A DNA stretch of 39,568 nt, taken from the IMG/VR virus record IMGVR_UViG_3300017987_000033. One strand, given 5' to 3'. The DNA is from a virus. Of the stretch, positions 1 to 39,568 are shown piece after piece (the first letter of the stretch is position 1; the number at the start of each line of letters is the position of its first letter). Under the pieces are notes generated by a model. The model saw only the letters and a program-made list of their open reading frames with translations. It searched no databases and was not told where the DNA came from. Both the position numbers and the translations under genes were made by a program.

Positions 1-123
1 CAGTAAGATCATTACCAACAGTAACGTCATTACCAACAGTAATATCACCTAACGTAACATTAATATCTCCTATATCTACCTCAATGTTACCACCAGTTGT
101 CGTAATATCCGCAGCCGCTGTAA
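1..123. repeat. Exact duplicate of 39446..39568, an end overlap of a circular or circularly permuted genome assembly
   Basis: Bases 1-123 (cagtaagatcattaccaaca...gcagccgctgtaa) are identical to the last 123 bases of the window. Confidence 0.9.
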
Positions 124-913
124 TCTCATTTCCTGCAGTTATAGATCCTAACGTAGCCGTTATGTCTCCAGTATCTACCTCGAGGTTGCCTCCAGTTGTC
201 GTAATATCTCCAACTGACGTAATCGTTCCAGAAAGAGAAATACTGTTGTCTAGGCTAACGGTAACCTCATGAGCTGCTGAAGCCGCCGTGTTAATGTTTA
301 AACCACCTAATACATCTATAGTTCCAGTAGCTGAAACAGTCGCTGTACCACTGTCAGTTGGCATAGAGGTCAATCCTCCACCGCCTCCTCCTCCAGTAGC
401 CTGCAAATCAAGAGTTCCAGGACCTGGGTTAAACACCACAGAACCGTCAGCAGATGTAAGCGTATACCAGGCAGGCGCCCCAGATGTATTGCCAACCAAA
501 ACCTGACCATCAGTGCCAGCGCTCGTAGAAACCAAACCCGAAACATTAGTCTGTAATACACCCTTACCTAAAGATGAAATAGTTAAACTACCAGCCAAAG
601 TAACACTGTCATCCAAATTAACTGTTACCGTAGGACCAGTAGGGTTAACAGTAGTTATATTAGTTCCACCATTAACCTGAATTATAGAACCAACTCCACC
701 TCCAGTTATAAGAGTCCAAGTCGCAACGTGAGCCTCCTTATCTGTCAACATCCAAATATTTTCAGTGCCCGACTCTAACCACAAATGACCTATATCAAAC
801 TCTCTATAATCAGTAGTCAAAGGAGCTCTTTCATACGACGATAAATCAGGGGGCGCCACCGCATTGACACCCCGATAGTTTAAAACTCCTTGTCCCGTAA
901 ACTTCTTTGTCAT
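1..913 (-). CDS. Tail fibre, N-terminal 304 codons of a gene that wraps over the window ends and continues at 39445..36648 (1236 aa in total)
   Basis: The ATG at 913-911 overlaps the TGA of the upstream fibre gene (ATGA). My manual translation, MTKKFTGQGVLNYRGVNAVAPPDLSSYERAPLTTDYREFDIGHLWLESGTENIWMLTDKEAHVATWTLITGGG..., stays open to base 1. It is in phase with ORF 36648..39401 once the 123-bp duplicate is removed. Confidence 0.8.
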   Translation of the reverse strand, partial: MTKKFTGQGVLNYRGVNAVAPPDLSSYERAPLTTDYREFDIGHLWLESGTENIWMLTDKEAHVATWTLITGGGVGSIIQVNGGTNITTVNPTGPTVTVNLDDSVTLAGSLTISSLGKGVLQTNVSGLVSTSAGTDGQVLVGNTSGAPAWYTLTSADGSVVFNPGPGTLDLQATGGGGGGGLTSMPTDSGTATVSATGTIDVLGGLNINTAASAAHEVTVSLDNSISLSGTITSVGDITTTGGNLEVDTGDITATLGSITAGNEITAAADITTTGGNIEVDIGDINVTLGDITVGNDVTVGNDLT

Positions 914-3900
914 CAAAAACCCTTTCCTTTTAAGATAGCTTCTAAGCTTTCAAGGCGATCTTCAAGACTGGATATTTTTTTTGACTGCTTAATAAGCTCA
1001 TTTAATAATAACTGAGGAAGATCATGATATTTAACGTTATAAGGCAACCCTTCATCATCCAAATTAACCAACAAAGGCATGTGCTCCATAACCTCTTCAG
1101 CTATCAAACCATACTGCCTACGCTTAGAAAGATCGTTCTTATAGTTAAATACAACAGGTCTTAAATCCAAAATAGAAGAACTATACGAATCCATATCGTA
1201 AATATTCTCTTTAAACCTTTTAGATGATGTAGTTGTTCCAAATAGTCCAGTATCATCAACTAATACAGCCGCATTAGTACCACCTATTGATTTACCATAA
1301 ACAGGTAAAGATTGAATCGTTCCTGTACCTTTAGGTGTAATAACTATATCAATATTAGCATCTGTACCATCAGCAGCTAAAGTAGTACCAGTAAGCGTTA
1401 ACCCAGCTGCTGCAACATTAGTATCAAACGTTGTTGCATTCATAGTTGTTACTGTAGGTGTTGAACTCCAAGAAGCGTCAGCTCCAGTGGTTCCTATTAG
1501 AACTTCCCCTGTAGATCCAACTGCAGTAGCTGTTATAGCTCCAGTTCCAGAACCTAAAAGAACTCCATGGTCAGTTAATGTAGCAGCCCCAGTACCACCG
1601 TTAGCAACCCCTAGTGAAGCCACTGAACCAAGTTGACCATTAGAATCAACATAGGCTACATTTAATGTGCCACCTGGTGTTACTCCATAAATACCAGCAA
1701 TATAGCAAGCATTATGATTAGTAGAATTACCAATTCTTATTTTTCCAGATTCTGCAGCTACACCTTCATGGCAAAGACATATATTATAACTCTCAGAATC
1801 AGTATAAAGATATCCAGCTGCATATGTATTAGCTCGTCCCAAGGCTAAATTATGAGACCCATGCAATAATTGACCTAAAGTATTATTTCCTAGGGCAGCG
1901 TTGTGATCAGAATCAATTAATTCAAATAGCGCAGACTGGCCAATCGCGGTATTGTACGACCCAGACGTCAAATCCAGCAATGTTTGCGATCCTTGCCCAT
2001 TGTTGGCCTGACCAGATGTTACAGATTTTAAGCATTGATATCCGAGCCCCAAATTATTATTTCCAGTTAATGTAAAATTACCCGCTTCTTTGCCTAAAAA
2101 AACACTGTTAGTTCCATATGCATGAAGATACCTGCTAGCATTTATGGTTATCTGACCATCAGTAGCCGTTGTAGTAGGTAAATTAATACTTCCAGAACTT
2201 ACATCTACATCTCCTGTGGTGACTGTTACTCCAGTGCCAGCTGTTACAGAACCAGTTGTAGTCAAAGATGTCACTGTAGGTGTCAATGTTGAACCAAGCT
2301 GACCATTACTATCTGTAACAACAAGTCCATCATTGCCTCCTGTAGGTGTTACTCCATAAATACCAGCGATATAGGTAGTGTCTTGTTGTCCATTACCAGT
2401 TCCCTGTGTTCCAATATGTATAGTGTTTGACTCTGAAACCGTACCAGTATTAGCGATACATACGTTAGAAGACTCTGATGACGTATAACTATATCCTGAA
2501 GCTTGGCCAATACACGTATTATAAGATCCAGTACTAACGCCATTAGAAAAAGTTGCATTTCCGATAGTCGTATTATACTCACCAGTCGATATATTCGCTC
2601 CAGAACTAGTTCCGATACAAACATTTCTAGATCCTGATGTTAAACCATTTAATGTATTATAACCAAATCCAAAATTATATTTCGCTGTTCCAGGTGTTAG
2701 CGTGAAGTTACCCGAAGAATTTCCTATAAAAACATTATAGTCAGCTGCTAATCCATAAGAATGAATAAGTCTAGTTCCATTTTGAATTATCTGACCATCA
2801 GCTGATGTAGTAGTCGGTAACTTTAAACTTCCAGAACTTACATCTACATCTCCGGTAGTTACGGTCACTCCTGTGCCAGATGTTACAGAACCAGAAAATG
2901 AAGGACTTCCTGTCCATGTTGGGTCAGCTCCCGTTGAGCCCATTAAAGTCTCACCTGTCGCGCCAACCGCTAATGATCCTATAGCAACACCTGTTCCATT
3001 GCCTAAAAGCAAAGCATGATCTGTTGTCGTCTTACCCCATTCATCAATAGTTTCTAGCGCAGCCTGAACAGTAGTATCAGCAGAATCCAGAATACCATCA
3101 AAATTAGTTACATTTGTTACCACTAACGAAGCTTGATTTGTTCCACCTAACGACGAGCCAGTTGTTAAAGTTTCCTTAGAGATAACTACATCTATTATAG
3201 AATCAGTACTCTTTTGGTAAATTATATATCCAAGCCTTGAATTCTCTAGCTTTGCAACCTCATTTGTCGCTACAGCAGTAGTCCCATTAGATATGGCAGC
3301 ATCTGCAGCAGCTAAATTACTATACTGTGATGTGTCTAAAACAGCTCCATAAACAGGAATAGATGAATTAAGATTATCCTTAGAAACATAAAGAGTATAA
3401 ACACCATATTTATTGGCATCTAATACAGTAGCCGTACCAGCATTATTATAATAACCAGTAAATGTATCATTATAATTTTGCCTTACCCATTTACCCGATG
3501 CGTCTGTATGCATCTTAACAAAATCAACTGCCACGCCCGCACTATCAGGAATAGTTGTATACAACCCATGATCACTTAACTCATCAGTACCAACTATTTC
3601 TATTTTTTGAGTACCATTAAGAGTTATATTAGCTCCACCAGAGTGATTTTCTATTATACAGCCTATAGTATTATGAGCATATATAGATACAGCAACAGGA
3701 AAATCATAAGGATGGTTCTCTTTAACTGTAACCTGATTATTAGTAGGTAAAGTGCTATCACGCATACACTGAAATAACGGAATATAATCCTGGAATGTAG
3801 CTAGATCAAAAGAAGTTGTCTTACCTATAGTTCCAGTATCGTCGATATAAATTAAATACGTATTACCAGCTGTTAACCCACTTACTGTTTGACCTCCAGC

Positions 3901-4887
3901 CCATGTTACAGGTACACCTTTTATGTAACCAGTCCCACCAACTAGAAGCTCAAAATCACCTAAAACAGTATCATCAAAATATGGACCCGCAGCAGACCAA
4001 GACTCAAACCCTGTATCACTTTGCAACACAGCATAAGTATCTACAGTTACTGCTCCTGCAACATCAGTTACATCAAGATAAGTAGACGATACACTCAGAA
4101 CTCCACTAGGAGCCGGTGCCTGAAACGTAGGCGCTGTTCCCGCTCCATTTGCTGTTAATAAATACCCAGATATAGCCGCTCCTGTTACAACTCCTATCGT
4201 ATCTGCCGCTGATGCTACAAGTACATCACCTATAGCAACAGAATCTGGATACGTAGAAGCAGTCCATGTTGGATAATTAGCACTAACACCCATCAACAAT
4301 TTTCCGCTATCTCCAACAGCAATAGGAGAAAGAGAAGCTGCTCCTGCACCAGAAAGCAAAGCAAAAGGTGTGTGCATAGCTGCACCTGTTCCACCATTAG
4401 GAACATCTAAGGCAGCTCCAAGGCTTAAGTCGTTTATAACAACCTTCCCTGTACCTTTGGCGGTTATGTTTATGTCTATGTCGGCATCGGTTCCATTCGC
4501 TACAATACTATTTCCAGACATTGCAAGACCAGTAGCAGCTACCCTAGTCTGAAAAATATTAGCGTTAATCGTCCCCAAAGTAATAACATCGTCTAAATTT
4601 ATTGTTACAGTACTACCTGCACTCGTTGTACCTATATTGGTACCACCAGCAACAGTTAAAACATTTAAAGCTGGAATAGCAGAGTTAGCATCGTCCGTTA
4701 AGTATGAAGTTGCTAACGCTCCACCTAAGTTTATAGTTAACGTATTACCCGCTCCAGATGTAGTTATAGTTCCATCACCTATTATATTTATATTACCAGC
4801 ACCATCAGGACTTAACGCCCCACCAGCATCTCCAGTAATAGTAGTGAGTAAGCTATTAGAAAAAAAAACCCTAGAAAGTTGTGACAT
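913..4887 (-). CDS. Long tail fibre (1324 aa) with two tandem beta-roll head modules and a C-terminal peptidase-S74 intramolecular chaperone domain
   Basis: The C-terminus reads TSSKRFKENIYDMDS...LRPVVFNYKND...YGLIAEEV...LPQLLLNELIKQ, the Ser..Lys dyad pattern of endosialidase-type chaperones. It has Gly/Thr/Asn/Ala-rich repeats, and the motifs GTGVTVTTGDVDVSSGS and IAGIYGVTP each occur twice. Confidence 0.85.
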   Translation of the reverse strand: MSQLSRVFFSNSLLTTITGDAGGALSPDGAGNINIIGDGTITTSGAGNTLTINLGGALATSYLTDDANSAIPALNVLTVAGGTNIGTTSAGSTVTINLDDVITLGTINANIFQTRVAATGLAMSGNSIVANGTDADIDINITAKGTGKVVINDLSLGAALDVPNGGTGAAMHTPFALLSGAGAASLSPIAVGDSGKLLMGVSANYPTWTASTYPDSVAIGDVLVASAADTIGVVTGAAISGYLLTANGAGTAPTFQAPAPSGVLSVSSTYLDVTDVAGAVTVDTYAVLQSDTGFESWSAAGPYFDDTVLGDFELLVGGTGYIKGVPVTWAGGQTVSGLTAGNTYLIYIDDTGTIGKTTSFDLATFQDYIPLFQCMRDSTLPTNNQVTVKENHPYDFPVAVSIYAHNTIGCIIENHSGGANITLNGTQKIEIVGTDELSDHGLYTTIPDSAGVAVDFVKMHTDASGKWVRQNYNDTFTGYYNNAGTATVLDANKYGVYTLYVSKDNLNSSIPVYGAVLDTSQYSNLAAADAAISNGTTAVATNEVAKLENSRLGYIIYQKSTDSIIDVVISKETLTTGSSLGGTNQASLVVTNVTNFDGILDSADTTVQAALETIDEWGKTTTDHALLLGNGTGVAIGSLAVGATGETLMGSTGADPTWTGSPSFSGSVTSGTGVTVTTGDVDVSSGSLKLPTTTSADGQIIQNGTRLIHSYGLAADYNVFIGNSSGNFTLTPGTAKYNFGFGYNTLNGLTSGSRNVCIGTSSGANISTGEYNTTIGNATFSNGVSTGSYNTCIGQASGYSYTSSESSNVCIANTGTVSESNTIHIGTQGTGNGQQDTTYIAGIYGVTPTGGNDGLVVTDSNGQLGSTLTPTVTSLTTTGSVTAGTGVTVTTGDVDVSSGSINLPTTTATDGQITINASRYLHAYGTNSVFLGKEAGNFTLTGNNNLGLGYQCLKSVTSGQANNGQGSQTLLDLTSGSYNTAIGQSALFELIDSDHNAALGNNTLGQLLHGSHNLALGRANTYAAGYLYTDSESYNICLCHEGVAAESGKIRIGNSTNHNACYIAGIYGVTPGGTLNVAYVDSNGQLGSVASLGVANGGTGAATLTDHGVLLGSGTGAITATAVGSTGEVLIGTTGADASWSSTPTVTTMNATTFDTNVAAAGLTLTGTTLAADGTDANIDIVITPKGTGTIQSLPVYGKSIGGTNAAVLVDDTGLFGTTTSSKRFKENIYDMDSYSSSILDLRPVVFNYKNDLSKRRQYGLIAEEVMEHMPLLVNLDDEGLPYNVKYHDLPQLLLNELIKQSKKISSLEDRLESLEAILKGKGF

Positions 4888-4889
4888 TA

Positions 4890-5231
4890 TTAATCCTCCG
4901 AACCATAAAGAACCGAGAAGTAAACTTTACCAACTAATGGTATATCTTCCTGTTGAACATAGAGCTTAGAACCCGCAGATAAATATAAGCCAGAATCATC
5001 CGTCTTGTTTGTAGCTATATCTAAAATCAGTTGACTATAAGCACCTAAAACAAAATTATCTGTCGAACCATCAGTAGAAAACATCAACAAAGCATCAGTA
5101 TAATTCTGAATCATTACCATTCTTGCCGGATAACTTAACGCCGAACCAACAGCTGTATACGTACCACCTAAAATAGACCCAAAAGCAAGGCTTCTTATTT
5201 CATCAAACTCTATTCTTACACTATTTTTCAT
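4890..5231 (-). CDS. Hypothetical small protein, paralogue of 5232..5567
   Basis: 113-aa ORF tightly packed between fibre genes. It shares the pattern I.N..D....S.DG...(N)DFVL......LD....G..(L/V)Y......G.(V/I)Y with its neighbour. Confidence 0.6.
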   Translation of the reverse strand: MKNSVRIEFDEIRSLAFGSILGGTYTAVGSALSYPARMVMIQNYTDALLMFSTDGSTDNFVLGAYSQLILDIATNKTDDSGLYLSAGSKLYVQQEDIPLVGKVYFSVLYGSED

Positions 5232-5567
5232 TTAAACCTCCTGAGAATAAGCAGTAACGTATATAAACCCTGTTCCAGCTCCACCCGCCAAATAGACTAT
5301 AGTTCCAGCAGGAAAAACACACTTATTATTGCCAGGCTGGTTGTTATTCTGAAAATCTAACGTTAAATCAGTACCCTCTAAAACAAAATCATTAGCATCT
5401 ATCCCATTAAAACTAACCGAAACCGGAACGTCACTATCATTTATTATGCGAATCTTGAAAGCCGCACCAGAAAAACCATTTACATTAACAGCCTGAAAAT
5501 TACCCGTTAAACCAGCACTGTTAAACGACTGCACCACCTCAGGTTTTACTAAATCTTTCGACATCAC
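5232..5567 (-). CDS. Hypothetical small protein, paralogue of 4890..5231
   Basis: 111-aa ORF that abuts the next gene with no gap and reads like a beta-rich sequence. Confidence 0.6.
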   Translation of the reverse strand: MMSKDLVKPEVVQSFNSAGLTGNFQAVNVNGFSGAAFKIRIINDSDVPVSVSFNGIDANDFVLEGTDLTLDFQNNNQPGNNKCVFPAGTIVYLAGGAGTGFIYVTAYSQEV

Positions 5568-5644
5568 TCTCTCCTATTTAATAAGGGCCACTTCCTCTAC
5601 AGAAGCAGCCCTTGAATTATATCGTGTCTTAATAATCGTGTTAT

Positions 5645-5890
5645 TTATTTCTGTTCAGTAGGTTGCGAATCAGATCCCTCTTTAGCTTCTTGAGCTTTTT
5701 TTGCCTCGGTGATTTCAACCCTTAATAGGTCTAACTTAGCCTGAAAACCTTTTACGGCCTCTTCTAACTCTTCAACCGATGAACCATGAGGAAATAAAAA
5801 ACTATACTGCTTATCCTTAATAATTAAATTAAGTAACGGAATATAGTTTACTATTGGATCACGCTGTTTTTTGCTGTTTTCTTCAGACAT
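5645..5890 (-). CDS. Hypothetical 81-aa protein with a charged, coiled-coil-like C-terminus
   Basis: ORF in the same orientation as the module. Function unknown. Confidence 0.5.
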   Translation of the reverse strand: MSEENSKKQRDPIVNYIPLLNLIIKDKQYSFLFPHGSSVEELEEAVKGFQAKLDLLRVEITEAKKAQEAKEGSDSQPTEQK

Positions 5891-5946
5891 ACTTTTCCCT
5901 TTATTTATATAATTATGTAATTATTAACACACAATAATATTAACAA

Positions 5947-8208
5947 TTAATTCAATACTATAAAGGAAAGAATTATATTACCATTCAATGAAGCTGCGCC
6001 ATCATTTCGAACCGTTACTACTACCGAACCAGCAGCCGTTAGCGTTCTTGTCGCAATCATCTGAGCATCATTTGCTCCCAAATTAGAAACAGTCACAATA
6101 ACCCCAGAACCTTCAGAAATCTCACTGTTTGTAATAGTTAAATCTTGTGTTCCAGCAGCAGCTGTTGTAAGACCAGTAAATGTAGCAACACCAACCTTGG
6201 CATTTATTGTAACTGCAGCAGCAGCTTGTGTATCCGTAGCAGGTGTAAGCTTAATATTACCAGAACTTGCAAACACAATACCGTTTGTTGATCCAGCAGT
6301 TAATGTAACAGCAGTAGCACCTGTTGCATTACCAATTCCAATAGCTCTTTCACCAGCTGTACCAATATTTATAGCTTGATCAATATCGTCTACACCAACA
6401 CCTATTGTTCCACCAGAAGAATCAACTGTTATAGCACCGGATGTAGATAAATCAAATATTCCTGCAGATACATCAAGCGTTACATCGCCTGTTGCATTAA
6501 TATCAAATACGCCACCAGCTGTTACAGTGGTTGCTCCAGTGCCAGCCTGTAAGGTAAGTGCAGAAACACCGGTTGTAGATCCAAGTGTTGTTGTGTGGTC
6601 TGTTGCTGAAGTTGCTAAGAGACAGTCTCCAGTTCCTACATTTAGTGTAAATGATGTTGCACCTGTAATATTGCCAATTACAACATCACGTGCTGCAGCC
6701 CCAGTTGCTATATTTACGCCAAAAGCGTCAGCATCGTTACCTATACCTATAGCAGCAGCTGTTGAGTTAAGCTCTACTACTCCAGCTGTATCTATTGTTA
6801 CATCACCCACAGCATTAACATCAAATATACCGCCAGCTGTTATAGTTGTTGCACCTGTTCCTGCCTGTAAAGTAAGCGCAGAAACGCCGGTTGTTCCACC
6901 AATAGTGGTAGAGTGATCGGTTGCTGATTCACCAATAGACACACCGCCAGTTCCACAATCTACAATAAAACTAGATGCACCAGATGTATTGCCAAAAGTC
7001 AAAACTCTAGCTGCAGCCCCTGTGCCAAAATTCATATTCTGAGCTACGGCATCATTTCCAAATGACATTACTCCGCCAGAAGAGTTAAACTCTAATAAAC
7101 TAGTAGCGTCTACTAAAACATCACCTGTTGAAGTAATAAGAGTATCACCGGTACCAGACTGAATTACGGTGCTTGCAGCGCCTGTTGTCGAGCCAACGGT
7201 GACGGTATGCGCTACCGCGTCAGTACCAATATTTACAGCAGCTGTTCCTGATTCAACTGTGAATGCTCCATTTGCACCAACAAATGAGGCTCCATTTGTT
7301 CCGTAATCAAAATCCATTCCACCTGCAGCGTCAGAAGCACTAAAGTTTAATGCATCTGCACTTGCAAGACCAGAAGCAAAGGTTAAACCACCAACATCAG
7401 AGTGAACATATATAGATGCAGCGTCAGTTCCCTGATCAGCATGAATATCTATTGTCTCTAATGTACCTGCGTCAGTGTGTAAATAAATAGCCTGAGCAGC
7501 ATTATCATCAGAGGTAACTGTACATGTACCAGCAAGCATAAATAAGTCATTTGTGGCTGTTAATGAAGCAGCAGCTATAATATCATCTGTAAGCTCAAGG
7601 GTTATTGTATTAGCAACTGTTCCATCTGTAGAAATATTAGTACCACCAGTTATCGTTGTCGCTCCAGCTAACGGAGAAACAGGACCAGCAACATCAGTTA
7701 CAAAAGTACTTGCTGTTGCACCTGTTGCCCTAAAAATAAGCGAGTTCGAACCAGGAACAATAGTTATAGAACCATCATCACATGTAGGTAGCGCCGCCGC
7801 AGGAGCAACACCTGTACCCATTATTAATATTTGTCCATTAGTTCCAGTAGTAGAAGAAATAACACCAGAAGCATCAGACTGTAAAATGCCATGACCAAAA
7901 GCACCCAAAGTTACAGAGCCAGCAGAAACCTCAAAATTACCCGCAGTAACAGTTAAATTACCAGGATTTACTGTAATAGCAGAAAATGAACCACTTCCAC
8001 CCCCAGCATTAATCCATGTAGCATCTCCTCCCAAAACAACACTAGTCAAGAAGTATGCATCATTATTAGTCTTGTCTATCCATACAGTACCAAGCTCTAT
8101 ATTCCTACTATCAGCAGTTGTAGGCGCTCTTTCTGCAACTATAGGCACAGGACCAACATACAAATCCTGCGTAACATCAAACGGATTAAACCTATTATCA
8201 AAAGCCAT
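5947..8208 (-). CDS. Fibre or tail-spike-like protein (753 aa) with about 105-aa tandem repeats
   Basis: The N-terminal segment AERAPTTADSRNIELGTVWIDKTNNDAYFLT...ATW..GGGSG is homologous to the N-terminus of the wrap-around fibre. Internal units (GTGAAARVLTFGNTSGASSF... versus ATGAAARDVVIGNITGATSF...) repeat with a period of about 315 nt. Confidence 0.75.
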   Translation of the reverse strand: MAFDNRFNPFDVTQDLYVGPVPIVAERAPTTADSRNIELGTVWIDKTNNDAYFLTSVVLGGDATWINAGGGSGSFSAITVNPGNLTVTAGNFEVSAGSVTLGAFGHGILQSDASGVISSTTGTNGQILIMGTGVAPAAALPTCDDGSITIVPGSNSLIFRATGATASTFVTDVAGPVSPLAGATTITGGTNISTDGTVANTITLELTDDIIAAASLTATNDLFMLAGTCTVTSDDNAAQAIYLHTDAGTLETIDIHADQGTDAASIYVHSDVGGLTFASGLASADALNFSASDAAGGMDFDYGTNGASFVGANGAFTVESGTAAVNIGTDAVAHTVTVGSTTGAASTVIQSGTGDTLITSTGDVLVDATSLLEFNSSGGVMSFGNDAVAQNMNFGTGAAARVLTFGNTSGASSFIVDCGTGGVSIGESATDHSTTIGGTTGVSALTLQAGTGATTITAGGIFDVNAVGDVTIDTAGVVELNSTAAAIGIGNDADAFGVNIATGAAARDVVIGNITGATSFTLNVGTGDCLLATSATDHTTTLGSTTGVSALTLQAGTGATTVTAGGVFDINATGDVTLDVSAGIFDLSTSGAITVDSSGGTIGVGVDDIDQAINIGTAGERAIGIGNATGATAVTLTAGSTNGIVFASSGNIKLTPATDTQAAAAVTINAKVGVATFTGLTTAAAGTQDLTITNSEISEGSGVIVTVSNLGANDAQMIATRTLTAAGSVVVTVRNDGAASLNGNIILSFIVLN

Positions 8209-8300
8209 TACTCTCTCCTAAAAAATCTTAATACCTTCACACTTACCAATACAACCCTAAACCCTTAACACACCTCTTTTGAAGTCTTTTATAAAAATAG

Positions 8301-8329
8301 TTGCATTAATACAGTTTTACAGCTATACT
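8301..8329 (+). promoter_or_regulatory. Sigma70-like promoter for the plus-strand cassette
   Basis: TTGCAT (8301-8306), a 17-nt spacer, then TATACT (8324-8329), about 50 nt upstream of the 8379 start. Confidence 0.5.
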
Positions 8330-8378
8330 GTTAATAGATTAGGGATCTAAATAATAATTTTTATGGACGGGGCAAAAT

Positions 8379-8711
8379 ATGAATATTAGTTTATTCGAGA
8401 TACGTGATAAACAATGGGAAAAAGTCGCACAAGAACTTCACAAAATAAAAGAACAAAGAAGATACCTTCAAGGTATAGAATTAAAACTAACATCTAAACT
8501 AAAAGCATTCTCTGAGTATAAAAGCTGTAGAAGCAGTAACTTTGTATTCTACTCCATTGAACAAAAAGGAAGCATAGATTATAAATTAATTCCTGAACTT
8601 AAGAATCTAAACCTCGAACAATACAGAAAAAAAGTAAAATACGGATGGCATATAAAAAAAATCACCCCAAAACTTAAAGGCGAACTAGATGGAGAATTGT
8701 TCAACCAGTAA
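8379..8711 (+). CDS. Hypothetical 110-aa protein: N-terminal coiled coil plus a small C-terminal domain
   Basis: It is the first gene of an opposite-strand cassette inside the tail module. The architecture loosely recalls Gam/Gp157-like proteins, but I cannot confirm that. Confidence 0.55.
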   Translation: MNISLFEIRDKQWEKVAQELHKIKEQRRYLQGIELKLTSKLKAFSEYKSCRSSNFVFYSIEQKGSIDYKLIPELKNLNLEQYRKKVKYGWHIKKITPKLKGELDGELFNQ

Positions 8712-8721
8712 ACAAAAAAAA

Positions 8722-8847
8722 ATGACCATAGAAATAGACGCAGAACTACATACAAGATTTAAAACATACGCAGCAAAACATAATATACCAATGTCTACTC
8801 TAATAAAACGACTAATGGCTGCACTACTAAAAAAAGATAACCAATAA
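8722..8847 (+). CDS. Ribbon-helix-helix (CopG/Arc-like) DNA-binding protein, 41 aa
   Basis: Below the ORF-track cutoff. My manual translation is MTIEIDAELHTRFKTYAAKHNIPMSTLIKRLMAALLKKDNQ, which fits the strand-helix-helix pattern of RHH repressors and antitoxins. Confidence 0.5.
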   Translation: MTIEIDAELHTRFKTYAAKHNIPMSTLIKRLMAALLKKDNQ

Positions 8848-8868
8848 AACAGTTCGGTGGGACTAAAA

Positions 8869-9027
8869 ATGGAAAAACTAAACCAAAACCTGTTTAAAGG
8901 AGCAAGCGCTACCATAAAAACACTTGCCCTAATAATCATAAAAGTAATAGAGATAGGATTATTTATTTATTTCCTACCATTTATAGCTATTTATTACATA
9001 CTAAAATCTATATTTGGATCTAATTAA
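8869..9027 (+). CDS. Small membrane protein, 52 aa
   Basis: My manual translation is MEKLNQNLFKGASATIKTLALIIIKVIEIGLFIYFLPFIAIYYILKSIFGSN, with a GGTGGG Shine-Dalgarno-like site 8 nt upstream. Its stop overlaps the stop of the convergent gene 9024..10304. Confidence 0.4.
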   Translation: MEKLNQNLFKGASATIKTLALIIIKVIEIGLFIYFLPFIAIYYILKSIFGSN

Positions 9028-10304
9028 GCTTTTCCAAATAATGCATTTCTAACATCTTTGATAGATCCAACTCCACCAACAGCTTTAGGATTAAACACTC
9101 CATAGTCTTTTTTAGGCTTTTTAGCTGGTCCAGACCTAAACTCTTCAGCTAAACGGTCTAATTCAGGCTTAATTCTTCTTTCAACTATGGATTTCATATT
9201 TGCTGGAGCATAACCTTTATTTTCAGCCATTATATCGTCCATTGCTTTTTGTCTGGCATAAACACCTTTATTGAATATTTCAATATTTCTTATAACAGCG
9301 TTTTTTCCATCTCTAGTTAGACTTAAAGTCGGAACCATATCCATAAAAATACCTATATCGGCATCAGTAAGCCTGGATCCAAATATATTCTTAGCACCTT
9401 TAAGCATATCTTTACTTAATTTATCAAACTCTTGAGAATCTTTTGACAACATATACTTAAAATCTGCTCCAAATCCAAATATACCCTTTTTCAGAGTATT
9501 CAATAAATTAACAAATGCAGGTCTATTTAAATCTTTGTTACTAATAAGCTCTTTCATTCTAGATAATCTATAATCATTCTCTATAGCGTCTTTATTTAAG
9601 TCTGACTGCTTATCCATAAATTTTTGATTACTAGGACTATTATTAGCCGCAACAAGCTCCTTACGATTCTCACGCTCTTCTTTTTTAAGCTCTTTTTGCC
9701 TATTGTCATAAGCAATACGCTGAGAACGAGTCATACCCCTCATTGGATCTTCTTGCGATAAAATTGGTTGCCTATCAACCTTCACATCGTCACGATCCAT
9801 TTGCTGCTGGCCATTAGACAAAGAACCCATTAAATTCATTATGCCTTCTAAACCTTGATCCGGCTGAGCTTCACTAGAAGGTGACTGGCTTCCCATTAAA
9901 GCTCTTACGCCTTGATCTGCTGGATTGTAATTAAACATACCTAAAGCTCGCATACTTTTAGAAAGCTCATCTTCCTGTGGAGCTTGTGCCTGTTGCTGTT
10001 TATATGCTTGAAATTCTTGAAGCAGCTGAGCTGGATCACCCATACCTTGCTGCATATTATCCGCAAATTTTGGCATCATCTCATTTAAAAAAATCTGCTG
10101 AACCTTAGGATCTAAACTTCCTAAATTTTCTGCCAATTCTGGAGGAATACCCATAGACCTAAAAGCTTGAGACTTATCAAACTTTTGTCTTCTTTGTTGT
10201 AAATCCTGCATCTTCATATTCATTAACTGCTGCAAACCGGTAGACAACCCTGTATTAAAAGCTTGAGCCCCTATATCTGGATCTTTTTTTAGTATTTGTG
10301 CCAT
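9024..10304 (-). CDS. Gln/Met-rich virion internal (ejection-type) protein candidate, 426 aa
   Basis: Low-complexity Q/M-rich N-terminal half, position in the tail module, and a start that overlaps the upstream stop (TAATG). Confidence 0.5.
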   Translation of the reverse strand: MAQILKKDPDIGAQAFNTGLSTGLQQLMNMKMQDLQQRRQKFDKSQAFRSMGIPPELAENLGSLDPKVQQIFLNEMMPKFADNMQQGMGDPAQLLQEFQAYKQQQAQAPQEDELSKSMRALGMFNYNPADQGVRALMGSQSPSSEAQPDQGLEGIMNLMGSLSNGQQQMDRDDVKVDRQPILSQEDPMRGMTRSQRIAYDNRQKELKKEERENRKELVAANNSPSNQKFMDKQSDLNKDAIENDYRLSRMKELISNKDLNRPAFVNLLNTLKKGIFGFGADFKYMLSKDSQEFDKLSKDMLKGAKNIFGSRLTDADIGIFMDMVPTLSLTRDGKNAVIRNIEIFNKGVYARQKAMDDIMAENKGYAPANMKSIVERRIKPELDRLAEEFRSGPAKKPKKDYGVFNPKAVGGVGSIKDVRNALFGKA

Positions 10305-10888
10305 TACATTCCTCTACTTTTTAGAAATGCCTGAAAATCTGGATCTTGCATCATCTGAGAAATTTTGTTCTGTGAATTAAACTGTTTTTGCTGTTGCCCC
10401 ATCTGCATAGCAGGCATAAAACCACCAATTCCAGCTTGCATCAAACCTGCTCCCATCTGCTGCATTTTACCCGGTGATTTAGGCTCAAAAATACTCTCAA
10501 ACCTTGGCTGCATACCCATCTGTAACTGCTGCATACCTACCTGTGGTCTCATTGCTGCTAACTGACCCATAAGATCTGCACCAGCTCCACCAAGTTGTGC
10601 ACCAAAAGCACTTGAACCTTGAGCTCCTCCTGAACCCATACCCGAAAACCTCTCAGCAAGGGACGGAACTACCTCAGAACGAAACTTATTCATGGCATAG
10701 TCTTCTACGCCCTTCATATCCATGTTCTGAAGCCCCATATTCATCAACTGATCTAAACCAGTATTTTGTCCCTCAGTGTATCTGTCCGTCCTTATTTGGC
10801 GTTCAGGATTAGACTTACCAAATAAATTCATACCAGCACCTGTAGCACCAAGTGCACCCATAATTACCGGTAATAATGGAAATGCCAT
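10304..10888 (-). CDS. Gly/Met/Gln-rich virion internal protein candidate, 194 aa
   Basis: Hydrophobic Gly-rich N-terminus MAFPLLPVIMGALGATGAGM, then M/Q/G low-complexity sequence. Confidence 0.5.
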   Translation of the reverse strand: MAFPLLPVIMGALGATGAGMNLFGKSNPERQIRTDRYTEGQNTGLDQLMNMGLQNMDMKGVEDYAMNKFRSEVVPSLAERFSGMGSGGAQGSSAFGAQLGGAGADLMGQLAAMRPQVGMQQLQMGMQPRFESIFEPKSPGKMQQMGAGLMQAGIGGFMPAMQMGQQQKQFNSQNKISQMMQDPDFQAFLKSRGM

Positions 10889-10898
10889 ATCTACTCTC

Positions 10899-11435
10899 CT
10901 AATTTATAATCCACTCTAAAACTATAAACGCTTTATAAGCACTCATGTCCTTACCAACCGTTATATTAACATTTGTAGCGTCCACATTCATAGTAACAAT
11001 GTCCGCAGCTACCGCGCTATAACTTGGGATAGTTAATCCAATAAAACCCGTTGAATCAGTAGCTGTTCCATAAATACGAGTCCATGTAAGTTTAGAATCA
11101 AATGTTATGCCATGAGCGTAAGTAGTAGCTCCAGCAGAAGATCTCATAGCCGGAATATTAATAACCTTACGATAGACTTGTCTTCTTATTGCAGTCGTAC
11201 TACCAGAAGAACTTAAAGAGGTATTAGGAAAGAACGTAGAGCCTGTTACAAACTCTTCTGTATCAAAGATACCAGTCTCTTTATTGTTCAAGCCAATGGC
11301 TATCTGGTTAATATTCTGATAAAGCCTAACTAAAAGCTCTTTAAACTCAGGGCTAGTTACATTTACTTCTTTTAGCCTAGAAGCCTCCCATAACTGAGTA
11401 GTGGGAACAAATGAACCAGCATCTTTATAACTCAT
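10899..11435 (-). CDS. Virion structural protein (hypothetical), 178 aa
   Basis: ORF translationally coupled to 11435..13714, beta-rich sequence. Confidence 0.5.
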   Translation of the reverse strand: MSYKDAGSFVPTTQLWEASRLKEVNVTSPEFKELLVRLYQNINQIAIGLNNKETGIFDTEEFVTGSTFFPNTSLSSSGSTTAIRRQVYRKVINIPAMRSSAGATTYAHGITFDSKLTWTRIYGTATDSTGFIGLTIPSYSAVAADIVTMNVDATNVNITVGKDMSAYKAFIVLEWIIN

Positions 11436-13714
11436 TATCTAACCCTCTCACTTGTAGGCAATGTATAAAGTATCATACCATGCAACGTAAACCCTGAAAG
11501 AGATATAGCTGGATCTTTCATCTGAGACTCTGAATGATGTATCCTTATTTGGACATTCTCACCCTCTGCCTCAAAAGATAAGCTATGCCAGTAACGTTGT
11601 TGAGTGTATTCCAGAGGCTCCAAAAAATATGGCGATAAATCCAACACATTAGGAGAATCTCCAAATAATACACCACTAGCATTCCCTTCATTTATTAATG
11701 GCAAACCTGATGAAGATACATAATAATCAACAGTAACCTCTCCAGCCGTACTACTAGATACATAAAAAGATATTTTAGATAAATGAACATCCCTACCTTG
11801 CTTAATATAGGGATTAAACTCTTTAGACTTTATATCAACCTCAGATACCCTTGAAACAGTTCCACCACCAGTATAAGTCCCCGAGCTATCTATATCTATA
11901 TCAACAGTATCCTCGTCAGTCACATTTATGACCTTATAAATACCATCAGCTAAAACAGCCCCATTAATATTCGTAATATAAACATAATCATCAACCTTTA
12001 AAGTGTGATTTATTATCACTAATCGTGTATAAACAGAACCAGCAGTCAAGTTGGTTATTTGCATGCTTTGAGCATTGCTATTTAAAGTAGGCTCAACTAC
12101 AAAACAAAATCCCTGCTGATTTCCAGCAACAATCTTTTTAGCACCTACCTGATTAACTCCTTCATCCCAAGCAAAATCAGCTTCTTCCCATGTCATATCA
12201 CCCATATCAGCCCAAGTCTTCTCTGGCTGAGTATCAAAATACCCAAAAGTAGTGAATGTATCGTCGTTATATGCCCATGAATGCTCTTTATAGTTATAAA
12301 CAAGCACCTTATTAGGAAAAGTTTCAGAATAGCGACCAGCGTTCGTATCTGGAAAAGCCCAGTACACTAACTCAGTATTAAAATCCCTTATTCCAGATAC
12401 CCTAAATCTTCCATTATTTGAGTATCTTAACTTAAATATATCATCCGGTATCTTCTCATCTATACGGTCAACATTTACCCCATTACAAGAGTGAATACCT
12501 GTTGTTCCGACAGTTAATATATGCTTATCAAAACCCACAGAGGAAAATGTAGACTCACTTCCTATTTCAGTATTTAGTTGCTGCCACACAAAAGGTAAAA
12601 TATGGTTACCATTATAAGCTAACTCCCAGACACTATCTTCAAAGTGAACAATAAGCCTATCCCTTATAAACTCAGCCGAAACTATCGCTTCTTTTGTTGG
12701 CGCATCTATATAACCACCACCAGAAGCTTTATATGTTGCTGCACCACTAATATAAGTCTGATTAGGTTCCAGCCAAGGATGATTAAACGTTCCAGCCGCA
12801 ACCGGAGGAACTATAGGGCTACCGTTATGAGAAAACCTACATCTATTCTGATACTGAGTATTTGTAGTACCAGCGGCATCTTGCTCTATAGTATTGAAAA
12901 GAAGTAAACGATTCCTAAAAGGAACAACTATTTTTGCGGTAAAAACCTTGTTTGTTGCCACATTGGCTGCTGCTGTTATCTCAGGACTAAACGCTGTCCA
13001 TGTAGAAGCACCGTTAAAATAATAAATAGGATCATCTGTGGCACCTACAGCCGCACCAGTCTTATTAGTTACATGAAAGTTAGAAACAAATGTATAAGTC
13101 TCACTTACCGTAGAGCCTGTCCAATTAGTACTCCAAAAGAAATCACTATCACTTCCATGCCAGACAGTTGTTCCGTTTCTTAACCAAGAATTACTAGAAA
13201 ATGAATACACAAAATTAGTATCAAAAGCATAAAGCGGGGTATTAGAAATATCTTTAGTTTCGTAATTAAAATATGCCATTATAGGAGTAGATGGATACCA
13301 GTAAATCGCAGCGGCAGCGCTTGCTCCAGTAAATGTATAAGCCCCAGTTGTAGTATCAAATGTCCCTGTACCAGAACCAGTAGAATAAACAGCACCAGTA
13401 GCCTGATAAACGGTAAAAATATCAGAACCAATAGAAAAAGCCTGCCCTATATTGCCCGTAGACAAAGGTATATTACCAGCAGCTGCTCCGGCACCATCAG
13501 TATCAGTAAGATAAACCCTAACTCTAGAGTTTAGCTGTGCAGTTTCTCCAGTACCGTTGCCCATCAACCGAGACCCAAACCGCTTATTAACTCCACCGTG
13601 CCTTACATAAGCATTCTTTAACTCAGCAAAGGCATTTTCGGGAAGCAACCATGGAGATAAGTCGTTTTGCAGACCAGCTTCAAATGGTGCTATCAAAAAA
13701 CGATCAAATCCCAT
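11435..13714 (-). CDS. Large tail structural protein (nozzle or tubular-protein-B-like candidate), 759 aa
   Basis: Its size and position fit. It contains a small beta-barrel motif, DDYVYITNINGAVLADGIYKVINVTDEDTVDIDIDSSGTY, shared with two other virion proteins. Confidence 0.5.
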   Translation of the reverse strand: MGFDRFLIAPFEAGLQNDLSPWLLPENAFAELKNAYVRHGGVNKRFGSRLMGNGTGETAQLNSRVRVYLTDTDGAGAAAGNIPLSTGNIGQAFSIGSDIFTVYQATGAVYSTGSGTGTFDTTTGAYTFTGASAAAAIYWYPSTPIMAYFNYETKDISNTPLYAFDTNFVYSFSSNSWLRNGTTVWHGSDSDFFWSTNWTGSTVSETYTFVSNFHVTNKTGAAVGATDDPIYYFNGASTWTAFSPEITAAANVATNKVFTAKIVVPFRNRLLLFNTIEQDAAGTTNTQYQNRCRFSHNGSPIVPPVAAGTFNHPWLEPNQTYISGAATYKASGGGYIDAPTKEAIVSAEFIRDRLIVHFEDSVWELAYNGNHILPFVWQQLNTEIGSESTFSSVGFDKHILTVGTTGIHSCNGVNVDRIDEKIPDDIFKLRYSNNGRFRVSGIRDFNTELVYWAFPDTNAGRYSETFPNKVLVYNYKEHSWAYNDDTFTTFGYFDTQPEKTWADMGDMTWEEADFAWDEGVNQVGAKKIVAGNQQGFCFVVEPTLNSNAQSMQITNLTAGSVYTRLVIINHTLKVDDYVYITNINGAVLADGIYKVINVTDEDTVDIDIDSSGTYTGGGTVSRVSEVDIKSKEFNPYIKQGRDVHLSKISFYVSSSTAGEVTVDYYVSSSGLPLINEGNASGVLFGDSPNVLDLSPYFLEPLEYTQQRYWHSLSFEAEGENVQIRIHHSESQMKDPAISLSGFTLHGMILYTLPTSERVR

Positions 13715-13715
13715 A

Positions 13716-14282
13716 TTAATACCCCAAGGCTAAATAATTAAAATATCCAACTGTACCTACATAAGAATTATTCCGTTGGACATTAAGCGTTGTTTGATTA
13801 AACGTATTAATAAAAAAAACATAATCTTGGGCTGCACCAGTGTTACCTGCGTTAGCAGATATCTGACAAATAAAAACTCCATTAGGAAACGCTGTACCAA
13901 ACGTTATAGCTCCAGATAAATAACTTCCAAGCGCAATACTTCCGGTACCCCATTTCATAATCAATCCGTTAGGAAGTGTTGTAGATACCGTTGGTTGAGT
14001 AGTTAGATCAACTTCTGCTCCATCACTAGGCTTTCTTAAAAATAAAGCCGGATTAGTGCCGTTAGTTTTAGTATAAAGTGCAAACTCTGTTGCTCCAGTG
14101 CTAGTAGCCGCAGCCTGTTGAGGCATCGTAAGCTGCTTATGTTTTCCTTGACCATTTACTGCATTAAAATCTTCATGATCAACATTTAAATAAGTATCAA
14201 GTTCAGTAAAATTACCCTTTAAGTCGTCCTGAGACAGCCTAAGCTTATCTGTTGCTTCTGGCTTTCCTGATTGCCATGCCAT
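13716..14282 (-). CDS. Short tail fibre or collar-like protein, 188 aa
   Basis: The N-terminus has the DH....G.H..L pattern. The C-terminus GLIMKWGTGS...ITFGTAFPNGVF...ALGY resembles gp53-like fibre C-terminal domains. Confidence 0.5.
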   Translation of the reverse strand: MAWQSGKPEATDKLRLSQDDLKGNFTELDTYLNVDHEDFNAVNGQGKHKQLTMPQQAAATSTGATEFALYTKTNGTNPALFLRKPSDGAEVDLTTQPTVSTTLPNGLIMKWGTGSIALGSYLSGAITFGTAFPNGVFICQISANAGNTGAAQDYVFFINTFNQTTLNVQRNNSYVGTVGYFNYLALGY

Positions 14283-14359
14283 TACACTCTCCTTCTAGAT
14301 AAACATTAAATATGCAAAAACTAAATATAAAATGGCAAATGATGCCAATAAAATTAATA

Positions 14360-15364
14360 TCATATCCATGGATTACCATCATTTTTATTACTGCTAAACG
14401 GACCCACCTCAGTCTGATTTGAATATATAGTCGCAGAGCGCTGATCAGATTGCTGAACAATACTTCTTCTTTGTACCAACTCTTCCTGCTTAGTATATTC
14501 AGGCATAATCAACGAAACACTCTCAAGATCCATACGATCTTCAAATACCTTTTTAGCTGCTCCATAAGCTATATACTGCCACCACTGAGCAAGCTCTGGA
14601 GACTGAGCAGAACTTAAAAGCTCTGTAGGCCTTATATAGGCTTCCATCTCTATCTTATAAGGTCGGTCAGGAATAGGTCTTACAGTAAACTTGTTATCGT
14701 AATAAAGAATTAATGTTGGCTTAGATGGAGTAAATGGATAAGTCTGAGCATAAACAGAAGTCTGATCCTTAACAGCAGACAGAAAGGTAAAGGTATAAGC
14801 GCCTGTTTGGTAATTAATGTTACCCACATTAACTTGAGCTGCCGGAGTATTTTCGTACAAATTACCCAAGCCATCGTCATACACAATAAGACCATCATTG
14901 GAAATATCTACAGAACTAAACTGCACACTATTAACCAAGATTGGAACATTGGATAAGGTACCCGAAAAACTAGTTGTGGCTCCATCCCCTGTCCCTATAT
15001 CAACCGAATACGAAGTCTTAGGAAAAGATGCATAAAAATCAGTAGCATTTAACGTTAATGAACTTATAAAACCGTTTACATAGATAGGAGGGTGAAATGT
15101 CGTGTACTTATTTATAAAGTTATACAAAGGTGAATACAAATTAGTCGTATCATTCTCGTAAACATCTTTGTAAGGCTGCGTATAAAAAAAGAAATTTGTT
15201 CTTAATGCCGATATCCTTAAATGCTCAGGAAAATCGCAAAGAACAAAAGTATTTACATAATCGTCTATATTCTGGTCAGATAACTGATTGGCAGACGGGC
15301 TTCTTGTAAGCCTTCTAACCTTTATCCTTATCTGCTCCAACGTAGAAAGTGTACTATCAGACAT
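14360..15364 (-). CDS. Virion structural protein (hypothetical), 334 aa from the MSDSTLSTLEQ start
   Basis: The ATG at 15364 overlaps the upstream stop (ATGTCTGA). The longer 15394 start would overlap the preceding gene by 38 nt. Confidence 0.55.
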   Translation of the reverse strand: MSDSTLSTLEQIRIKVRRLTRSPSANQLSDQNIDDYVNTFVLCDFPEHLRISALRTNFFFYTQPYKDVYENDTTNLYSPLYNFINKYTTFHPPIYVNGFISSLTLNATDFYASFPKTSYSVDIGTGDGATTSFSGTLSNVPILVNSVQFSSVDISNDGLIVYDDGLGNLYENTPAAQVNVGNINYQTGAYTFTFLSAVKDQTSVYAQTYPFTPSKPTLILYYDNKFTVRPIPDRPYKIEMEAYIRPTELLSSAQSPELAQWWQYIAYGAAKKVFEDRMDLESVSLIMPEYTKQEELVQRRSIVQQSDQRSATIYSNQTEVGPFSSNKNDGNPWI

Positions 15365-15740
15365 TAGAACTCCTATTGTTATATGTAGCCCCATCTAATT
15401 TAGTGGCTATTTCTCCAGCGGGAAAAACTTGAGCAAAATTTCTTCTTAAAGTTGTAGGAATAGAAAATGGATCAAAACCACTAGTATCTATATCTATCGT
15501 AAATGTATCATCACTAACTACCGTAATAGTCCCTATAAGCTTATCAGCTTGATACATACCAAAATCTCTTGGGATACGAAGCCTTACTTTCATACCAGTT
15601 GAATAATAATGATTAGGGTCAACAGAAGTAGGATAAGCATCGCTAGTCGTAACTAAAGCTGGATTATCCTGCGTAATCGCTATAATAAGCTTTGTTGCCG
15701 GCACAATGTTAGGACTAGATGGAACTGAAAAAATAGCCAT
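15357..15740 (-). CDS. Small virion protein with an E1-FCCH-like beta-barrel motif, 127 aa
   Basis: Motif GMKVRLRIPRDFGMYQADKLIGTITVVSDDTFTIDIDTSGFDPF. Confidence 0.5.
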   Translation of the reverse strand: MAIFSVPSSPNIVPATKLIIAITQDNPALVTTSDAYPTSVDPNHYYSTGMKVRLRIPRDFGMYQADKLIGTITVVSDDTFTIDIDTSGFDPFSIPTTLRRNFAQVFPAGEIATKLDGATYNNRSSNV

Positions 15741-15748
15741 TAAACTTC

Positions 15749-16138
15749 CTATTTCATTTGAACAAGAGGCTCAGCCTCAACTATCAAATTATTGTCGTCT
15801 CCAACATCTTCTATTGGATTAAAAGATAACGAATCAAACGAAACCCTTCTCTCTTTTTTCTTTATTCTAGATATAGGCTTTCCGTTAGCATCCTTAAAAG
15901 TATCAAAAATTAAATAAGAACAACTGTTTAAATGCTGTGCTACCTCTAAAGGCAAATACCTAACTTCATTGTCAGCTATAATATAAGTTTCAATAGGAAT
16001 ACCTTTAAACTTACTGCCATACGAAAACTTAAACGTTGACCCTGGCGACTCATGATACCTAAACTGCCCTTTAACAGGCTCCCTTAGTTTTTCCCTCAAA
16101 GCTTTCAAATTAATATCACCCTTTTTAACTGCCTTCAT
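15749..16138 (-). CDS. Hypothetical protein, 129 aa
   Basis: ORF with a GAGGAG ribosome-binding site just upstream. Function unknown. Confidence 0.5.
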   Translation of the reverse strand: MKAVKKGDINLKALREKLREPVKGQFRYHESPGSTFKFSYGSKFKGIPIETYIIADNEVRYLPLEVAQHLNSCSYLIFDTFKDANGKPISRIKKKERRVSFDSLSFNPIEDVGDDNNLIVEAEPLVQMK

Positions 16139-16159
16139 TATTCTCCTCTATTTTATAGA

Positions 16160-16177
16160 GGGGACGACATCGTCCCC
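16160..16177 (-). terminator. GC-rich hairpin after the capsid operon, a partial terminator or RNA stabiliser
   Basis: ggggacg-acat-cgtcccc, 34 nt downstream of the stop at 16211. There is no clean U-tract on the minus strand. Confidence 0.4.
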
Positions 16178-16210
16178 CATGCTTATTTTTTGCCTAAACG
16201 CATCCTGAAA

Positions 16211-17164
16211 CTAGATGTTAAACGATTTACCAGCCATCCAGTAAATTGTATCACCATTATTTCCACCAGGACCTGTGGTTCCTCCAGCCAAAGTAACGCC
16301 AATCTCAGCATTATTATATGTAGCATCACCTAAAGTTCCTGCGTATGTACTTGTTGCTTCTAATCCAACAGGTGTAACCATAGATGGAGTATAAGCTACC
16401 CCAGCTAATGGATAAGCAAATGCAGTGTACGCAGATGTATCAACACCGATACTAAATGTTGCAGCATCAACAACTGTAACTGTCACCAATTGATCGTGAA
16501 GCTCTACCATTCCACCGCCAGAAGGGATAGTCATTCTAACTTTTTGACCTGTGGTAAAACCATGATCAACTAAAGTTGTAACTACGCCAGGGTTAGCTTG
16601 TGTAATGTTAGCGATATTACGAGATCTTGGATAAAAGATAGGATCGTACTTAACTTTTCTCCAATAACCATTAGCACCGGCTATTACACCAGGAGCTTGT
16701 TGCAACGTATTAGCTAATCTAAAAGATGTATTAGTAACAACAGTATCAATAGAAAAATCTAAACCGTTAATATCGGTATGAGCTGTACCAGTTACACGCA
16801 CAATATCACCATCAGAAAGGCCTGATGTGCTTGCAGTGGAATAAACAGGTTGAGTTGCGTTAGTACCACCTGTAATAGCCACTAATGCTGTTAATGGGTT
16901 TTCCGAGCTATCAAATGATGTAAATGCATTGGCTGAAGTATCAACAGCTACAGTATGGTCTCCTGCAGGATGATATTTCATAACACCTGTAGAACCCATT
17001 CCATATTGCCAAAAATACTCAAAACCATAGCCATTATTTGTAGCTGCAGCTTGTGTAATATTTACAACCTTGATCCAGTCAAAACCAGATCTTAAAACTA
17101 AATTATATGAAAGAGCATCGGTCTTAGTAAAAGAGCCTTGCTGTATGGTTGTTCCAAATGACAT
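16211..17164 (-). CDS. Abundant virion protein candidate (decoration or second capsid-associated protein) with two FCCH-like beta-barrel motifs, 317 aa
   Basis: It lies immediately downstream of the capsid gene. The motifs are GDIVRVTGTAHTDINGLDFSIDTVVTNTSFRL and GQKVRMTIPSGGGMVELHDQLVTVTVVDAATFSIGVDTSAYTAF. Confidence 0.5.
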   Translation of the reverse strand: MSFGTTIQQGSFTKTDALSYNLVLRSGFDWIKVVNITQAAATNNGYGFEYFWQYGMGSTGVMKYHPAGDHTVAVDTSANAFTSFDSSENPLTALVAITGGTNATQPVYSTASTSGLSDGDIVRVTGTAHTDINGLDFSIDTVVTNTSFRLANTLQQAPGVIAGANGYWRKVKYDPIFYPRSRNIANITQANPGVVTTLVDHGFTTGQKVRMTIPSGGGMVELHDQLVTVTVVDAATFSIGVDTSAYTAFAYPLAGVAYTPSMVTPVGLEATSTYAGTLGDATYNNAEIGVTLAGGTTGPGGNNGDTIYWMAGKSFNI

Positions 17165-17177
17165 AAGAATCTCCTTA

Positions 17178-18128
17178 TTAAGCTAAAGTACAAGCTAATC
17201 TTAAAATCCATAGATCATTTAAGATTCTTGAAGCGTGAGACATTTTCCAACCCAAAGTATAATTCTGAGCCAACGGATCATTAAGTTCTGGAGGCCTGTA
17301 AATAAACTTGGCCGTTGCACCGCTTTGTTGTATAGAAGTATAACTTTCCATACCGGTGACAAATACGTTGTAAACGTCAGTTCCAGTTAAAGCTCCAGCT
17401 CCAACTGATTTTGAACCACCAGATGAAGTTAAGAATCTTATACCACCAACAGCACCAATTTCAGAACTTAAAATTCCACCCTGAGATGGATAATTAGCAA
17501 CATCGATATAACCTGATGTATTGCTAATTTCAGTTGATAAGTCGGTATCACACATTCCAAAGAATGCATTTCTTACCGGGCCTGTACCAAATTTATTAGC
17601 ACCTTCAATAGAATCTGAAATGTAAACAGCATCATTACCCCTAAGAGTCTGAACTGCTTGATCTATATCATAACGTGTAATATTACTTGGTATATTTCCG
17701 TTTGTTCCGGCTACACAGTTAACCAATGTTGCAGATGTTGCAAGCATATTTCTGATAAGCTGGTCTTCTGTCTTTCTAAGTGCTACACCAAATCTTATTG
17801 ATAGCTGATTCAATACAGGATCTTGTGAATTTAAGTCAACTTGTTCGTTAACCGACATCCATTGTCCATAATGTTGAATCTTAGCATCAATAAATAATGA
17901 TTCTGGTTGCACAGGAGCTGGGGTCTCACCAGTATTACTTAGTGGTACCAATGCTGTAGGAAGTTCTTCATATCTTTTAAAACGATAATACTCACCAGTT
18001 CTTTTAGCTTTAGTAGCCTTTAACGCAAAAAGACCGTGAATGTTCTTTTGTGTTGGTGTAGCTAAAATCTTATTATCAAAAGCTAATTGAATTGCTGGTG
18101 GCATTGTAGAAGTAGAAACTATTGCCAT
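17178..18128 (-). CDS. Major capsid protein, HK97 fold, N4-gp56-like family
   Basis: Segments YRFKRYEELPTALVPLSNTGETPAP...IDAKIQHYGQWMSVNEQVDLNSQDPVLNQL and the C-terminal NDPLAQNYTLGWKMSHASRILND match my recollection of this capsid family. The gene has its own promoter and a strong AAGGAA ribosome-binding site. Confidence 0.75.
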   Translation of the reverse strand: MAIVSTSTMPPAIQLAFDNKILATPTQKNIHGLFALKATKAKRTGEYYRFKRYEELPTALVPLSNTGETPAPVQPESLFIDAKIQHYGQWMSVNEQVDLNSQDPVLNQLSIRFGVALRKTEDQLIRNMLATSATLVNCVAGTNGNIPSNITRYDIDQAVQTLRGNDAVYISDSIEGANKFGTGPVRNAFFGMCDTDLSTEISNTSGYIDVANYPSQGGILSSEIGAVGGIRFLTSSGGSKSVGAGALTGTDVYNVFVTGMESYTSIQQSGATAKFIYRPPELNDPLAQNYTLGWKMSHASRILNDLWILRLACTLA

Positions 18129-18292
18129 TAGATTTCCTTATTAATTTGTTCTTAATTAAAACAACAACTTCATAAGGTGACGAGCCTGTTAGACTTAAAG
18201 CCTAATACGTCATGGCTTGCGAGGCCGGAGTGAAACACTCTACGCGGTTTGAACTGGCGAAGCTCGGGACTTTAACGTCCTACGCCAAGATT
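18129..18292 (-). promoter_or_regulatory. GC-rich, multi-hairpin 5' leader or candidate cis-regulatory RNA of the capsid gene
   Basis: It is locally GC-rich in an AT-rich genome. Hairpins in minus-sense are GGAC-GUUAAA-GUCC nested in GGCG...CGCC, GAGUG-UUU-CACUC, GGC-CUCGCAA-GCC and UGACG...CGUCA, plus a long-range CGAGCUU/AGGCUCG pairing. Confidence 0.35.
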
Positions 18293-18322
18293 ATTATAGA
18301 GTAATTATGAATGAATATTCAA
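18293..18322 (-). promoter_or_regulatory. Sigma70-like promoter of the capsid operon
   Basis: The minus strand reads TTGAAT, an 18-nt spacer, then TATAAT (-10 at 18298-18293, -35 at 18322-18317). Confidence 0.55.
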
Positions 18323-18392
18323 GAGATATTAAAAGAGGCGCCGCAAGGAAACTTTAGAAACCCTACAACGCCTACAAGAAACGTTAGCAGTA

Positions 18393-18481
18393 TAGCATTG
18401 TGCCAACAAATAAAATAGACCGAAATCATTAAAATATATAAACACTTTGCTTTTAGTTAAAAAAACAACGGCACAATGCTA
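18393..18481. repeat. Perfect 12-bp inverted repeat (tagcattgtgcc / ggcacaatgcta) separated by 65 AT-rich nt
   Basis: Read directly. The right arm starts 3 nt after the stop of gene 18484..19047. Confidence 0.8.
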
Positions 18482-18483
18482 GA

Positions 18484-19047
18484 TCATCTTACATTAAATA
18501 ATTTATTAGCCAAAATCACCGAAAGAAACGGCAACCCACTGTTCCATATTTTATCAGAAGCCGATGATGCCATAAGAGAGATAGTAGCCAGAGGCTTTTC
18601 ATAAAGCATATCCCACATTGCCTGAGTGTGACCCAACTCTTTACTAAGGTGATACTTACCCTCAAGCTCACCTATACTTGAAACTAAAACAGAAAGATTA
18701 TCACTATTACTAAATGTTTTAGATATGACCCTTGAACCAACATTAGCAACAGAATCAATCCCATAATTAAAGATCTTACCCAAAAGCTCACCAACAGGTT
18801 CTGGTGGGAAAAGGTAGCAGTAAAGCATAATTGTTGGTAAACCAACCAATGTAGCCCTAATAGCACCTTTGCGAGACAAAAAGCTATCAAAGCCATCAAC
18901 GATAGCGTTAGCCGATTTCTCAACCTTGTTCATAAGAACATGCTTATCTATAGGCGACATCTTATCAACATCAGCCAAACTAAGCACGTTAAGGTTGGAA
19001 GCCCTAGCATTAAAACTTAAAAATAATAACAAAAGTATCTTTTTCAT
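18484..19047 (-). CDS. Secreted or membrane protein of unknown function (island gene 3), 187 aa
   Basis: N-terminal signal-peptide-like MKKILLLLFLSFNARA and an internal hydrophobic segment LVGLPTIMLYCYLF. Confidence 0.6.
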   Translation of the reverse strand: MKKILLLLFLSFNARASNLNVLSLADVDKMSPIDKHVLMNKVEKSANAIVDGFDSFLSRKGAIRATLVGLPTIMLYCYLFPPEPVGELLGKIFNYGIDSVANVGSRVISKTFSNSDNLSVLVSSIGELEGKYHLSKELGHTQAMWDMLYEKPLATISLMASSASDKIWNSGLPFLSVILANKLFNVR

Positions 19048-19110
19048 GATTCCCCCGCAAGTTAAAAAAGCCTTTATTTCCCTACTAAAAGTATGCCATA
19101 TATAGAAAAT

Positions 19111-19130
19111 AGAGCAAGCCGTCTTGCCCT
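19111..19130 (-). terminator. Hairpin after the Hint-domain gene
   Basis: Minus-sense AGGGCAAG-ACGG-CTTGCTCT followed by ATTTTC. Confidence 0.35.
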
Positions 19131-19153
19131 ACAAAAAAAATAAAAAAGTAAAC

Positions 19154-20845
19154 TTACTTACCTAAATTTTGAGCCCTTTGAAGTAACTTAAAGAAAGCAT
19201 CAATATTCTCTTCATTCTCGTCTAGCTTCTGCTTGGCTATCATCGCCGCTGTACCCAACGCAGAACCAACACCCAACGCAACACCTCCAAGTCCTATTCC
19301 AGCCATCTTGGTCGCATCCCAAGCGTTTTCAAAAAAAGTAGGACCAGACGGAACATGTGACGCTTTTGGTGTTGGCCTAGGAGCAGGAGCAGGAGTAAAT
19401 TCTGGAACATTAACATGAGGAGATGAAGCTGGAACGAATGTAGGCGTAACTCGTGGTACCATACGAGGTCTATCTTGGCTCTTAGGTATACTTGCGTTAG
19501 ACACATCAACAGGAACTTCATTGGTCTGTGTATTATCAGGAATAGGCTCAGGACCCGTTGAAGTAGTATCTGTTTTTTCTTCAGTGACTATCGGCTCGAC
19601 AACAATATCACCCAATGTCTCACAAGGCCCCTGATCAGTTACAGGTGTCGAGGACACAGGTGCCGCTGACTCTTGAGTCGCTGACTCTTGAGCCGAAGAC
19701 AAAACAGCTGCAGCAGTAACCGTTTCAGTTGCATCTAAATTCTTATTAACCTGCTTAATTGTTTCTTCTATAGATGTATTTGTTGCTATATGCTCAGCCT
19801 TCTTTTTAACTTTACTAACTAAATCGGCTTTGCGGTCAGCCTCAGCTTTGTCGGTCTGCTTTTTATCTTCTTCTGCTTTTCTTTTAGCTTCTCTGTCTGT
19901 TGTTTTATCTTTCCTAGAACGTTCTCTTACAGCAGGAGGAGCAAACTTACCAAGTTCACTTGCAATTTGATCAAGTGGATAACCATTTGCCTGCATGACT
20001 TCGAACCTTTCACGCTTTTCAGGAGTATCTGCTAAATAAGACTTAATATTTTGCCTCTCTTCATAACTATGTGTATTTTCAAAGCTATCTGGAAACTGCC
20101 TTGCATAAATATTATCTAGCATTTTATCAAGCTTATTATCATGTAGCTCTTTTTCTAGTTTTGCACCTTTTTCAGCAACTTTCCTTCTAGCCTCTACCCG
20201 TCCTTTATGTGTAAGTAATTTAGTAGCGTCAGCTATACCTGTAGCCGCAGCTGCTGCCACAGTAGCCGTAGCTGCGGCTACTACCGGAGCAGCTTTAACA
20301 ATCTCAGGAATAACTTCTGGAGCCTCTAACACTAACTCAACTACAGCATCATAAACATTGTGCATTAAAAATGCAGTACCATTACTATCAGCCTGAAAGT
20401 AATTATGAACCTTATTTAGAGACAAAATATAAAAACTTATAGGAGGACCTGTAGTCTGGAAGTCAGTTACCGCTTCAATATCATAAGACTTTAACTCATG
20501 ACTCAATATCTTATCCCCAACACTCAACTCTTTTACGCTTATAAAACTATTTTTATTAACACAGAATATTCTTGCCTCTCTAGAACAACACAGAATCCCT
20601 GATGAGGTTTTTATAATGATTACGTTAATGGATTTAAATTTTAAAAGGCTACTTACCTGAATGTTTCTAAACTCACCATTTTTTAGGCAAGCTACATTAT
20701 CAAAAATAGTAAATCTCTCTATAGGCTTAAAACCAGTACTCGAATTTCTGGTAGCTACTAAAGAACCCTTAGGAACACCTGGCTTAGTATAATTAAATAA
20801 TACAAGTAGTAAGAATATACATACAGCAGATATCTTTTTCCACAT
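19154..20845 (-). CDS. Membrane-anchored protein (563 aa) with an N-terminal Hint / bacterial-intein-like domain, an Ala-rich hydrophobic segment, a Lys/Glu-rich coiled region, a Pro/Thr-rich region and a C-terminal TM helix
   Basis: Signal/anchor MWKKISAVCIFLLLVLF. Hint blocks SLVATRNSSTGFKPIERF, ISVKELSVGDKILSH and YDIEAVTDF...FYILSLNKVHNYFQADSNGTAFLMHN. C-terminal GIGLGGVALGVGSALGTAAMIA. Confidence 0.65.
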   Translation of the reverse strand: MWKKISAVCIFLLLVLFNYTKPGVPKGSLVATRNSSTGFKPIERFTIFDNVACLKNGEFRNIQVSSLLKFKSINVIIIKTSSGILCCSREARIFCVNKNSFISVKELSVGDKILSHELKSYDIEAVTDFQTTGPPISFYILSLNKVHNYFQADSNGTAFLMHNVYDAVVELVLEAPEVIPEIVKAAPVVAAATATVAAAAATGIADATKLLTHKGRVEARRKVAEKGAKLEKELHDNKLDKMLDNIYARQFPDSFENTHSYEERQNIKSYLADTPEKRERFEVMQANGYPLDQIASELGKFAPPAVRERSRKDKTTDREAKRKAEEDKKQTDKAEADRKADLVSKVKKKAEHIATNTSIEETIKQVNKNLDATETVTAAAVLSSAQESATQESAAPVSSTPVTDQGPCETLGDIVVEPIVTEEKTDTTSTGPEPIPDNTQTNEVPVDVSNASIPKSQDRPRMVPRVTPTFVPASSPHVNVPEFTPAPAPRPTPKASHVPSGPTFFENAWDATKMAGIGLGGVALGVGSALGTAAMIAKQKLDENEENIDAFFKLLQRAQNLGK

Positions 20846-20917
20846 AGTGAAAACTCCTTTAAGATAAACAGAAAAATAGAACTAAAACTTGTACGATATT
20901 AGCAAGCTGAATAATTT

Positions 20918-21739
20918 TTACAATGTAGAATTACAAAGCTGAATGTAATAATCTAAGTCAGCACACTCAAATTCTGGTTCGCCAAGCAATGCTATTATTA
21001 TTTGTGGAGTCACTGATATTCCTGCACCTATAAGAATTAAAGCGGTCTTTTTCAGCAAAGAAAACATTGTCTGGGCCTTAGTCCTTGGAAGCTTAGAGCT
21101 GTCTATTATAGTAAGCGGAGGAAGCTTACTGTCGATCTCTATTATTTTCTTAAAAAAACATAATCTATTAGATCCTGTGTTTAGTCTATCTAACTCACTC
21201 TCAATCTCTGGAGTTATGCTTTTCCATACAGAAGACAGTAGATCAGCCATAAAAGAAAGACTTCTTGGGTTATGCTCTGGGTGAGTTAACTCAAGATCTT
21301 GCCTAAGCATAGAAGGATCGGAAAACTTTCTTATTCCGGTATATTTATGCAATTCAGGCAAAGTTAACCTAAATTCTTTCTCACTAGGATCTGTTATAGA
21401 AATATTGAACCTATTATTCTTAAACGACATATATCTTACTTTAGGATTAAGTAGCGCAAAAGAAATAGCTCCATAAGGAATAGAGGTTAGATCCATATTC
21501 TCTAAGATCAAGTTACTAACTTCGTATTGCTGAATAAAATGTTTAATATGTTCAAATATCTGCGAAAAACCATCGTCTCCAACAGGCAGATTACTAAGAT
21601 CCAAAGTTTTAGACTCGGGAGAATAATAATTCCTTAAAGAAAACGTATTTAGTGATACATTATGGAGTTCTATGACATGCGGTTGCTCCATAGAAAATAA
21701 GCAAGAGCTGAAAGACAATAGAAGAAGTATTTTTTTCAT
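20918..21739 (-). CDS. Secreted type-I membrane protein with a leucine-rich-repeat-like region (island gene 1), 273 aa from MKKILLLL
   Basis: Signal peptide MKKILLLLSFSSCLFS, the segment LDLSNLPVGDDGFSQIFEHIKHFIQQYEVSNLILENMDLTS, and a C-terminal TM ALILIGAGISVTPQIIIALLG. The start is set at 21739 because the longer ORF would run across a terminator hairpin. Confidence 0.55.
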   Translation of the reverse strand: MKKILLLLSFSSCLFSMEQPHVIELHNVSLNTFSLRNYYSPESKTLDLSNLPVGDDGFSQIFEHIKHFIQQYEVSNLILENMDLTSIPYGAISFALLNPKVRYMSFKNNRFNISITDPSEKEFRLTLPELHKYTGIRKFSDPSMLRQDLELTHPEHNPRSLSFMADLLSSVWKSITPEIESELDRLNTGSNRLCFFKKIIEIDSKLPPLTIIDSSKLPRTKAQTMFSLLKKTALILIGAGISVTPQIIIALLGEPEFECADLDYYIQLCNSTL

Positions 21740-21751
21740 ATTAATCCTAAT

Positions 21752-21785
21752 AAAAAAAAGGCAACCCGCGAGGAACAGGCTGCCC
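21752..21785 (-). terminator. Intrinsic terminator after the scaffold gene
   Basis: Minus-sense GGCAGCC-(11 nt)-GGTTGCC followed by T8, about 42 nt downstream of the stop at 21827. Confidence 0.65.
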
Positions 21786-21826
21786 AAAGAGAATAGTAAA
21801 GGAGAATTTGTCGCAAGTCTTTTTTA

Positions 21827-22657
21827 CTACCCCTGTGATAATTCAAGCATTTCTTTGTAAATAGCAGCCCTCTGCTCCTCAGAACTTACATCGCTAAAGC
21901 TTGAAGCATGAGTCAACGGCGAAGAACTGGCCTTTCCAGCAGACGCTCTAGGCTTTGCTGTATTCTTCGATATCTTAGCCTCTTCTGCCTCAAACTTGTT
22001 ATCCATGTTTATGCCAAACTTTTTTATAAGAGTATAAGCAGCACATGCCTTGTTATACAAATCAGGACTCTGTGCTAACGAATTAGCTATCTCTGGATAA
22101 ACGAGATTTAAAGCTTCAATATTTTTAGCTGACACAACGCTATCAAAATCTGGATACTTCGCCTTAATAGCCATCTCTGTTTGATTCTGAGAGGCTCTAT
22201 ACTCTTGCTCTGCTAATTTTTGTTCTAATTTTTTTATCTTAGAAGTGACTTTAGAAATATGCTTACCCTCAACCAAGCTATCCGGATCCAGTTCCATGTC
22301 GACATCAGGGACGGATTCTTTAGTAGCAGGGCTTTTAGGTAGCTCACCAGTTTGCTGATTATACGCTTTTTCCATGAATTCATACTTTTTACGATACTCA
22401 TCTCTTTCCTTCTCAGCAGCCTCTCTAGCTTTCCTTAAAGCAACAAAATTAATATCCTCTTTAGGCCTATAAACCTTCTCTTTGACCTCTTCCTGTTGAG
22501 CAACTACCTCATCACCCTCAGCCAAATCATTATCAGATACTTCTAACTCAGGCTCTGCTTGCGAGACAACCTCTTCCTCGGTTTTTTCTGGAACATCAAT
22601 ACCACTCATAGACAACGGCGCTAAATCTACTCCTTGACCCTTAAGATCTTCTGACAT
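21827..22657 (-). CDS. Scaffolding protein candidate, 276 aa
   Basis: Acidic N-terminus, long charged helical or coiled-coil sequence, position between portal and capsid genes, and a GGGAGAAGG ribosome-binding site. Confidence 0.5.
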   Translation of the reverse strand: MSEDLKGQGVDLAPLSMSGIDVPEKTEEEVVSQAEPELEVSDNDLAEGDEVVAQQEEVKEKVYRPKEDINFVALRKAREAAEKERDEYRKKYEFMEKAYNQQTGELPKSPATKESVPDVDMELDPDSLVEGKHISKVTSKIKKLEQKLAEQEYRASQNQTEMAIKAKYPDFDSVVSAKNIEALNLVYPEIANSLAQSPDLYNKACAAYTLIKKFGINMDNKFEAEEAKISKNTAKPRASAGKASSSPLTHASSFSDVSSEEQRAAIYKEMLELSQG

Positions 22658-23133
22658 GCCTTCTCCCTCTTTTTACTAAACTCATACATCTTCCTATCCA
22701 GCGCTCCACTATTAAAGTCTAAAACATAATCCAATAATGCTTTATCAGTCTTAGAATAACTTAAAGGATTAGAGATAAACAAAGCACAAGTTTCTATATC
22801 CGGAACAACCCACAACAGCTCTAACTCACACTTATGATGATCATAATAAAACAACTGCTGATCATAAAATGGTTCAGGACATGTTCTACGTGCTTGTGGA
22901 AGCTTTCTGATTATATCTGTGATAGGATCCTTTCGTATAGCTATTTCAATGAAAAAATCTTCATCTTTCCAATTCTTCTTAGTAGCCTCTACTTGATCCA
23001 TAAGTAATTTAAATAATTCTTTAACATGAGAACTCGATACATCACCAACTAGAAGCCCAGAAACGTCCTTTTTAGCTAGCTCTGCCGCCATCTTACCTAT
23101 AGGCGTATTTTTACCATTATCTTTTATTATCAT
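22627..23133 (-). CDS. Hypothetical protein, 168 aa
   Basis: ORF in the head module with no recognisable motif. Confidence 0.5.
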   Translation of the reverse strand: MIIKDNGKNTPIGKMAAELAKKDVSGLLVGDVSSSHVKELFKLLMDQVEATKKNWKDEDFFIEIAIRKDPITDIIRKLPQARRTCPEPFYDQQLFYYDHHKCELELLWVVPDIETCALFISNPLSYSKTDKALLDYVLDFNSGALDRKMYEFSKKREKACQKILRVKE

Positions 23134-23226
23134 TTATCTTCTCTACCTTCTTCCTTAACCTTCTTCTCCTAAAGTATCTCTTTATATTAGACCATAAAAA
23201 ACTAATAATAAATACTCCATATAAAT

Positions 23227-23262
23227 AAAAAAGCCGGGCTAGAAAGGAGTTAACAGCCCGGC
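23227..23262 (-). terminator. Intrinsic terminator
   Basis: Minus-sense GCCGGGCT-(14 nt)-AGCCCGGC followed by TTTTTT, 27 nt downstream of the stop at 23289. Confidence 0.65.
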
Positions 23263-23288
23263 ATAAAGAAAAGTAGTAGTAATGAATA

Positions 23289-23447
23289 TTATCTATAAGA
23301 GTAATATACGTTAGTACGCACTTGCTCTTTTTCAGAATCTTTAAATTCTTTTTTAACTTTAGGATTAGCTATATTAGCAGGCTTTCCTAAAATATTATAG
23401 GCAATCTTAGTAGCCTTAGATTTAGGCCTAATCATCATTACTGCCAT
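23289..23447 (-). CDS. Hypothetical basic 52-aa protein
   Basis: Below the ORF-track cutoff. My manual translation is MAVMMIRPKSKATKIAYNILGKPANIANPKVKKEFKDSEKEQVRTNVYYSYR, with an AAGGA ribosome-binding site upstream. Confidence 0.35.
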   Translation of the reverse strand: MAVMMIRPKSKATKIAYNILGKPANIANPKVKKEFKDSEKEQVRTNVYYSYR

Positions 23448-23455
23448 AATAATCC

Positions 23456-23665
23456 TTATTTTTTAGGATGCTTCTTGCTATTAAGCTTAGAAAGATCTTC
23501 ATTAAAAGCCATATCCATGCCCTGCATTGTATCAGGATAAGGAACACTCTCTAAATTGTTCATATTTCCAACCTTGACCATCTTTATTCCTTGAGGAAGG
23601 TTGCAATCTTGACTTTCATCACATGATACAGCCGCAGCCTTTGAATTATAATACTTTTTTGCCAT
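23456..23665 (-). CDS. Hypothetical 69-aa protein
   Basis: ORF downstream of the portal gene with a GGAGAGAG ribosome-binding site. Confidence 0.45.
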   Translation of the reverse strand: MAKKYYNSKAAAVSCDESQDCNLPQGIKMVKVGNMNNLESVPYPDTMQGMDMAFNEDLSKLNSKKHPKK

Positions 23666-23793
23666 AACTCTCTCCTAGTAGAAACTGCTACCTAAATAGC
23701 AAGCGTTAAACTCTAACTACCAGCTATAAAAACTATTCTTATAACCAGACTCCAATATAACTATGAACCAATAACATATCATTTGCAACATAG

Positions 23794-25827
23794 TTATATT
23801 TTTGAAGCAACAGTGGCCTTTGCAACATCACTTGGACCATCTTCGTTAGCCTCAGACTGAGCCTGAAGCAACTTAGATAAAGCCACAAGCTTTTGTAGCT
23901 GATCTATGTCTACATTATCTATTTCCTGCATACCCTTCAACAGATCAAGTAAACCAGCAGCCCTGTCTTTATAAGCCTCAGCCTTACGTTCTTCAGCTAA
24001 CTCTTTATTCTCTTCTATTCGAGATACTCTTTCTAAGCCAAGACCCTTATCAGCTGTTGCTCTTGCGTGCGCCAAATCAGTACGAGCCTGTATTTCTGCC
24101 ATCTGAACTTGAGCTTGTTGCTGTTGCATTTGCTGTTCTTGCTGCTGTTGTTGTTGAACGGTTTTAATAAGATCTGATTTATTTTGTAATGTTACTGCCT
24201 CAATTAAACTTTCATCAGGTATAGGAACACCAATCTCACGAAGCTTAATATACTGAGCAAACTGCATTTGTTTTTGAGTTGTAGTATTAAGTCCCTCTTC
24301 AACAGCACAGTCATACTTACCGAAAGCCTTATTATAAAACTGAGGCAACGGCTCTTCGTTTAATATGCGCTTAACTTTACCCGGCATAAAATTGTTTTGA
24401 ATAACACCTAAAAGTTTAGAGCCTAAAAGTTTAAGTGCGTAATCAGCGTTACTAAAAATAGGTTGCAATGTTGTCAAACCAGCAGACTGTCTTAACATCG
24501 CAAGTACACCGGCTTTGTCATCTACTGCTGAGCCTAACAACTCTTCAGAAACACCTGAAATACTGTTAATCTCATCACCCATTGCCCTAGATACTTCCAA
24601 GGTTGATGGAGGTATACTTCCCGGCTGTATCTGCTGTAAGTCGGTCATTTGAGCACTAGACTTAACAACCAATGACTTACCTTGACCGGTTTTAAATACA
24701 TCCATCGGATTAACAAGAGCGCCCTCTTTATATATCCAGCCAGAAGTAACTTGAGATTCAAGCATGTCGAGCTCTATAGCCTTACGCCTGTTATACAAGA
24801 ACTGAGCATCTATTAACCCACGAACAACACCTTGTATCCTCCATGTGTAATCAGTAATTTGAGGATTAAAGTAACATAAAACAGGAACAAACGGATAAGA
24901 ATCAATACCTAAAGGATTAGGTCCATCGTACATAATCTTACCCTGCAGAACTATGGTAAGTCTTACTGTTGGAATATCTTGCTCTACCACCGAAACCTGA
25001 GGATACATCTTTAAAAACTTCTCAAGACCTTCGGGGTCGTTCTTGTCCCATTCCATAGACTCACCTGTCTGCTTATCAACAAGTAATTTTTGAGACCTAA
25101 AAGAACGGTAATAATATTCGTCGTAAGACATAAGATTATTATTCGCGGCATCAAACGTCTCCGGAAGGTAATTAAATTTGCCATCCTTAGAATTTGACGT
25201 AGAAAGAGACATGATAATATCTTTCTTGTCTGGCAAATAAGACAAAGCTTCGCTGCGAGTTATATAAGTCCTCTTCCATATAAAGTTACAGTCAGATAAA
25301 TCTTTTTTCTTAAAGAAAGGGTCAATAATAAAGGTGTTATAAGGGCAATTTTCGACAACAACATCTCCAGAAACAGGATCTGCCCTATAATCCATTGTTA
25401 CCTGAATTAGTGATATACCACCAACAACAGAATCATGAAAAGAATCAGAAAAAGTTTCGAGTATCCCAGAACCTCTATCAAGCCACATCAAGATCTTACT
25501 AAACTGATCCGCTGTTTCCTGGTCAGCATTTTCTACAGGAATAGCAATTATAGACTTTCTATTTTTACATTGATGACCATGAATCATGTTAACGGTAGTT
25601 CTAATATGGTTCAGACTTAATAGATTACGCCTTGAAGCAGGAACATTATTATAAAGCTCTGACCAAAGATTAGGATCTCCAGCTTCAGCCCTAGAATCTC
25701 TATCAGCCATCCCCCACATAGTCTCATTAATAGATATTACCCTAGTATAACTATCCTCCATAACCTCTAAACGAGCTCTATCTTCAGGATCTCTAACCTC
25801 ATAAGGAACCTCTGGAAATATTGCCAT
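23794..25827 (-). CDS. Portal protein, 677 aa
   Basis: It directly follows the large terminase and has a typical size. It has a Gln-rich and charged C-terminal tail (QQQQQEQQMQQQQAQVQ). Confidence 0.7.
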   Translation of the reverse strand: MAIFPEVPYEVRDPEDRARLEVMEDSYTRVISINETMWGMADRDSRAEAGDPNLWSELYNNVPASRRNLLSLNHIRTTVNMIHGHQCKNRKSIIAIPVENADQETADQFSKILMWLDRGSGILETFSDSFHDSVVGGISLIQVTMDYRADPVSGDVVVENCPYNTFIIDPFFKKKDLSDCNFIWKRTYITRSEALSYLPDKKDIIMSLSTSNSKDGKFNYLPETFDAANNNLMSYDEYYYRSFRSQKLLVDKQTGESMEWDKNDPEGLEKFLKMYPQVSVVEQDIPTVRLTIVLQGKIMYDGPNPLGIDSYPFVPVLCYFNPQITDYTWRIQGVVRGLIDAQFLYNRRKAIELDMLESQVTSGWIYKEGALVNPMDVFKTGQGKSLVVKSSAQMTDLQQIQPGSIPPSTLEVSRAMGDEINSISGVSEELLGSAVDDKAGVLAMLRQSAGLTTLQPIFSNADYALKLLGSKLLGVIQNNFMPGKVKRILNEEPLPQFYNKAFGKYDCAVEEGLNTTTQKQMQFAQYIKLREIGVPIPDESLIEAVTLQNKSDLIKTVQQQQQQEQQMQQQQAQVQMAEIQARTDLAHARATADKGLGLERVSRIEENKELAEERKAEAYKDRAAGLLDLLKGMQEIDNVDIDQLQKLVALSKLLQAQSEANEDGPSDVAKATVASKI

Positions 25828-25878
25828 CTAACTCTCCTATCTCATTAACAACAACCAATACATTCACACATTTATATC

Positions 25879-25908
25879 ATTGTAGTTAATAGACGGACCT
25901 AAAGGCAA
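25879..25908 (-). promoter_or_regulatory. Possible sigma70-like promoter for the portal/head genes
   Basis: The minus strand reads TTGCCT, an 18-nt spacer, then TACAAT. Confidence 0.35.
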
Positions 25909-25924
25909 TAAATGTTATCTGCAT

Positions 25925-25953
25925 AAAAAAAGGGCCAGCCTTGCAGCCGACCC
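25925..25953 (-). terminator. Intrinsic terminator after terL
   Basis: Minus-sense GGGTCGGC-TGCAAG-GCTGGCCC (two G.U pairs) followed by T7, 30 nt downstream of the stop at 25983. Confidence 0.6.
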
Positions 25954-25982
25954 AGGAACGAAAGAATCCATGCAATTATTAA

Positions 25983-28541
25983 CTATCTAAAAACGTCTGG
26001 CAACCCCGAGGACGATCCGTACATTGCCTGGTTGTATAACTCGTCAACATCTTCTTGTGTAGCCTCATCTCGCGACGAAGGAACGCTAATTGCAAGCAAA
26101 CGTGCACAATCTGAAAAATGAGAACTGCTATCATGAAAAGGCTTATCCGCATAAACTTTCCTCTCATTATCATACTCCCTCCTGTAAGACTCAAGAGCCT
26201 TAATTAACTTGTCACAGTTACGCTCATCGATCCAAACCCTAGGAAGCAAAGCACGAACGGCTTCTATGCCGTCTGATATAGGCAACTTGGGCGCAACATG
26301 GAAATTAATTCCAAGCTGTCTGGCTCTGTCTATTCTCTTTACAGCTCCTCCAGCCCATTCTCTAACCTGTATGTCATGCGGCGCCCAGTGTTTACCGTAT
26401 GCATAGTCCTTGCTGTGAATAATTTTAGCATAATGATCTAACCCGAGATCAATATTAGTATACGAATCTATAATCGATACCGACTGTCCCTTAATCTGGA
26501 ACCAGATTATACAAGTTGCATCAGATACCCCCAAATCCCAAGCTGTATGCACCTTAAAAGCAGGATCATAAGGAACGTTGGTTATCTGACCTTTAAGCCT
26601 AAGATTATTCATTATCTTAGAGTAATATGACCCCTCCACACCCATATCAAAACTACAATAATACTCTTGTTGCACTAAGTCCTCAGACATCACACCTTCA
26701 TCTATTTCTCGCTGAATAACTTCTTTTGATATGTGTTTAGTATCATCGCAGGTCAACCTATAAGCAAACCAATACTTAGGATTCTGTTTAGCTATTTTCC
26801 ATAAATCATAAAAACTATTGTGCCCAAATGGCGTATTGTGGCTTATGAATCCATTACTAAAAAAAGAATGCGTTTCAGGAATAACAAAATCAAAGACTTC
26901 TGACTCTGAATTAGTTATTGATACAATCCTTGAATAAAACAACTTCTCTTTAAGCAGTGATTTTAAATATTCATTACCTGGATGCTTTAAATAAATAGAT
27001 TCTAAAGTACGCCTTCTAATTTTTGAAGGATTCGTAACGTTAAACTTAAATATATCTGCATTTACCGGGTATACATTGCCCGACCCTGATCGTATCTTTT
27101 CTGAAATATACCTAGCAACCTTTTGCTTTCTTTTTAGCCTAAACCCTATTTCAGAAAAGAATTTGTAAGCAAAGTAACCCTCAATTTCTAAAATAAATAT
27201 AACGCTTGAAGCTTTTACCTTTTTAGTTGGCGGATTAGTTCTCTTGCTAACCAAAGAAACTATTCCAAAATTAAGAAGCACCACCTGAAGATCAAGAACA
27301 AACCCCTCACAAGCTGAGGCGAACGTTATATGACCCCTCTTACGTTTTTTATGGTTGGTATTACTATTACCATCACCATCAAATAATCCTTGTAGAAACG
27401 CAGCCAATTGCTCTTTCGTACATTCAAATAATTTTTCCGGAAAGGTTTTATTCTTAGCGCCGCGTTTAAAACCAAGGTATTCAAGAAAATTTACTAGGTT
27501 GGTAGCCGATAACACATGATGAATACCATCTTTTTGAGTCCTAAAACCAAACTTATTTATAAAACTTACAATCTCGTGGTCTTTCTTTTTTGTAATAGTT
27601 ACCTTACTAGAGTCGAAACTTCCATCAGCATGAATTAAGCCTAAAAGATAAAAATAATCTTTATTAAGGTCTAAATCAGATACATTAGTTCGTATTCTAT
27701 AGTCATCATTATTAACGAAATCACTTATATCTAACCCAGATCCAAAAACGTTCTGACCGTACTGAATCGGTAACAAGTCGCCAAGCTTAAGGTCTCTTGA
27801 CTTAATCCACTCTGACCCATTCCATAATGGATGGACCTTAGTACACTCAATCTCAAATCCAGAAGCTAACTTTATCTTTAAAGTCTCTTGCTTTCCTCCA
27901 TAGTAAAAATCGGTAGCATTGTTAAATCCATTAAGACCAAAAATAGGTGAATTAAACTTGGTGTACTCTTTTCTTGAATCGGATAACTTACTAATCCTTT
28001 TAAGACCTTTTTCTGAAATTACTAATGTATTTGGCGCAACACATGATATAAATAAACACCACCCTCCGTTTGCTGCCAAGATAGGTGATATAAACTTGTA
28101 CGCATTTGGATCCGCCCTTGAGTATTCAGAAAATATAACTGCGTATGGATTAGTTCCAACAAGCCTGTTGTAAGAATCAGAACCAGCAAGCTGCAATATA
28201 GATCCATTAAAAAAAGTTATCTTCATCTCAGAAGAGTTAAGGCTAACTATAAGCTCTTCAGGTATAAAATCTAAAAGCCTCTTTCCATCTATGGTTATAC
28301 AATCCCATATTACACGTCGAGCCTGAGAAAATGTGGGAAGAAGGTAGTAGATTATACAGCGCTTACGAAGAGCCTGACGAACAGCAATGTTAAAAGCAGC
28401 AATATCCTTCCCGGCGCGGCGCGGCATCACTGCAATAATCTTCTTCATCCCTTTATTCTCTATAGCATCTACAATGGGTAACTGATAGGAACGCGGCTTA
28501 AACCTATCAAGCTTTACTATTTTCTTCTCTTTTTCTGCCAA
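25983..28541 (-). CDS. terL: Terminase large subunit precursor (852 aa) containing an intein. The spliced product would be 449 aa.
   Basis: N-terminal ATPase-type motif VMPRRAGKDIAAFN. The C-terminal nuclease-type region includes HTAWDLGVSDATCIIW and PHD. A TTG start sits 5 nt after a GAGGAG ribosome-binding site. Confidence 0.9.
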   Translation of the reverse strand: MAEKEKKIVKLDRFKPRSYQLPIVDAIENKGMKKIIAVMPRRAGKDIAAFNIAVRQALRKRCIIYYLLPTFSQARRVIWDCITIDGKRLLDFIPEELIVSLNSSEMKITFFNGSILQLAGSDSYNRLVGTNPYAVIFSEYSRADPNAYKFISPILAANGGWCLFISCVAPNTLVISEKGLKRISKLSDSRKEYTKFNSPIFGLNGFNNATDFYYGGKQETLKIKLASGFEIECTKVHPLWNGSEWIKSRDLKLGDLLPIQYGQNVFGSGLDISDFVNNDDYRIRTNVSDLDLNKDYFYLLGLIHADGSFDSSKVTITKKKDHEIVSFINKFGFRTQKDGIHHVLSATNLVNFLEYLGFKRGAKNKTFPEKLFECTKEQLAAFLQGLFDGDGNSNTNHKKRKRGHITFASACEGFVLDLQVVLLNFGIVSLVSKRTNPPTKKVKASSVIFILEIEGYFAYKFFSEIGFRLKRKQKVARYISEKIRSGSGNVYPVNADIFKFNVTNPSKIRRRTLESIYLKHPGNEYLKSLLKEKLFYSRIVSITNSESEVFDFVIPETHSFFSNGFISHNTPFGHNSFYDLWKIAKQNPKYWFAYRLTCDDTKHISKEVIQREIDEGVMSEDLVQQEYYCSFDMGVEGSYYSKIMNNLRLKGQITNVPYDPAFKVHTAWDLGVSDATCIIWFQIKGQSVSIIDSYTNIDLGLDHYAKIIHSKDYAYGKHWAPHDIQVREWAGGAVKRIDRARQLGINFHVAPKLPISDGIEAVRALLPRVWIDERNCDKLIKALESYRREYDNERKVYADKPFHDSSSHFSDCARLLAISVPSSRDEATQEDVDELYNQAMYGSSSGLPDVFR
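26835..28043 (-). mobile_element. Intein (403 aa) with a LAGLIDADG homing-endonuclease domain inside terL
   Basis: Block A CVAPNTLVISEKG (Cys1 codon at 28043-28041) and block B ECTKVHPLW. LAGLIDADG motifs LLGLIHADGSF and FLQGLFDGDGNS. Blocks F/G VFDFVIPETHSFFSNGFISHN, followed by Thr+1 (Asn codon at 26837-26835). Confidence 0.85.
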
Positions 28542-28543
28542 AG

Positions 28544-29122
28544 CTACTCCTCTTTATCCTTTTTTAGTCCAAAGTTATCCATAACAACAGTAAGATCACC
28601 GCTAAATTTATTATCATTTTGTTTTTTAAGCTCTGCTTGCAACTTAAGAAGCTCTTTCCATTCAGGGTCATAAATGGGCATAGCTGACTTAATCATAGTG
28701 ACTTCGTACTTTCTCTTTATGGCACCTATTTCTCTTCTTGTACCGATAGTATCGAGCGCATTACGATACGCTATCTTAAGCTTATCGCTACGTTTAAGCC
28801 ATCTATGAAAATCAGAAGCGTGAATACCCACAAGGTTGTAAAACTGGGTTATCTTTAAAGCTTCTTGCTCTTCGTCCTGTGACCAGTGAATTAGCTTGAC
28901 GGCTAGACGTTCAATATCAAAAAGTGAGATTGGTTTTTGTCTGAGTGTTGAGGGCTCGAAGAAGTAGTCAAACTGCCCTTTAGTTGTTGTTTTTGTTGAG
29001 TCGTTTTTGGTAGGGTTTATTTTGGAAGGCTTTTTAGTCCTAGAAGTACGCTTTTTCGGCGAGGACTTTGTTACTTTTTTTACGTTCTTTGTATTCTTGG
29101 ATTTCTTTATCTCTGTCAACAT
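28544..29122 (-). CDS. terS: Terminase small subunit candidate, 192 aa
   Basis: It lies immediately upstream of terL. It has a Lys-rich N-terminus, then the HTH-like segment ITQFYNLVGIHASDFHRWLKRSDKLKIAYRNALD. Confidence 0.55.
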   Translation of the reverse strand: MLTEIKKSKNTKNVKKVTKSSPKKRTSRTKKPSKINPTKNDSTKTTTKGQFDYFFEPSTLRQKPISLFDIERLAVKLIHWSQDEEQEALKITQFYNLVGIHASDFHRWLKRSDKLKIAYRNALDTIGTRREIGAIKRKYEVTMIKSAMPIYDPEWKELLKLQAELKKQNDNKFSGDLTVVMDNFGLKKDKEE

Positions 29123-29507
29123 GATATACCTCTCTTTCTATGATTTTAACTTCAGTTCTGGAGTTTATACTATAGTATTTATCAGCAGATATTGAATAAA
29201 TAATATTATCATTAAAATAGACTATGCCGGAAAGTATATCAGAAACATACCTCAAAAGAGCATGTATGTTGGGATTAGAAACATTCTGTTTACCGATGAG
29301 CGGCTCCAGGGTAAGTTGTCTTTTTGGCCTAAAAAAAAAGGTTACATAAAGAGCAAGTGGGCTAGTTAGCTTATCGTGAGGAAACTGCCGTTCTGTTTCT
29401 ATTTTAGCGTTACATCTGCGTTGTTTACTTGACGACCAGAACCTATTTTCACCATCCATTATCAGAGATCCTGGCTCACCTGGTATTATGATCTTATAAC
29501 TACTCAC
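29040..29507 (-). CDS. RusA-like Holliday-junction resolvase homologue with substituted acidic residues, 155 aa
   Basis: GTG start after an AAGGAG site. The N-terminus IIIPGEPGS and the core PNIHALLRYVSDILSGIVYFNDNII align to the RusA pattern (P)D.DN..K...DAL.....DD.Q(I/V). Its last 83 nt overlap terS. Confidence 0.45.
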   Translation of the reverse strand: MSSYKIIIPGEPGSLIMDGENRFWSSSKQRRCNAKIETERQFPHDKLTSPLALYVTFFFRPKRQLTLEPLIGKQNVSNPNIHALLRYVSDILSGIVYFNDNIIYSISADKYYSINSRTEVKIIEREVYHVDRDKEIQEYKERKKSNKVLAEKAYF

Positions 29508-29557
29508 GTTTCTCCTTTAAGAAAAAGATGTTATAAATATAATACTTATTACTGGCC

Positions 29558-29585
29558 GGCGTGGGATTGTGTTACAGCCCGCGCC
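29558..29585. other. GC-rich hairpin in the intergenic region
   Basis: ggcgtggg-(12 nt)-cccgcgcc with no adjacent U-tract on either strand. Confidence 0.3.
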
Positions 29586-29593
29586 ACTACTAA

Positions 29594-31342
29594 TTAAAGC
29601 AGTTTGGAATTTAAAATCCTGAGCATGTATGAAACATCTTTGTAGTTGTTATTTAGGCTTGCAACGTCATGTATAATTTTTACTGAATTTTTAAGATCTA
29701 TGCAATCACCATTAAAAGTAAATACATTACTTCTTACTTCATCAAAATCCATATACTCTGATAAACCTCCCACAGCAATGCCTTTAAATCTATTGGTTAG
29801 CTTCTGAAGTTTAGTTAAGTTTAAAGAGTCTTCTTGTCTTAATCTGGATGATCTTGCTTTACAGTAAGAGCTTACTCTGCCCATATGGTGAATAGCTTTA
29901 TTTTTTTTATCTGTGTGAGACTCAATATTAAGAAAGTTGTATTTATCTAGCTTTGGGTAGCTAAGTGGATCGTTTTTAGAAATACCCTCAAAGCTAATAA
30001 TTTCGTTATATATTCTAAAGTCAGGACCTACGCCGCCATTATTATATAGGGCATTACAGGTAGTTAGAAACGCATAAATATTAAAGAATGAGTCATGCTT
30101 TTTTCTGAGGTCATTAAATATCAATTCTTTCATTTCATCAGCATAAGCCGCAAGTCTGGCTTCACCATGAGGAGTTAAGTTAAGTTCTTTAACGATTTTA
30201 GATACTATTTTTGTTCTATACCTTGAAAGACAGTAAAGTGGAAGTTCTGACTTCTCTATAACAGCTTGTTCCTTGTCTAGCATAGCCAAGGGTTTATATT
30301 CTAAATTATTATACCCGTCTACAGTATCTAACACTGACTGGATATCTTCACAAAACCAGTAAGAAAAACTACGGCTATCCCTTACATCTTCTGCCGGGTA
30401 TTCAAAGGTATCAGAAGATGGAACATCTATGCTTATATTCATTTTTTGACCGAAAACTGAATCAAGATATTCTCTTACGGCTGGAAGGTTGCGGGCAAAA
30501 CCGTCCTTAGCGGACTGCTTAACCTTTGGATTCTCGTTTAGTTTTATATATACCGTATTACCGTGACATGCAACAAAATCAGCTTCAGTAAAGACTCTGT
30601 ACTCTATAGGAGAAAGTGAGGCTGTAATATCATTTACAAAAGTACCCCAAAGGATAATATTTGAACTTGTATTATCTGAGCCAACAATCTCCTTGCCGTT
30701 AAGCTTATCTACATAATCTTTTGATGTTAAAGAGTTTTTCTTTGTATATCTGTAACCTTCTGACACAAACATAAAGCGATTACATCCATCAAACACCTCC
30801 TGCAGAAAGCTTGACCAAAAAAAACGGTAATGAAGAACAAAATGGTGGCCATAATACCCAGTATCTACTGGAGCAAGAGATATATAAACAGTCTTTTCAG
30901 AAATATTACATGAAAGGTACGTAGCTCTTTTAATAATATCTATCGCCATCTGATCGTAGCCGTCTTCTATTTTTAGTAAAAAGACATCCCATAAAGACTT
31001 TGCTCGTTGTTTAAAATTCATGGGCTTAGCGCTTCCAACGTAAAGCTTATATTCATCTTCTGAGATACTGTGTAAAGACCTGTTTTTATTGGTTACAAAC
31101 AGAAACCCATCTATCCCTGGAAAGTTGCTTGATAGTTGCTCTTGCCATAAAGCATTAGAAAAAACAACAGAGTCCTGAAGACGCTCATGCTCTGGAGACA
31201 AGAAAAGCATTATCTTGCGTCTTTGTGCATGTGTGCCACCAAAAGTAGCCTTAAAAAAGATTTGGTAGATATCGTCTCTGGTTGTTTGTTTAGCGTCAGT
31301 TAAAAACTGCTCCCATCTTTTATTTTCAGTAATATTAGACAT
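29594..31342 (-). CDS. Replication-module protein of unknown function (582 aa) with three N-terminal repeats of about 110 aa
   Basis: The repeats start at W10, W118 and W232 (RWEQFL..., LWDVFLLKI..., LWGTFVNDI...). Each has a later hydrophobic strand (IMLFLSP / TVYISLAP / TVYIKLN) and ends ..L...F.G. There is no Walker motif. Confidence 0.6.
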   Translation of the reverse strand: MSNITENKRWEQFLTDAKQTTRDDIYQIFFKATFGGTHAQRRKIMLFLSPEHERLQDSVVFSNALWQEQLSSNFPGIDGFLFVTNKNRSLHSISEDEYKLYVGSAKPMNFKQRAKSLWDVFLLKIEDGYDQMAIDIIKRATYLSCNISEKTVYISLAPVDTGYYGHHFVLHYRFFWSSFLQEVFDGCNRFMFVSEGYRYTKKNSLTSKDYVDKLNGKEIVGSDNTSSNIILWGTFVNDITASLSPIEYRVFTEADFVACHGNTVYIKLNENPKVKQSAKDGFARNLPAVREYLDSVFGQKMNISIDVPSSDTFEYPAEDVRDSRSFSYWFCEDIQSVLDTVDGYNNLEYKPLAMLDKEQAVIEKSELPLYCLSRYRTKIVSKIVKELNLTPHGEARLAAYADEMKELIFNDLRKKHDSFFNIYAFLTTCNALYNNGGVGPDFRIYNEIISFEGISKNDPLSYPKLDKYNFLNIESHTDKKNKAIHHMGRVSSYCKARSSRLRQEDSLNLTKLQKLTNRFKGIAVGGLSEYMDFDEVRSNVFTFNGDCIDLKNSVKIIHDVASLNNNYKDVSYMLRILNSKLL

Positions 31343-31385
31343 CGAATGTTCCTAGTGATATTTTCTAGAGGACCTTATTTAAAAA

Positions 31386-31420
31386 AGCGAAGCTAGTTTA
31401 TTTTTTTTCCCTGCTTCGCT
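31386..31420 (-). terminator. Intrinsic terminator, bidirectional in shape
   Basis: AGCGAAGC-(19 nt)-GCTTCGCT flanked by A and T runs, immediately after the stop at 31425. Confidence 0.55.
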
Positions 31421-31424
31421 TTTT

Positions 31425-32837
31425 TTATTTTAACAGCTTTTCGCAAATAGCCAAAATGTCTAGAGTAACAACATGAAGTCCTTCTGCGAATATAGTCCTG
31501 AGTGCAAGCACGGCCATAAGCTTTGCTCTATAAAAACTTGTTCTAGCATCTTCCCACGGATCATCTATACCCTTTGATATCATATACCTTATCAATACAG
31601 TCCTAAGAGTCAGGTACATCGACGCATGACCAGCTATTAATGCAGTTCCAACTCGGTATATCTCACTTGCTACCTCATCTTTCAGGCGCGCCATCTTAAG
31701 CTGATGGGTCCAAAGATGAAGATGTGGCTTTGTCTTTTCAAGTACAATTCCAAATTCAGTTTGTAGCTCCCTATCTAAACGTTCAGTGTCAGCTTTTACA
31801 TGTTCTAGTGTAACAGGACTGTAAGTAAGAATCTTAGCGCATACGTCATCCATAGACCTAATTTCATTTACTTGCTTATACCCTTTACGGGCTGGTCTAT
31901 TGTTAAACTGCTTATTAACTTCCCTTTTGTGGTTTCTTGCGATCCCGTTAGCTTCCAAAAAAGAAGTAATTTTTGAATCGTGTTGGCTATTGCCTATAGT
32001 TAAACCAAAGTGGGTTATACCATACATACTCTTTAGACAGTTAACCAAAAAGTGATCAACCTTTAGGTTATTAATGTGCGATATTCTGTCGCAGATTACA
32101 GTAAATTGCTCAAAGTAGTCATCAAATAAGCTCATGTCAGTTTCTTCGTAAACCTTTAGGGCCTCTAAGAGAACTTCGTTAGAGTAACCCATAAGTTTTA
32201 TAATGCCATGTTGAGTTAGACAGAATACTCCTAGGCATTTTGTGAGGCCCCTGAAGTTAATTAGAGCCTTTATGTCCAATTTTGTCCCATTTTTTACCGA
32301 ATCAATAAATTCATAGGAATTTTCTACTTTATTGTTCTCTTCTCCGAACATATTTAACCCTAATTGACTCAATATCTGTATAGAAAGTTTTTTCATATTT
32401 AAGTAATTTAAATATTTATAGTTAGGTGTGAAGTTAGTTGTTAATAACTTGTAGATCGATGGAAAGAGCCTTACAAGCCACTTGATATTCTTAGCCGCAA
32501 ATAGTTTTTCAGGGACCATGTAGATACAAGTCTTCCTGTGGCGATAAATTTTCTTAAGCAACCCTAAAGAGACAAGATCTTTTATACACTTGTTAGTCCA
32601 CTCTCTAGTTATGCCAACATTATCAGCTATGTGGGCCTGACTAGAGAATATTCCATTTTGACGTGGAAGCATGCAAAAAATGTAATCTAATATGCCGCGC
32701 TTGGCATCTGAAAGACCAAAAAGAAGGTGCTTTAAATTTATAGCCGGTATAGAAAACCCAGGCTCACGAAGAAAGTTGTAGTTTATCTTATTGTTTCTGT
32801 CTAAAACTCTTGATTTATCAATGCATTCTGCTAACAT
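31425..32837 (-). CDS. Replication initiator candidate with a winged-helix DNA-binding domain, 470 aa
   Basis: The segment ILDYIFCMLPRQNGIFSSQAHIADNVGITREWTNKCIKDLVSLGLLKKIYRHRKTCIYMV fits the wHTH pattern of phage and plasmid initiators. The gene lies directly downstream of the iteron array. Confidence 0.5.
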   Translation of the reverse strand: MLAECIDKSRVLDRNNKINYNFLREPGFSIPAINLKHLLFGLSDAKRGILDYIFCMLPRQNGIFSSQAHIADNVGITREWTNKCIKDLVSLGLLKKIYRHRKTCIYMVPEKLFAAKNIKWLVRLFPSIYKLLTTNFTPNYKYLNYLNMKKLSIQILSQLGLNMFGEENNKVENSYEFIDSVKNGTKLDIKALINFRGLTKCLGVFCLTQHGIIKLMGYSNEVLLEALKVYEETDMSLFDDYFEQFTVICDRISHINNLKVDHFLVNCLKSMYGITHFGLTIGNSQHDSKITSFLEANGIARNHKREVNKQFNNRPARKGYKQVNEIRSMDDVCAKILTYSPVTLEHVKADTERLDRELQTEFGIVLEKTKPHLHLWTHQLKMARLKDEVASEIYRVGTALIAGHASMYLTLRTVLIRYMISKGIDDPWEDARTSFYRAKLMAVLALRTIFAEGLHVVTLDILAICEKLLK

Positions 32838-32841
32838 TAGA

Positions 32842-33047
32842 TCCTCTTTATAACATAAAATCCTCTTTAAAGGGATTTTGAAATTCTACTTCGGGGTTTT
32901 GAAATTCTCTTTATAAGGTCCTCTTTAAAGGGATTTTGAAATTCTACTTCGGGGTTTTGAAATTCTCTTTATAAGGTCCTCTTTTTTAAAGGGATTTTGA
33001 AATTCTACTTCGGGGTTTTGAAATTCTCTTTATAAGGTCCTCTTTTA
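32842..33047. repeat. Iteron array: three tandem direct repeats (58, 58 and 61 bp) plus partial flanking copies, a putative origin of replication
   Basis: Units are 32861-32918, 32919-32976 and 32977-33037. The unit sequence is tcctctttaaagggattttgaaattctacttcggggttttgaaattctctttataagg. Each has two TTTTGAAATTCT 12-mers 21 nt apart and the palindrome CTTTAAAG. Confidence 0.85.
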
Positions 33048-33117
33048 TTGATGGTTAAATTTTTTTATAACGGATTGAAAGATTTAATTTAAGTCAATAT
33101 GCAAGAAATTGCAAAAT

Positions 33118-33156
33118 AAAAATAGCTCGTAGCGCTAGGCCATGCGAGCTATTTTT
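33118..33156. terminator. Bidirectional intrinsic terminator
   Basis: aaaaatagctcg-(15 nt)-cgagctattttt, a 12-bp stem with A and T runs. It overlaps the stop of the frameshifted gene. Confidence 0.65.
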
Positions 33157-33519
33157 ATTCTATTGACGTTACAAAAACTTCTGCAAACGTTTCTTCTGAC
33201 TTCCTGTGTATTCTTTTAACAATAAATAATTTATCTCCAAATCTATGCGGGAACAGATCTATTTTGTCGTATATTTTATCTATAAGTCCTGGGTAGACTA
33301 TTTCAAGTTTATAAACCAACACATCTATACTAGATGCATTTATTTTAATATTTTTACATAAACTAAAAGTATCTAGATTAAGATCTTTTAAAAATTCCTC
33401 ACGAGCAAGACCATCATTTTTATAGGCATAAAATCAGAAGGGGTGACATCAGATTGCTTCCTAAACTCCCAAATATATTTTAACAACCGTTTGTTACGTT
33501 CTTTAGTCTTTTTGTCCAT
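33155..33519 (-). pseudogene. Small gene split into two reading frames at an A5 run. It may be a pseudogene, an assembly indel or a recoding site.
   Basis: Frame A (33519..33388) reads MDKKTKERNKRLLKYIWEFRKQSDVTPSDFMPIKMMVLLVRNF*. Frame B (33433..33155, no start codon) reads FYAYKNDGLAREEFLKDLNLDTFSLCKNIKINASSIDVLVYKLEIVYPGLIDKIYDKIDLFPHRFGDKLFIVKRIHRKSEETFAEVFVTSIE*. One extra A at 33417-33421 would fuse them. Confidence 0.55.
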
Positions 33520-33709
33520 CGTAACTTTCCTTGTAAAACTTTATATATTCATCCAGATCTTCTTTGAGAAAATAAATATACCTATCGCCGTGCCATCTGC
33601 TTCCTGAGTATTTAATTTTTGATTCACCCTCAATGCGCCTCATAAAACTTGTTGACACACCTAAATATTTAGCAGCCTCTATTCTATTAAATCTTTCATA
33701 TATAAACAT
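33503..33709 (-). CDS. Excisionase/MerR-superfamily HTH DNA-binding protein, 68 aa
   Basis: FNRIEAAKYLGVSTSFMRRIEGE...YFLKEDLDEY fits the HTH_17 pattern. Confidence 0.6.
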   Translation of the reverse strand: MFIYERFNRIEAAKYLGVSTSFMRRIEGESKIKYSGSRWHGDRYIYFLKEDLDEYIKFYKESYDGQKD

Positions 33710-33791
33710 TTTCCTTCCTATTCTATTCTTGTAATTTATTATTTTTAAACAGCTAACTTTATATGCTCTATGGCCTCTTTCTTGTTCATTT

Positions 33792-34031
33792 TTATTCTAT
33801 ACCCTTCTTAAACTTCTCTAGCGACCACTTAAAATAAAACCTATATCCATTCTCAAATACAAGATCAGGCTTTAATTTCCCAATAGTATCCCAGCGAACA
33901 AGAGTCTGCTTACTTATCTCTAGATACCTGGCCGCACCTCCAGATGTAAGCGTATTATCCTGAATAAACTCCATCTTCTCATCGTCAGTCATCAATCTAA
34001 GCTTATCTAAAATATCTTCACTAAAATTCAT
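33792..34031 (-). CDS. Excisionase/MerR-superfamily HTH DNA-binding protein, 79 aa
   Basis: LTSGGAARYLEISKQTLVRWDTIGKLKPDLVFENGYRFYFKWSLEKF fits the HTH_17 pattern. It is the first gene leftward of the divergent control region. Confidence 0.65.
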   Translation of the reverse strand: MNFSEDILDKLRLMTDDEKMEFIQDNTLTSGGAARYLEISKQTLVRWDTIGKLKPDLVFENGYRFYFKWSLEKFKKGIE

Positions 34032-34054
34032 ATTAATTCCTTTATTTATAATTG

Positions 34055-34094
34055 TTGACTATAATATTAAGCGTGATATTATATATCATATCAC
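34055..34094 (+). promoter_or_regulatory. Rightward promoter with an overlapping inverted-repeat operator candidate
   Basis: TTGACT (34055-34060), a 16-nt spacer, then TGaTATTAT as an extended -10 (34074-34082). The inverted repeat GTGATAT-N8-ATATCAC (34073-34094) spans the -10. Confidence 0.5.
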
Positions 34095-34129
34095 ATAAAC
34101 AAATTAAGATCTAGCCCTCAAGGATAAAA

Positions 34130-34645
34130 ATGGAAGACAAGCAAGTTACAAGAGACGACCTAAAAAAACTTCAAGAGTATTTTATGAAAAAAATAGAAAT
34201 ACTTAGCACTGCAGTAAAAGAAGTAATTAACGATAAACAAGAAGAGCCATCAGAGCCATACCGCTCAGATGAAATAGATAAGCTTGCAGAGGCCTTAGCT
34301 GCGGCACAGGCCACCATGTCTGTAGCCAGAAAAGACTCAAGAGCTCATAACTCAGTTTATGCTACATTTGCAGACCTTAAAAAAGCAGCTGACCCTTCTT
34401 TAAACAAAAACGGACTATCCGTTATTCAGACATATACTAACGGAAACCTTAAAACCTTACTTTTACATTCATCAGGACAATGGATAAGCTCAAAAGTAAG
34501 CATCTTGGATTACATAAACCCCAACACACGACTATCTAAACAACAAGAGTTTGGGTCAACAAGATCATACCTAAAAAGATACTCCTACCAAGATATAACC
34601 GGAGTTGTAGATGCAAAAGAAGACGATAATAATGGATATAAATAA
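34130..34645 (+). CDS. ERF-family single-strand annealing protein, short paralogue, 171 aa
   Basis: LAEALAAAQATMSVARKDSRAHNSVYATFADLKKAADPSLNKNGLSVIQ...LLLHSSGQWISSKV...FGSTRSYLKRYSYQDITGV fits the ERF pattern. Confidence 0.65.
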   Translation: MEDKQVTRDDLKKLQEYFMKKIEILSTAVKEVINDKQEEPSEPYRSDEIDKLAEALAAAQATMSVARKDSRAHNSVYATFADLKKAADPSLNKNGLSVIQTYTNGNLKTLLLHSSGQWISSKVSILDYINPNTRLSKQQEFGSTRSYLKRYSYQDITGVVDAKEDDNNGYK

Positions 34646-34688
34646 GAGTAATAAAGGCGATAAACCATAAAAACGAGAAAGGGAGATA

Positions 34689-34967
34689 ATGATAGATTTT
34701 TACTTAGTAGTATTATGTGGAGCAATGCTAATAACATCATCCATAGTTTACCGTAAATCATGTAATGCGCTGCAAGATGCATACGATCTTACGAACAAAA
34801 CCCTTGAAATTTTAATGTCTACAAGGAAATCGGTAGGCCATATAATCTCTAGCCAAGAATCAATAATCAAGGCAACAGACGGCATCAGAAAAGAACTAGA
34901 TAAACTACACAACAAGAAAAAACCAGGAAGAAAGCCTAAAAATAAGTTAGTTAACAACGAGTCTTAA
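34689..34967 (+). CDS. Small membrane protein with an N-terminal TM helix, 92 aa
   Basis: MIDFYLVVLCGAMLITSSIVY followed by a charged C-terminal part. Confidence 0.45.
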   Translation: MIDFYLVVLCGAMLITSSIVYRKSCNALQDAYDLTNKTLEILMSTRKSVGHIISSQESIIKATDGIRKELDKLHNKKKPGRKPKNKLVNNES

Positions 34968-34983
34968 TACCTAAGGAGAGTTG

Positions 34984-35727
34984 ATGGAAAGTAATATAAG
35001 TAACGAAACACTGCTTAAATCTATCGAAGAGCTAACTAAAAAAATAGATAAAATAAATAAAGAAAAACCATACAGCAAATCTTACCAGTCACAACAAACT
35101 AACGAGCTCAACGCATCACTTGCAAAAACCTTTAGCGAATACCCTCAAATAAAATATAACCGAAAAGACAGCTACTTCGGAAACGACTACGCAGACCTAG
35201 ACCTAATCCTAACTAACATGAGACCACTACTCTCTAAGAACGATCTTTCTATCACTACTAGGACAATCATACTAGACAGCGGAGAAACTATCTTAGAAAC
35301 CAGATTATGGCACTCCTCAGGTCAATGGATAGAATCCCGAGCTAGACTACTCCCATCCAAGAACGACACCCAAACATATTCATCAGCGCTTATGCACCTA
35401 ACACGAACTCAGATCATGGCCATTTTAAGTATCACTGTAATTAATAACCCTGACGATGACAACGCAGTAAGACAAATGGCTTCCGCAAGAGAGATAATAG
35501 CAAGAGCAGCATCAGGCGCTAACGTCTACGACTCCAAAAAAGAAAGCTTCGAGCCAATATCTAAAGACCAAGTCGCCGAAATAGAAAACGAAATGGTAAA
35601 CCTCGATGACTTCCGATCTGAAATACTTGACGCATACAGAATACAAAGCATAACCGACCTACCTAAATCTAAATACAGAACCGCACTCAACAGAATACGA
35701 GAAATAAAAAATAAACTCGGACGATAA
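34984..35727 (+). CDS. ERF-family single-strand annealing protein, long paralogue, 247 aa from the ATG
   Basis: RKDSYFGNDYADLDLILTNMRPLLSKNDLSI...RLWHSSGQWIESRA...YSSALMHLTRTQIMAILSI. An AAGGAG site sits 5 nt upstream of the ATG at 34984. Confidence 0.65.
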   Translation: MESNISNETLLKSIEELTKKIDKINKEKPYSKSYQSQQTNELNASLAKTFSEYPQIKYNRKDSYFGNDYADLDLILTNMRPLLSKNDLSITTRTIILDSGETILETRLWHSSGQWIESRARLLPSKNDTQTYSSALMHLTRTQIMAILSITVINNPDDDNAVRQMASAREIIARAASGANVYDSKKESFEPISKDQVAEIENEMVNLDDFRSEILDAYRIQSITDLPKSKYRTALNRIREIKNKLGR

Positions 35728-35993
35728 TGATAGAACGATATACTCCACCCAATAAACTTACACACGAACCTTATGGAACAATAATAAAAGTAATTTCAGG
35801 AGAGCGAGATGTTTACTACGTACAAACATCAACAAGCTTAAAACATCCGCAATGGAAACCTATAGAAATGATACTTAGCATGACTTTTAGTAACCTTCTT
35901 TCTAATGAAGAGTTTATCGATGTATGCTTAAAGCTAATAAACAACAAAGACCAAATAAACACAGAAAGACTTATTCAAATATTAAGGAGATAA
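35727..35993 (+). CDS. Hypothetical protein, 88 aa
   Basis: Its start overlaps the ERF stop (TAATG). Confidence 0.5.
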   Translation: MIERYTPPNKLTHEPYGTIIKVISGERDVYYVQTSTSLKHPQWKPIEMILSMTFSNLLSNEEFIDVCLKLINNKDQINTERLIQILRR

Positions 35994-35996
35994 AGA

Positions 35997-36263
35997 ATGA
36001 GCTACTCAAAAATGGTATCCGCTATAATACTCTCAATCATTTCCGGCATCATGTCGTATCTAATAATTAACCACTACACAAGCCATCAACCAGAACCAGA
36101 AACCCAAGAAGTAAACGTATACTTCATTCTAGACCCAGAAAACACATCCAAAATAATACAAGACAAAATAACAAAAGAAGCCATAATAAAAAAAGATACA
36201 TTAGACCTTACTAACCTCGACCTCACTAAAACAAAAAAACAACCCATGAAGCAGTTGTGCTAA
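35997..36263 (+). CDS. Small membrane protein with an N-terminal TM helix, 88 aa, a possible holin- or spanin-type candidate
   Basis: MVSAIILSIISGIMSYLIINHY followed by a charged tail. It is the last gene of the rightward arm. Confidence 0.45.
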   Translation: MSYSKMVSAIILSIISGIMSYLIINHYTSHQPEPETQEVNVYFILDPENTSKIIQDKITKEAIIKKDTLDLTNLDLTKTKKQPMKQLC

Positions 36264-36270
36264 AACATTA

Positions 36271-36294
36271 AGGGGCCTTCGAAGGCCCCTTTTA
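36271..36294. terminator. Bidirectional terminator between the convergent transcription units
   Basis: aggggcc-ttcgaa-ggcccct followed by tttt. It lies between stops at 36263 (+) and 36298 (-). Confidence 0.75.
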
Positions 36295-36297
36295 TAA

Positions 36298-36630
36298 TTA
36301 TCTACCCGGAGGAAGATCACTTATACTTTTTATCTTATCCGGAAATTTCTTATCCCGCTTAGATCTATTCTTATAACTCTTATGCTTAAATATAACCCTA
36401 GCAAAACCCTCATCACTAGTAGGTATAGAATCAATACCCATCTCACCCAATAAAGGCATCCATTTTTCCCTTAAAGATCTAGTTATATTACTCAAATTAT
36501 GCTCCAAGACCCACTTAACAAGCCTCTCAATCTCAGACTCAAAATCTTCCTCAAAAATAATATCCTTAAAAATGGCTTTCTTTATATCATCTAACTCAAA
36601 TATAACTCTGTCATCTATCTTTATTTTCAT
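36298..36630 (-). CDS. Hypothetical protein, 110 aa, last gene of the long leftward unit
   Basis: ORF with an AAGGAG ribosome-binding site. Acidic N-terminal half and basic C-terminus. Confidence 0.5.
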   Translation of the reverse strand: MKIKIDDRVIFELDDIKKAIFKDIIFEEDFESEIERLVKWVLEHNLSNITRSLREKWMPLLGEMGIDSIPTSDEGFARVIFKHKSYKNRSKRDKKFPDKIKSISDLPPGR

Positions 36631-36647
36631 AATTAAAACTCCTTATA

Positions 36648-39568
36648 TTAAGTAGCTATTAAAAATCCACCAATCCAAGTATGGGTAGCTCCAACACCTA
36701 CTGTTTTGGTTCCCTGCTCAACTATGATAGCACAGTTAAACTGGGCAGTATCACCAGCAGACATCCTCGCAAATACCGTATAAAACAACGTTTGCTCATC
36801 ATTATAAACTAAGGCAGGGTTAATCAATTGATAAGTTTTAGATGTTGTCACTATATTTAATGGATCAGTATATACATAAATATAAACAGGCGGATCTGGA
36901 GGCGGCTCTTGAAGGTTAGTAAGCAAAATACTTAACGTAAAATTATATAATCCAGTTATAGGTGCTGTAAATACTGCATTAGATCCAGCTCCGTTTCCAG
37001 GATAAAAATCACCACCAGAATCATACTCTTCTACCATTGAGATATTAGCACCAAGCCAATACGTACTACCATCTCCAGTGACATTAGCTCTATTACTTGC
37101 CTGATACGCCCTAAACGCAGATCTTGGAAGAGCATCTGATGTAACTGTTCCAAGCTGCCCATCTGAATTAACGTAAACTAGCGAACCTGTTCCTATATTT
37201 GTTCCATAAGTAGCTGCAACAAAAAGCTTATTTTGTTCAAAATTACCAGTTCCGGTTGTACCTATCCTTATCGTATTATTGTCACCAACAACTCCATCAT
37301 TAGATATTAAAACATTATTAGATTCCGACGAAGCGAGATCGAAACCACCATTAATAAGAGTATTGTAACTTCCTGTTGTTGGACCTCCATAGTTATCGAT
37401 GCCTATACCTACATTTCTAGTACCAGATGTAAGTCTGCCTCTATACCCTACAAGTGTATTACTTCCTCCTGTTGTTATTGAGGCCCCAGAGTTATGTCCA
37501 ACTAAAGCATTAAGATCTCCAGATGTTATTAAAGATCCAGTTCCGTATCCAACAGCTGTATTATAACCTCCAGTACTTAATTGCAATGATCCTGCTCCAA
37601 CAGAAACACTAAAATCAGCAGCGCCAGATCCAGCACCCAATGCAACACTACGACCATTTAAAGGACCACTTAAAAAGTTACCTCCCTGCATTGTTATTTG
37701 ACCAGCATAATTCCATGCAATTGGATTGGCTAAGCTAACCGTAGTAGTCGGTCCAGTTGGACTACTGACTACGATATTATCTCCACCGCTTATAGTGGTT
37801 ATTCCTCCTCCTCCACCACCAGTATTAGTGATAGTTATACTGTTAGCACCAGGCGTAATAGAAATGCCAGATCCGGCAGTCAAAGAAGCCCACGCAGGCG
37901 CTCCAGTACTAGATCCAATTAATACTTGACCATCAGTGCCTTCACTAGAACTAAACAGTCCAGCCGCAGAGCTCTGTACAACGCCGCGACCTAAACCAGA
38001 AACAGTCAACGCTGTTCCTACTGTCGTAGCCCCTGTAGACGCCAATGTACTACCAGCTGTAATAGACGTTCCTGAACTTATAGATGTACCAGCTGTTACA
38101 GTTGTTCCAGCAGAAACAGACCCTGCCGTTGATGACACATTTCCAGAAATAGACGTGATATTACCTGTAGACGATATCGTAGTACCTGCTGTAACCGAAG
38201 TTCCCGCCGCTAGAGTTGTACCAGCTGTAACCGAACCAGTTAAAATTATACTTGGGTCTAAGTTTATACTAACCTCACTAGCTCCACTTGCTACAGTTCC
38301 TATGTTAGTGCCACCATGCAATGTTATTGCATTAGCTCCAGAAATAGTCGCTGTTCCACTATCAGTAGGGTTAGTTAATAAACCACCTCCACCACCACCG
38401 GATACCTTAAATGATGGCAAAACACCAGGACCGTTAGACGTTAATACATAGCCCGATGTCCCTGTACTTACTGAACCAAGCTGACCATTACTATCAACTA
38501 TAGCAACTTCTATTCCACCAACAGGAGTTACTCCATAGATACCAGCTATAAACGCGCGATTCTGCTGTTTATCTCCAGAGCCATCTATACCTATACGTAT
38601 AGTATTAGACTCACTTGCACCGTCATTACTAATTAAAATATTACTGCTACTTGTTGTTCCAAGTGATGCACCAGCACCATAACCAGTTCCGTCAGCGTTA
38701 GAGGCTGAGGAACATCCTATTGCCGTGTTATAAGAGCCTGTTGTTACGAATACACCTGTTGTCTTACCAATAAAAGTGTTATAAACCGCTGAAGTTAACG
38801 AGCCCCCAGTAGAAACACCCCATAAATTGTTAGCACTTCCTGTTGTTAAGTTACCGCCAGCGTCACTTCCCATACAAACATTACGGGTTCCTGAAGTTAA
38901 AGCGTCTAGCGATGATTGACCTAGACCTAAGTTAAAATCTCCTGTTAATGTAAAATTACCCGAACCAGGTCCTAAAAATAAATTATCACTACCATAGCTA
39001 TGTAATAAACGCGATGAATTTTGTATTATCTGACCATCTGTAGCCGTTGTCGTCGGTAAGTTAAGACTACCTGAGCTTATGTCCACATCTCCAGTTGTTA
39101 CAGTCACTCCTGTGCCAGCTGTTACTGTTGTAGCCGCGTTTAAAAAACCAGCTAAAGTAACATCATCATCCAAATTTACAGTTACAGTAGGACCAGTAGG
39201 GTCAACCGTTGTTATATTAGTTCCACCATCTACCTGAGATACACCACTCGAACCACCACTTGCAGATATTGTAATCTGACCCGGAACACTGCTGTCATCT
39301 ATCGCTATATTAGAACCAGCAGTTAAATTAGCCCAAGCAATAGTTCCAGCACCATCAGTTATCAATAACTGACCAACTGTTCCATCACTAGAACTAAACA
39401 ATCCAGCCGCTGAACTCTGAACAACCCCATTAGATAAACTAGAAACAGTAAGATCATTACCAACAGTAACGTCATTACCAACAGTAATATCACCTAACGT
39501 AACATTAATATCTCCTATATCTACCTCAATGTTACCACCAGTTGTCGTAATATCCGCAGCCGCTGTAA
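36648..39568 (-). CDS. Tail fibre, C-terminal part of the wrap-around gene (see 1..913), ending in a C1q/TNF-like globular domain
   Basis: The frame of ORF 36648..39401 stays open to the window end. It contains one full beta-roll head module (GTGVTVTTGDVDISSGSLNLPTTTATDGQI...FIAGIYGVTP...VDSNGQLGS) and one diverged copy. The C-terminus reads RSAFRAY...FTAPITGLYNFTLSI...AGDTAQF...THTWIGGFLIAT. Confidence 0.8.
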   Translation of the reverse strand, partial: TAAADITTTGGNIEVDIGDINVTLGDITVGNDVTVGNDLTVSSLSNGVVQSSAAGLFSSSDGTVGQLLITDGAGTIAWANLTAGSNIAIDDSSVPGQITISASGGSSGVSQVDGGTNITTVDPTGPTVTVNLDDDVTLAGFLNAATTVTAGTGVTVTTGDVDISSGSLNLPTTTATDGQIIQNSSRLLHSYGSDNLFLGPGSGNFTLTGDFNLGLGQSSLDALTSGTRNVCMGSDAGGNLTTGSANNLWGVSTGGSLTSAVYNTFIGKTTGVFVTTGSYNTAIGCSSASNADGTGYGAGASLGTTSSSNILISNDGASESNTIRIGIDGSGDKQQNRAFIAGIYGVTPVGGIEVAIVDSNGQLGSVSTGTSGYVLTSNGPGVLPSFKVSGGGGGGLLTNPTDSGTATISGANAITLHGGTNIGTVASGASEVSINLDPSIILTGSVTAGTTLAAGTSVTAGTTISSTGNITSISGNVSSTAGSVSAGTTVTAGTSISSGTSITAGSTLASTGATTVGTALTVSGLGRGVVQSSAAGLFSSSEGTDGQVLIGSSTGAPAWASLTAGSGISITPGANSITITNTGGGGGGITTISGGDNIVVSSPTGPTTTVSLANPIAWNYAGQITMQGGNFLSGPLNGRSVALGAGSGAADFSVSVGAGSLQLSTGGYNTAVGYGTGSLITSGDLNALVGHNSGASITTGGSNTLVGYRGRLTSGTRNVGIGIDNYGGPTTGSYNTLINGGFDLASSESNNVLISNDGVVGDNNTIRIGTTGTGNFEQNKLFVAATYGTNIGTGSLVYVNSDGQLGTVTSDALPRSAFRAYQASNRANVTGDGSTYWLGANISMVEEYDSGGDFYPGNGAGSNAVFTAPITGLYNFTLSILLTNLQEPPPDPPVYIYVYTDPLNIVTTSKTYQLINPALVYNDEQTLFYTVFARMSAGDTAQFNCAIIVEQGTKTVGVGATHTWIGGFLIAT
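39446..39568. repeat. Exact duplicate of 1..123 (end overlap)
   Basis: Identical to the first 123 bases of the window. Confidence 0.9.

Follow-up and report, generated by a model that had tools for sequence, protein, structure and literature searches.

Genes and transcription signals between the scaffold and capsid genes

The window analyzed here is the contig IMGVR_UViG_3300017987_000033 of an uncultivated phage at its full length of 39,568 nt. It carries an exact terminal repeat of 123 nt and therefore represents a complete genome. Between the putative head scaffold gene and the major capsid protein (MCP) gene lie three co-directional open reading frames, termed A, B and C, which are encoded on the minus strand like the flanking genes (Table 1). 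The scaffold gene was assigned by its position, its conservation in all relatives and the match of one family member to phrog_8865 'head scaffolding' (E = 8e-8). An earlier note on this DNA had described a three-gene island at this place, and A, B and C (18484-21739) are indeed real ORFs, conserved across five to six phage genomes. The signal-peptide- and anchor-like N-termini noticed there were likewise recovered, as Sec-type starts and hydrophobic segments are predicted in all three proteins.

Among the window ORFs of at least 90 aa, only A, B, C and p92 are credible membrane proteins. A TM-like segment, N-terminal or internal, is also present in two small ORFs (56 and 88 aa). None of the ORFs of the complete genome matched an endolysin, holin or spanin, and an integrase was not found in this apparently complete genome. 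A comparison of base composition, suggested by the earlier note, did not set the island apart: its GC and GC3 are indistinguishable from those of the remaining window genome.

All four transcription signals reported to bracket the island are present. The hairpin with its U8 tract after the scaffold gene (21759-21785) is convincing as a predicted intrinsic terminator (dG -18.8, z -3.7), and none of 200 shuffled sequences folded as well. Over the whole region, promoter-like and terminator-like sites are no more numerous than in shuffled sequence. The gap between the terminator and the ATG of A is only ~20 nt and leaves the island without its own promoter at this place; transcription of the cassette probably depends on read-through at the scaffold terminator. 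In the related locus L004, a hairpin lies at the place equivalent to the scaffold terminator and a TTGTAA-N18-TATAAT element about 320 nt upstream of the MCP gene. A long inverted repeat was spotted by eye in the B-C spacer of L117.

Table 1 Features of the scaffold-MCP junction, listed in the direction of transcription.
Feature	Position	Strand	Basis or remark
Putative head scaffold gene, 276 aa	21827-22657	-	Upstream (left) border of the slot
Predicted intrinsic terminator, 11-bp stem + U8	21751-21785	-	Directly after scaffold gene; abuts ribosome-binding site of A
Gene A, 273 aa	20918-21739	-	ORF; ATG start, TTG extension reaching 21787
A residues 40-115, ribonuclease-inhibitor (RI)-type leucine-rich repeats	21395-21622	-	A-family profile against PDB
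A residues 231-255, C-terminal transmembrane anchor	20975-21049	-	Kyte-Doolittle hydropathy 2.24 over 19 residues
Gene B, 563 aa	19154-20845	-	ORF
B residues 23-163, bacterial-intein-like (BIL/Hint) domain	20357-20779	-	PDB profile matches and alignments
B residues 178-207, conserved Ala-rich hydrophobic segment (putative TM2)	20225-20314	-	Hydropathy and conservation
B residues 208-511, low-complexity region	19313-20224	-	Composition windows; gapped, poorly conserved alignment
B residues 512-538, glycine-zipper TM segment	19232-19312	-	Hydropathy; conserved in L004 and L117
B-C hairpin, weak U tail	19109-19132	-	dG -12.6, z -3.1
Gene C, 187 aa	18484-19047	-	ORF
12-bp perfect inverted repeat, 65-nt spacer	18393-18404 / 18470-18481	-	Directly after C; dG -24.4, z -3.2
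Putative sigma-70-like promoter, TTGAAT-N18-TATAAT	18293-18322	-	About 165 nt upstream of MCP start
MCP gene	17178-18128	-	Downstream (right) border of the slot; PF25209 and phrog_1357, E = 3e-38

Architecture of the three proteins

Protein A starts with MKKILLLLSFSSCLFS and consists of a Sec signal peptide, RI-type leucine-rich repeats (LRRs), a conserved helical region, a C-terminal TM segment that is conserved in all three homologues, and a short tail in which Cys residues are conserved. The LRR assignment, already made in the earlier note, was borne out by the A-family profile, which matched the NLRP5 LRR in the PDB over residues 40-115 (E = 4e-8). This is also the sole part of the AF2 model with a pLDDT of ~70; the whole model (pLDDT 49.3) is unusable. 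The homologues P0007 and P0008 show ~53% identity, and A is absent from L004 and L117.

Protein B starts with MWKKISAVCIFLLLVLF, and its N-terminal signal or anchor is followed by the BIL/Hint domain, a hydrophobic segment, a charged region, an S/T/P-rich region, a Gly-zipper TM segment (GIGLGGVALGVGSALGTAAMIA) and a short tail. Homologues were found in L004 (42%), L005, L006 and L117 (52-56%), and a B-like protein in L035/L036. The Hint domain that had been proposed for B was reached only once homologues were added to the profile: the five-sequence profile matched BIL2 (6tmm/6y75, E = 4e-7) and the 'bacterial intein-like domain' 2lwy (E = 5.5e-6), while Pfam PT-HINT scored 16.6-25.2 bits, under its gathering score of 27.7 bits. 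The domain has Gly at the Cys1 position, and its block B TxxH is replaced by C/T-S-R-E-A. It ends in an invariant His162-Asn163 pair, after which comes Val or Asn; a +1 nucleophile is lacking. The window protein has Pro at -1, which counts against signal peptidase cutting the chain precisely where the Hint domain starts.

The putative TM2 is followed by the basic cluster THKGRVEARRK; the L035 B-like protein carries an unambiguous TM segment and HHRRRKK at the equivalent position. The basic cluster suggests a topology in which the long region of B lies in the cytoplasm and does not cross the periplasm. Within this region, residues 208-360 are K/R/D/E-rich and probably helical with a poor heptad signal, which leaves the previously noted coiled coil weak, whereas the Pro-rich part was recovered as the S/T/P-rich residues 361-511. 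Residues 208-511 vary in length and sequence among homologues, whose whole proteins range from 486 to 634 aa.

Protein C begins with MKKILLLLFLSFNARAS; it has a predicted signal peptide with the cleavage motif ARA↓S and continues with a hydrophobic helix (residues 61-81), the conserved core GE.EGKY..KE.G..A.W and a C-terminal hydrophobic stretch (GLPFLSVILANK). It is predicted to be all-helical with two hydrophobic helices and no enzyme motif; its AF2 model (pLDDT 41.6) is unusable. The family is small and unannotated, with 39 clusters at E < 1e-3 among 1.84 billion representatives, and C had no match in Pfam, PHROG, PADLOC, NCBIfam or PDB.

A recurrent cargo slot and a cassette at several genomic sites

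According to the earlier note, scaffold and MCP genes of tailed phages are normally adjacent, and they lie at most 400 nt apart in 53 of 87 related loci. In 12 of the 87 the junction holds an M15 endolysin, sometimes with small membrane proteins or lipoproteins, and in four it holds C alone; GroES/GroEL and secreted proteins were also found there. B-C or A-B-C occurs at this junction only in the subclade of the window. The scaffold-MCP junction is a variable, recurrent cargo slot of this phage lineage, and the 'unusual place' of the earlier note is thus a hotspot and not unusual for this lineage.

The cassette occupies this slot in the window, L004 and L005/L007. In L006 it follows a homologue of p110, behind the tail-fibre genes (the p110 counterpart of the window closes the late tail-fibre operon), and in L117 and L027 it lies beside SSB/ERF. 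In the window, L004 and L117, B and C are neighbours, at two distinct sites in the genome. The positions in L006 and L117 indicate that the cassette is mobile and no component of head assembly. All three genes are missing from more distant relatives (MCP 42-52% identical), in agreement with the earlier view of them as accessory, lineage-restricted and envelope-targeted. Between the window and L004, B (42% identity) and C (48%) have diverged to much the same extent as the scaffold protein (40%), which argues against a recent one-off insertion; judged by this divergence, the cassette is old within its subclade.

Every checkable genome with a B-type gene also has a C-family gene, L035/L036 included. 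We take the B-C pair as the cassette core and A as an optional third member. C-family genes often occur without a nearby B gene (L028, L031-L034, L094), and these copies resemble orphan immunity genes or stand-alone membrane genes. C-family genes also lie just after an HTH gene or beside SSB/ERF, apparently in early operons (L027, L028, L031, L035, L117). In the related segments examined, which give partial coverage so that exclusivity is not statistically secure, a C-family gene and an M15 endolysin never occurred together, which argues against C as a holin for M15.

Possible function of the cassette

The function of the cassette most likely concerns the host cell envelope. As the best explanation, which we put forward tentatively, A, B and C would form a self-contained, mobile cassette that is targeted to the envelope and acts on the host cytoplasmic membrane. 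For the individual roles our best guess, made with low confidence, is that B processes itself and acts as an effector in the membrane, that C partners it there, and that A is an LRR adaptor which the cassette can do without.

In this scheme, the Sec pathway would insert B, with the BIL/Hint domain ending up in the periplasm. Lacking an N-terminal nucleophile, the domain is predicted to be unable to splice or cleave at its N-terminus, while retaining the His-Asn end. Cyclisation of Asn163 would then cause a single cut between N163 and V164. Type A BILs carry His-Asn at the C-terminus but no nucleophile at +1, and they give mainly cleavage products (review PMC4031507). The cut would free the Hint domain from a membrane-embedded fragment comprising the Ala-rich TM, the Gly-zipper TM and, between them, the long stretch of charged and Pro-rich sequence, and this fragment would be the active, membrane-perturbing moiety. 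C may be its cognate partner, an inhibitor or immunity-type regulator, and A would tether an LRR protein-binding module at the periplasmic face. The phage would thereby damage the host cytoplasmic membrane in a controlled way, or control that membrane. This may serve host lysis or egress in a genome with no recognisable endolysin, holin or spanin, or it may instead be directed at competitors in the manner of toxin/immunity systems.

PT-HINT sits in CDI toxins at the boundary to the variable toxin part at the C-terminus, and the next ORF downstream is a small immunity gene (PMC4725963). B follows the same pattern, as its Hint domain is ~70% conserved, the part behind it is variable and a small membrane-protein gene lies directly downstream. 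No toxin, holin, endolysin or spanin domain was recognisable in A, B or C. Several observations run against parts of the scheme. The variable part of B is of low complexity and may be a mere spacer; the block B His is missing from the putatively catalytic Hint domain; C is rather well conserved (~50%) and does not co-vary with the B tail. A lysis role fits poorly with B-C or C beside early or recombination genes in L117, L027, L028 and L031.

A possible, if somewhat unlikely, alternative is a non-lethal superinfection-exclusion or envelope-masking system, in which exported A, B and C, placed in the inner membrane or the periplasm, would stop other phages from bringing in DNA or using their receptors, or would keep progeny from sticking to debris. 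Known examples of exclusion or masking are T4 Imm/Sp, P22 SieA and T5 Llp. Sec-targeting of all three proteins to membrane or periplasm, C-family genes in the apparently early operons named above, dispensability across the lineage together with movement between sites, and the protein-binding nature of LRRs would all suit such a system. However, the proteins show no similarity to known exclusion or defence proteins in PADLOC, PHROGs or NCBIfam, known systems are usually single small proteins, and the window genes lie in a late operon behind a terminator. Exclusion would also leave the predicted self-cleaving BIL domain and the 300-residue charged/Pro-rich region without a reason.

We consider it improbable that the genes are a disguised strict lysis cassette replacing the M15 cassette, with C or the C-terminal domain of A as a muralytic enzyme of new fold and the others as holin or spanin. 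In favour of this reading, 12 relatives carry the M15 endolysin in the same slot, alone or along with small membrane proteins, and no endolysin is recognisable in the complete genome. Signal-peptide endolysins exist, Lys44 of Oenococcus phage fOg44 reportedly being one. Against it stand the predicted fold of C, all-helical with two hydrophobic helices and no enzyme motif, its occurrence in early-gene contexts, the lack of a lipobox or spanin architecture in the cassette, and the predicted cytoplasmic location of the long B region.

Very doubtful is the idea, also raised in the earlier note, that the phage host is an intracellular bacterium and that the cassette supplies effectors against the eukaryote harbouring it. 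Eukaryote-like LRR and membrane proteins would then reach a vacuole or the eukaryotic cell, comparable to the eukaryotic association module of Wolbachia phage WO. The sole basis of this idea in the proteins is the RI-type LRR, A being matched best by an NLR-type LRR from a eukaryote; in addition, 2 of 11 genome-collection relatives were assigned by binning to lineages of amoeba symbionts (Babeliales and Parachlamydiaceae). For phage contigs such binning is, however, unreliable, the other nine relatives are spread across unrelated phyla including archaea, and one related sample comes from an open saline lake. The C-terminal TM segment would retain A in the bacterial membrane, no secretion-system signal was identified, and ankyrin, latrotoxin or other domains typical of the WO module are lacking. 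Ordinary head-assembly or virion proteins (decoration, ejection, pilot), as the position between scaffold and capsid genes and the conservation in nearest relatives might suggest, are hardly tenable, since Sec signal peptides would divert A, B and C from the cytoplasm and the genes are missing from ~100 related loci with the same structural genes and lie outside the head module in L006 and L117.

Comparison with known systems

Our preferred reading, an envelope-targeted cassette acting on the host membrane, shares features with several known systems. With the WO module it has in common a phage-borne eukaryote-like repeat domain; it is only ~3.3 kb long compared to tens of kb, lacks the characteristic domains and contains a membrane-anchored A. 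Like T4 Imm/Sp, P22 SieA and T5 Llp, its proteins are phage-encoded, exported to the envelope and dispensable, and C-family genes often lie beside early genes. Unlike these it consists of three proteins, including a predicted self-cleaving domain, and there is no homology.

Lysis cassettes such as holin/antiholin pairs (T4 T with RI) or M15 with small membrane proteins (L016/L049) also combine a membrane protein bearing a periplasmic domain with a signal-peptide partner. The cassette moreover sits in the endolysin slot of its relatives, in a genome otherwise devoid of lysis genes. It differs in having no sequence or architecture match to holin, antiholin, spanin or endolysin families, B is far larger than known holins, and B-C of L117 has an early-gene context.

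The label 'classic moron' applies in part. As in phage morons and cargo hotspots of structural operons, the cassette is present in some related genomes and absent from others at one and the same intergenic junction, has hairpins or terminators on its flanks (the upstream terminator being strong) and is not required for virion assembly. In contrast to morons, there is no room for a promoter before A, the composition is that of the genome, integrase or signs of lysogeny were not found, the same slot has an essential-type gene (endolysin) in sister phages, and the cassette is old within its subclade.

Pretoxin-HINT (PF07591) polymorphic toxin/CDI systems and type A BILs differ from B, which scores below the Pfam gathering threshold, has Gly at position 1 in place of the N-terminal nucleophile and lacks the TxxH block. 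Upstream of its Hint domain B has only a Sec signal in place of a large delivery domain (RHS, filamentous haemagglutinin, T6SS/T7SS signals); downstream it has low-complexity sequence and TM segments in place of a recognisable toxin domain, and the cassette resides in a lytic-looking phage. The likeness lies in a secreted protein with a Hint fold ending in His-Asn with no +1 nucleophile, in the variable region that follows it, and in the small ORF directly downstream, copies of which also occur alone.

Organisation of the island

Three open reading frames, A, B and C, lie exactly where the earlier note had placed an island, between the putative scaffold gene and the gene for the HK97-type major capsid protein (MCP). 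Their claimed secreted or membrane character was borne out, as all three products begin with Sec-type hydrophobic N-termini and contain additional hydrophobic segments. An exact 123-nt repeat at both ends marks the contig as a complete genome of ~39.4 kb, assembled as a circle. It also encodes a P22-like portal, an intein-containing large terminase (TerL) and tail fibres; an ORF of '917 aa' runs across the circle junction to position 916, which results in a tail-fibre-like protein of ~1237 aa. No tRNAs were found, and Rfam gave no match at gathering score for the window and seven related loci. The A, B and C families have no annotation and do not occur in cultured phages: INPHARED yielded no match by megablast (10 kb) or by tblastn with A, B, C and one C-family member. 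The closest MCP of a cultured phage is 28.6% identical.

Features of the window and of related phage loci and contigs (L handles)
Genome	Feature	Position (nt)	Strand	Remarks
window	terminal direct repeat	1-123 = 39446-39568		exact
window	module within tail-gene operon	8379-9027	+	small, opposite orientation
window	structural protein	11435-13714	-	759 aa
window	structural protein	15357-15740	-	127 aa
window	protein after MCP	16211-17164	-	317 aa
window	MCP gene	17178-18128	-	flanks island
window	MCP 5' leader	18129-18483	-
window	C	18484-19047	-	187 aa
window	B	19154-20845	-	563 aa
window	A	20918-21739	-	273 aa
window	hairpin and U8	21759-21785		after scaffold gene
window	putative scaffold gene	21827-22657	-	276 aa, flanks island
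window	portal	23794-25827		P22-like
window	TerL	25983-28541	-	852 aa
window	ERF genes with small membrane proteins	34130-36263	+
window	'917-aa' ORF	36648-39401	-	tail-fibre-like
L004	scaffold, B, C, MCP			SRR26080958_7813; A missing
L004	MCP 5' leader	12232-12800
L005	scaffold, A, B
L007	C, MCP			same sample as L005
L007	MCP 5' leader	1171-1568
L006	p110 homologue, then A and B			p110: final gene of the window's late tail-fibre operon
L117	B, C between small ORF and SSB-ERF			IMGVR_UViG_3300028029_000141, 39.6 kb; strand opposite terminase-portal-scaffold operon
L027	C, SSB, ERF
L028, L031	HTH gene, then C, beside ERF			L031: 3300009529_000005
L032, L033, L034, L094	scaffold, C alone, MCP
L035/L036	B-like protein after tail-fibre genes			L035: 3300042731_007593; C-family gene ~4 kb off
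L035	genes downstream of B-like gene	12583-14057	-
L057	GroES and GroEL in slot	7794-9690
L110	GroES and GroEL in slot	3432-5407
L067	GroES and GroEL in slot	4825-6753
L102, L112	secreted proteins in slot			Gly/Ala-rich hydrophobic tails
L105	SPFH protein, lipoprotein, HNH endonuclease in slot
L052, L066	secreted protein in slot			140 aa
L010	MCP insertion	2553-2958
L011	MCP insertion	10321-10621
L014	MCP insertion	2740-3245
L015	MCP insertion	4288-5389
L016	MCP insertions	9473-10001, 10138-10581
L017	MCP insertion	2257-2479
L024	MCP insertion	6214-7001
L032	MCP insertion	2853-3629

Several other regions of the window were recorded. The opposite-orientation module comprises a 110-aa ORF, a 52-aa ribbon-helix-helix-like ORF and a 56-aa transmembrane (TM) ORF, and a homologue of the 110-aa ORF sits immediately upstream of B in the contig L117. 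An E1_FCCH-like domain (PF16190) occurs in the 317-aa protein and, by tblastn overlap, in two structural proteins of 127 and 759 aa; its recurrence suggests a common decoration- or adhesin-type module. The TerL intein (~400 aa, about residues 167-564) carries a LAGLIDADG homing endonuclease (PF14890, PF14528). It is missing in L011 and L013, where the flanking TerL parts are contiguous. The L004 TerL has a seemingly different insertion of ~300 aa near residue 809, and L117 TerL matches that of the window over its full length and thus appears to have the same intein.

The scaffold-MCP junction is a cargo hotspot

First IMG/VR scans gave no matches when the A, B, C and MCP alignments were narrow; relatives were found with broader ones. 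MCP alignments, searched against genome and metagenome collections and IMG/VR, revealed an uncultivated podovirus-like group of at least 582 IMG/VR contigs. Scaffold and MCP genes were both present in 87 loci, and the adjacency presumed in the earlier note was seen in 53 of these, with gaps of at most 400 nt; gaps of 401-1000 nt (19 loci), 1001-2000 nt (6) and more than 2 kb (9) made up the rest.

Twelve loci carry an M15-type peptidase of 112-135 aa in this slot, with E=4e-5 for Pfam PF13539 (just below cut-off) and E=2e-8 for PHROG endolysin families. Small membrane proteins or lipoproteins follow it in L016 and L049, judged by sequence a plausible lysis cassette. Chaperonins, secreted proteins and other genes also occupy the slot in relatives (see table); in L057 and L110, the M15 endolysin precedes GroES-GroEL. 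The junction is therefore a general cargo hotspot of the lineage, and A-B-C is one rare cargo, confined to the window's subclade. The location is a property of the lineage and, contrary to what had been proposed, not exceptional by itself. C-family genes and M15 were never found together in the segments examined, which give partial coverage.

Whole phage contigs of the group (L008-L018) were binned to metagenome-assembled genomes (MAGs) labelled with very different phyla, among them Babeliales, Parachlamydiaceae, Saccharibacteria, Bacteroidota, Thermotoga, Bathyarchaeia and Nitrososphaeria. Such scattered phyla evidently reflect mis-binning, and the labels are not informative on the host. One sample, SRR12601635, is from lake Solenoe.

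B and C form the core of a mobile cassette

In 5.8 billion clustered proteins, B had one homologue and A and C two each. Between the window and L004, identity amounts to 42% for B, 48% for C, 40% for the scaffold and 57% for MCP. L005 and L007 overlap by just 15 nt and were not treated as a single molecule.

The window, L004 and L117 have C immediately behind B; in L028, L031-L034 and L094, C has no B beside it. In every checkable case, a genome with a B-type gene also has a C-family gene. The B-like protein of L035/L036 combines a signal peptide, PT-HINT, a TM segment, a basic cluster and a charged tail. Taken together, it is solid that the proteins of (A)-B-C are directed to the envelope, that their genes form a mobile cassette, and that B-C is the core of this cassette.

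In L035, the stretch downstream of the B-like gene and ahead of ERF holds a 105-aa ORF, a DUF6496 gene (E=2e-11) and two short genes whose products show lipobox-like signals (FAGC and FSAC); from their sequences these could be lysis-type genes that close the late operon.

The island does not encode head-assembly or virion proteins. Its products have signal peptides, it is lacking in ~100 syntenic relatives, and in L006 and L117 its genes lie outside the head module, in agreement with the accessory nature claimed before. That A, B and C are nevertheless carried in the virion is extremely improbable.

Transcription signals and composition

The hairpin and U8 behind the scaffold gene (dG -18.8 kcal/mol, z -3.7) form a convincing intrinsic terminator, as the earlier note had stated. 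Two further signals, a hairpin behind B and an inverted repeat of 12 bp behind C, are real but make weaker terminators. TTGAAT-N18-TATAAT, described as the MCP promoter, is present ~165 nt upstream of the start, but motif counts in the region did not exceed those of shuffled controls. Bacteroidota-type promoters (TAnnTTTG) showed no intergenic enrichment, with 4 of 43 sites falling in intergenic sequence, which makes up 16%.

The sequences upstream of A, B and C contained no promoter-like site. Only ~20 nt separate the terminator from the A start codon, which leaves the island without its own promoter there, and transcription would have to rely on terminator read-through. GC (0.34-0.39) and GC3 (0.25-0.33) of the island fall inside the range of the other window genes, so base composition did not set it apart from its flanks. 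Small HTH ORFs are present in the window, and no integrase was detected among the Pfam-scanned ORFs of the complete genome. Among the 87 syntenic loci, A-B-C was present only in the window's subclade. Of the 'classic moron' proposed earlier, the presence/absence polymorphism thus remains. With no promoter of its own, genome-like GC and GC3, no integrase, and divergence comparable to that of adjacent core genes, the island is not a textbook moron.

The MCP 5' leader is long (355-570 nt) and contains one to three copies of conserved GNRA-type hairpin motifs (CTCGCAAG). A structured RNA was rejected, since the window leader folds no better than shuffles (z -0.65), and Rfam returned nothing credible. 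Many relatives have an MCP gene interrupted by insertions of 220-1100 nt, unlike the window MCP, which is continuous. The insertions have conserved blocks in common, e.g., AAATCTTCTCTAATAGACTTGGAA and GACTAA...GCGATAGTC, and by sequence look like group I introns, with nothing in Rfam at gathering score. A related element lies in the L014 MCP leader.

B contains a Hint domain without N-terminal nucleophile

Against Pfam PT-HINT (PF07591), single-sequence B scored 16.6 bits, its N-terminal part 19.1 bits and the L035 B-like protein 25.2 bits (E=2e-5), all under the gathering cut-off of 27.7 bits. A five-member B-family profile matched the bacterial-intein-like (BIL) domain BIL2 (6tmm/6y75; PMC8616854) with E=4.2e-7 and 2lwy with E=5.5e-6. 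The Hint domain ascribed to B (residues 23-163) was thus recovered with solved BIL structures at the family level, and only sub-threshold with the single sequence.

His162-Asn163 at the domain end (block G) is invariant in the five sequences and followed by Val, Asn or Glu, with no +1 Cys/Ser/Thr. The Cys1 position is Gly23 (GVPKGS versus the pattern C-x-x-x-G-T), no N-terminal Cys/Ser nucleophile (block A) appears in the alignments, and the block B TxxH is absent, reading C/T-S-R-E-A. Type A BILs, which end in His-Asn and have no +1 nucleophile, mostly cleave rather than splice (PMC4031507). From these motifs, B would be capable of at most one C-terminal cleavage.

Beyond the Hint domain, B continues with a conserved Ala-rich hydrophobic segment, a basic cluster and then ~300 residues of low complexity, first charged and later S/T/P-rich, which differ in length and sequence between homologues; its C-terminal end consists of a glycine-zipper TM, which is conserved, and a short tail. 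This variable, low-complexity and TM-containing C-terminal two-thirds matched no toxin family. Ahead of the Hint domain, no trafficking domain of the RHS, TPS or T6SS/T7SS type was detected, only the Sec-type signal or anchor. We found no description of an architecture with a signal peptide fused directly to a nucleophile-less BIL and followed by membrane segments.

The possibility that the Hint of B was copied from the genome's own TerL intein was rejected (hhalign probability 0.2%). The reading of B as a spanin that crosses the periplasm, or as a class-I-fusion-like protein, was down-weighted, because the clear TM and basic cluster right after Hint in the L035 B-like protein place the long region in the cytoplasm; the basic cluster behind TM2 of B itself has the same implication.

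A carries an LRR-like region and C belongs to an unannotated family

The A-family profile matched the RI/NLR-type LRR of NLRP5 in the PDB (E=4e-8, residues 40-115), which upholds the suggested LRR character. No Pfam LRR was found in A at E<=0.1, nor did A match any other family of Pfam, PHROGs, PADLOC or NCBIfam. A conserved lipobox is missing: the context of Cys13 is not kept among A homologues. C was without match in Pfam, PHROGs, PADLOC, NCBIfam and PDB. HMMER over 1.84 billion representatives expanded its family to 39 clusters, almost all with MKK and a signal peptide at the N-terminus. Members have in common a hydrophobic helix (LTxKGAIKTLxxLxPxxxLYCYFF), the core GxxxGxYxIxKEIGxxxAFW and a hydrophobic C-terminus.

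Structure prediction, envisaged earlier as a check on the island proteins, gave unusable AF2 models from three-sequence alignments (pLDDT 49.3 for A and 41.6 for C, both too low). At the LRR residues of A, confidence was only moderate, and Foldseek with the A model returned noise only.

Proposed mechanism and alternatives

As a tentative mechanism, which we regard as possible, A, B and C may act as an effector with partners. B would be exported and its BIL domain would cleave itself at N163|V164. The leftover membrane fragment with its glycine-zipper TM would be the active moiety, C may modulate or neutralise this fragment, and A might contribute a periplasmic LRR binding module. The proposal draws on the Hint domain with its variable C-terminal part, the small downstream membrane gene and its solo copies, and the co-occurrence of B with C; the comparison is to PT-HINT toxins with immunity genes (PMC4725963).

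No window ORF matches endolysin, holin or spanin families (Pfam, PHROGs), the M15 HMM finds nothing in the window, and no muralytic domain occurs in A, B, C or elsewhere in it; related phages have the M15 endolysin. The lack of recognisable lysis genes in a complete genome, together with the endolysin in the slot of sister phages, makes a role in lysis or egress attractive. Alternative holin-like candidates by sequence are small TM proteins near the ERF genes: a 92-aa N-terminal-TM protein lies between ERF-family paralogues of 171 and 248 aa, and an 88-aa N-terminal-TM protein follows this set. A small type-II membrane protein comes after ERF in L031 and L035 as well.

B-C in L117, and C in several other phages, have an early-gene context, which speaks against a pure lysis role and leaves superinfection exclusion and competitor killing as candidate roles. 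Non-lethal exclusion by the cassette, which this context would suit, is a rather doubtful possibility. The island resembles no known defence or exclusion protein, with PADLOC matches at chance level (E>=0.01). The same context counts against a conventional lysis cassette in disguise, which would account for the slot shared with the M15 endolysin; the island also has no spanin architecture (lipobox outer-membrane lipoprotein with inner-membrane coiled-coil partner, or u-spanin), and we consider this reading improbable. Slightly less credit still is given to the proteins being effectors directed at eukaryotes.

A more specific form of the effector/partner proposal, which we judge unlikely, would make B the founder of a phage membrane-effector family. 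Here, a periplasmic, intein-like domain lacking N-terminal chemistry could serve as a one-shot self-cleaving switch that frees or activates the glycine-zipper fragment; with C and A, B might form an endolysin-independent system for lysis/egress or competitor killing, which would have displaced the M15 cassette from the slot in the window's subclade.

Implications and comparison with known systems

The island stands as a real, clearly bounded candidate for a phage system that acts on the envelope and has not been described before. If membrane action is true, it would be the first phage system with an envelope effector under Hint/BIL autoproteolysis control, and a candidate answer to how a complete ~39-kb tailed phage without recognisable endolysin, holin or spanin exits its host. 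Function aside, accessory cargo at a structural-operon hotspot is already known in general. The slot described here is hypervariable and exchanges endolysins, chaperonins and secreted proteins across a large uncultivated group, and three unannotated families travel as a unit via this slot and two other sites.

Compared with conventional holin-endolysin-spanin cassettes, the likeness is one of position, the island occupying the slot of the M15 endolysin in 12 relatives. Holin/antiholin pairs may offer a functional analogy for B-C. Type A BILs share with B the His-Asn end without +1 nucleophile, whereas B lacks their N-terminal Cys/Ser and TxxH. PT-HINT toxin/immunity pairs resemble the cassette in that the Hint domain of B precedes a variable C-terminal part and C, with a putative immunity role, is a small gene directly downstream that also has orphan copies; unlike polymorphic toxins, B carries no RHS, TPS or T6SS/T7SS trafficking domain.

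Follow-up and report, generated by a model that had tools for sequence, protein, structure and literature searches.

Locus and protein architecture

The window analysed here is the whole 39,568-nucleotide stretch of viral DNA catalogued as IMG/VR virus record IMGVR_UViG_3300017987_000033. Its features of interest are a 563-aa open reading frame (ORF) and a neighbouring 187-aa gene (Table 1). A degenerate Hint or bacterial intein-like (BIL) domain had been predicted at residues 28–163 (20357–20764) of the larger ORF; the ORF list agreed with this placement, and the position of such a domain directly behind an N-terminal signal sequence was corroborated by AF2, Foldseek and HMMER.

Table 1. Features of the Hint locus and the terminase intein (window coordinates)
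Feature	Position	Strand	Description
563-aa ORF (P0001)	19154..20845	minus	signal sequence, Hint, TM, low-complexity region, TM, short tail
Signal sequence, residues 1–22	20780..20845	minus	Sec-type: MWKK, hydrophobic core ISAVCIFLLLVLF, then NYTKP
Hint domain, residues 23–163	20357..20779	minus	BIL/PT-HINT-like, without Cys1 and block-B Thr/His
H162-N163	20357..20362	minus	block G penultimate His and terminal Asn; predicted scissile site N163/V164
Linker VYDAVVELVLEAPEVIPE, residues 164–181	20303..20356	minus	acidic, amphipathic; directly after the predicted cut site
Hydrophobic segment, residues 182–204	20234..20302	minus	Ala/Val-rich; predicted stop-transfer TM helix, N-terminus outside, C-terminus inside
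Low-complexity region, residues 205–513	19307..20233	minus	charged-rich, then Thr/Ala, then Pro; poorly conserved
TM segment MAGIGLGGVALGVGSALGTAAMIA, residues 514–537	19235..19306	minus	glycine-zipper-like; C-terminal hydrophobic segment
187-aa partner gene	18484..19047	minus	signal sequence and internal hydrophobic segments
Terminase intein	25983..28541		canonical, Intein_splicing and LAGLIDADG_3; separate element

Residues 1–22 have a Kyte-Doolittle (KD) 19-residue mean of 1.6 and the classic n-h-c signal layout, which is also found in the 187-aa partner and the cellular homologues. In approximately 15 of 22 relatives, a (−3,−1) signal-peptidase site, read from the alignment, stands exactly before Hint position 1 (LFS/G, LNA/G). 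The corresponding site of the phage protein, TKP/G, is poor, and residues 1–22 may be kept uncleaved as a signal anchor. Downstream of the Hint domain, the linker of residues 164–181 shares 67% identity with the orthologue P0002 and was modelled by AF2 as a helix at low confidence (model residues 143–152). The following segment, residues 182–204 (KD mean 1.5–1.7), is flanked by an acidic stretch upstream (net −4) and by the Lys/Arg-rich THKGRVEARRKVAEKGAK downstream, a pattern found in most subfamily members. The hydrophobicity of this segment is no more than moderate (KD ~1.7), and transfer may continue past it; the long linker would then lie in the periplasm. The C-terminal segment, residues 514–537 (KD mean 1.67), is retained by each of the three phage proteins (54% and 42% identity).

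A protein identical to the 563-aa product is present on 4–6 metagenomic contigs, and two further phage contigs encode orthologues, namely P0002 in L001 (42% identity) and P0003 in L005 (59% identity over the Hint domain). Conservation among the three phage proteins peaks in the Hint domain (72% and 60% identity), whereas residues 205–513 show only 19–27% identity with many gaps, which argues against a decaying remnant. This low-complexity region contains up to 60% charged residues and up to 26% Pro in 50-residue windows and has no match in Pfam, PHROG or PDB sequences; no toxin, holin or lysin domain was recognisable in the phage payload by matches to the same collections.

Fold and catalytic residues of the Hint domain

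Against Pfam, the only relevant match was a weak one to PT-HINT (PF07591; E = 8e-4, 20.1 bits for the domain alone and 16.6 bits for the whole protein), which falls below the gathering cutoff of 27.7 bits, and the Pfam Hint model PF01079 did not match. PHROGs and a tblastn search of 50,697 phage records returned nothing for the 563-aa protein, in line with the earlier remark that no characterised phage protein resembles it. Word-indexed homologue searches were nearly blind to this subfamily (2, then 0, then 1 matches), and an exhaustive HMMER search with the domain profile over 1.84 billion representatives yielded 36 proteins at E ≤ 1e-3, which share 18–28% identity with the 563-aa protein. 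PT-HINT matched 30 of these 36 (best 3e-55), Intein_splicing 18 and Hint 15, a significant profile relationship to the HINT superfamily, and the best match outside the subfamily was the ubiquitin-Hint polyprotein P0006 (E 7e-14). The Hint-profile check suggested with the original prediction thus gave a subthreshold score for the phage domain itself and a positive answer for its relatives. A profile built from two phage domains matched a single entry among all PDB sequences, 2LWY (E = 0.06), annotated as a ‘bacterial intein-like domain’, the BIL structure from Clostridium thermocellum.

With a two-sequence alignment, AF2 reached a pLDDT of 30, and a confident model required the addition of the exhaustive HMMER matches; with the resulting 22-sequence alignment, the mean pLDDT was 87.6 and most of residues 23–163 exceeded 90. 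The structural superposition proposed earlier favoured the Hint assignment: Foldseek placed BIL domains on top in the PDB, led by 2LWY (E 1.6e-8, TM 0.87, rmsd 2.0 Å) and followed by 6Y75 and 6TMM. At E ≤ 1e-3 there were 51 PDB matches; every one of the 50 listed is a BIL domain or an intein, and approximately 45 intein structures rank below the BIL domains among the matches listed. The Hint beta-fold with N- and C-termini brought together was thereby recovered, and the predicted structure confirms that residues 23–163 form a genuine Hint domain.

Residue equivalences were assigned from a MAFFT alignment of 22 subfamily members with 11 canonical Cys1-bearing Hint repeats, in which the motifs quoted in the original prediction, the ISVKELSVGDKILSH segment and the block F/G ...HNYFQADSNGTAFLMHN, correspond to real Hint blocks. 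In register with the canonical GGG/CFxxGTxV, the phage protein reads G23-V-P-K-G27-S28-L-V, so that Gly23 falls on position 1 and Ser28 on the conserved block-A Thr. The domain thus starts five residues upstream of Ser28, which had been taken for the N-terminal nucleophile, and an S28A mutant would not be an informative control. Position 1 is G, D, E or S across the 22 members and Cys in the canonical repeats of the same alignment. The block-B Thr/His are missing subfamily-wide, with S88 and A91 at those positions in the phage protein, and the F:4 Asp is replaced by I140. The F:13 His, present as His147 in the phage protein, is replaced by Tyr in P0002 and by N, T or S in some of the relatives. 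A 3–5-residue ‘DSxGx’ insertion separates blocks F and G, and the phage Hint domain has four internal cysteines (C54, C86, C87 and C95). H162 and N163 are the sole invariant columns in both the 36-sequence and the 22-sequence alignments, followed at +1 by Val164 in the phage protein and by variable residues in the relatives (V, N, F, G, M, Y, E, A, L).

The missing TxxH motif and the Val at +1, both pointed out previously, were reproduced in the alignment; without a +1 nucleophile and TxxH, splicing is impossible, as had been argued. Further features of an intein are also missing, since position 1 is neither Cys nor Ser and no host protein is interrupted. Because the N-terminal catalytic set is lost and His162-Asn163 is kept, the residue pattern suggests that only C-terminal cleavage is left, which the phage protein would most likely perform by Asn163 cyclisation. 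Of the two BIL-type cleavages envisaged originally, the C-terminal one is retained as a prediction from the invariant H162-N163, and the N-terminal one is given up for want of a position-1 nucleophile, block-B Thr/His and F:4 Asp. Inteins with a Cys1Ala substitution retain C-terminal cleavage, as in the Ssp DnaB C1A purification tags.

The loss of every N-terminal catalytic residue could also be read as the mark of a catalytically dead Hint domain, a folded periplasmic or extracellular ectodomain acting as a binding or oligomerisation module in a protein that stays in one piece. Non-catalytic Hint-like modules are known in general, and the accessory C-terminal residues do vary, the F:13 His being replaced in P0002 and several relatives. 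This reading is nevertheless unlikely, because one would not expect a purely structural module to have a His and an Asn fixed as the only invariant feature, at the exact domain end, of 22 to 36 sequences with 18–28% identity, and because the payload of the relatives always begins immediately after HN.

Gene context and relatives in Candidatus Dependentiae

In three phages, those of the window, L001 and L005, the 187-aa gene immediately follows the Hint gene. In the window and L001, the Hint gene is located between portal/putative scaffold genes and the major capsid gene, a position that would suit a virion or head-assembly protein, for instance an internal or ejection protein that matures by cutting itself, whose N-terminal stretch would not be an export signal. 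There is little to recommend this assignment, because in L005 the putative scaffold gene adjoins the capsid gene, and the Hint gene and its partner are found in another part of the genome, on the strand opposite to the head genes and beside ERF recombinase genes; the signal layout shared by the Hint protein, the partner and the cellular homologues, and the location of the latter in chromosomal toxin-like cassettes, also speak against it. A head-morphogenesis role was rejected on the basis of the L005 arrangement, and the Hint gene and its partner appear from their distribution to be a mobile two-gene module rather than a head gene. The cellular Hint genes closest to the phage ones, in L011, L012 and L013, have partner homologues at a distance of 1–3 genes (tblastn E 9e-19 and 7e-11 for L011 and L012, respectively; 6e-5, with HMM 1e-9, for L013).

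A payload-specific immunity function of the 187-aa neighbour was considered and rejected, since its homologues accompany Hint genes with differing C-termini. The phage protein does not display the C-terminal toxin and cognate immunity gene of a polymorphic toxin system, the 187-aa gene being linked to the leader and not to the payload type. Derivation from the intein of the phage's own terminase was likewise discarded, because PT-HINT proteins of the Dependentiae type, and not inteins, are the nearest relatives. No endolysin or holin that would mark a lysis cassette was recognisable among those ORFs that were compared with Pfam, PHROGs or both, and Rfam and tRNA scans of the window returned nothing.

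Dependentiae are a phylum of obligate intracellular bacteria known almost only from metagenomes. When GTDB genomes were scanned with a degenerate DNA motif for FFxCDSxGxx[LIV][LIV]xHN, four of the five matches fell in TM6/Dependentiae, including three paralogues in one single-cell genome. The relatives P0009, P0012, P0013 and P0035 exceed the PT-HINT cutoff (31–50 bits), P0012 has a weak colicin-E3-like ‘Cytotoxic’ match, and one Ntox21 match was found among the cellular relatives. Their C-termini are variable and small downstream ORFs co-vary with the C-terminal domain type, so that the cellular relatives fit the polymorphic-toxin pattern of variable C-termini with immunity-like genes downstream. 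The phage Hint domain belongs to a hitherto undescribed subfamily, known elsewhere from toxin-like proteins of Candidatus Dependentiae. These proteins are headed by the same signal peptide, Cys-less Hint and TM segment, which would constitute a reusable leader. If the positive-inside topology is valid, the cellular relatives would expose their toxin-like domains to the cytoplasm of the very cell that makes them, which is awkward for a delivered toxin. The distribution of homologues provides a clue that Dependentiae may be the host of this otherwise unassignable 39.4-kb podovirus-like phage lineage.

Proposed processing mechanism and comparison with known systems

Based on the predicted structure and the sequence features, the phage product is proposed to be an exported, membrane-embedded protein whose Hint ectodomain probably removes itself by C-terminal cleavage, as part of a two-gene module that may act at the host envelope. 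The N-terminal signal sequence would carry residues 23–163 through the cytoplasmic membrane. Signal peptidase is expected to cleave most relatives precisely at Hint position 1 and thereby to leave no N-extein; in the phage protein, with its poor site, the signal may stay as an anchor. The Hint domain would then fold, as the model supports, with Gly23, Ser88/Ala91 and Ile140 in place of Cys1, the block-B Thr/His and the F:4 Asp, respectively. With His147 and His162-Asn163 retained, the one reaction still available would be the C-terminal one known from inteins and A-type BIL domains. A-type BIL domains with a C-terminal His-Asn cleave their own C-terminus via Asn (review PMC7765530), and in Sec-exported polymorphic toxins the Hint domain is the releasing peptidase just ahead of the payload (Zhang et al. 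2012, PMC3482391). Asn163 may accordingly be pictured as cyclising to a succinimide with breakage of the N163-V164 bond. Hydropathy and the positive-inside rule suggest that the ~15-kDa Hint ectodomain would be shed and that the ~43-kDa fragment beginning at V164 would stay behind, held by the segments of residues 182–204 and 514–537, with the low-complexity region between them most likely cytoplasmic. Autoprocessing that splits the Hint domain from the membrane-associated part downstream of it, as proposed originally, is thus the best reading of the sequence, but what would leave is the Hint ectodomain rather than the downstream portion. Processing at both ends, through an N-terminal (thio)ester at Ser28 or another Ser/Cys with BIL-type N-cleavage or a class-3-like internal Cys, is very improbable: although the Ser28 position is Ser/Thr in most relatives and many carry a Cys in FFxCDSxG near block F, Ser28 lies six residues into the domain at the block-A Thr and not at position 1, the block-B His that activates the N-terminal scissile bond is missing subfamily-wide, the position of the Cys near block F, which is not F:4, is taken by Ala152 in the phage protein, by Ala in P0002 and by Gly in P0003 (for which reasons a class-3-intein-like internal Cys was rejected), and signal peptidase already provides the N-terminal cut in most relatives.

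In Dependentiae, the leader is joined to varied toxin-like C-termini with immunity-like genes after them, and in the phage to a putatively membrane-active payload that may work together with the conserved 187-aa secreted or membrane partner. Most likely, although this is a guess, the gene pair acts at the host envelope, in superinfection exclusion, membrane permeabilisation or lysis. A wider and more tentative proposal, which we hold to be possible without favouring it, is that the signal peptide, nucleophile-less Hint, TM segment and 187-aa partner form an undescribed processing or insertion system, in which signal peptidase would make the Hint N-terminus, Asn-mediated self-removal would be the sole reaction and payloads would be anchored N-terminus-out; this system would underlie the toxin-like loci of Dependentiae and have been captured by phages, and the window would be a complete Dependentiae phage genome carrying a host-derived envelope weapon.

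Hint chemistry underlies inteins, Hedgehog signalling and toxin release. A Hint subfamily devoid of the N-terminal half of the mechanism and with a strict His-Asn would offer a clear-cut case from nature of cleavage confined to the C-terminal side, and its position at the signal-peptidase site ahead of a TM segment suggests a route to membrane proteins whose N-terminus is defined and extracytoplasmic. A further outcome is the recognition in Dependentiae of a toxin-like gene family that occurs in several copies and has a conserved partner. A compact, 141-aa exported and predicted C-cleaving Hint domain without Cys1 could interest protein engineers.

Among known systems, the phage domain resembles A-type BIL domains, reportedly described by Amitai et al. 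in 2003 and Dassa et al. in 2004, in its Hint fold, with 2LWY as best structural and sole PDB sequence-profile match, and in its His-Asn end, non-nucleophilic +1 residue, occurrence in variable secreted proteins and, by analogy, expected C-terminal Asn cleavage. In contrast, BIL domains keep the N-terminal Cys and the block-B motif and can cut or splice N-terminally, whereas the phage domain has a Gly at position 1 that abuts the signal sequence, has lost the block-B Thr/His and carries the ‘DSxGx’ insertion. Pretoxin HINT (PF07591) is the closest Pfam family and likewise represents a Hint peptidase just ahead of a variable C-terminal payload in Sec-signal proteins, with immunity-like genes downstream as in the cellular relatives. 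However, canonical PT-HINT domains start with Cys deep inside large toxins (RHS, filamentous haemagglutinin), and the phage domain scores below the family cutoff, is the first mature domain, is followed by a TM segment and precedes a payload without a recognisable toxin. The Tetrahymena BUBL (ubiquitin-like/BIL) polyproteins (6Y75, 6TMM), the second-best structural match, differ in that their domains keep Cys1, process both ends to free ubiquitin-like units, and are cytoplasmic and eukaryotic. Inteins, including that of the phage terminase, share the fold, blocks A, F and G and Asn cyclisation as the C-terminal step, but the phage domain lacks extein re-ligation, a +1 Cys/Ser/Thr, a position-1 Cys/Ser and a homing endonuclease. 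The C-terminal Hint domain of Hedgehog also resides in the secretory compartment within a signal-peptide-bearing protein; unlike the phage domain, from which Cys1 is missing, it has a sterol-recognition region and no terminal Asn, and it cuts at its N-terminal side via Cys1 with cholesterol transfer, a polarity opposite to that predicted here.

Fold and catalytic anatomy of the Hint domain

The original prediction of a Hint or bacterial intein-like (BIL) domain in the 563-aa protein, which had correctly assigned residues 28-163 to 20357-20764, is borne out by HMMER relatives, an AlphaFold model and Foldseek matches to BIL domains and inteins, and this evidence converges on a Hint domain. The domain itself produced only a single sub-threshold Pfam match, to PT-HINT (PF07591; 20.1 bits versus a cutoff of 27.7; E 8e-4). 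Searching 1.84 billion representatives with index-free HMMER returned 36 proteins, of which 30 match PT-HINT (best 3e-55), 18 Intein_splicing and 15 Hint. A profile of two phage domains found one match among 177,635 PDB sequences, the bacterial intein-like domain 2LWY. AlphaFold reached a pLDDT of 87.6, and above 90 over nearly all of residues 23-163, when supplied with 22 family members; this input was needed for a confident model, as two sequences only gave a pLDDT of 30. The Clostridium thermocellum BIL domain was the top Foldseek match (E 1.6e-8, TM 0.87, rmsd 2.0 Å), followed by Tetrahymena BUBL BIL2 domains and then dozens of inteins; the viral structures matched are inteins and assorted "Hint" proteins.

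The catalytic positions were assigned by a register alignment in which 11 canonical Hint repeats bearing Cys1, taken from the same HMMER search, were set against the 22 family members; the block numbering is that of standard intein nomenclature. The canonical start C-F-x-x-G-T-x-V aligns with G23-V-P-K-G27-S28-L-V, which places Gly23 at position 1 and Ser28 at the block-A Thr position, and Ser28 is thereby displaced from the role of N-terminal nucleophile first proposed for it. S88 and A91 stand where block B normally has Thr and His, in agreement with the predicted loss of the T..H motif; I140 takes the F:4 Asp position, and the F:13 His is H147. Block G is H162-N163 with V164 at +1, the terminal HN-Val as originally read. 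The N-terminal catalytic residues are lost and His-Asn is strictly kept, H162 and N163 being the sole invariant columns in both the 36- and 22-sequence alignments. Furthermore, a subfamily-specific insertion of 3-5 residues (consensus F-F-x-C-D-S-x-G; YFQADSNG in the window protein) lies between blocks F and G.

Layout and cellular relatives of the subfamily

The 36 HMMER matches split into two groups by layout. The first comprises canonical tandem Hint repeats (GGG|CF..GT ... VHN|KGGC) and ubiquitin-Hint polyproteins; two polyproteins alternating ubiquitin-like units with Cys1-bearing Hint domains (P0006 and P0015), BUBL-like as those of ciliates, give the best out-of-family matches to the phage/Dependentiae Hint profile, and their similarity may reflect gene transfer between protists and the parasitic Dependentiae that they host. 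The second, which includes the phage protein, has a signal peptide, a Hint domain without Cys1, HN, a hydrophobic segment and a variable C-terminus. About 15 of its 22 members have a (-3,-1) signal-peptidase site exactly before Hint position 1 (for example LFS|G, LNA|G and VFG|D), and therefore the mature protein would start with the Hint domain. The window protein is exceptional in having TKP|G at this site, and may retain its signal to serve as an anchor.

Among 185,579 species genomes, only five places carry a degenerate DNA motif for the C-terminal block of this group. Four of them lie in candidate division TM6/Dependentiae, three being paralogues in one single-cell genome. The remaining place (CAZFDQ010000131.1, 590-1249, minus strand) is in a MAG labelled "uncultured Pseudomonadota", with 32% GC across the 8-kb stretch, and encodes a minimal family member, in which a short basic tail follows the signal, the Hint domain and a single TM; perhaps the contig was misbinned, or perhaps the system is truly this small. 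The PT-HINT cutoff is passed by four proteins of the second group, one of them with a weak colicin-E3-type "Cytotoxic" match, and a single protein among the 36 has Ntox21. The shuffling of C-terminal domains takes no account of Hint type, and small ORFs immediately downstream co-vary with these domains (L013_5163 resembles L006 1975-2487, and L012_7848 resembles L007 2680-3084, all at cellular loci). Such shuffling and co-variation match the logic of Sec-exported polymorphic toxins, in which Hint is a releasing peptidase just before the payload (Zhang et al. 2012, PMC3482391).

The Hint-partner module and its phage genome

The window is a phage genome, also encoding tail-fibre and tail-spike proteins. 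Bases 1-123 recur exactly at 39446-39568 as a terminal direct repeat of 123 nt, which shows the contig to be a closed genome (circular or terminally redundant) of ~39.4 kb (~39,445 bp); a relative, IMGVR_UViG_3300028029_000141, is 39,587 bp. The portal shares only ~25% identity with its nearest matches among phage records, from Pseudomonas, Burkholderia and Serratia podoviruses. Orthologues of the Hint protein were found on only two other phage contigs, L001 (P0002, 486 aa) and L005 from IMG/VR (P0003, 626 aa), with conservation concentrated in a few segments. The terminase orthologue of L005 (858 aa) can be aligned from end to end and thus probably carries the intein too.

Features of the Hint protein (residues, with identity to P0002 and P0003) and of the window (nucleotides)
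Feature	Position	Strand	Detail
Hint domain			72%, 60%
Linker after putative cleavage site	164-181		67%, 39%
TM1	182-204		61%, 39%
Inter-TM region	~310 aa		19-27%
C-terminal glycine-zipper TM	514-537		54%, 42%
Tail-fibre or tail-spike genes, large	913-4887, 36648-39401	minus	opposite contig ends; common diverged repeats (D1, D3, D5)
Major capsid protein	17178-18128
Non-coding gap	18129-18483		355 nt, unusually long
Sigma-70-like site	18322-18293	minus	TTGAAT-18-TATAAT; region's best
Partner gene	18484-19047	minus	187 aa
Hint ORF	19154-20845	minus	563 aa
Signal-peptide protein gene	20918-21787	minus	likely true start 21739; ~273 aa
Terminator-like hairpin	21785-21759		precedes ~273-aa gene
P22-like portal	23794-25827
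Large terminase	25983-28541	minus	852 aa; canonical LAGLIDADG intein (Intein_splicing 1.1e-10, LAGLIDADG_3 2.3e-16)
HTH-containing gene	31425-32837	minus	470 aa
Tandem repeats	32861-33045		three copies, 58-61-nt unit, 97-100% identical
ERF-family annealing protein paralogues	34130-34645, 34981-35727	plus	single-strand annealing; side by side

The 187-aa partner gene, encoding a signal sequence and hydrophobic segments, always directly follows the phage Hint gene. In the window and L001 the pair lies between the capsid gene and a putative scaffold gene; in L005 it lies elsewhere, on the opposite strand and adjoining ERF genes, with the putative scaffold and capsid genes adjacent. The two genes thus form a mobile module and do not belong to the head genes. 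At L011/L012 and L013, the closest cellular Hint genes (P0004, P0005 and a paralogue) have partner homologues at a distance of 1-3 genes, accompanied by secreted pentapeptide-repeat proteins. Because these partner-bearing systems carry different payloads, the partner is tied to the signal-Hint-TM leader and not to the payload. The cellular cassettes (L012, GCA_030630075.1, DAOVNS010000034.1, 1433-8252; L013, 2210-5663) run from a partner-like membrane protein through a secreted pentapeptide-repeat protein and the signal-Hint-TM-payload protein to one or two small immunity-like ORFs; that of L012 is tandemly duplicated, its second partner copy being 125 aa versus 224 aa.

Other features of the genome were also observed. 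The gap between the partner and capsid genes gave no Rfam match. The ~273-aa protein, which has a hydrophobic segment at its C-terminus and matches no family, is encoded between the putative scaffold and Hint genes in the window phage, is absent from L001 and L005, and looks like a moron. The tandem repeats lie shortly before the HTH-containing gene begins and resemble an iteron or origin region. Of the two large tail-fibre or tail-spike proteins, the 1324-aa one has an intramolecular chaperone domain of the Peptidase_S74 family at its C-terminal end, a second self-cleaving module unrelated to Hint.

Proposed role and comparison with known systems

A signal sequence immediately precedes the Hint domain, a hydrophobic segment follows it, and a partner gene is linked to the whole. 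The asparagine cyclisation chemistry of inteins and A-type BILs needs no Cys1. By analogy, the Hint domain, presumably exported, could cut N163|V164 through cyclisation of Asn163, and the C-terminal product would be retained in the membrane. From hydropathy and its flanks, acidic upstream and Lys/Arg-rich downstream as in most of the family, the segment 182-204 is predicted to have its N-terminus outside and C-terminus inside. Puzzlingly, under the predicted topology the cellular relatives would have their toxin-like domains inside the cytoplasm of the cell that makes them. An envelope-directed phage role in exclusion, permeabilisation or lysis is a guess; the window ORFs scanned included no recognisable endolysin or holin.

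Literature searches found nothing on Hint domains in Dependentiae and, among the titles listed, no description of a phage of Dependentiae, and the phage record collection held no match to the 563-aa protein. The phage Hint domain is not an intein, scores under the Pfam cutoff for PT-HINT, and differs from A-type BILs in lacking Cys1 and block B. It nevertheless probably works like PT-HINT or an A-type BIL; for the A-type BILs, Asn-mediated C-terminal cleavage is established (PMC7765530).
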